This document shows positions 1 to 29,638 of a stretch of DNA of 29,638 bases, in pieces. The notes beneath the pieces were generated by a model. The model did no database searches. It worked only from the letters and a program-made list of their open reading frames with translations, and was not told the DNA's origin. The DNA lies in assembly GCA_016181325.1 (NCBI GenBank), contig JACOZO010000002.1, positions 1 to 29,638 of the forward strand. The letters are read 5' to 3'. The first letter of the stretch is position 1, and each line of letters opens with the position of its first letter. This DNA is from Candidatus Woesearchaeota archaeon (lineage in GTDB: Archaea > Nanobdellota > Nanobdellia > Woesearchaeales > GW2011-AR4). Position numbers and translations under genes: made by a program.

Positions 1-1851
1 GGTAACCCAGCCGTTTATCCTTATGCCAGCCATCCACCTGTCTTCGGGGAAGATGGCGCTGTGGTTGAATAATGAGAAGGCTATATGGTTCTGGATCAGG
101 TCTTTTCCTGAAGTGTTGAAGTCAACAGGGTACCAGTAGTCAAACTCCTTTCGCATCTTGTCAATATCTTTTATCCGGGGTTTTTTGCCCTTCTTTAGGA
201 ATATATAATCAAAGGCATTGTCATCTATCAATTCTGGGTCTATCTTCTGTATTAAATGGGCTATCGGATAAAATGCGAAATAGATCGTGGAATCACTTAA
301 GCTTTCAATCAGCCATTTCCCGTCCCACGGCAACCGCGTGCCAAGGCCTTCCTCCCTTGTGCACGCCCAGTTCCTAAGCCAGTCTATCGTGTATTCAAGC
401 TGCTGCCTTGACTTGTCGGGATAAATCCTCAGCTTGCCCAATGCCTTATGGGCCAACTTTTTCCATTCCCGGTTTCCATATGCAATGAACCATTGGTCGG
501 AAACTATTTTTATTATGGCGGGAGTAAGGCATCTGCACACTACTTTGCCGGTAAGCTCGTACATCAATGCTGCCTGGCGGGAATTTAGCATATCCTGCTT
601 TATCTCCTCCTTCGCTTTTGCGACGGGCATGCCTCTGTATTTTCCGGCATTATCTTTCATTACGCCGCTGAAAAATTCCTTTTTGTATGCCTCCTGGGTT
701 GCCTTTTCAAGCAATGCGCTGTCTTTGTGGGATTTCACGCCCATTTTTTTTGATATCTCTATGGAAGGATGCTCGCCCATGCCCTCGACTTTAATCAATG
801 ATATTGGCTTTATTTTCCTGATTTCCTCGAAGTTGAGGCCGTATTTCTCGCATTCGCTTTTGCTGTTCTGCAGATCATTCAACGCAGCCCAGTCGAACGG
901 CGCGTGGCTCGGCACACTCCTTACAATCCCTGTCGCAATGTTGGGATTGCATATTGAAGACGGAAGAATAATAAGCTCCTTGCCGGTGACAGGCGCCCTG
1001 CAGTCTTTTCCCACAAAGTCCTTTCCCCTAATCTTTGATTCAATCGAAACGCTCTTGCCGTGCAGTTTCAGCTTTTCAGCACATTCTTTGCTGATTATCC
1101 ATTTCTCCTGATCGACCTTTGCCACGACATATTCCACGTCGGGGTTTATCCAGATATTTGTGTCGCCGAATATAGTCTCGGGCCTCAGTGTTGCAGTGAC
1201 GATGAACTTGTCGCCGAACTTGTACTTAATCAGCACGAATTCCTGGGGAGTCTCGCCCTCGCCTTCAATCCTATCATGGTCCTGGCACGGCACGTTGTCC
1301 TTCGGGCACCACACGACGGGAAATTCGCCTTTTATGACATAGTCCTTTTCCTTTAATTTGTTGAACTGCCACCTTATGAACTTGTCATAATGCGGGTTTA
1401 ATGAGGTGGTTATGTAATTCCTTCTCCAGTCTATGGAAATGCCGATTTTCCGGAAATCCTTCTGGAATTCAGGGGCGAAGAACTCTATCCAGTAACCGGG
1501 ATCCTCGAATTTCTTCAGCTCCTCCCTGTCGGTTATCCCCATGTCAGCGAGCATCTTGAGCTGCTTTTCCTCCTTTTCCTTCACCCTTCTTGCAGCGCTT
1601 ACCAATGGAGAGCCGGTTGCGTGCCACCCCTGCGGCATGAGCACATTGAAGCCCCTCAGCCTCTTGTAGCGGGCCATTATCTCTGCCTGAATCAATGTGT
1701 AGAAATGCCCTATGTGGGGATAGGCGTTGACATAAGGATATGTGAAATGCGCAAAGAACTTCTTTTTCTTCGGATTGGCATCTGCTTCGAATATCCCAGC
1801 CTTTTCCCACTTATCCTGCCATTTTTCGGCTATTTTGTTCAGGTCAAGCAT
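1..1851 (-). CDS. leuS: Leucine--tRNA ligase (archaeal type), 5' portion; runs off the window start
   Basis: Manual translation from ATG at 1851: MLDLNKIAEKWQDKWEKAGIFEA...YPYVNAYPHIGHFYT (class I HIGH motif). The frame at the window edge reads NHSAIFPEDRWMAGIRINGWVT, the segment that precedes KMSKS in archaeal LeuRS. Absent from the ORF track because there is no stop in the window. Confidence 0.93.
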   Translation of the reverse strand, partial: MLDLNKIAEKWQDKWEKAGIFEADANPKKKKFFAHFTYPYVNAYPHIGHFYTLIQAEIMARYKRLRGFNVLMPQGWHATGSPLVSAARRVKEKEEKQLKMLADMGITDREELKKFEDPGYWIEFFAPEFQKDFRKIGISIDWRRNYITTSLNPHYDKFIRWQFNKLKEKDYVIKGEFPVVWCPKDNVPCQDHDRIEGEGETPQEFVLIKYKFGDKFIVTATLRPETIFGDTNIWINPDVEYVVAKVDQEKWIISKECAEKLKLHGKSVSIESKIRGKDFVGKDCRAPVTGKELIILPSSICNPNIATGIVRSVPSHAPFDWAALNDLQNSKSECEKYGLNFEEIRKIKPISLIKVEGMGEHPSIEISKKMGVKSHKDSALLEKATQEAYKKEFFSGVMKDNAGKYRGMPVAKAKEEIKQDMLNSRQAALMYELTGKVVCRCLTPAIIKIVSDQWFIAYGNREWKKLAHKALGKLRIYPDKSRQQLEYTIDWLRNWACTREEGLGTRLPWDGKWLIESLSDSTIYFAFYPIAHLIQKIDPELIDDNAFDYIFLKKGKKPRIKDIDKMRKEFDYWYPVDFNTSGKDLIQNHIAFSLFNHSAIFPEDRWMAGIRINGWVT

Positions 1852-1926
1852 ACATTCAAGAAATAATGGCTTAATTTAAATTATTTGTGATTGTTTAATG
1901 TTTGAATTGGAATTAATGCTTATGCA

Positions 1927-2095
1927 CGAAAATAGAAAACTCTGGATGAACGAAGTGAAATCCAGAGTATCACCTTTTACCAACAGAGTTTTCTATTTTC
2001 GGCACACAGGAAATGCAAAGCATTTCCCCGTGTCCTGAAAATCCGACCCGAGCCCGTAGGGCGAGCAAACTCTGGACGAAGCGAAGCGGAGTCAT
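1927..2095. repeat. Nested inverted-repeat / REP-like hairpin cassette upstream of leuS
   Basis: 18-bp perfect IR cgaaaatagaaaactctg (1927-1944) / cagagttttctattttcg (1984-2001). Inner 9-bp stem actctggat/atccagagt (1939-1968) around loop gaacgaagtgaa. Separate hairpin ggaaatgc-aaa-gcatttcc (2009-2027). Confidence 0.8.
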
Positions 2096-2102
2096 TAAAA
2101 AA

Positions 2103-2687
2103 TCAAAACCCCTCTTTCTTCTTCAGATAATCAACCAATTTCCTGCTCAATACGGGCATGCCCTTGTCGTCCAATGCGTACCTGTACGGCAATACCACGG
2201 ATTCATTGTCGGAAATCTCCACCTCAATGCCGTCCCTGAAATTTATCTGCTTCAGCGGAGTGCCTTCTATGATTTTTTTTGCTGCGTAGACTGCAGTATC
2301 AGTCGGCATCTGCTCTTTTCCTAAATTTCTTGCCTCAAATTTTATTCTTTTGCGTTTCAGCCTTTCAATGAGCTCCCGCGTCCTGTTCTGCGGCGGGTCA
2401 TCGCCCAAAATGCCGCCGAACAGGAAATAATGGAATTTTCCTGAATCAGAAGGGGCAAGCGATTTTCCCGCATTCGCGTCCAAAAGACAGATGTTGCTGA
2501 GCTTGAGGGATTCAACACCCTTATTCTGCACCTTGCATATGCCATTCAGCCTGGGCGCAACATGTTTTCCGGCATTTGTTATAATCAAATTATTCCTGCC
2601 CACAATTTCAGAAATATGGCTATATTCTATCAGAGACCACTCAAAAAATTCTTTCCCGAAATGCTCGATGATGAAAACGGGTTTCAT
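2103..2687 (-). CDS. SPOUT-family SAM-dependent methyltransferase, Sfm1-like
   Basis: FIIEH start, WSLIEY, FLFGGILGDDPP..RT and LGKEQMPTDTAV match the pattern of the Sfm1-like predicted SAM-dependent methyltransferase family. Confidence 0.8.
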   Translation of the reverse strand: MKPVFIIEHFGKEFFEWSLIEYSHISEIVGRNNLIITNAGKHVAPRLNGICKVQNKGVESLKLSNICLLDANAGKSLAPSDSGKFHYFLFGGILGDDPPQNRTRELIERLKRKRIKFEARNLGKEQMPTDTAVYAAKKIIEGTPLKQINFRDGIEVEISDNESVVLPYRYALDDKGMPVLSRKLVDYLKKKEGF

Positions 2688-2692
2688 GCAAA

Positions 2693-2890
2693 TCAGAATT
2701 TCTTGAACTGTGCGCTTTCCTCTACGAGGTCAACATGGCCAAGGAACATCGCCCTGCAGCAGTACCTGTCCAAGCCAATCTCATCAAGTATCTTTTTACG
2801 GTCTTCTCCCTTCCCAACCCTCTGCTTGAAGGATTCCCATAAATGGGCTATTGGCTTTCCGCAGGACCAGCACCTGATTGGTATCATCAT
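2693..2890 (-). CDS. rpoN: DNA-directed RNA polymerase subunit N (Rpo10)
   Basis: IPIRCWSCGKP...RYCCRAMFLGHVDL, the canonical Zn-binding Rpo10/RPB10 signature; 65 aa. Confidence 0.98.
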   Translation of the reverse strand: MMIPIRCWSCGKPIAHLWESFKQRVGKGEDRKKILDEIGLDRYCCRAMFLGHVDLVEESAQFKKF

Positions 2891-2959
2891 TTTATTTTCC
2901 CCTTGATATGATTTTATGTAACTTCTGACCCTTTTTAAAGCTTTAGGTTAATGCACTTG

Positions 2960-3241
2960 TCATTGAGCATCATTAACTTTGATAATATGCCAGCCGAACT
3001 GGGACTTTACCGGCCTCGAAATCTCGCCTTTTTTCAGGGCAAATGCCGCGTTCTCGAATTCCTTCACCATCTGCCCCCTGCCGAACCATCCCAGATTTCC
3101 TCCTTTCCTGCCTGAAGGGCAGATTGAGATCTCTTTTGCGACATCCTCAAAGCCCTTGCCGTGCTTCACGTCATAAAGCGCGACATTTGCCTCTGCCTCA
3201 GTCTTTACAAGAATATGCGATGCATTGATTTTGCCGGGCAT
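2960..3241 (-). CDS. ppiC: Parvulin-type peptidyl-prolyl cis-trans isomerase (single domain, no signal peptide)
   Basis: [27 protein letters not shown] and SQFGWHII rotamase motifs; 93 aa. Confidence 0.95.
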
Positions 3242-3286
3242 TTTGACGCTTAATTTCCATCACTATAAAAATTTAATTATTTAAAG

Positions 3287-3404
3287 TGGGGCTGCCGGGA
3301 CTTTCAAAAGCCTGCATTGGCAGCTTCAAATGCAATGAGCCTGTTTGAACCCGGACCACGACGTCCCGAACGTCGCATTCTGAGCCAAGTTATACTACAG
3401 CCCC
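3287..3404 (-). tRNA. tRNA-Pro (anticodon CGG) with a 43-nt intron in the T-loop (position 59/60; intron 3301-3343)
   Basis: Minus strand reads GGGGCTG acceptor stem...CGACG-TT-CGG-GA-CGTCG anticodon arm...CCGGG-TTCAAA[intron]T-CCCGG-CAGCCCC-A. Removing 3301-3343 restores the TTCAAAT loop. The junctions form a bulge-helix-bulge with a UUCA/UGAA helix. Confidence 0.92.
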
Positions 3405-3493
3405 ATGAGGATGGGATAATCACGGATTGTTTTTAAAATGTGCGGATGGGGGATGGAAGTGTTTATATCAAGAATTGTTTGGTTCACACATAT

Positions 3494-4969
3494 TTACTTT
3501 CTCAAAGACATTAAGTTAACCGGAACATAACCTGCAAACTTATGGATCATAGCATCGTGTCTCATCGAATCCCAAAAATCAACTTTATCAGCTGCTCTTG
3601 CACGCCTACCGGCAATTTCAGCTAATCCGCCAACGCCCATTGCTGCCTCACCACCCTTAGACTGGTTATAATGTCCGCCATAAGAAATTTCATGCCTTGC
3701 CTCCACAGGAGGTGGGCTAACCTCAACTACTGCAATCCCTATTGATCCAAGATATGGGTTATCCAGTTCACTTGAAGCTTTTGAATCAGCCGGAACTGGC
3801 CTAGCTACATAAATATCTGTTTCTGTTGCTTGATCAAGAAACTTTAAGAATTGTCTTACTGCATGAAGTCTGGATTCATACATGACTTTCTGTGCAATCT
3901 CTGGATTATCCAATTTTTCCAATAAAGCTATATCTTTTTCAGTCATATTCCTTCGAAATATTTGGCTAAACATAAATGAAAGTGCGAATAACTCTTCTGA
4001 AGTTCCAAAATCATCTATACAGTTATAATGTGACATTGGATCAGGACCTCTAGCTATCTTAATAGAATTGCAAAAGAATCCATTGTAATCGTGCTCTTGG
4101 CCAGGTTTTAAGTAAGTTACGTCTGGCGCAATGCCAGTTACAGGCAATACTCCTTTTTCGAATCCACCATACCAAAGCTGAAGTGATTTTACCCTAAAAG
4201 GTATACCGTTAATTGTGGGAACAACAGCATATAGTCTATCTTGTGATGTGTTCTTAATCCTCAAAGCAAGTCGACTTCCTTCTCCTACCATAAGGGTAAG
4301 ATATCTGGATCTGTCCGCAGGCAATCCATTATAGTAAACATGATCTACAACTTGTACGGTTGAGCTATCAGAAGATATTAATCTGGGTTCTACTGGTCTA
4401 TCATCTGCAAAAAGAGTAAATTCCAGACCATATATATCAACTCCACTAAAACTAGTTTCTCCTGTAATCTTTGGAATTCTCACCCCATGTAAAACGCCAT
4501 CATAAAACTCCCTATGGTTAGCTACAATATCTGTTAAAGGACCTAATGAATCTCTTGCAGCCCTTAAAGCTTCAAGATTTTCAGGAATAGGAACACTTGT
4601 AAAATAATCTGCAAATATGCTAACCCATGGTAAAACATGGTGAAAAGAATAATAAGCGGTATTACTTCCATGCAGCAATTCTGTCCACATATTAGAAAAA
4701 TGGGCATTTTGCTGCAATTGACTTAAAGCCTGATCCATAAAACTTCTGCTAGATGTTAATCTTAGAACTCTACTGGGTAAATTCCCTGCTGTAGCTAATT
4801 CATAAAATAGTGAGAAAGTTCCCTGAATTGTAGTATACTTCCTGGTTAATTCAGCAAGACCTTCTTCTGTTAGCTCAATTGGTTTTCCCAAAATGGAACT
4901 TGCAGCTCTCCCATCTGGAAGCAAAAGTGTTCCAGGTACAGGTGCAATAAGTTCTCTGTCAATTGTCAT
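3494..4969 (-). CDS. Hypothetical protein, 491 aa, AT-rich accessory gene
   Basis: Long intact ORF with A/T-ending codons. Sampled 60-nt lines give about 28-40% GC, versus about 55% in a sampled atpA line. No family recognised with certainty. Confidence 0.8.
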   Translation of the reverse strand: MTIDRELIAPVPGTLLLPDGRAASSILGKPIELTEEGLAELTRKYTTIQGTFSLFYELATAGNLPSRVLRLTSSRSFMDQALSQLQQNAHFSNMWTELLHGSNTAYYSFHHVLPWVSIFADYFTSVPIPENLEALRAARDSLGPLTDIVANHREFYDGVLHGVRIPKITGETSFSGVDIYGLEFTLFADDRPVEPRLISSDSSTVQVVDHVYYNGLPADRSRYLTLMVGEGSRLALRIKNTSQDRLYAVVPTINGIPFRVKSLQLWYGGFEKGVLPVTGIAPDVTYLKPGQEHDYNGFFCNSIKIARGPDPMSHYNCIDDFGTSEELFALSFMFSQIFRRNMTEKDIALLEKLDNPEIAQKVMYESRLHAVRQFLKFLDQATETDIYVARPVPADSKASSELDNPYLGSIGIAVVEVSPPPVEARHEISYGGHYNQSKGGEAAMGVGGLAEIAGRRARAADKVDFWDSMRHDAMIHKFAGYVPVNLMSLRK

Positions 4970-5303
4970 TGGTATAGGGAAATAATTTCCATATTTAAAC
5001 TTTTTGATATTTTACTATTTGGGAGTTATGAATTAATTAGTCAAACCCTTCTTAGATGCGGCCTGTCATCGTGGAAATCATACTAAACGTACTACAAAAC
5101 TGAAACCATTCAATAATATTTTCTATTCTCTATTCCATTTTGGAGTAACACACATCATCATTGAAACGTAGCACGGTTGTAAAAGGTGTAGCTTCGCTTG
5201 GCACTACCAATTTCGGTAGCCAAAAAACTTCCGCTCATCATAGGAAGATTTGCTACGTATAACTCAGGTTATTTACACTTCCCACCATCATCACCCCTAA
5301 ATA

Positions 5304-5311
5304 TATATAAA
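5304..5311 (+). promoter_or_regulatory. Putative archaeal TATA box of the AbrB/PhoU-type gene
   Basis: TATATAAA ending 22 nt upstream of ATG 5334, a spacing consistent with a leaderless archaeal transcript. Confidence 0.5.
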
Positions 5312-5333
5312 TACCAACTCTTTACTATCCAAT

Positions 5334-6249
5334 ATGCAAATCCACAACGTGCAGAAAACTGGAAACATGCACTATATCTACCTTCCGAAACGTGCAGAAA
5401 ACTGGAAACATGCACTATATCTACCTTCCGACATCATGGTGCAGGGAGCACAAGATAAGCAACAGTTCAAAGGTCAGCATCGAGCAGGGCGGCAGCGGCG
5501 AGCTGAGAGTCGTGCCGAATCTCAAGGAAAAAGAGCCAAAGAGGCTGAAGCTCAACATTTCCGAGCATGACCAGGACATAATCCACAAGCTGGCAGTGGC
5601 ATGCTACATAAACCCACTGGCTTCTTTTGAGATAAATTTTGACAGGGAGATGGACTACACGAAGCTGCTGAAGCAGAAGAGGCTCATCAACCTTGAATCT
5701 GTCGAGCTGGACAAGAAGCAGATAACCTGCGAGTCAACAGTGTCAATAAGCAATCCTGATTCGCTGCTGAAGACCATGGTCAAGAAGATAAAGAACATGA
5801 TAACCGTGATGCAGATAGGCTATGATGCTGAAGTGATAAGCAGGTATGAGGATGAGATTGACAGGAGCAAAATGCTCATAGACAAGTCCATCATCAGCTC
5901 GCTGGCATTCCAGAAATCAACAGACCTCAAGACCATAGACCTTTATTACATCTCCCTCATATCAAAAGAGCTGGAGCGAATGGTGGATCATCTCATCCAG
6001 CTGAAGCCTGACCAGAAGGAATTCCTGAACTCGCTTCATGAGCCGATAGCCCACCTGCAGAAAATCCTTGAGAATACCAAGGCACTGAACCACAAATCTG
6101 CGATACAGTTCATCAGGATATGCCTTAAAATAAGGAACTATTCAAGGGATATAAGCACTTATGACCACGAAAGGATAAGGCTTTACCTGCTCAATATCTC
6201 TGAAGTGCTGATGGACTGGGCAATAACAAACGAGCTTGAAGGCATCTGA
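5334..6249 (+). pseudogene. AbrB/MazE-like N-terminal domain + PhoU-like regulator, frameshifted by a 43-bp tandem duplication (residual ORF from GTG 5392)
   Basis: Removing one repeat copy gives MQIHNVQKTGNMHYIYLPTSWCREHK..., an AbrB-like VQKTG..YI.LP..W motif. The helical C-terminal part (YEDEIDR, ISKELERMVDH) is typical of archaeal phosphate-uptake regulators. Confidence 0.75.
5346..5431. repeat. Perfect 43-bp tandem duplication
   Basis: aacgtgcagaaaactggaaacatgcactatatctaccttccga occurs at 5346-5388 and at 5389-5431. Confidence 0.97.
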
Positions 6250-6369
6250 CTACGGCTTTTTTCCCGTGAAGAATGCATACTCTATCACCATGCTGAGCCT
6301 TCCTATGAAAATGCCGATAGCGATATAGAGCATAATCTCAAGAATCTTTGACAATTCCGACGAGCCCAT
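6250..6369 (-). CDS. Small single-TM membrane protein, 39 aa
   Basis: MGSSELSKILEIMLYIAIGIFIGRLSMVIEYAFFTGKKP*. It fills the gap exactly, with its stop abutting the stop of the convergent regulator gene. Below the ORF-track cutoff. Confidence 0.6.
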   Translation of the reverse strand: MGSSELSKILEIMLYIAIGIFIGRLSMVIEYAFFTGKKP

Positions 6370-6503
6370 AGATTAAAAATTTTCAGCATTCTTAAACGGC
6401 TTGCCTAAACAGTAAATACCCTATACTTGTACTAAATATTATATCTGTACTCTTTAGATAACCTTATTAAGCATTTTGGCAGAACTGCTTCAGGGGGTAA
6501 AAC

Positions 6504-6511
6504 TTTATATA
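6504..6511 (+). promoter_or_regulatory. Putative TATA box of the ATP synthase/Ehr operon
   Basis: TTTATATA preceded by purine-rich gtaaaac, ending 26 nt upstream of ATG 6538. Confidence 0.5.
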
Positions 6512-6537
6512 TATGCTAAAAGAGAAATGTATACTAT

Positions 6538-6870
6538 ATGACCCAAATGGAAGCTGAAATCTTCATTGAAATAAAAGAAGCCGAAAAAAAAGCAGAGGAT
6601 ATCCTCCAGAGGGCTAATTCTGACGGTGAAAAGCTGGTTCAGGATGCCAAAAGCAAGGCCTCAAGCCAGCTGATGCACGGGACAAGCTCAATAGACAGGG
6701 AAAAGGCAGACAAGCTGCAGGAATTCAGGGAAAAAGTGTACGTTCTGAAGGACACGAAGCTGTCAGAGGGGAATGAGGCGATATCCAAGCTAAAGGAAAA
6801 ATCAAAGAAAAGCATGGATGCAACTGTAAAGTTCATAAATGAAAAATTTCTTGAGACACTAAGGGAGTAA
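6538..6870 (+). CDS. atpH: A-type ATP synthase subunit H (peripheral stalk)
   Basis: 110-aa charged coiled coil (EIKEAEKKAEDIL...), first gene of the operon, 1 nt before subunit I. Confidence 0.82.
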   Translation: MTQMEAEIFIEIKEAEKKAEDILQRANSDGEKLVQDAKSKASSQLMHGTSSIDREKADKLQEFREKVYVLKDTKLSEGNEAISKLKEKSKKSMDATVKFINEKFLETLRE

Positions 6871-6871
6871 A

Positions 6872-8764
6872 ATGCTGAAACCTGAAAGCATGAGCAGGCT
6901 GGTAATAGCGGGGCACAAGGAGCATATGCAGCAGACAATAAATGAGCTGCATCAGCTTAAGGTTCTGCACATAGTTGATCATGCAAAAAATGAGCTTGCA
7001 GATATCGGCTCGCCTTATGAAAAAGCATCGGCACTATCTGAAACCCTGATTAAGATAAGGTCGATAATGACCTATTGCAGCCTAAACAGGGGCAGCGATG
7101 CGGAATCTCCTGATAAGACCCATGATAAGCTAAGCCATGATAAAATCAACTCAAGACTGCAGGCCATAAGCGGCCAAATAGCAGGAATCCAAGAAAGCAT
7201 CAGGGAGTACCAATCCAGGCTCACAAAAAACAACGTCGTTCTTGCTGAATTAAGAAAGCTTGAGGACCTTAAGATGCCTCTTGAGGCAATTTCTGCATAT
7301 AAATCCCTAGTGTACTTTGTGGGCTATGCAAATGATGCCCAAAGCCTGCACGGGCGACTGCAGAAAAAAGGATGGAATTTCAGGATGTACCTGTCGCAAA
7401 AAAATCCCAAGCTCATGGCGCTGTTCATTGAATCCGGCAAAAGCAAGGAAGCAGCTGAGATTCTGGGCCAAAGCAGTTTCTCCTCATTAAATGCTGCCCT
7501 CCTTGAGGAACTGGAGGGGCTGCCGTCAAAAGCTGCCGAGAAAGTGTCCAAGGAAATCCTTGACTGCTCAAATGAGGCTGAGAGGCTGGGCAAGGAGCTG
7601 GCCCAGGCCGGCAAAGACAATATGGAATTTCTTCTGGCCGCCGAGAAATACCTCAGCAATGAGCTTGAAAAGGCTGAAGCTCCGTTGAGGTTTGCCGCGA
7701 CAAAGAACGCGTTTTTCGTAAGTGGATGGGTTCCTGCAGGCAACATCAGCCATGTCATGAACCGGCTTGAAAAAACCCTTAAAAACAAGCTTTTTATAAG
7801 CTTTGACGCGCCCAAGCCCAAGGATGATGTTCCTGTGAAGCTGAACAACAAGAAATATGCAAAGCCTTTTGAGTTTCTGCTTGACCTCTATTCCCTCCCA
7901 ATATACAGGGAATTTGACCCTACACTGCTGATATTCCTCACATTCCCGATATTCTTCGGATTCATGCTTGGCGACATAGGGTACGGGCTGCTGTCATTGG
8001 GGATTTTTGCGCTCATGAAGAAGAAAATGCCCAAGGCAAAAAATTTCTTCAATATATTCATGCTGTCATCTGTCTCAACCGTATTTTTCGGGCTGCTGTT
8101 CGGCGAGTTTTTCGGGGCAGAAGAGATAGGGCATTTTGAATTGTGGCATATATTGAGCAGGTCGCATGATGTGATGCTGCTGCTATCCATAGCTGTCGGC
8201 ATCGGCATAGTCCACCTGAATCTGGGGCTGATTCTTGGGTTCTTCAATGAAAGAAAATTGCACGGGCTTAAGCACGCCATATACGCGAAAGGAAGCTGGT
8301 TTATATTACAAGGAGGAACTTTTATTTTGATTGCCGATACAATAAACCTGATTAGCACATCTACTTTGCTTATAGTATTTGGTTTTGCAATAACATATGG
8401 ACTTTTAATTGGCTCAATTTTAATTTTACTTGCAATTATTATGCTCATAAAAGGAGAAGGAATAATAGGGCCGATTGAAATCTTGGGATTAATCGGCAAT
8501 ATTGGCTCCTACTCAAGGCTCATGGCCATCGGATTAAGCTCAGTAATGCTTGCGATAGTCATAAATGAGATGGCATTCGAGTTTCTGCATAAAGGCAACC
8601 TATATATTTTAGCGGGAATCCTCCTATTGCTCATAGGACATGCCATCAACATGGCCCTGGGATGGATGGGATCCTTTTTGCATTCATTGAGGCTGCATTA
8701 CGTTGAATTTTTCACCAAATTTTTTCACGGAGGCGGAAAGAAGTACAGCCCTTTTGGATTATAG
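6872..8764 (+). CDS. atpI: A-type ATP synthase subunit I (a)
   Basis: MLKPESMSRL start, DPT...FPIFFGFMLGDIGYG, SYSRL (essential Arg) and LRLHYVEFFTKFF. Confidence 0.97.
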   Translation: MLKPESMSRLVIAGHKEHMQQTINELHQLKVLHIVDHAKNELADIGSPYEKASALSETLIKIRSIMTYCSLNRGSDAESPDKTHDKLSHDKINSRLQAISGQIAGIQESIREYQSRLTKNNVVLAELRKLEDLKMPLEAISAYKSLVYFVGYANDAQSLHGRLQKKGWNFRMYLSQKNPKLMALFIESGKSKEAAEILGQSSFSSLNAALLEELEGLPSKAAEKVSKEILDCSNEAERLGKELAQAGKDNMEFLLAAEKYLSNELEKAEAPLRFAATKNAFFVSGWVPAGNISHVMNRLEKTLKNKLFISFDAPKPKDDVPVKLNNKKYAKPFEFLLDLYSLPIYREFDPTLLIFLTFPIFFGFMLGDIGYGLLSLGIFALMKKKMPKAKNFFNIFMLSSVSTVFFGLLFGEFFGAEEIGHFELWHILSRSHDVMLLLSIAVGIGIVHLNLGLILGFFNERKLHGLKHAIYAKGSWFILQGGTFILIADTINLISTSTLLIVFGFAITYGLLIGSILILLAIIMLIKGEGIIGPIEILGLIGNIGSYSRLMAIGLSSVMLAIVINEMAFEFLHKGNLYILAGILLLLIGHAINMALGWMGSFLHSLRLHYVEFFTKFFHGGGKKYSPFGL

Positions 8765-8815
8765 CCTGTATGATTGGGTCACGATGTTAACTGAAAAATT
8801 CGGAGGTAAAAGAAA

Positions 8816-9043
8816 ATGGTTGATGTAGGAACTGGTTTGGTTGCCATAGGGTCGGCGGTAGCGATTGTCGGCAGCGCAATTGCCGCGGGAATAGCCGAAA
8901 AATCCATAGGAGCTGCTGCTGTAGGGGCCATGGCTGAAAAAGAAGAGCTGTTCGGCAAAGGGCTTATACTGACAGTAATCCCGGAAACCCTTGTCATATT
9001 CGGCCTTGTAATGGCTCTATTGATCTTAAACCTGGCAAAGTAA
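8816..9043 (+). CDS. atpK: A-type ATP synthase subunit K (c, proteolipid), single hairpin
   Basis: Two TM helices; IGAAAVGAMAEKEELFGKGLILTVIPETLVIFG carries the ion-binding Glu (PET). Confidence 0.97.
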   Translation: MVDVGTGLVAIGSAVAIVGSAIAAGIAEKSIGAAAVGAMAEKEELFGKGLILTVIPETLVIFGLVMALLILNLAK

Positions 9044-9046
9044 GGA

Positions 9047-9598
9047 ATGCAAATGGGGCTTGAAAAAGTAAGGGACGAGATAATCGAGAGAGCAAAAAGC
9101 CAGTCCTCTCGCATTGTTGCCGAAGCAAAGGCAAAGGCGGCGCAGATACTCAGGGAAGCCGAGAAGCAGGTAGAAGGCCACAGGGAAAGGGCATCTGAAG
9201 AGTCCAAGAGGATGATGCTCGAGATAAAGAGGCAGGAGATGGCAAAGGCCGAGCTTGAATTCAAGAAACTGCTGCTCATGTCAAAGAAAGGCCTGATAGA
9301 CGAGGCTTTCGAGAAGGCCAGAAAGGAGATATCAAGGATGAATGAAAAGCAAAGGTCCGAGGCAGTGTCTCTCCTTATAAAAAAAGCTGAAAGGAGTATG
9401 GAAATAGACTGCATCTACTGCAGCAAAAGCGACGCAAAGTTCGTCAAGGGCTACAGGACAACGGAAGCTGCAATAAGCGGCGGAATAATCGCGGAAAACA
9501 AAGGCCAGACAGTCAGGATAGATTACAGCTTTGACACGCTGATGGAGTCTGTAAAGGAAGAGAAGATGCAGCAGATCGCAAAAATGCTGTTTGGATAG
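9047..9598 (+). CDS. atpE: A-type ATP synthase subunit E
   Basis: MGLEKV...I start, coiled coil, C-terminal GGIIAE...RIDYSFD motif; located after K. Confidence 0.93.
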   Translation: MQMGLEKVRDEIIERAKSQSSRIVAEAKAKAAQILREAEKQVEGHRERASEESKRMMLEIKRQEMAKAELEFKKLLLMSKKGLIDEAFEKARKEISRMNEKQRSEAVSLLIKKAERSMEIDCIYCSKSDAKFVKGYRTTEAAISGGIIAENKGQTVRIDYSFDTLMESVKEEKMQQIAKMLFG

Positions 9599-9659
9599 AT
9601 ATTACTAAATAAAGTGACCTATGATGCTGAAAACACTTCATCGCGACGAACGGAAGGAA

Positions 9660-10712
9660 ATGACGAGCACACTTGCCCATAGCGAGTACCCTTATACATA
9701 TGCCCGGACAACTGCCATGAGGGGCATGCTGCTCAAGAAGGCAGACTATCACAAGATACTGAAGATGGACTTCAATGAGATTGCAAGATTTTTGGAAGAG
9801 ACTACCTACAAAAAGTCCATCGATACATTGAGCGCGTCAATGAAAGGCGCAGACCTGCTGGAAGCGGCATTAAACAGCAATCTGGCTGAATCATTCGCAA
9901 AGCTCAGGGCAATCTCTCCCGAAGAGCTGAGGCTTTTGATTGACGAATACCTGCGGAGAAATGACATCGAGGACATCAAGACAATACTGCGCGGCAAGCT
10001 GACAAAAGCCGGCGATAAAATTATAGCGGCATCACTCCAGGCAGCCGGCACCATGGGCAAAGACGCATTGACGGGGCTGCTGAAGAAAGAATCAATAGAG
10101 CAGATATTAAAAGGCATAGACTTCATCGATTTTGCCAGGATCAAGCCTGCCCTGGAAAGGCTGCGCGAGACTAACAGCCTGGAAGAGATAGAGAATGAGC
10201 TGGACAGGTCTTATTACCAAGGGCTTCTGGAGCTGGCAGCTTCCCTTCCAAGCGAAGGCGACTTATTCAGGGATTTTCTGCTGCAGGAAATAGAGATAAT
10301 GAACATAGTCACAATAATCAAGCTGAAGCATGCCGGCATTGACAAAAGCGCAATAAGCAATTTTTTAATATTTACAGGAGTCTCCGGCAACAAAAACCTG
10401 TTTGAGAAGCTTATGAATTCCGATATCGGCTCAATGACAAGATACCTTGAGGCAAGGGATTACAGCGAAGCAATCGTGCAGGGGCTCAAGTCATACGAAA
10501 AAAACGGCTCCCTTATAGAGCTCGAGGCATCGCTTCACACCCATCTGCTCAGAAAATCGGTGCTGCTGCTTCATCAGCACCCATTGTCTGTTGACGTGAT
10601 ACTTGGCTACATGTTTGCCAAGGAAACCGAGGTCAGGAACCTCAAGATCATAGTCCGCGGAAAGCAGCTTGGCGTCGGCGAGGAATTTATCGAGAAGCAG
10701 CTGGTGATATGA
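9660..10712 (+). CDS. atpC: A-type ATP synthase subunit C (start 9660 preferred; ORF open from 9621)
   Basis: YPYTYAR..AM..LL, DIEDIKTILRGK and GYMFAKETEVRNLKIIVRGK motifs. A purine-rich ggaagga precedes ATG 9660. Confidence 0.95.
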   Translation: MTSTLAHSEYPYTYARTTAMRGMLLKKADYHKILKMDFNEIARFLEETTYKKSIDTLSASMKGADLLEAALNSNLAESFAKLRAISPEELRLLIDEYLRRNDIEDIKTILRGKLTKAGDKIIAASLQAAGTMGKDALTGLLKKESIEQILKGIDFIDFARIKPALERLRETNSLEEIENELDRSYYQGLLELAASLPSEGDLFRDFLLQEIEIMNIVTIIKLKHAGIDKSAISNFLIFTGVSGNKNLFEKLMNSDIGSMTRYLEARDYSEAIVQGLKSYEKNGSLIELEASLHTHLLRKSVLLLHQHPLSVDVILGYMFAKETEVRNLKIIVRGKQLGVGEEFIEKQLVI

Positions 10713-11015
10713 ATGGAAATAGCAGTCCTGGGCGGCAATGAATTTGTCGTCGGCTTCCAGCTGGCAGGAGTGAAGCATATAATAGAGGTCGACAAAGATA
10801 CTGATGCAATGGGAAGGATGAACAAGATAAAGAATGACGGCCAGATAAGCATGGTCATAGTCGACGAGGCAGTCCTCAGCAGGCTCGACAGGCAGGACAG
10901 GCTCGAGATTGAGGGGTCTGTAAATCCGGTGTATGTGCCTCTGTCATCAATCTCATCGCAGGAAAACCTGCGCTATCTGATTAAAAAGTCCATAGGAGTG
11001 GACATACTGTCTTGA
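10713..11015 (+). CDS. atpF: A-type ATP synthase subunit F
   Basis: IAVLG....VGFQLAGV and IKKSIGVDI motifs; 100 aa. Confidence 0.96.
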
Positions 11016-11025
11016 GGTAATAAAC

Positions 11026-12756
11026 ATGGAAAAAGGAGTATTATACAGGATTGCAGGGCCGGTTGTCGTGGCAAAAGGGATCTCGCCGAGGATGTATGAC
11101 GTATGCCGGGTCGGCAACGAGAGGCTGATGGGGGAGGTCATCCAGATAGAGGGCGAGAAGTCTATAATACAGGTCTATGAAGATACTTCAGGGATAAAGC
11201 CCGGCGAGCCCGTCGTAAACACAGGAGAGCCCCTGAAAGTAGAGCTTGGGCCCGGAATGCTGACAAGCATCTACGACGGCATACAAAGGCCGCTGCCTGT
11301 CCTGATAAAGCAGATGGGGGATTTCATCAAGAGGGGAGTTGACGCTCCGGCGCTGGACCAGAGCAAGAAGTGGGATTTCAAGGCTGTTGCAAAAAAAGGC
11401 GACAAGGTCACAGGCGGAAGCATAATCGGCGAGGTTGAAGAGACGCCGGGAATAATCCACAGGATAATGGTGCCGCCGAACATTTCAGGCACCCTGCAGG
11501 AGATAAAATCCGGAAAATTCACTGTCAATGATATAGTTGCGAAACTGGACAAAGGGGCAGAGCTGAGGATGAAGCATAACTGGCCCGTCAGGATAGGAAG
11601 GCCTTATGCCAAGAAATTAAGGCCGGAATCTCCTCTGATAACCGGGCAAAGGGTGTTTGACGCGCTGTTCCCCTTAGCCAAGGGAGGGGTTGCTGCAATC
11701 CCGGGGCCGTTCGGAGCCGGAAAGACAGTGAGCCAGCAGCAGCTTGCCAAGTGGTCTGATGCAGACATAATTGTTTATGTAGGCTGCGGAGAGCGCGGAA
11801 ACGAGATGACGGAAGTCCTTACTGAGTTTCCGGAGCTGATTGACCCGAAGACAGGAAAGCCGCTTATGAACAGGACTGTGCTGATAGCCAACACTTCAAA
11901 CATGCCGGTGGCTGCAAGGGAAGCTTCAATCTACACTGGCGCCACAATAGCTGAATATTACAGGGACATGGGGTATTCTGTTGCCCTGATGGCGGACTCG
12001 ACTTCCAGGTGGGCGGAAGCGATGAGGGAAATCTCATCGAGGCTTGAGGAAATGCCTGGCGAGGAAGGATATCCGGCATACCTTTCCACAAGGCTGGCAC
12101 AGTTTTACGAGAGGGCAGGAAGGATCATACCATTCGGCACAGACAAGGAAGGAAGCGTCTCGATTATAGGCGCAGTATCGCCGCCCGGCGGCGACTTTTC
12201 CGAGCCTGTGACGCAGAGCACATTGAGGGTGACGAAAGTGTTCTGGGCGCTTGACGCAAAGCTGGCTCAGAGAAGGCATTTTCCGTCAATAAACTGGCTG
12301 ACATCATATTCCCTTTACCTCAACACGCTTGAGGAATGGTATTCAAAGAACATAGCCACGGACTGGTCTGGCTGCGTGAGCGAGATCATGGGCATCCTCC
12401 AGGAAGAGGAAAAGCTGCTTGAGATTGTGCAGCTTGTCGGCTCTGACGCGCTGCCTGAAAGGCAGCAGCTTACACTGGAGATCGCAAGGGTGATACGGGA
12501 GTTCTTCCTGCAGCAGAATGCATTCCATGAAGTGGACACTTACTCTGAGCTGAAGAAGACGTATCTGGTGATGAAATCCATACTGAGTTATTCAAAACTG
12601 GCAAATGCTGCGCTTGATGCCGGCAGCAAAGTGCAGCCCCTGCTGAGGATAAAATCAAAGGACAGGCTGGCAGAAGTCAAGTTCGAGAAAAACTACGCGT
12701 CTTTGCTTGAGGAGATAAACAGCCAGATGGAAAAAGAGATAGGGGTTTCAAAATGA
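11026..12756 (+). CDS. atpA: A-type ATP synthase catalytic subunit A (no intein)
   Basis: Walker [33 protein letters not shown] and [12 protein letters not shown]. Confidence 0.99.
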
Positions 12757-12895
12757 AAGCAGACTCACTGACGTTCGTGGCTTTCATTTTGAATAGTAAT
12801 AAATAACGAGGTACTTCAAAATGAAAACATATTCACTGGCGTTCATAGCCTTCATTTTTAAGGCTCATGAAAGACGAGGTAGTTAAAAATGAAGG
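12741..12895 (+). repeat. Imperfect 68-nt tandem repeat of an RBS + start-codon + hairpin unit between atpA and atpB
   Basis: aaaATGAA occurs with ATG at 12753, 12821 and 12889 (period 68), each preceded by GGGGT or GAGGT. The first two units fold as aaaatgaa...ttcatttt with loop motif (c/t)tcactg(a/g)cgttc. Confidence 0.85.
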
Positions 12896-14259
12896 AATAC
12901 AAGACAATAACAAAAGTTGCGGGGCCGTTGGTTTTCGTCGAGAAAACTGAGCCAATAGGATACTGCGATCTTGTAAGGATATCACTTCCATCCGGCGACA
13001 TCAAGAATGGCCAGGTGCTTGACACGAGCGACGACATAGTTGTCGTGCAGATATTTGAGGGGACTTCGGGCATTGACAGGGGAACAAGGGTCAAATTTCT
13101 CGGCGACACACTCAAGCTTAGTGTATCCAAGGACATGCTCGGCCGCATATTGAGCGGCTCAGGCAAGCCCATAGACGGAGGGCCTGAAGTAATACCGGAG
13201 AAAAGACTTGACATCGGAGGGGCGGCCATAAATCCTTTTGCAAGGGCTTCTCCGCATGACTTCATCCAGACAGGGATATCGACTATAGATGCGATGAACA
13301 CGCTTGTCCGTGGGCAGAAACTGCCCATTTTTTCGGGCTCTGGGCTGCCGCACAACGAGATTGCGCTGCAGATTGCGAGGCAGGCCAAGGTCATCGGAAA
13401 AAGCGAGAATTTCGTCGTGATTTTTGCTGCCATGGGCATAACCAATGAGGAAGCCCAGTATTTCATGGCTGACTTTGAGCAGACAGGGGCATTGGAGAGG
13501 AGTGTTGTCTTCCTGAACCTTGCAAACGATCCTGCAGTGGAGAGGCTGGTTACGCCTAGGATGGCATTGACGGCGGCGGAATACTTTGCCTACGAGCATG
13601 ATTTTCACGTGCTTGTCATATTAACAGACATGACGAATTACTGCGAATCACTGAGGGAGATCGGTGCGGCAAGGGGAGAAATCCCCGGAAGAAGGGGATA
13701 TCCGGGCTATATGTACACAGACCTTGCCAATATCTATGAGAGGGCAGGCGTGATAAAGGGCAAGAAAGGCAGCATAACCCAGATACCGATACTGACGATG
13801 GTCGGCGACGACATCACTCACCCGATTCCCGACCTGACAGGATACATAACTGAGGGGCAGATAGTGCTGTCAAGGGAACTGCACAGGAAAGGGGTTTATC
13901 CTCCAATAGACGTGCTTCCCTCATTGTCAAGGCTGATGAATCTCGGCATCGGAAAGGAAAAAACAAGGGATGACCACAAGCAGGTTTCCGACCAGATGTA
14001 TGCGGCATATGCAGAGGGCAGGGATCTTAGGGGGCTTGTTGCGATTGTCGGAGAGGAATCTCTGAGCGAAAGGGACAGAAGACTTTTGAAATTCGCTGCG
14101 GAATTCGAGGACAAGTTCGTAAGGCAGAAAAGAAGCGATGACCGCGGCATAGGCGAAGGCACGCTTGACCTGGGCTGGAACCTCCTGGGCGCAATACCCT
14201 CAAATGAGCTGACAAGGATCAGCAAGGAGCTGAAGGAGAAATACCTTAGGCCCAAATAA
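12889..14259 (+). CDS. atpB: A-type ATP synthase subunit B
   Basis: [33 protein letters not shown] and [19 protein letters not shown]. Confidence 0.99.
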
Positions 14260-14285
14260 GCTAGTTCTGACTGAAGGCTGAGATC

Positions 14286-16220
14286 ATGATAGAAACCAAT
14301 GTCTTTTTTGCATCAATTTTTTTTGGCATAAGCATCATCCTCCCTGTCCTGGTCTCCATCAGCAGGCCCATAGCCAGAAGAATCTCAATGGCCTGCGCCG
14401 GCCTTGGGCTACTAGCGCTGGCTGACATTTCCTTAAGGGTGATGATAACCAATTCGGCCATGACGCTGAACTTGGCTTCTTTCTACAAGGAACTGAGCTT
14501 TGAGCTGCTCATTGACAGGCTCTCAGCATTCTTCATCCTTACAATCATACTGGTTTCCCTGGCTGTGCTGATTTACTCTTTTAGGTATGTGGAGCATCTC
14601 AAAAAAAAGCACGGGAAAAACATTGCGGTATCACTGATGAATCTTTTTATTGTATCCATGATACTTGTTGTTGCCTCAAAAAACCTCATCAGCTTCCTTT
14701 TCTTATGGGAATTGATGTCTATAAGCTCATTCTTCCTCGTATATTTCGATTATGAGCAAAAAACAACAGGAAAAGCGGGGATGTTCTACATTATCATGAC
14801 ACAGCTCAGCACTTTGTTCCTGATTGCCTCATTCTTACTAGTCTACAGCTCAGGCAATTCATTTGAGATAAGGCAGATGCCGCAAAATGCCCCTATGGCT
14901 TCAGTAATTTTTATACTTGCGTTTTTGGGCTTCGGCATAAAGGCGGGAGTAATCCCATTCCATAAATGGCTTCCTTATGCGCATCCTGCTGCGCCGTCAA
15001 ATATTTCTGCGCTGATGTCCGGCCTGATGATAAAGGTTGCAATCTACGGAATGATAAGAATTTTATTGACAGTCCTCCCCAAGCCCCTGCTGTGGTGGGG
15101 TGTGCTGATACTCCTATTCGGCACCCTGTCTGCGGTGCTGGGCGTCATTTATGCCCTCAAGGAGCACGACATAAAGCGTCTGCTCGCGTATCACAGCATA
15201 GAAAATATCGGAATCATCCTAATAGGGCTCGGATTGTATGTCATATTCAAAGCCAGCCACTTTGAGGCGCTTGCCTTCATGGCAATTGCCGGCTCTTTGT
15301 TCCACACACTAAACCATGCATTATTCAAAAGCCTGCTGTTCCTCACTTCCGGCTCGGTTGTCATGGCCACTGAAACCAAGAACATTGAAGACATGGGCGG
15401 CCTGATAAAAAATATGCCTGCAACGGCATTCCTTTTCCTGATAGGCGCCGTGTCGATTTCAGCCCTGCCGCCTTTCAACGGATTTGTAAGCGAATATATG
15501 ATATTCTATGTTTTCTTTAATACCCATGTCCTAATCTCGCCGTTCCTGAAAATACTTCTTGTCGCTTCTGCATGCATCCTTGCGCTCACAAGCGCCCTTG
15601 CAGCCGCATGCTTTGTAAAGGCGTTCGGGACAATCTTCCTCGGCGTTCCACGGTCCAAGCATGCTTCATCAGCACAAGAAGCTTCAAAATCAATGATAAT
15701 AGGGCCTGCCATAATAGCTATCTTGTGCGCGCTCCTTGGGATATTTTCCTTCCAGATATTCAGCATACTCGGATTTAACTTTCCAATACCTAACATGATG
15801 TACATAAGCATTGTATTAGCCGGAACCTACTTAATATTCTTCCTCCTCCTTTACCGTGCATCCAAAATCCGCGTCTATGAAACATGGTCATGCGGCTTTC
15901 CCCTGTCAAACGGAAAAACAGAATACACTGCATCAGGCTTTTCAGAGCCAATTGTGACAATCTTCAGGGCAATCTACAAGCCCAAAAGAAATTCAACAAA
16001 AGAATTCTATGATGACAGCAATGTAATTGTCAGCCATGGGCATGCAGAAATGTCACTTATGAAATTTTTTGAGGAGTACCTGTATGCCCCTGTCTTAAAG
16101 GCAGTCGATTTCACCTCAGGGATAACAGCAAGGCTTCAGGCAGGATACCTTGACCTGTACATAGTTTACGTATTCCTCGGAAGCCTTGCGCTTCTAATAG
16201 CAATGGGGGTCCTGACATGA
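14286..16220 (+). CDS. hyfB: HyfB-like antiporter-type membrane subunit (NuoL/MrpA family) of an Ehr complex
   Basis: FLWELMS (Glu), GIKAGVIPFHKWLPYAHPAAPS (Lys), LLAYHSIENIG, NHALFKSLLF and C-terminal WSCG. Confidence 0.92.
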   Translation: MIETNVFFASIFFGISIILPVLVSISRPIARRISMACAGLGLLALADISLRVMITNSAMTLNLASFYKELSFELLIDRLSAFFILTIILVSLAVLIYSFRYVEHLKKKHGKNIAVSLMNLFIVSMILVVASKNLISFLFLWELMSISSFFLVYFDYEQKTTGKAGMFYIIMTQLSTLFLIASFLLVYSSGNSFEIRQMPQNAPMASVIFILAFLGFGIKAGVIPFHKWLPYAHPAAPSNISALMSGLMIKVAIYGMIRILLTVLPKPLLWWGVLILLFGTLSAVLGVIYALKEHDIKRLLAYHSIENIGIILIGLGLYVIFKASHFEALAFMAIAGSLFHTLNHALFKSLLFLTSGSVVMATETKNIEDMGGLIKNMPATAFLFLIGAVSISALPPFNGFVSEYMIFYVFFNTHVLISPFLKILLVASACILALTSALAAACFVKAFGTIFLGVPRSKHASSAQEASKSMIIGPAIIAILCALLGIFSFQIFSILGFNFPIPNMMYISIVLAGTYLIFFLLLYRASKIRVYETWSCGFPLSNGKTEYTASGFSEPIVTIFRAIYKPKRNSTKEFYDDSNVIVSHGHAEMSLMKFFEEYLYAPVLKAVDFTSGITARLQAGYLDLYIVYVFLGSLALLIAMGVLT

Positions 16221-17158
16221 ATGAGCTGCTGATATATTCTGTATTGAATATACTTGCTGTAATATTAATCTCCCCTTTTTTTATGGGAGTCATAAAGAAA
16301 ATAAAGGCATGGTGCCAGGGCAGGGAAGGACAGCCCCTGCTGCAGCAATACTATAATCTGATTAAGCTATTGAGGAAGGAAAGCGTTGTTTCAAGCACGT
16401 CTTCATGGATCACAAGGGCAACGCCTTATGTCAACGTCGCAGCCCTGATAACTGCCGCTTTGTTTGTCCCTGTGCTGTTTGTGCCTTCCGGCAGCACATT
16501 ATTTGGAAACCTCATACTCATGCTTTACCTTCTTGCGCTTGCAAAATTCTTCATGGCCCTGGCAGGGCTCGATGCAGGAAGCACTTTTGGGGGGATGGGG
16601 AGCTCAAGGGAAATGGCATTCTCTGCGATACTTGAGCCGGTCATAATCATAATATTCCTTGCGCTGGCTTTTATGTTCAAAACCCCCAACCTGTTCGAGA
16701 TATTCAGGCAGGCTTCTGCAGTCGGCATACTTTATGCCAAGCCCCTGCTCATTCTTCTGATGGTCTCGCTTTTCATTGTGCTGATTGCGGAAACTTCAAG
16801 GGTGCCAGTAGACAATCCTGAAACCCATCTTGAGCTCACTATGATTCATGAAGGCATGGTCCTTGAGCAGTCAGGGAAATATCTTGGCATGATGGAGCTG
16901 AGCCATGCCATGAAGCAGACTCTGCTGATGGCGGTATTGATCAATATACTTGTCCCGATAGGATTTTCAACTGCATTAAGCTTTTATTCCATTGCTATCT
17001 CTTTTGCCGCATTTATGGCAAAAGGCACTGCCCTTGCTGCAGTAATCGGAATTTTTGAATCATCAATTGCAAAATTGAGGCTGTTCAGGCTGCCCGTAAT
17101 GTTCATGGTGGCATTTTTCCTTGCCTTCCTGACAATAATACTGGAGGTGTATGGATGA
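16217..17158 (+). CDS. hyfC: HyfC-like membrane subunit (NuoH family)
   Basis: GREG..LLQ.YY.L.KL..KE, GGMGSSRE and ETSRVPVDNPETHLELTMIHEGM; ATGA overlap with hyfB. Confidence 0.92.
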   Translation: MNELLIYSVLNILAVILISPFFMGVIKKIKAWCQGREGQPLLQQYYNLIKLLRKESVVSSTSSWITRATPYVNVAALITAALFVPVLFVPSGSTLFGNLILMLYLLALAKFFMALAGLDAGSTFGGMGSSREMAFSAILEPVIIIIFLALAFMFKTPNLFEIFRQASAVGILYAKPLLILLMVSLFIVLIAETSRVPVDNPETHLELTMIHEGMVLEQSGKYLGMMELSHAMKQTLLMAVLINILVPIGFSTALSFYSIAISFAAFMAKGTALAAVIGIFESSIAKLRLFRLPVMFMVAFFLAFLTIILEVYG

Positions 17159-17835
17159 TGCCTCCCTTGGCTCTGCCGGAAATAAACAAGATACTGCTTG
17201 TCCTGATACTTTTCCTGGCAGTGCTGATAATAACTGTGAAAGACCTTTTGTTCCTTAACTTCCTGTACAGGATACAGTCTTTTTTTATTGTGCTTGTGTC
17301 TTTGGCCCTGTATGCCCCGGATAGGAAAACATCTCTGCTTGCTGTTGCATCCATTACGCTCCTGAGCAAGGTCATAATAATCCCTTCCATCATCAAGAAT
17401 GCCCAGAACAAGCTGAAAATAAAGCGGGATGTGGAATTCCACTATCTTACGCCTATAAGCTCGATCCTCGTCAGCATAGCGGTGTTTTTTGCAGTTTACC
17501 TGTCATTTTCGAGGCTCATCACAGAACTGCCGGACAAGACTTTCCTAATAACAGGCTCTTTATCAGTGTCCCTCATGTTCATGGGCATGATAATAATATT
17601 CACAAGGCAGCAGACAATAACCAATATCATAGGCTTCCTCACGATAGAAAATGGCGTCCTTCTATTCTCACTTTTCATGGCCGAACTTCCTTTAATCGTT
17701 GAAGTCCTTATCCTGCTTGATTTGGTAATGCTGATAGTGCTGGCTTCATTGCTGGCATTCGGCATAGATTCCAATATAGAGGAATTCCACAAGAAGCTGC
17801 AGCCTCTTAGCAAATTCCTGGGGGGCCAAAAATGA
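17155..17835 (+). CDS. hyfE: HyfE-like membrane subunit
   Basis: Multi-TM; IIGFLTIENG motif; located between the hyfC and hyfF homologues with 4-nt overlaps on both sides. Confidence 0.85.
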   Translation: MMPPLALPEINKILLVLILFLAVLIITVKDLLFLNFLYRIQSFFIVLVSLALYAPDRKTSLLAVASITLLSKVIIIPSIIKNAQNKLKIKRDVEFHYLTPISSILVSIAVFFAVYLSFSRLITELPDKTFLITGSLSVSLMFMGMIIIFTRQQTITNIIGFLTIENGVLLFSLFMAELPLIVEVLILLDLVMLIVLASLLAFGIDSNIEEFHKKLQPLSKFLGGQK

Positions 17836-19283
17836 TGCTGCTCAGCATTCTTGTCGGAGTGTCGGCAATCCTGCTGATCATATTTTTGCGCTCCAATAAA
17901 TCAATAAACCTAGTCTCGCTGCTCCACGCGCTGTATTACGCCGGACTCTCAATATACCAAATGTATGCGGGCAGCCTGCCGCAATACTACCTTGAGAACA
18001 AATATTTTTTTATTGACAGCCTTGGAATCTATGAACTTCTGATAGCCTCAGTAATATTCTTCCTGTCAATCCTTTACCTTGAAGGCTATATCAAAAGCCT
18101 TGTCGAGCATGAAGAGCTAAATCCAAAATTTGTAAAGCTTTTCTATATCTGCATGAACCTGCTGCTGATGTCAGTCGCATTCTCCTTTTTCTCCAACAAC
18201 CTGGCGCTATTCTGGATTTTCCTTGAACTTACAACCATCTTCTCTGCAATACTCATAGTCATACTGAATGCGGTAGAAAACATCTATGCTGCATTGAAAT
18301 ACCTGTTTATAGCATCAACGTGCATGCTTTTTTCCTTCGTGGGGCTCATACTGCTATATGCGTTCACGAAGCATAATTTCGGGGCAGGCACATTAAACTG
18401 GAGCGAGCTTATGTCCTCAGCAAGCCTGATCACCCCAAGGATTGCGGCATACTCCTTCATGTTCATCTTTATCGGCTTTGGCGCAAAAGCTGCCATTGCG
18501 CCTTTTCACACCTGGGTGCCGCATGCGCATTCCAAAGCTCCCTCGGCGGTGAGCGCAATACTCTCTGCTGTTATCCTGAATGTCGGCATTTACGGAATCA
18601 TCAGGACATTTGCGGTTGTGCGCCAAACCAGTTCAGGGCAAATCGCTTCAAATATGCTGATAATATTCGGGTTTTTCACTCTTGGCATCGCAAGCCTGAG
18701 CATGCTCCAGCAAAAAAACGTAAAAAAACTCATAGCTTTTTCAAGCATTGAGCATATGGGAACCATCCTGATTGCAATAGGGCTTGCAACAAAAGCGTCT
18801 GTTTTTTGGGTGCTGATATACATCATGGCAAGCGCGCTGGCCAAATCCCTCCTATTCCTCTGCGCAGGGATAGCCAACAGGCAGTACATGAGCAATGACA
18901 TTGACTCTGTCAGGAATTTCATAAAGCTGCAGCCTCTGGCTTCTGTCGGAATTATAGTAGGGGTCCTTGCCATCTCAGGGCTGCCTCCTTTTGCGCTGTT
19001 CATGCCAAAACTGCTTGTCCTTATACAAATCAGCAAATTCTCAGTTTTAATGCTGATAATCGCTCTCTTATCCATACTGATATCCACAGGCTCTTTTGCA
19101 TTATTCTTCACAAAATTCTTTTCAAGCGTTGACGAGGCTTCGTCTATACATAAATATAATACTCCCGCGAAAATGAAAGCTTCAATAATAATCCTGATAA
19201 TCCTCCTTGCATTGCTGGGCATTTTCCTGCCTGACAGGCTTGCGGACATTGCCGGCAACATAGTGGCTGAACTGAAGATTTAA
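17832..19283 (+). CDS. hyfF: HyfF-like antiporter-type membrane subunit (NuoM/N, MrpD family)
   Basis: FWIFLELTT (Glu), GFGAKAAIAPFHTWVPHAHSKAPS (Lys), AFSSIEHMG and SGLPPF. Confidence 0.92.
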   Translation: MMLLSILVGVSAILLIIFLRSNKSINLVSLLHALYYAGLSIYQMYAGSLPQYYLENKYFFIDSLGIYELLIASVIFFLSILYLEGYIKSLVEHEELNPKFVKLFYICMNLLLMSVAFSFFSNNLALFWIFLELTTIFSAILIVILNAVENIYAALKYLFIASTCMLFSFVGLILLYAFTKHNFGAGTLNWSELMSSASLITPRIAAYSFMFIFIGFGAKAAIAPFHTWVPHAHSKAPSAVSAILSAVILNVGIYGIIRTFAVVRQTSSGQIASNMLIIFGFFTLGIASLSMLQQKNVKKLIAFSSIEHMGTILIAIGLATKASVFWVLIYIMASALAKSLLFLCAGIANRQYMSNDIDSVRNFIKLQPLASVGIIVGVLAISGLPPFALFMPKLLVLIQISKFSVLMLIIALLSILISTGSFALFFTKFFSSVDEASSIHKYNTPAKMKASIIILIILLALLGIFLPDRLADIAGNIVAELKI

Positions 19284-19291
19284 GGTGCAAT

Positions 19292-20857
19292 ATGCAAAAC
19301 CAAGAAAAAGAACTGAGGGAATTCCTGAAGGGGGTGCCTATAAGGCTCATTGGCTGCGAAAACGGCAATGAATTATATGCCAATGCCGATGAGGCGTCAT
19401 TCCCTACCTCTATGAAGCTCCTGAACGGCAAAGGATTTACTCTCATCTCGATGTTCTGCGAGGAAAAGTTCAACAGCTCAAGATTCACTCTGTTCTACGT
19501 GTTTGAGCGGGAATTATTCGACGATGTGCTGGTTGTAGTCAGAAACCTAAAATCCAAAAAGGCCGCTTCAGTGATGCAAATTTTTCCATCCGCGTCATGG
19601 TATGAAAGGGAAATAATGGACGGGTTTGGAATTGAATTTGAAGGCAATCCCGACAAAAGGCGGCTTTTCCTGCATGAACACTTTCCCAGGGACTTTCACC
19701 CCCTTCTCAAGTCTTTCAGGAACTCCCATATAAAATCCAATAACGGCAATAAGGCTGAGTACATGTTCAAGGAAATCAGCGGAGAAGGCGTCTATCAGAT
19801 CCCTGTCGGGCCGGTGCATGCAGGAATCATCGAGCCGGGCCATTTCAGATTCAGCGTGATAGGGGAAACAATATACAACCTTGAAATAAGGATGTTCTAC
19901 AAGCACAGGGGCATTGAGAAGCTTGCCGAAGGCAAAACCCCGGAATACTGCGTCAGGATTGCCGAGTCAATAAGCGGAGATGAGACTGCTGCAAACGCCG
20001 CTGCATTCTGCATGGCTGTTGAAAAAATCTCAAGCCGCACCCCTCCCATGAGGGCATTGCAGCTGCGCACAATATTTCTGGAGATGGAAAGGATTTACTC
20101 CCATCTTGGAGACTTGGCAGGCATGGCTGTCGATGTTGCATTTCCAGTCGGTGCAAGCCCTTTTTTCATACTGCGCGAGAAGATTTTGCGGGAAAATGAG
20201 CAGCTTACCGGCTCGAGATTCATGAAAGGGATCATGGCAATAGGCGGCCTGCGCAAGGATGTCAGCGAAAAGGCCATCAAGAATCTCAGGAAGTTCCTTG
20301 ATGCGTTTGAGCATGAATTCGAAAAGGCTCTTGACGTGGTATACAGCTCGCCTTCAGCAATAGACCGGCTGGAAACAACCGGCGCAATAAAAAATGAGAT
20401 TGTGAGGCCCCTGAACATAACAGGCCCTGCTGCAAGGGCATGCGGCTTTCAGAAAGACACAAGAAAAAACCACCCTTACGGAACATACTCCGGGCTTAAA
20501 TTCAATATCCATACATCAGAAAATGGGGATGTCATGTCCAGGTTCAATGTAAAGGCCGGCGAAATCATGGAATCTGTGAGAATCATCAGGAATACAGCTC
20601 AAAACCTGCAGAAAGGGCCGATCCTAAGCAAAGCCCGCATCAGGGACGGCCATTGCCTGTCCTTAGTTGAATCCCCAAGGGGGCAGAGCCTGCACTGGGC
20701 CCATATCAAACACGGGCTTGTGTACCGGTACAAAATCAGGACAGCATCTTTCTGCAACTGGCAGTCTATAGAGCATGCGGTCATGGGGAACATAGTGCCG
20801 GACTTTCCCCTAATAAACAAAAGCCTCAACCTGTCTTATGCAGGGACGGACTTGTGA
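19292..20857 (+). CDS. hyfG: Ehr large subunit (HyfG/HycE-like NuoC+NuoD fusion) without Ni-binding motifs
   Basis: WYEREIMDGFGI.FEGNPD.RRL (NuoC-like), GPVHAGIIEPGHFRF, YKHRGIEK and ESPRG. L1 reads ESISGDE and L2 reads NLSYAGTDL, with no CxxC. Confidence 0.93.
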   Translation: MQNQEKELREFLKGVPIRLIGCENGNELYANADEASFPTSMKLLNGKGFTLISMFCEEKFNSSRFTLFYVFERELFDDVLVVVRNLKSKKAASVMQIFPSASWYEREIMDGFGIEFEGNPDKRRLFLHEHFPRDFHPLLKSFRNSHIKSNNGNKAEYMFKEISGEGVYQIPVGPVHAGIIEPGHFRFSVIGETIYNLEIRMFYKHRGIEKLAEGKTPEYCVRIAESISGDETAANAAAFCMAVEKISSRTPPMRALQLRTIFLEMERIYSHLGDLAGMAVDVAFPVGASPFFILREKILRENEQLTGSRFMKGIMAIGGLRKDVSEKAIKNLRKFLDAFEHEFEKALDVVYSSPSAIDRLETTGAIKNEIVRPLNITGPAARACGFQKDTRKNHPYGTYSGLKFNIHTSENGDVMSRFNVKAGEIMESVRIIRNTAQNLQKGPILSKARIRDGHCLSLVESPRGQSLHWAHIKHGLVYRYKIRTASFCNWQSIEHAVMGNIVPDFPLINKSLNLSYAGTDL

Positions 20858-20864
20858 GCTTAAA

Positions 20865-21383
20865 ATGATAAAGCCAATCCAGAACATTTTCACGAAAAAA
20901 GCGCCGGAAGGCTTCCATTTTGACGACAAGGAATTTGCAGAGCTTGGAATGAAGCTGAAAAAAAATGTAAGCTCGGTATTCGGAAGAAGCCTTGCCATCA
21001 GGGAAGTCGACACCGGGAGCGACAATTCAACTGAAATAGAGATGGTAAACCTGACCACGCCGCATTACGACATTGAAAGATTCGGAATAACCTTTGTGGC
21101 GTCCCCGAGGCATGCAGACGCTCTGGCAGTCACCGGGGCAGTGACAAGAAACATGGAACTTGCCCTGAAAAAGACTTATGAAGCCACTCCAAACCCCAAG
21201 ATAGTCATAGCTGTCGGCGATGATGCATGCAACGGCGGGATATTCAGGAATTCATATGCTGTATGCGGAGGCGTTGATAAAGTTATACCTGTGGACCTTA
21301 AAATCCCCGGGAACCCCCCTTCCCCGAAAGAAATCCTCAAGGCGCTGCTCGCTTTAATGGAAAAAATTAAAAAAAGAAGCTGA
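20865..21383 (+). CDS. hyfI: Ehr small subunit (HyfI/NuoB-like) with all four FeS-ligating cysteines substituted (start 20865 preferred; ORF open from 20838)
   Basis: SLAIREVDTGSDNSTEIE, YDIERFGITFVASPRHADAL.VTG.VTRNM, AVGDDAC.GG and IPGNPP. Confidence 0.9.
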   Translation: MIKPIQNIFTKKAPEGFHFDDKEFAELGMKLKKNVSSVFGRSLAIREVDTGSDNSTEIEMVNLTTPHYDIERFGITFVASPRHADALAVTGAVTRNMELALKKTYEATPNPKIVIAVGDDACNGGIFRNSYAVCGGVDKVIPVDLKIPGNPPSPKEILKALLALMEKIKKRS

Positions 21384-21398
21384 ATATGCAGGCAAAAG

Positions 21399-22028
21399 AT
21401 GGCACAAGACCTGAAACCCACAAGAAGCGAACTGCTGAAGCTTAAGAAGCAGATAAAGCTGGCCAAATCAGGCCACGGGCTCCTCAAGAGGAAAAGAGAC
21501 GGGCTGATAATCGAGTTCTTCAAAATCCTGAAAAGGGCGAAGTCCATAAGGCAGGAGCTGACTGAGCAGTACAAAACTGCCCTCCAAAAAATAAATATTG
21601 CCAGGACACTTGAATCCGACCTTAAAGTCAGGTCCATAGCTATGGCAATAAAGGAGCTTCCGGAAGTTAAGGTGCAGGCCAGAAACATAATGGGCGTCGT
21701 CGTGCCTGCAATAAGCGCCTCCGAAATAAAAAAGCAGTTCATGCACAGGGGCTACGGCTTTTACGGCGTATCTTCTTCAATAGACGAAGCGGCGCAGGCA
21801 TATGAGCTGGTCGTTGAAAAGGCGATATTGATAGGGGAGATAGAGACTTCAATGAAGAAGATGCTGAATGAGATAGAGAAGACAAAGAGAAGGGTAAATG
21901 CGCTGGAATTCGTCGTGATGCCGAGGCTGGAGAAGCAGAAATCCTTCATCCAGATGAGGCTTGAGGAGATGGAGCGGGAGAATATCTTCAGGATGAAGCG
22001 CATAAAGACGAAGGCTGCTGCGGCATGA
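21399..22028 (+). CDS. atpD: A-type ATP synthase subunit D
   Basis: KPTRSELL.LK..I.LA..GH.LLKRKRDGL and EIEKTKRRVNALE motifs. Confidence 0.98.
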   Translation: MAQDLKPTRSELLKLKKQIKLAKSGHGLLKRKRDGLIIEFFKILKRAKSIRQELTEQYKTALQKINIARTLESDLKVRSIAMAIKELPEVKVQARNIMGVVVPAISASEIKKQFMHRGYGFYGVSSSIDEAAQAYELVVEKAILIGEIETSMKKMLNEIEKTKRRVNALEFVVMPRLEKQKSFIQMRLEEMERENIFRMKRIKTKAAAA

Positions 22029-22141
22029 ACAAAGAGGGAAAAAGAAAAACCATTGTCTGGTTCGTAAGGATCCTGATAGGAATCAATGCCGCAATCGTTC
22101 TTGGATTTCTGGTTTATATCTGGATTAGGTTTTGGCGATAA
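22025..22141 (+). CDS. Small single-TM protein, 38 aa, translationally coupled to atpD
   Basis: MNKEGKRKTIVWFVRILIGINAAIVLGFLVYIWIRFWR*. Its ATG overlaps the atpD stop (ATGA). Basic N-terminus followed by a hydrophobic helix. Confidence 0.6.
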   Translation: MNKEGKRKTIVWFVRILIGINAAIVLGFLVYIWIRFWR

Positions 22142-22185
22142 CTCCTAGCATTATTGATTGTGCAATAAATTCGAGGCAAAACACT

Positions 22186-22375
22186 AGAAAATTCTATGGA
22201 AATTTCTGTGAACTGGGAAATCCGTTGGATTTCCGGTTTCCCGAAAACTTATAGTTTTCGAGGATGCTCAAAAATCTCAATGATTTTTGACATTTTCTTA
22301 GCAGCAAAAATTTTGCCGAGTGACTTTTATGTCGCGAAGCGACGGGATGATTTTTATCATGAAATCAATATCATC
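22186..22375. repeat. Array of short hairpins (REP-like), including a copy of the element at 27062-27159
   Basis: ggaaatcc-gtt-ggatttcc (22216-22234), cgaaaact-tat-agttttcg (22242-22260), tcaaaaatc-N5-gatttttga (22268-22290), gtcgc-gaa-gcgac (22331-22343) and gatgat...atcatc (22346-22375). Confidence 0.8.
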
Positions 22376-22459
22376 TTCTGAAAATCAGTTAAATTTAAAT
22401 ATGAATAGTTCCATAATGCACATCAGTCATTTGATAGGCATTAAAAAAGAGGCATAAAC

Positions 22460-22675
22460 ATGGAAGAGGGATTTAAGAATGTGTTTCCGCTGTCAAGCAG
22501 CTTCATGCTCACCAGCATCTTAGGATTTCTGATTTCTGGATATTATGTCTATCCCAGAAGCATGCCATGGGGATTCACATTCATGCTGTTTTTCATGATA
22601 ATGCTCATAGCTTCGCTTATATCAATGGCGCATTCGCCGGGAGAATGGCCTATCAGGAAAAAAACTTCAAAGTGA
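22460..22675 (+). CDS. Small two-TM membrane protein, 71 aa
   Basis: gaggc RBS-like site upstream; two hydrophobic segments (PLSSSFMLTSILGFLIS; WGFTFMLFFMIMLIASLISM). Confidence 0.75.
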   Translation: MEEGFKNVFPLSSSFMLTSILGFLISGYYVYPRSMPWGFTFMLFFMIMLIASLISMAHSPGEWPIRKKTSK

Positions 22676-22691
22676 CATTATAATCTCCAAA

Positions 22692-23099
22692 ATGATACTG
22701 GCTTATCAGGAAATTCTTGCAAGGCTCGGGCTTGCAGTCATAGCAGGCGGCCTTATAGGCCTGGAGAGGGAAATAGTCCACAAGCCTGCGGGAATAAGGA
22801 CGCACATGCTTGTGTGCCTTGGCTCTGCATTGTTTATCTTAGTGGCTGTTCAGGAAATGCCTGATGAGTCGGCAAGGGTTATGGCCGGAATAGCAACCGG
22901 AATTGGATTTTTGGGGGCAGGCACAATATTCATGGCAAAAAATGCGGTGCATGGACTTACAACGGCAGCCTCAATCTGGGCAGTTGCAGCTGTAGGATTG
23001 ACCCTAGGGCTCGGATATTACATTATTGCATTGATATCGGTAGTGCTTATAGCGGCAGTACTGCAGCTTAACCGGATAAAATTCTTCAGAGAACTATAA
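22692..23099 (+). CDS. mgtC: MgtC/SapB family membrane protein (membrane domain only)
   Basis: GGLIGLERE...KPAGIRTHMLVCLGS, GIATGIGFLGAG.I and VHGLTTAASIWA.AAVG signatures. Confidence 0.93.
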   Translation: MILAYQEILARLGLAVIAGGLIGLEREIVHKPAGIRTHMLVCLGSALFILVAVQEMPDESARVMAGIATGIGFLGAGTIFMAKNAVHGLTTAASIWAVAAVGLTLGLGYYIIALISVVLIAAVLQLNRIKFFREL

Positions 23100-23125
23100 C
23101 TAACTATTGTATACTATACATTCAT

Positions 23126-25759
23126 TTAAAACTCAAAAATCTTTTGCTTTGCAGCCATTGCCGTCGGAGATTCGCCGCCGTGCCATGTGTACCTCGGCCT
23201 TACCCTTATGGGAAAAATCCTTTCGTTCGTGTCGTCAAAAATCACGGCTGCGCCTGACTCCCTCGGCAGCAGATTAAGCTGCTTGTCGATGCCCTCGCGC
23301 ATGTAGCTCTGCACAAGCATGCTCAATGCCTCGACATCCAGGTTTGCAGTCAGCCTATGGGATATCACTATGTCTGATTGAGTAATCACATCTGTGTGGA
23401 TTTTTCCCGGCTGCTGGGTTGCAAGTACAAGCGATATTCCTGGCTGGCGGCCTTCCCTCAGGATTGTTATCAGGGACTGCGAAGCTGACGTCGTGCCTTC
23501 CCTTGGCAGGAATTCATGGGCCTCGTCCAGGACAAGCCATACCAATGGCTCGCTGCTCTCCTTTTCCTGCTCCTCCGAGAAAAAATGCAGCGCCTGCGTG
23601 ACAGACTGCAGCTCCTCTGCCTTTCTTGCTACCATCCTCTGAATGAACAGCTTCTCTGCCACCAGCCCGACAACCAATGCCCTTAATGAGGATGCGCCTG
23701 CCATGGATGCATAGCAGCTGACATCGAGCACAGTGACCTGTCCGGGAACGACAAGGTGCTCTATCATCGTGCCTTCCTTGCTGAACAAGCCCCATTTATC
23801 TGCCAATAGGAACTTATTTTCAGCGGCGTCCTTGACTTCCTTGGTAACCCTGTCATCTTTATGGACCGCTTCTATGATCTCATGGATGTCGAACTCCTTG
23901 CCTTCCTCCTTCATCTCGTTTATAACGCGCTCTATAAGCACCGCCACCGAGTCATTCGGGGGGATCTCAAAAATTGACACCCATTCAGACGCGTCTATGT
24001 CAGAAGGCTTGACTGAAAAAGGGTAATCCGTAGGGATGCCCTGATCCTTGTAGCTTTTGAAATATCCTGCTGGCGTGAATATCTGTATATTGAGGCCCTT
24101 GGGCTCGATTTCCCACTGGTCAAGAAGGGGCTTTTCCTTGTTGTTCGGGTACTTCATCGTCCAATAAACGCCCATCGTGTCCAGCATTATTATGGAAAGC
24201 TTGTTTTTTATCGCTTCAGGAAGGTCGAATATTCCTTCTGCGATGGCGCCCATCGTGTAGCTGTTATGCACGATGATATTATTTGCAACAAAATTATGGA
24301 TTTCCGGCACGGTTATGTCATACACTGTAAATTCTCCACGAAGATTTTCTATTGAGACTATTTCATCCCAGAAAATATCTGACTGGGCGAGCATAAGCAT
24401 CCTATAATTATCATCAGCCATGGCTATCTGCAGAAGTTTCTGCCTTGAAGGAGAATAATTTATGCTTGATCTTGCTGCTTTTGGAAATTTATAATTTAAA
24501 TGCCTTCCTGCAGAGGCCCAGCTTCTTGGCCTGTAGAAATCCCACATTTCTTTAGGGATTGTATCAACATTAGGGTTTCTTTTTGCGCTTTTTAATTCAA
24601 GCAATGCGGCATTCTGCCTTTCCTCTTTCTGCCCAAAAAAGCCTATATCCTGTATGTATTTCTCGACATTATTCCCGTCCAAAACCAATTCGAAGCTATC
24701 AAATAACTTATTTCTACATTTTATTTTCTTATGCCTCAGTCTTGCTAAAATCTCAAATCTCAACAAAAGACTTTGAATCTGTCTGGCAAGCTTTAATGAT
24801 GAAGTAGAGTATGATATCTCCCAATATACCCTGTCTTTTTGCGGCTTGTATATACTTCCATCACAGCTAAAAAGCCTGTTAAGAAACAATGAAAGCCTGT
24901 TCTTAGGATACTGCATAATCTCATCAGAAAGGAATTTTTCTTTCGAGAGCAAATTGTAAATGCCGTGCTTTTCCAATAATTCGCGGATTTTAGTCTTCTC
25001 GTGAGTTATAGAAGTTCCTATGCTGAATTTTCCACCTATATCCCTGTTGATTTTGTAACCAAGAACCTTCCTTCTGTAATTCCTATAACTGACTTTGTAA
25101 TGTCCCTCCTTTAACCTGACTAGAGATATCTTTTCGTCAAGCCCTTTTAGGGAATTTTGCATATCCCGTATTATTTTTTCATCTTTATTAGAAAAAAACA
25201 TGGACTTTTTTGTGTGCCCTTCTGATATCATATATGCCAAAATCTTTACATCGCATTCCTGCTGTACAGCCGAGCCGAAAGAACTTATTTTTCTTGGAGT
25301 AGCTATCCTTTCTCCTGCCCCTAGCCTGCAAGAAGGCCTCCATCCTGCCACAGTTAAAAGGGGATGCTCAGGGGTAAGTTTTATCTCCCTGCCGCTTCTG
25401 AGCCGAATATGCAGCAAATCGCTTACCTTCCTTTTAAAGAACTCTGTCTTTTTACCGGGAATTATCTTTAAATCGTGGCTTAACCCCATAATATTGTTAT
25501 TCTTATAATCACATAAATCCCTGATTGGAACTTCTAAACCATTGTCTAGTGTCACAAAGGTATCCCCATGGAGGCATTTCCCGCTGCCCCTCTTGCCGGC
25601 GATGAAAACGACGTGGGACCTGGTGACGTCCATGTAAACCTTGTTTGACAGCGAAGTCGTCTGCCCCATCTGGACATACTGCTTGCCAAGAAATATCGTG
25701 CCGTCAAGCCCGAATTTCACCCTGTCAGACTCTTTCCTGCCAATTATAATCTCATACAT
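23126..25759 (-). CDS. HerA/DUF87-like P-loop ATPase precursor containing an intein (spliced product about 439 aa)
   Basis: HVVFIAGKRGSGK|SYT split Walker A, WLVLDEAHEFLP Walker B and REGRQPGISLVLATQQP. Confidence 0.9.
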   Translation of the reverse strand: MYEIIIGRKESDRVKFGLDGTIFLGKQYVQMGQTTSLSNKVYMDVTRSHVVFIAGKRGSGKCLHGDTFVTLDNGLEVPIRDLCDYKNNNIMGLSHDLKIIPGKKTEFFKRKVSDLLHIRLRSGREIKLTPEHPLLTVAGWRPSCRLGAGERIATPRKISSFGSAVQQECDVKILAYMISEGHTKKSMFFSNKDEKIIRDMQNSLKGLDEKISLVRLKEGHYKVSYRNYRRKVLGYKINRDIGGKFSIGTSITHEKTKIRELLEKHGIYNLLSKEKFLSDEIMQYPKNRLSLFLNRLFSCDGSIYKPQKDRVYWEISYSTSSLKLARQIQSLLLRFEILARLRHKKIKCRNKLFDSFELVLDGNNVEKYIQDIGFFGQKEERQNAALLELKSAKRNPNVDTIPKEMWDFYRPRSWASAGRHLNYKFPKAARSSINYSPSRQKLLQIAMADDNYRMLMLAQSDIFWDEIVSIENLRGEFTVYDITVPEIHNFVANNIIVHNSYTMGAIAEGIFDLPEAIKNKLSIIMLDTMGVYWTMKYPNNKEKPLLDQWEIEPKGLNIQIFTPAGYFKSYKDQGIPTDYPFSVKPSDIDASEWVSIFEIPPNDSVAVLIERVINEMKEEGKEFDIHEIIEAVHKDDRVTKEVKDAAENKFLLADKWGLFSKEGTMIEHLVVPGQVTVLDVSCYASMAGASSLRALVVGLVAEKLFIQRMVARKAEELQSVTQALHFFSEEQEKESSEPLVWLVLDEAHEFLPREGTTSASQSLITILREGRQPGISLVLATQQPGKIHTDVITQSDIVISHRLTANLDVEALSMLVQSYMREGIDKQLNLLPRESGAAVIFDDTNERIFPIRVRPRYTWHGGESPTAMAAKQKIFEF
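24263..25576 (-). mobile_element. Intein with LAGLIDADG homing endonuclease, 438 aa
   Basis: Starts CLHGDT.V, has block B TPEHPLL, ends VYDITV...HNFVAN.IIVHN followed by +1 Ser. LAGLIDADG-like helices ILAYMISEG and FLNRLFSCDG. A sampled line is about 33% GC versus about 55% in an extein line. Confidence 0.95.
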
Positions 25760-25874
25760 GCAGAAATAATATTTATTCCCCAGTATATAATTTTTGTGAA
25801 TTGCCGGTGACGAAAATCCATAGAAAGCTTTATCTATTTAGCATTTCTTCAAAATTCACTTCTGGTGCAGTTTT

Positions 25875-26895
25875 ATGGAAGACAATGAGAAGGAAAGCCT
25901 TGAGCAGGAATTGAGATTTCTAAAGGAAAGTTTCGATGCAGAAGTGATAAACAAGGAGGAGTATGACAAGGCCACTGAAAGGATTGAAAGGAAAATAAGG
26001 GAAATCGGGAGGCATTCGGTCAGGGCCAAGAAAGCCCAGGAACCTGCGCAGGCAGCATCCCCCGAAACCCACTCTTATGATAGAAAAGAAACGCCGGCTG
26101 AGGCAGAGCCTGCCATTGCAGAACAGGAGCACGAGGCTGCTGAAATCGCTGCAAATTCTGAGCATAAAGAAGAAAGCCCAGTGCATGCCGAAACTGCTGT
26201 TGAAATCCCTGTTACTGTCAACATACCTCCAAAGGCCGTTGACATAGGAACTGCAAAAGCACCGGAACCTGAAATCATCCCTTCTGAGCAGGATACACCA
26301 TCCAACAGCTGGCTGTGGATATCGCTTATTGTGGTGCTGGTGTTCGGGGCTGCTTATCTTTTCTATTCGGGAGATGACGGCCAGCAAGACATGAAAAACA
26401 TGGAAAATCCTGCAGGAAATACGAAAAGCACGATTGTGCTTGCCCCGGCTCCTGCTGAAAATGTCAATTCAACGGTCATAGTGCTGAGCAGCCAAGTTCA
26501 GCAGATTTGAGGGGCTGAAGCAGGTATTCCGCAAAACCGGAAATCATTATATCCTCAACGATGACGCAAGCGGGGGGAAATTCTACTTCGCAAGGGAAAA
26601 CATCCCAAACAGGATGACTTTATTTGTAATAAGGGACGACGCAAACAGCCAAAAGGCCATCTCCAATGCGCAGGAGCTCATAGACAAGTCCAACGGGCAG
26701 ATGGATTTTGAAGTGATAGACCTGAAGGACGGGCTGGCAAAGGCACTTGGCATCAAGACAGCGCCCACATTCCTTGTCAACAACCACATGAAATTCTCGG
26801 GAGTGCATTCCGCCAACACGCTGAAAGAAAATTTCTGCAGTCTCAACAGCGTGGAAGTGTGCAAGCTGACATTAGCAACCTATCTTAAGCAGTGA
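25875..26895 (+). pseudogene. Membrane-anchored protein (SHOCT-like N-terminus, acidic linker, TM helix, thioredoxin-like C-terminus) split by a frameshift near 26488-26510
   Basis: ORF1 25875-26510 stops shortly after VIVLSS. The +1 frame is open from 26488 to 26895 (AAKFSRFEGLKQVF...GIKTAPTFLVNNHMKFSG), with no good RBS-linked start of its own. Confidence 0.65.
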
Positions 26896-27061
26896 ATTCT
26901 GTATTGCATCTTGGAAATATAATAGAGGACATATATTTTTAATAAATAATCTGCCCCTATTATATTCGAAAGGCATAACTAATTTTTATTAAAATCTTAT
27001 GTCTTTCGTTATACTAAAGAAATATTATTATTTAATATCCTAAAGCTAAACTCGGCAAAAC

Positions 27062-27159
27062 ATTCAATCCGTCGCTTCGCGACATAAAAATGACTCGGCG
27101 AAAATTTGACTGCCACTAAATTTTCGCCTCGCACTATTATTGCCGAAGGCGGATTGAAT
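27062..27159. repeat. 98-nt MITE/REP-like element with terminal inverted repeats and internal hairpins
   Basis: TIR attcaatccg (27062-27071) / cggattgaat (27150-27159). Internal gtcgc-ttc-gcgac, an 11-bp stem ggcgaaaattt/aaattttcgcc (27097-27128), and gcc-gaa-ggc. Confidence 0.8.
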
Positions 27160-27253
27160 ATTCACGACAAAACTGAATATCATGGCTAAATCATAATTGA
27201 TTGCGACATAAACTCAAATCTAGAAAAAATAAATAAATTAAAAATAAACAAAA

Positions 27254-28531
27254 TCAAAGGTCATTCACAGTCAGGATGCTGATCTTGCTCTCGTTCGGCT
27301 TGATCTTCGATTCCATCCCGACAAGGAACTTGACATTCGAGCCCTCGGAAGAGTCTAATATAGTCTTGTCGACAAGGCCGTCCATCACAACGGCATAGGC
27401 ATTGCTCAAGTTCTTCAATGCGCTCTGCAGCTCGCTTATTGGGACTTTTCCAAGCACGCTGTACTGCGAATCCACTACCTGGGCGCCCCTTGTGCCTATC
27501 AGGTCTTCAAGCATCTTCTTGAATGTCTTTTTCTGCTCTTCAGTCAGATGCGCGTGCATAACCGGCCTCGGAGCCGGCGGACTGTGGCCGAAACTGTGCG
27601 GCCTTGGGCCACTGCCCATATTCTGGTGCATGGGTCTCCTGAAAGGTTGCTGCTGCGGCCTCCTGACAACAAAGTTCTGCGACAGCTTCTCAACATCCTT
27701 TGAAAGCTCAAGCTTTGCCTGCTCGCCTGAAATCCTGCTCCTCAATGCCTTGTGGATCTCTTTCTTTGTTATTTCTTCCACTTCTTTTCCGTCAGGAGCC
27801 CTTGTAACATAATCTATGTCTGCTACGTTGGTTATCTCTTTCACTATGAGATTGCCGCCCCTGTCGCCGTCCACAAATGCTGTTATGACTTTCTGCCTGG
27901 ACAGCTCAATTATAGTTTCTGGAACAGAAGTGCCGTTCATGGCTATAGCATTCTTGAAACCGTGCTTCAATAAGTTCAATACATCAGCACGCCCTTCTAC
28001 AATGATAACTTCATCGCTCTCATCTATTGCAGGGCCCGCCGGCAGCCTGTCTTTGCCATACTCTGCTATTTCCATGACCCTGACAGCAGACGCCACTTCA
28101 TCAGTCAATTCCTGGGAATCCGGAATGACGGTGCCCATCATGTTCTTAAGAAGCTCTTTGGCGCGCTCAATGACCATATTCCTTTTGCTCACACGGACAT
28201 CCTCTATGCCGGTTACCTGCATCCTGGCATTGCACGGCCCTATCCTCTGGATTATCTCCAAGGCAGCGCCTATGATTGAAGTCTCTGCCTTGTCAAGTGA
28301 AGATGGCAGCAGTATGTTGCCGCCGGTCTTTCCATTCCTTGTTTCCGTGTTGACCTCTATCCTGCCTATCCTGCCGCTTTTCTGCAGCTCCCTGAGCTCC
28401 AATTCAGAGCCAAGGAGGCCTTCTGTCTGGCCGAAAATAGCGCCAATTATGTCTGGCCTGTCAACAACCCCTTCAATGTCAATATTCGTATGAATAATAT
28501 ATTTTGCCGTTACTGGACTGATTTTACCCAT
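27254..28531 (-). CDS. dnaG: Archaeal DnaG-type TOPRIM protein (DNA primase DnaG / exosome-associated); start 28531 preferred, ORF open from 28558
   Basis: MGKISPVTAKY, GAIFGQTEGLLG.EL.LRELQKSGRIGRI, IIVEGRADV and FVDGDRGG. GGGGGT RBS upstream of ATG 28531. Confidence 0.96.
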   Translation of the reverse strand: MGKISPVTAKYIIHTNIDIEGVVDRPDIIGAIFGQTEGLLGSELELRELQKSGRIGRIEVNTETRNGKTGGNILLPSSLDKAETSIIGAALEIIQRIGPCNARMQVTGIEDVRVSKRNMVIERAKELLKNMMGTVIPDSQELTDEVASAVRVMEIAEYGKDRLPAGPAIDESDEVIIVEGRADVLNLLKHGFKNAIAMNGTSVPETIIELSRQKVITAFVDGDRGGNLIVKEITNVADIDYVTRAPDGKEVEEITKKEIHKALRSRISGEQAKLELSKDVEKLSQNFVVRRPQQQPFRRPMHQNMGSGPRPHSFGHSPPAPRPVMHAHLTEEQKKTFKKMLEDLIGTRGAQVVDSQYSVLGKVPISELQSALKNLSNAYAVVMDGLVDKTILDSSEGSNVKFLVGMESKIKPNESKISILTVNDL

Positions 28532-28766
28532 TCTAACTACCCCCGTAGAAGGAGCCATAACTTAATCCACCCGGCTCATTGGCCAAAGTGATGAAAGTCA
28601 TCAACTCCTGCTTGCTGTTTGATATCTTTTTAAGACCTATTAGAACTCAACTTTTCAAATATGCATTACTATAATATACCTGAATCTTTATCTCTTATCT
28701 TTAACCATAAGGGATAATGATGAATATTCAATTAATTTGAGTTCTAATGACTTAAGTGATTTATGT

Positions 28767-28899
28767 AGCCCGTTACACTAACTCCCAAGCTCATTGCCTG
28801 CCGCGCAAAAATCATTGATTTCTGGCGCCCTTTTGGGGTTTTAGCGTAAGCTCCGTTGAGTACTCTCGTGACGGGCTTATTCCTAGGTAGGCTAGCCTA
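28767..28899. repeat. GC-richer structured island closed by a 10-bp IR, followed by a perfect 12-bp palindrome
   Basis: agcccgttac (28767-28776) / gtgacgggct (28868-28877); internal aaatc-att-gattt hairpin; taggctagccta (28888-28899). Confidence 0.6.
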
Positions 28900-29289
28900 T
28901 TATTTAAATGTTTGTTTTTACCAATAACAATACTTTTAATCCAATATTTATAATATCTTCAATATAGAATAAAATAAATTTCTATCTATTTTTAATTCTT
29001 TTCTATAATGAAAATTATATTTTTATTGATTTTTCTGCTGATTGTAGTTTAATCCAGAATTATCTTGTCTTATTGAGCATAAAACCATGGCAAGATCCCG
29101 AAGGACCCTGCCATGGAAAAAGAGGTGATATTGATTATCTAATTTCCGACGATTCGGCCTGAAAACATCGGTATGTGACTTATGTTACTATTAGATAGTA
29201 GGTTTAGTATTTAAATTTTTCCCCTGTTTTTATTATAAAGTGGTGATTAATGATAAAAATTAAAAATATCGGGATAAATCACCGGATTC

Positions 29290-29638
29290 ATGGCAGTAAA
29301 AGGAGATTCATCGGCAATACAAGCGGGCAGTGAAACCGAGGGGCAACAGCTTGTAATGGCCATTAGAACTTTAGATGAAATCGTATTTGAGGGTCTGACA
29401 CGCCCTCAGGGATTCCCTGATGCAGAACATTTGCATTGGAACAGGGAGCAGGTCGAGATGGCATTGCTGGAAAGGAAATATCCGGATGGAAAAAGCTTGC
29501 TCGCATTCATAGCTGAATCCGGCAAAGAAAATGGAAGATCCCGCATAGGCACAATGCCCATTTCTGAATGGTATGATTTCATAAGGGCATATGACCGGGT
29601 TCCTGCTTCAATAAATGAAACCTTAAGAAATTTAACAG
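29290..29638 (+). CDS. Hypothetical protein, 5' portion; runs off the window end
   Basis: Manual translation MAVKGDSSAIQAGSETEGQQLVMAIRTLDEIVFEGLTRPQGFPDAEHLHWNREQVEMALLERKYPDG..., open for 116 codons to the window edge. Start uncertain. Confidence 0.7.
   Translation, partial: MAVKGDSSAIQAGSETEGQQLVMAIRTLDEIVFEGLTRPQGFPDAEHLHWNREQVEMALLERKYPDGKSLLAFIAESGKENGRSRIGTMPISEWYDFIRAYDRVPASINETLRNLT

Follow-up and report, generated by a model that had tools for sequence, protein, structure and literature searches.

A complete six-gene, cofactor-less cassette of the energy-converting hydrogenase-related (Ehr) family occupies what is a 46-nt atpB–atpD spacer in the nearest relative of the archaeon studied here. 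The window analysed, 29638 nt in length, spans an entire contig from the Woesearchaeota-type DPANN genome of a tiny groundwater archaeon, and the source genome is a metagenome bin of 143 contigs that is 76% complete. Taken as a whole, the arrangement is, on balance, best explained by an embedded, co-transcribed Ehr that would act as a redox-free ion mover working with the ATPase.

Structure of the ATPase operon and the Ehr cassette

Nine subunit genes of an A-type (A1Ao) ATPase, H, I, K, E, C, F, A, B and D, were identified by Pfam on the plus strand of the window: atpH (coordinates 6538–6870; a weak match, E 9e-4), atpI (6872–8764), atpK (8816–9043), atpE (9047–9598), atpC (9621–10712), atpF (10713–11015), atpA (11026–12756), atpB (12889–14259) and atpD (21399–22028; PF01813), which encodes the central stalk subunit D. 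The gene order is atpH-I-K-E-C-F-A-B, then ehrB-C-E-F-G-I, then atpD, and the canonical contiguous order in which atpB adjoins atpD is interrupted by 7.1 kb. A single atpD was found in the 76% complete genome, at this position. A 38-codon ORF (22025–22141, plus strand) encoding a one-helix membrane peptide overlaps the atpD stop codon and is also a gene call in independent assemblies; a similar 41-aa ORF directly follows atpD in a second genome, G008.

The Ehr genes are likewise on the plus strand. Antiporter-like subunits are encoded by ehrB (14286–16220; NuoL/HyfB/HycC type, PF00361 and PF00662, NCBIfam NF006418 above cut-off) and ehrF (17832–19283; NuoM/N/HyfF/MbhH type, PF00361, NCBIfam NF006427 above cut-off), and a NuoH/HycD-like membrane subunit by ehrC (16217–17158; PF00146). 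The product of ehrG (19292–20857), also recognised by Pfam, is a NuoC-NuoD fusion and a hydrogenase large-subunit homologue without NiFe ligands, and that of ehrI (20865–21383, with an alternative start at 20838) aligns with MbhJ and HycG as a small subunit of the NuoB/HycG type that lacks [4Fe-4S] ligands. The gene order, spacer lengths and Ehr assignment in the first-pass annotation were correct, with Pfam calls matching for every gene; for the HyfE-like small membrane subunit encoded by ehrE (17155–17835), Pfam itself gave no match and the hydrogenase 4 membrane subunit model NF008556 of NCBIfam matched below its cut-off (E 4e-15). Genes within the cassette overlap by 4 nt or are separated by 7–8 nt. 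The spacer at the left border (atpB–ehrB, 26 nt; 14260–14285, plus strand) has neither a TATA-like element nor a repeat, and that between ehrI and atpD is 15 nt. No direct or inverted repeat of at least 9 nt is common to both borders.

In the same-genus genome G001, in which Ehr was not found, the 46-nt atpB–atpD spacer is flanked by sequence collinear with the window; collinearity extends to the atpB stop and resumes 3 nt ahead of atpD. The products of atpB and atpD share 94% and 85% identity, respectively, with those of the window. The stretch from atpH to atpA (6538–12756) is also collinear with G001. The 132-nt atpA–atpB spacer (12757–12888, plus strand) contains extra tandem copies of a 68-nt atpA-end/atpB-start junction; this junction is single-copy in G001, where its 77 nt align at two places in the window.

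The Ehr block could have been misjoined into the ATPase contig, a chimera against which the first-pass annotation had cautioned. The bin is fragmented, but no evidence supporting a chimera was found, and its probability is negligible. The same junctions occur in two further NCBI assemblies and in Logan per-run contigs from four runs (99.3–100% identity). Both the atpB–ehrB and ehrI–atpD junctions are spanned in the two other assemblies; the ehrI–atpD junction is also spanned by per-run contigs of four runs and the atpB–ehrB junction by those of three. Depth stays level from the unique flanks through Ehr, at ~35 in one run and ~32 in another, and no direct atpB–atpD joint was found among the per-run contigs. 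As independent assemblies contain the same junctions, the location of the Ehr block within the ATPase operon is real.

Promoter motifs and transcription

The scoring matrix for promoter-like elements was derived from 403 intergenic upstream regions in this genome. The operon promoter is a strong archaeal TATA-like box (6503–6512, plus strand; score 11.0, 98th percentile) 35 nt upstream of the atpH start. No TATA-like element was found before ehrB, where the score falls at the 4th percentile of the genome's intergenic upstream regions, suggesting that the ehr genes are probably driven by the atpH promoter. In several other cassettes, ehrB is preceded by a TATA-like box. From these motifs, it is likely that the Ehr and ATPase genes are co-transcribed, in line with the co-expression proposed previously. 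A single operon of ~15.5 kb and 15 genes would be transcribed from the atpH promoter, with atpD expressed by read-through, possibly aided by a weak internal TATA-like element.

The candidate for such an element is an A/T-rich TATA-like 10-mer in the 3′ end of ehrI (21365–21374, plus strand; score 5.5), 34 nt upstream of atpD, which may be a weak internal promoter for atpD. It ranks at the 56th percentile among intergenic upstream regions and at the 88th among ORF-covered ones. [quoted passage not shown] The 10-mer in the window lies at the usual distance upstream of atpD, and the conclusion that atpD can be expressed solely by read-through is not secure in view of this 10-mer and the L048 inversion.

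Cofactor ligands, channel residues and related systems

For the Ehr concept, PMC6349859 and PMC7304191 cite Marreiros et al. 2013, and the window cassette belongs to this known, widespread family, whose members are related to complex I and group 4 hydrogenases. As in other members, homologues of group 4 [NiFe]-hydrogenase large and small subunits, a NuoH-type subunit and antiporter-like subunits are encoded together, and the large subunit lacks both CxxC motifs. Alignment of the ehrG product with E. coli HycE (7Z0S_E) revealed that all four NiFe cysteines are replaced (CGIC by SGDE and CYSC by SYAG). Besides this loss, the four FeS cysteines of the small subunit are replaced by D, T, D and N relative to MbhJ and HycG, and the FeS ligands are also lost in 10 of 10 other Ehr-family small subunits aligned. 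A group 4 [NiFe]-hydrogenase (Hyf/Hyc/Mbh/Ech) was considered and rejected, as 8 of 8 metal-ligand positions are replaced. A ferredoxin-like 2x[4Fe-4S] subunit of the HycF/HyfH/NuoI type was not found among the six cassette genes or in related cassettes with listed gene calls. As the NiFe site, the FeS cluster and the HycF/HyfH-type subunit are all absent, Ehr cannot be a hydrogenase.

The best solved-structure matches were to E. coli formate hydrogenlyase/hydrogenase-4 (Hyc/Hyf; PDB 7Z0S), with HycC for ehrB and HycE for ehrG; for ehrI, MbhJ was first and HycG second. Hyc/Hyf and Ehr have the same subunit types and a similar gene order, but Ehr has no NiFe site, FeS cluster, HycF/HyfH ferredoxin-like subunit, HyfA or formate dehydrogenase. 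The ehrB and ehrF products also match MbhH of the Pyrococcus furiosus membrane-bound hydrogenase (PDB 6CFW) and MrpA/MrpD of Mrp Na+/H+ antiporters (PDB 6Z16, 7QRU and 7D3U), including conserved charged residues. When aligned to HycC, the ehrB product has the TM5 Glu and the Lys residues of TM7, TM8 and TM12, and the ehrF product, aligned to MbhH, retains the TM5 Glu and the TM7 and TM12 Lys, with Asn in place of the TM8 Lys. Unlike Mrp, Ehr keeps a complex-I-like peripheral arm, and the cassette, searched with Pfam, contains no MrpB, MrpE, MrpF or MrpG family member.

The resemblance to MbhH and MrpA/MrpD, together with the TM5 Glu and TM7/TM12 Lys, is the basis for proposing ion exchange. 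The most probable reading is that Ehr moves ions without redox chemistry; with two antiporter-like subunits, a NuoH-like and a HyfE-like subunit it would be an Mrp-like cation/proton exchanger or gradient converter. Antiporter activity as such is put forward tentatively, at rather less than even likelihood. A functional analogy for a cofactor-less Ehr may be provided by redox-disconnected (deactive) mitochondrial complex I, described in PMC3464577 as a Na+/H+ antiporter, in which a complex-I-type membrane arm performs antiport when uncoupled from redox; however, the deactive form is a regulatory state of a redox enzyme, whereas Ehr is permanently cofactor-free.

Ehr is widespread in anaerobic archaea and bacteria and strongly conserved, and is usually annotated as "hydrogenase" or "NADH dehydrogenase" though unable to bind metal centres. 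Its function is still called unknown in PMC10284858 and PMC10432482. A CPR Ehr clade is mentioned in PMC7304191. No carbonic anhydrase was found here, the search for CsoSCA having had no positive control.

Linkage to the ATPase operon in relatives and possible roles of Ehr

In relatives G001–G004, atpB adjoins atpD, which is the usual order given in the first-pass annotation. Only this species-level lineage was found to have the exact atpB-[Ehr]-atpD arrangement, and Ehr is present in 2 of the 70 family species and in 10 of the 401 species sampled from the order, each figure including this genome. As the arrangement was found in one lineage only, not in the same-genus genome, and involves genes found in so few species of the family, it is not a conserved module. 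Four additional Woesearchaeales lineages have Ehr next to the ATPase operon. In three it is downstream of atpD, with the order B-D then Ehr in G008 and G482 and D then Ehr in L046, and in L048 it lies between B and D, antisense to the ATPase genes. The linked cassettes fall in two well-supported Ehr clades, placement of all of them in one clade was rejected (p-AU 0.001), and the five linked lineages imply three or more state changes in the Ehr tree. The position of Ehr at the ATPase operon is not an accident of one genome. The presence of Ehr from two clades at this operon's 3′ end points to selection favouring co-regulation, and cassettes of both clades would have come to, or stayed beside, this site in Woesearchaeales. 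In three linked cases, Ehr and the ATPase genes are 460–750 nt apart, and a TATA-like box precedes ehrB, with a good match in L046 and a weaker one in G482 and G008, so linkage in those lineages need not mean a single transcript.

At least seven Woesearchaeales Ehr cassettes stand alone, as do nearly all of those in other phyla. Among the background loci (40 from genomes and 80 from metagenomes, of which 51 metagenomic ones had a usable flank), ~80 informative loci of other phyla revealed no close ATPase linkage; the one case of proximity was a Methanomicrobiales type with convergent ATPase genes at a distance of 5.8 kb. The window cassette differs from other Ehr in being embedded in an A-type ATPase operon without its own promoter motif, and no published description of such an arrangement was found in the literature. 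The cassette order B-C-E-F-G-I is identical in ~130 loci from many archaeal and bacterial phyla.

It is somewhat probable that Ehr and the ATPase are functionally coupled through an ion gradient: in a cell lacking a respiratory chain, Ehr would work on the very membrane gradient that is produced or consumed by the ATPase. The partnership first proposed gains comparative support from the four further lineages and two clades, but the exact arrangement is not conserved and the rotor c subunit does not change between lineages with and without Ehr. The genome also encodes a membrane pyrophosphatase and a CPA-type Na+/H+ exchanger, thus Ehr is not the sole candidate partner of the ATPase.

Alternatively, Ehr may be a mobile, horizontally transferred cassette that is not functionally tied to the ATPase in any specific way. 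In a compact genome, a strongly expressed operon would offer a permissive landing site at its 3′ end, and an insertion there would persist since atpD is still expressed by read-through. The Ehr tree conflicts with taxonomy and the carriers are scattered, most cassettes stand alone, and the c subunit shows no matching change; an unrelated 185-aa gene within the atpB–atpD spacer of a sister lineage indicates that this spacer may simply tolerate insertions. Nevertheless, such hitch-hiking appears unlikely, as it has to account for five lineages and at least three state changes at one operon among ~1000 genes, for linkage kept through differing arrangements, and for the lack of close linkage in other phyla.

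Two further explanations assign Ehr a closer role. In one, it is a primary ion pump driven by a non-redox or cryptic-redox reaction at the NuoD/NuoB-like arm, making the gradient for ATP synthesis and hence encoded with the ATPase. The membrane arm retains its coupling residues, and the small subunit of the peripheral arm is the best conserved in most comparisons (58–73% identity across phyla), indicating that the arm is functional rather than a relic. However, a pump of this kind is improbable given the replacement of every metal ligand, the lack of a NuoI/HycF-like or other FeS subunit in ~130 cassettes and of a substrate-handling candidate gene consistently adjacent to Ehr, and the failure to find pyruvate:ferredoxin oxidoreductase in the 76% complete genome. 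A physical supercomplex, in which the common operon serves co-assembly, had also been suggested and is very unlikely: the gene arrangement, with Ehr ahead of the stalk gene atpD, is what favours it, but the other linked lineages have Ehr either inverted or placed beyond the operon core, and the ATPase subunits are equally conserved in Ehr-free relatives.

The recurrent linkage is a concrete, testable lead on Ehr function, and the promoterless cassette in mid-operon in one lineage suggests that ATPase-coupled ion transport, not redox chemistry, should be sought. This bears on the management of membrane potential in DPANN archaea without respiratory chains. More speculatively, and with doubt prevailing, cofactor-less Ehr might serve rotary ATPases as dedicated partners in prokaryotes that are ultra-small and respiration-less, converting ion gradients without redox chemistry or even docking as modules, with genes drawn to the ATPase operon, A-type in the five DPANN lineages; if true, this family, unexplained since 2013, would gain its first functional assignment. 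The window also shows an essential operon tolerating a 7-kb insertion ahead of its stalk gene.

The ATP synthase operon and the Ehr cassette within it

The window makes up the whole of contig C34 (29,638 bases) in a 0.91-Mb genome bin of 76% completeness. Its ATPase subunit D has its closest named relatives in Woesearchaeota and Nanoarchaeia genomes, and the source runs containing the sequence are groundwater metagenomes. Pfam searches placed atpH, I, K, E, C, F, A and B at 6538–14259, six genes of the complex I/group-4 hydrogenase type (Ehr, energy-converting hydrogenase-related) at 14286–21383 and atpD at 21399–22028, all on the forward strand. The Ehr block is bordered by spacers of 26 nt (atpB side) and 15 nt (atpD side), and its genes are joined by 4-nt overlaps or 7–8 nt gaps; the gene order and spacing described in the first-pass annotation were thus accurate. 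Base composition of the block was unremarkable (GC3 of 0.51–0.58 versus 0.52–0.64 in the ATPase genes). Mobile-element borders were rejected, as neither a transposase nor a direct or inverted repeat of ≥9 nt common to both borders was present.

An identical AtpD protein was found to be encoded on six other contigs, from two NCBI genome assemblies and four per-run Logan assemblies of public sequencing runs, all 99.3–100% identical to the window. On both NCBI contigs atpB follows atpA, and the six Ehr genes and then atpD come next, as in the window; the four Logan contigs span the ehrI–atpD junction. When Logan contigs from four runs were placed on window positions 11000–23200, error-free contigs spanned both junctions in three of the four runs, and a direct atpB–atpD joint was absent from all contigs placed. 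Depth across the Ehr block was flat (~35 and ~32 in two runs), matching the depth of the unique flank past atpD, and low-depth fragments of this sequence were also present in a run from a second study. The chimeric assembly that the first-pass annotation had named as a possibility was rejected on the independent assemblies and the even depth, which bear out both junctions, and chimeric junctions are excluded for practical purposes. The presence of Ehr in the operon is real and well supported. Strain variation was seen in the intergenic stretch at 22181–22327, where per-run contigs carry differing short sequences and small indels between identical flanks, and in the near-identical assembly L014, which is without 66 nt (22 codons) at 12516–12581 in the 3' part of atpA, an in-frame length difference.

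The cassette encodes a complex of the known Ehr kind, the function of which is still called unknown (PMC6349859, PMC7304191, PMC10284858, PMC10432482). The ehrG gene encodes a NuoC–NuoD fusion in which all four NiFe cysteines are replaced (alignment to E. coli HycE), and the NuoB-like ehrI product has D, T, D and N in place of the four [4Fe-4S] cysteines (alignment to Pyrococcus furiosus MbhJ and E. coli HycG), a loss also seen in all ten other Ehr small subunits aligned. No ferredoxin-like subunit is encoded in the cassette. Of the residues typical of antiporter-like subunits, EhrB retains Glu in TM5 and Lys in TM7, TM8 and TM12, and EhrF retains Glu in TM5 and Lys in TM7 and TM12; both proteins exceed the cut-offs of two NCBIfam "hydrogenase membrane subunit" models. 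Relatives of EhrG, numbering thousands of proteins at ~55–64% identity, come from Bathyarchaeia, Altiarchaeia, Methanoregula, Dehalococcoidia, Aenigmatarchaeota and Woesearchaeota, with the gene order always B-C-E-F-G-I. Cysteine-less variants in permuted orders (C-E-F-G-I-B and I-B-C-E-F-G) were found at the bacterial loci L181 and L182, where different residues occupy the former FeS-ligand sites.

Distribution and recurrence of the Ehr–ATPase linkage

Ehr was not found in the same-genus genome G001 (79% complete). Collinearity between G001 and the window runs from 5297 as far as the atpB stop and resumes 3 nt ahead of the atpD start, lasting through the atpD stop; the atpB–atpD spacer of G001 is 46 nt. 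Synteny with G001 stops directly after atpD, which fits two histories equally: Ehr may have entered the spacer, or atpD may have moved behind an Ehr cassette already located downstream. The 132-nt atpA–atpB spacer of the window (12757–12888) is built from additional tandem copies of a 68-nt unit comprising the atpA end, the ribosome-binding site and the atpB start, with a hairpin in each copy; G001 has a single copy and a spacer of ~7 nt, thus the repeat is specific to the Ehr-bearing lineage.

In other genera of the family atpB adjoins atpD. In a sister lineage (L020–L023; AtpD 84% identical) the atpB product is 984 aa long and includes an intein carrying a LAGLIDADG endonuclease domain, and an unrelated 185-aa gene lies between atpB and atpD; with no similarity and no Pfam hit, this gene was rejected as a decayed ehrI. 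Ehr of this type was detected in 2 of 70 species of the family and in 10 of 401 genomes of the order sample, the window's genome included. A conserved family module was rejected, given that G001 and 68 of the 70 family species are without Ehr by this query. The exact arrangement was thus found in a single species-level lineage.

The possible bioenergetic module of the first-pass annotation did not, as an exact arrangement, extend to relatives in the synteny survey, but Ehr linked to the ATPase operon was found in four other lineages of the Woesearchaeales. In G008 (same family, other genus), C-F-A-B-D is followed after ~600 nt by ehrB at the contig end, with the remaining cassette on another contig. 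In G482, from a different family of the order, C-F-A-B-D is followed after ~460 nt by the whole cassette on the same strand, and in L046, a Logan contig whose Ehr genes are the closest relatives (64% in EhrG), ~750 nt separates the atpD end from the cassette. In L048, a 96-kb contig of an NCBI assembly, H-I-K-E-C-F-A-B is followed by the cassette on the opposite strand and by atpD on the ATPase strand. At least seven standalone cassettes of the Woesearchaeales type were also identified. G008 carries two ATPase loci, on contigs C142 and C217 (L045 and L013); in the Ehr-adjacent one atpB is broken and atpD contains an in-frame TGA, possibly through sequencing error or decay, and the other is divergent (atpB 60% and atpD 36% identical to the window).

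A tree of concatenated ehrC, ehrF, ehrG and ehrI placed the window with L046, L048, the further loci L047 and L049 and genome G500 in one clade (100/100), and G008 and G482 with three other cassettes in a second (100/99). The linked state requires at least three changes on well-supported branches of this tree, and a tree uniting all linked cassettes was rejected (p-AU 0.001, for a group named after the tree was seen). Outside the order, the survey covered 40 loci from species genomes and 80 from metagenomes (51 of these 80 with usable flank), and ATPase genes were near Ehr in one Methanomicrobiales type only, 5.8 kb away and convergent. General Ehr–ATPase linkage across phyla was rejected on this survey, and two further cysteine-less variants in permuted gene order are likewise unlinked. 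The association is lineage-specific but recurrent, and is far commoner than random placement among ~1000 genes; because the genomes are related, no formal statistic is attached. A literature search, outside which the original Marreiros paper lay, turned up no description of Ehr inside or next to an ATPase operon. What is new is the recurrent genomic association, the cassette itself belonging to a known family.

Transcription signals and possible function

As a scan for sigma-70 promoters and intrinsic terminators does not apply to archaea, a TATA matrix (10 columns, consensus ATTTATATAT) was built from 403 ORF-free upstream regions of the same genome, in which A/T-rich hexamers peak 28–31 nt upstream of start codons. 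The atpH gene scored 11.0 (98th percentile). The score for ehrB was −6.4 (4th percentile), whereas ehrB of L046, L048, L047 and genome G105 (locus L042) scored 6.7–8.6, thus the window's cassette seems to have no promoter of its own and to depend on that of the ATPase genes. A check for transcript evidence turned up no RNA run among the sequencing runs listed. The first-pass annotation had atpD probably reachable by read-through only, which is plausible but not established. The best site upstream of atpD, at −34 within the lysine-rich end of ehrI, scored 5.5, near the median of real upstream regions and at the 88th percentile among coding upstream regions. In L048, too, ehrI ends in this 10-mer, with no gene coming next on that strand; the site is therefore probably a by-product of coding, but could still fire as a promoter. 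The layout of L048, with atpD behind an inverted cassette, shows that in these archaea atpD can be driven by a promoter of its own.

The simplest reading is that Ehr is a redox-free ion translocator, because all metal ligands are gone, no electron-input subunit is present and the channel residues are intact. Mrp antiporters would provide one model and deactive complex I, a Na+/H+ exchanger (PMC3464577), a second. Control by the ATPase promoter would tie Ehr dosage to the enzyme making or using the gradient; the mechanism as a whole is inferred. Genes for a membrane pyrophosphatase and a CPA-type exchanger are present in the 76%-complete genome, in which neither respiratory chain genes nor a pyruvate:ferredoxin oxidoreductase were found.

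The translocator reading is tempered by the peripheral-arm small subunit, which in most comparisons shows the highest conservation of all subunits, suggesting that the peripheral arm does something. It is also tempered by the c subunit, the ion-site region of which is identical with and without Ehr, and adaptation of the rotor to Ehr was rejected for this reason. Neutral hitch-hiking of Ehr at the ATPase operon may also account for the linkage. A carbonic-anhydrase partner was rejected, as the 76%-complete genome yielded no beta-CA and the called neighbours of the archaeal cassettes included no carbonic anhydrase family; a search of the genome for CsoSCA, run without a positive control, was also negative.

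Directly behind atpD, a 38-codon ORF (22025–22141) with a start overlapping the atpD stop (ATGA) encodes a single-helix membrane peptide, and a similar 41-aa ORF lies between atpD and ehrB at L045 in G008; this may be an unrecognised small ATPase-associated membrane protein travelling with atpD. About 660 nt past the 3' end of atpD, in the same orientation, lies a gene for an MgtC-family membrane protein (22692–23099; Pfam E 1e-37), and its position may be meaningful as Salmonella MgtC binds and inhibits the F1Fo ATP synthase. The reverse strand at 23126–25759 carries an 877-aa ORF, the counterpart of which in the near-identical assemblies L014 and L015 includes intein splicing and LAGLIDADG domains.

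Follow-up and report, generated by a model that had tools for sequence, protein, structure and literature searches.

An Ehr complex predicted to lack all redox cofactors, encoded within the A-type ATPase operon of a woesearchaeal archaeon

A six-gene cassette in the genome of a Candidatus Woesearchaeota archaeon encodes an Ehr complex that, as far as its sequence allows a prediction, has no site for Ni-Fe, for a proximal iron-sulfur cluster or for quinone, and has no electron-input partner. The cassette lies in the window, the whole 29,638-nucleotide stretch of DNA analyzed here. Three things appear to be new: a large clade of Ehr complexes, from archaea and Dehalococcoidia, without any cofactor, in contrast to Hyq relatives in which the small-subunit cluster persists; carboxylates acquired at sites of the former electron path; and a confirmed nesting of the cassette in an ATPase operon. 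The woesearchaeal assembly comprises 0.91 Mb and is 77% complete, and relatives of its AtpB place the organism among the Woesearchaeota (DPANN).

The genes of the cassette are closely packed in the order ehrA-B-C-D-L-S, an arrangement of the hyfBCEFGI type in which the small-subunit gene is last. They follow the A-type ATPase genes H-I-K-E-C-F-A-B and precede the gene for subunit D, as listed below.

6538-12756, forward strand: remaining A-type ATPase operon (H-like, I, K, E, C, F and A; K is the c subunit, 8816-9043)
12889-14259, forward strand: atpB, A/V-type ATPase subunit B, ending 26 nt upstream of the cassette
14286-16220, forward strand: EhrA, HyfB/NuoL-like antiporter-type subunit, 644 aa (NF006418 "hydrogenase membrane subunit", 798.9 bits against a cut-off of 794; PF00361)
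16217-17158, forward strand: EhrB, NuoH/HycD-like subunit, 313 aa (PF00146; HycD 7z0s_D at 1.4e-39)
17155-17835, forward strand: EhrC, HyfE-like subunit, 226 aa (NF008556, hydrogenase 4 membrane subunit, 3.8e-15)
17832-19283, forward strand: EhrD, HyfF/NuoN-like antiporter-type subunit, 483 aa (NF006427, 533.9 bits against a cut-off of 511; PF00361)
19292-20857, forward strand: EhrL-like large subunit without Ni-Fe ligands, a NuoC-NuoD fusion of 521 aa (Pfam Complex1_30kDa and Complex1_49kDa)
20865-21383, forward strand: EhrS-like small subunit without FeS ligands, NuoB/HycG/MbhJ fold, 172 aa
21399-22028, forward strand: atpD, central-stalk subunit D of the ATPase, 15 nt downstream of the small subunit

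The six-gene architecture and the loss of Ni-Fe ligands from the large subunit assign the predicted complex to Ehr (ehrABCDLS type), a known and named family. The same gene order is found in most of 80 related loci, and the genes travel together in nearly all of them. Throughout the clade of close relatives described below, the EhrA subunit keeps its conserved WE, K and HK motifs; the WE, K, HK and FKS motifs of the antiporter-type subunits (two matches to PF00361) are invariant, and the Glu/Lys/His motifs are conserved in both. The acidic loop of the NuoH-like EhrB (PvDNPeTHLELT) is also clade-invariant. The neighborhoods of these loci are far more varied: clustering of 624 flanking ORFs from the 80 loci gave families present in 14 loci at most, and conserved neighbors were rejected as a clue to function for that reason. 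The commonest flanking families (response regulator, GNAT, ABC ATPase, hydrolase and FilR1) include none that is redox- or ion-related.

The small subunit matches Pfam PF01058 (8.5e-28) and the NuoB subfamily of NCBIfam. The frame could also be read from 20838, which would lengthen it; the start used by homologues, and by NCBI in annotating a sister assembly, is 20865. GSDNSTE, VGDDAC and IPGNPP all occur in the 172-aa translation, and the codons at the ligand positions are GAC (21021-21023), ACT (21030-21032), GAT (21222-21224) and AAC (21312-21314). When the protein is aligned by HMMER to solved structures, the CxxC of MbhJ (6cfw_J) and HycG (7z0s_G) is matched by D53 and T56, their GxC cysteine by D120 and their GCPP cysteine by N150; the four ligand positions of bovine and ovine PSST from complex I align identically. 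The altered sites of the small and large subunits are listed below.

19973-19984, forward strand: S228-G-D230-E231 of the large subunit, in place of RxCGxC; the cysteines are replaced by S and E, and the motif is clade-invariant
20828-20851, forward strand: N513-L-S515-Y-A-G518-T-D of the large subunit, in place of DPCxxCxxR; the cysteines are replaced by S and G, and the motif is clade-invariant
21021-21032, forward strand: D53-N-S-T56 of the small subunit, in place of the CxxC ligand pair (alignment to MbhJ and HycG)
21219-21230, forward strand: D119-D120-A-C122 of the small subunit; D120 replaces the third ligand, and C122 is a conserved non-ligand cysteine
21312-21314, forward strand: N150 of the small subunit, in place of the GCPP cysteine that is the fourth ligand (alignment)

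By the genetic code, each of the four replacements lies two base changes away from TGY. The small subunit has two cysteines in all (C122 and C134), no CxxC motif occurs in any of the six subunits of the cassette, and Pfam and NCBIfam find no gene for a ferredoxin of the NuoI/HycF type in the cluster. A first-pass annotation of this DNA had already drawn attention to the open reading frame at 20865-21383. On re-reading, its motifs and codons are exactly as that annotation gave them, and the alignments to MbhJ, HycG and PSST agree with its claim that all four [4Fe-4S] ligands have been exchanged for D/T/D/N. Its further statements, that every exchange requires at least two substitutions and that the cluster encodes neither a CxxC motif nor a HyfH/NuoI ferredoxin, stand as well. 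An AF2 model of the small subunit has a mean pLDDT of 91.7 and superposes on MbhJ (6cfw_J) with an rmsd of 2.0 Å over 137 columns, so the NuoB fold is predicted to survive without the [4Fe-4S] cluster, which this subunit should be unable to hold.

The large subunit has been altered in a comparable way. The best solved relative of EhrL is HycE (7z0s_E, 3e-73), whose four Ni-Fe cysteines align to S228, E231, S515 and G518 (S/E/S/G); SGDE and NLSYAGTD, which stand in for the ligand motifs, do not vary across the clade, and EhrL is predicted to be unable to hold Ni-Fe. The motif VGPVHAGiIEPGHFRF in the coupling loop of EhrL (beta1-beta2) is conserved in the clade. In an alignment to 2fug_4, the His and Tyr at the quinone site of complex I (His38 and Tyr87 in T. 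thermophilus Nqo4 numbering) correspond to I180 and G229 of EhrL.

These substitutions set the complex apart from the enzymes whose names it often bears. Group 4 [NiFe]-hydrogenases (e.g., the E. coli FHL subunits HycG/HycE in 7Z0S and the P. furiosus MBH subunits MbhJ/MbhL in 6CFW) share its fold and are the best solved-structure relatives of the small, large and NuoH-like subunits. Their Ni-Fe center, proximal [4Fe-4S] cluster and 2x[4Fe-4S] ferredoxin subunit have no counterpart in the window cassette: the Ni-Fe ligand cysteines are absent, and D53, T56, D120 and N150 occupy the four cysteine positions of the proximal cluster. The ligands of the NuoB cluster N2 and the His38/Tyr87 quinone site of complex I (Nuo/Fpo/NDH-1) are likewise absent. 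In databases these proteins are labeled "Ni,Fe-hydrogenase III small subunit," "formate hydrogenlyase," "MbhJ" or "NuoB family." Production of H2 and electron transport should both be beyond a complex without cofactor ligands, and metabolic reconstructions of methanogens, Bathyarchaeia, Dehalococcoidia, DPANN and CPR would therefore be wrong to treat it as a hydrogenase or a complex I.

The loss of ligands extends well beyond the window. A homologue scan of species-representative genomes yielded 337 relatives of the small subunit, and the best 80 of the 337 (60-76% identical) together with the window sequence form the set of 81 sequences referred to here as the clade. Its hosts include Methanosarcina, Methanoregula, Methanospirillum, Bathyarchaeia, Altiarchaeota, Woesearchaeota, Thermoplasmatota and Dehalococcoidia, and it spans at least six phylum-level groups. 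Residues at the key positions of the small subunit are distributed among the 81 sequences as follows.

Position 53: Asp in 81/81
Position 56: Thr in 50, Ala in 20, Pro in 9 and Val in 2
Position 119: Asp in 81/81
Position 120: Asp in 79 and Glu in 2
Position 122: Cys in 80/81
Position 134: Cys in the window sequence alone; Leu in 69 others
Position 150: Asn in 81/81

Three of the four ligand substitutes are thus fixed, and the variability of position 56 (T/A/P/V) argues that this residue is not a ligand of anything. The clade is evidently under purifying selection, with a median dN/dS of 0.10 and a maximum of 0.27 (147 pairs with dS below 1.5). At least 97% invariance is seen at 59 of the 172 positions of the small subunit, and 121 of the 521 positions of the large subunit are invariant. 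Since all 81 members are without the cysteines, as is an independent assembly of 99.3% identity, the ligand loss is a trait of the clade and not an assembly error. This outcome accords with the first-pass annotation, which had considered sequencing error or random decay unlikely and had proposed collecting homologues that share the substitutions; such homologues exist, with D53 and N150 invariant and under purifying selection, and close relatives do not keep the cysteines. Given that selection, its view that the complex has left electron transfer and is still maintained is well supported.

Among relatives more broadly, the presence of the cluster cysteines varies. Inspection of the 150 closest representatives of 50%-identity clusters found all four cysteines in most of them and their absence in about two dozen, where the substitutes are varied (e.g., DADN, NEGD, SEGD and DVDD). 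In a tree of 142 representatives, the members without cysteines are scattered, with at least four losses on well-supported branches; the protein is short and the tree poorly resolved, and repeated loss of the cysteines (at least four times) is suggested rather than established by it. The nearest group that keeps the cysteines is formed by the alphaproteobacterial Hyq clusters (Bradyrhizobium, Methylocapsa and others; hyqBCEFGI type), whose representative P0011 shows 66% identity across the core. Hyq resembles the window cassette in gene order and in the loss of Ni-Fe ligands, and its motif GDCA shows that D119 is present there as well. The two differ in that Hyq small subunits have CCCC in 80/80 cases, whereas the window clade has D/x/D/N (D/T/D/N in the window itself). 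Hyq large subunits read S/S/S/G at the Ni-Fe positions in 76/80, with Ser where the window clade has E231, a residue confined to the clade without FeS ligands. Hyq lacks the Ni-Fe ligands yet keeps the cluster cysteines, so Ehr-type complexes occur both with and without the cluster, and the window represents a doubly stripped branch. The statement in the earlier annotation that Ehr complexes can keep this cluster is borne out by Hyq.

Fixed differences between the FeS-free clade and Hyq number nine in the small subunit, and three of these are ligand positions, so the earlier remark that essentially only the ligand positions have changed holds against Hyq. Carboxylates have been gained relative to Hyq at three former cysteine positions (D53, D120 and E231). 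A basic residue compensating for these carboxylates was sought and rejected, as no new one is found among the fixed differences from Hyq.

Coppi is said to have named Ehr in 2005, in Geobacter sulfurreducens (GSU0739-45), and Marreiros et al. reportedly surveyed Ehr complexes in 2013. The published definition is the loss of Ni-Fe ligands; the window cassette shares the six-gene architecture, the large subunit without Ni-Fe ligands and the absence of an electron-input module with that family, whereas the open papers on the family mention neither loss of the small-subunit cluster nor siting in an ATPase operon. No open paper was found that describes FeS loss from the small subunit of Ehr; the founding papers of 2005 and 2013 fall outside that coverage, and a prior description is possible. 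The first-pass annotation had foreseen that the cysteine-free subtype might already be described, and the open literature gave no such description, with the two founding papers outside its scope. PMC7894505 likewise traces the name to GSU0739-45. In M. hungatei, ehrABCDLS corresponds to Mhun_1817-1822, and the cluster has been counted among the ferredoxin-reducing hydrogenases (PMC4704411). Three loci from Methanospirillum spp. (L053, L054 and L077) belong to the clade of the window with small-subunit identities of 66-73% and have D/x/D/N in the small subunit; Mhun_1817-1822 and GSU0739-45 themselves lie outside this comparison. The Ehr clade of CPR bacteria (Jaffe et al. 2020) resembles the window cassette in its ultra-small genomes and in a large subunit without metal-binding cysteines. 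It has a patchy distribution and was likely acquired by transfer (PMC7304191). It is, however, bacterial and forms a separate monophyletic clade, and neither the small subunit nor ATPase linkage is discussed for it (PMC7304191).

The most economical reading, and one we regard as somewhat probable, is that the Ehr complex is a redox-independent, Mrp-like cation/proton antiporter or gradient converter. A complex with no redox cofactor, no ferredoxin-like subunit and no electron-input module would move ions without electron transfer, and since no chemical energy enters it, only downhill or exchange transport would be possible. The membrane arm retains its Glu/Lys/His motifs, and the NuoH-like subunit its acidic loop. 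Invariant residues with carboxylate or amide side chains now line the old electron path (D53, D119, D120 and N150 of EhrS; D230 and E231 of EhrL), and these could form a polar or cation-binding vestibule, or a gate, that feeds the NuoH-like channel. In the genome of the window, Ehr could interconvert the H+ and Na+ gradients that the A-type ATPase generates or consumes. Like Mrp antiporters, the cassette has antiporter-like subunits with conserved Glu/Lys/His and no redox chemistry. In contrast, Mrp has MrpB/E/F/G and no subunits resembling NuoB/C/D/H, and the cassette is the opposite, with no Pfam matches of the MrpB/C/E/F/G type in the cluster and a NuoB/CD/H-like arm in their stead. The complex may therefore work like Mrp, yet it is not a member of the Mrp family. 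An additional antiporter is not obviously needed in this genome, since it encodes a CPA-type Na+/H+ exchanger and a membrane pyrophosphatase. A naturally cofactor-free machine of the complex I type that is under selection would offer a test object for communication between peripheral and membrane arms, and a cofactor-free Ehr bears on the evolutionary links among Mrp, MBH and complex I.

Mrp antiporters function without a peripheral arm, and for this reason plain antiport leaves the conservation of the soluble arm unexplained. That conservation, together with the invariant acidic pocket, may reflect an unknown ligand or a non-redox reaction. A chemically driven pump would account for both: a pocket of Asp, Glu, Asn and Ser would bind a divalent metal or small substrate, and a non-redox reaction (e.g., hydration, hydrolysis or ligand binding) would drive or gate translocation, coupled via conserved loops. 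Conservation is as strong in the soluble subunits as in the membrane ones, the invariant positions include the beta1-beta2 motif of the large subunit, and the residues that took over the ligand positions are invariant, polar or acidic, and not a random set. Yet no candidate substrate and no conserved accessory gene emerge from the flanks of the 80 loci, nor does Pfam or NCBIfam recognize a known catalytic motif, and we regard this alternative to the antiporter as unlikely. The first-pass annotation had put forward both an antiporter and a metal-gated pump, and both are conjectural.

The siting of the cassette invites a further reading that ties Ehr to the ATPase. The operon nesting is real and not an assembly artefact, since the independent assembly (99.3% DNA identity) has the same operon order and, in four groundwater metagenome runs, contigs extend across each boundary between the cassette and the ATPase genes. 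The runs that contain the stretch are of DNA only; co-transcription of the cassette with the A-type ATPase is implied by gene geometry alone, because atpD lies behind the cassette within the operon. Speculatively, the nesting suggests that Ehr interconverts the H+ and Na+ gradients of the ATPase in the window lineage, which provides a concrete and testable functional hypothesis. In its strongest form, a redox-stripped machine of the complex I type would have been recruited as a built-in partner of the rotary ATPase, stoichiometric with or physically bound to the A1Ao enzyme, and its acid-lined ion path would set, convert or recycle the coupling ion (H+/Na+). If true, this would constitute a minimal chemiosmotic circuit of ATPase and complex-I-like antiporter, without respiration, in DPANN archaea. 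The insertion between atpB and the essential atpD with such short gaps is consistent with a dedicated partner, as are the PET motif of the c subunit and the arrangement in another genus of the same family (G008), where ehrA follows atpD on the same strand. The G008 arrangement spans a contig break, its linked atpB has a frameshift and its atpD an internal TGA; the window and G008 cassettes do not come out as sisters in the tree, but by an AU test their grouping in one clade is compatible with the data (p = 0.32).

The linkage is nonetheless missing from nearly all other carriers. It occurs in 1/80 Ehr loci (there convergent and 5.7 kb apart), in 0/80 other woesearchaeal ATPase operons and in 0/7 further genomes with the cassette from a sample of 400 across the phylum; ATPase linkage as a family-wide rule was rejected on these counts. 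The same rarity, and the adjacency of atpB and atpD in a genome of the same genus, speak against an ATPase-coupled reading. In that genome atpB and atpD are 49 nt apart and no Ehr was found (79% completeness). The insertion also looks recent, as judged from this cassette-free genome and from the comparison of the window strain with the independent assembly, in which ehrA-D are nearly identical while atpB differs by about 2%. Base composition of the cassette gives no signature of foreign DNA. A dedicated ATPase accessory is, on this evidence, rather improbable.

Aspartate ligates Fe-S clusters in a few proteins, and the small subunit could conceivably still bind an unusual Fe-S cluster or a mononuclear redox metal through C122 and Asp or Asn, which would leave the complex an oxidoreductase. 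C122 is conserved throughout nearly the whole clade and lies two residues from D120. However, C122 is also common in relatives whose ligand cysteines are complete and must have been conserved before the ligands were lost, and C134 is not conserved; that the remaining two cysteines bind a cluster, which the earlier annotation had named as a finding that would count against it, is judged unlikely on these grounds. We know of no cluster held by a single cysteine, and the complex lacks an electron-donor module, a second cluster and any site for Ni-Fe or quinone (I180 and G229 at the quinone positions). A residual redox center is very unlikely. EhrS is the one NuoB homologue found in the window genome, where HypD and a Ni-Fe hydrogenase were not found at 77% completeness; the genome has SufB/D and is thus able to make FeS clusters.

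It is barely credible that the cassette is a relic without function, or that it landed in the operon as a selfish passenger, for although its distribution is patchy and prone to horizontal transfer and its insertion in the window lineage recent, the six ORFs are intact in dozens of genomes that span phyla, the functional motifs are invariant, and the low dN/dS contradicts decay.

Within the A-type ATPase operon, atpB and atpD flank a complete six-gene Ehr cassette, ehrABCDLS (window 12889-22028), which encodes a complex-I/hydrogenase-like complex whose small subunit lacks the cysteine ligands of the [4Fe-4S] cluster. In a 79%-complete genome of the same genus (L090) no cassette was found, and its atpB and atpD lie 49 nt apart; in a genome from another genus of the same family (G008; loci L091 and L092), the Ehr cassette lies 3' of atpD. 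The Ehr-linked copy of the ATPase operon in that genome (L091, G008:C142) has a frameshifted atpB and an atpD with an in-frame TGA, and a second, distant atpD is present on a different contig. Misassembly, gene decay or the mixing of genomes in one bin could account for this.

SNPs between the window and L093, an independent assembly with 99.3% DNA identity and the same gene order, are distributed very unevenly across window 13000-21000. The atpB gene carries 28 synonymous differences and 1 non-synonymous difference, the 5 kb of ehrA-D carry a total of 3, and the gene for the Ehr large subunit carries 9. The cassette may recently have swept or recombined; alternatively, the atpB allele may be a recombined one. 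Between the two assemblies there is also an indel, about 66 nt long, in the region of the 3' end of atpA and the atpA-atpB spacer (window 12515-12582), and AtpA is 576 aa long in one assembly and 554 aa in the other. A triplicated RBS/start unit was noted from the sequence in this same region. In all four groundwater metagenome runs whose contigs match the window, contigs end at window 14088-14148, and loose ends and alternative short unitigs occur within the 3' part of atpB. These features suggest that strain variants co-exist at this site.

L267 represents another cysteine-free Ehr subtype, with the small-subunit pattern D/A/A/D and a permuted gene order (S-A-B-C-D-L) in which the small subunit leads. 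In another Nanoarchaeota genome (L293, G238:C16), a different and distant complex-I-like cluster lies divergently beside the ATPase operon, and its small subunit retains at least two ligand cysteines.

Three further genes of the window include one within the ATPase operon and one close to its 3' side:
8816-9043, ATPase c subunit of 75 aa, a single hairpin with a P-E-T motif in helix 2
22692-23099, MgtC-family gene, about 660 nt 3' of atpD
23126-25759, minus strand, 877-aa protein with an intein containing a LAGLIDADG homing-endonuclease domain; its Zot/P-loop match is weak

The P-E-T motif is compatible with putative Na+ binding by the c subunit. In Salmonella, MgtC is an inhibitor of the F1Fo ATP synthase; no MgtC gene was found beside any of 80 other Woesearchaeota ATPase operons.

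Many records labeled "uncultured Methanosarcinales archaeon isolate binchicken_*" (L003, L008, L191, L195 and others) encode an AtpB 80-89% identical to that of Woesearchaeota and belong to DPANN-sized genomes. The Methanosarcinales organism label that these records carry at NCBI looks wrong.
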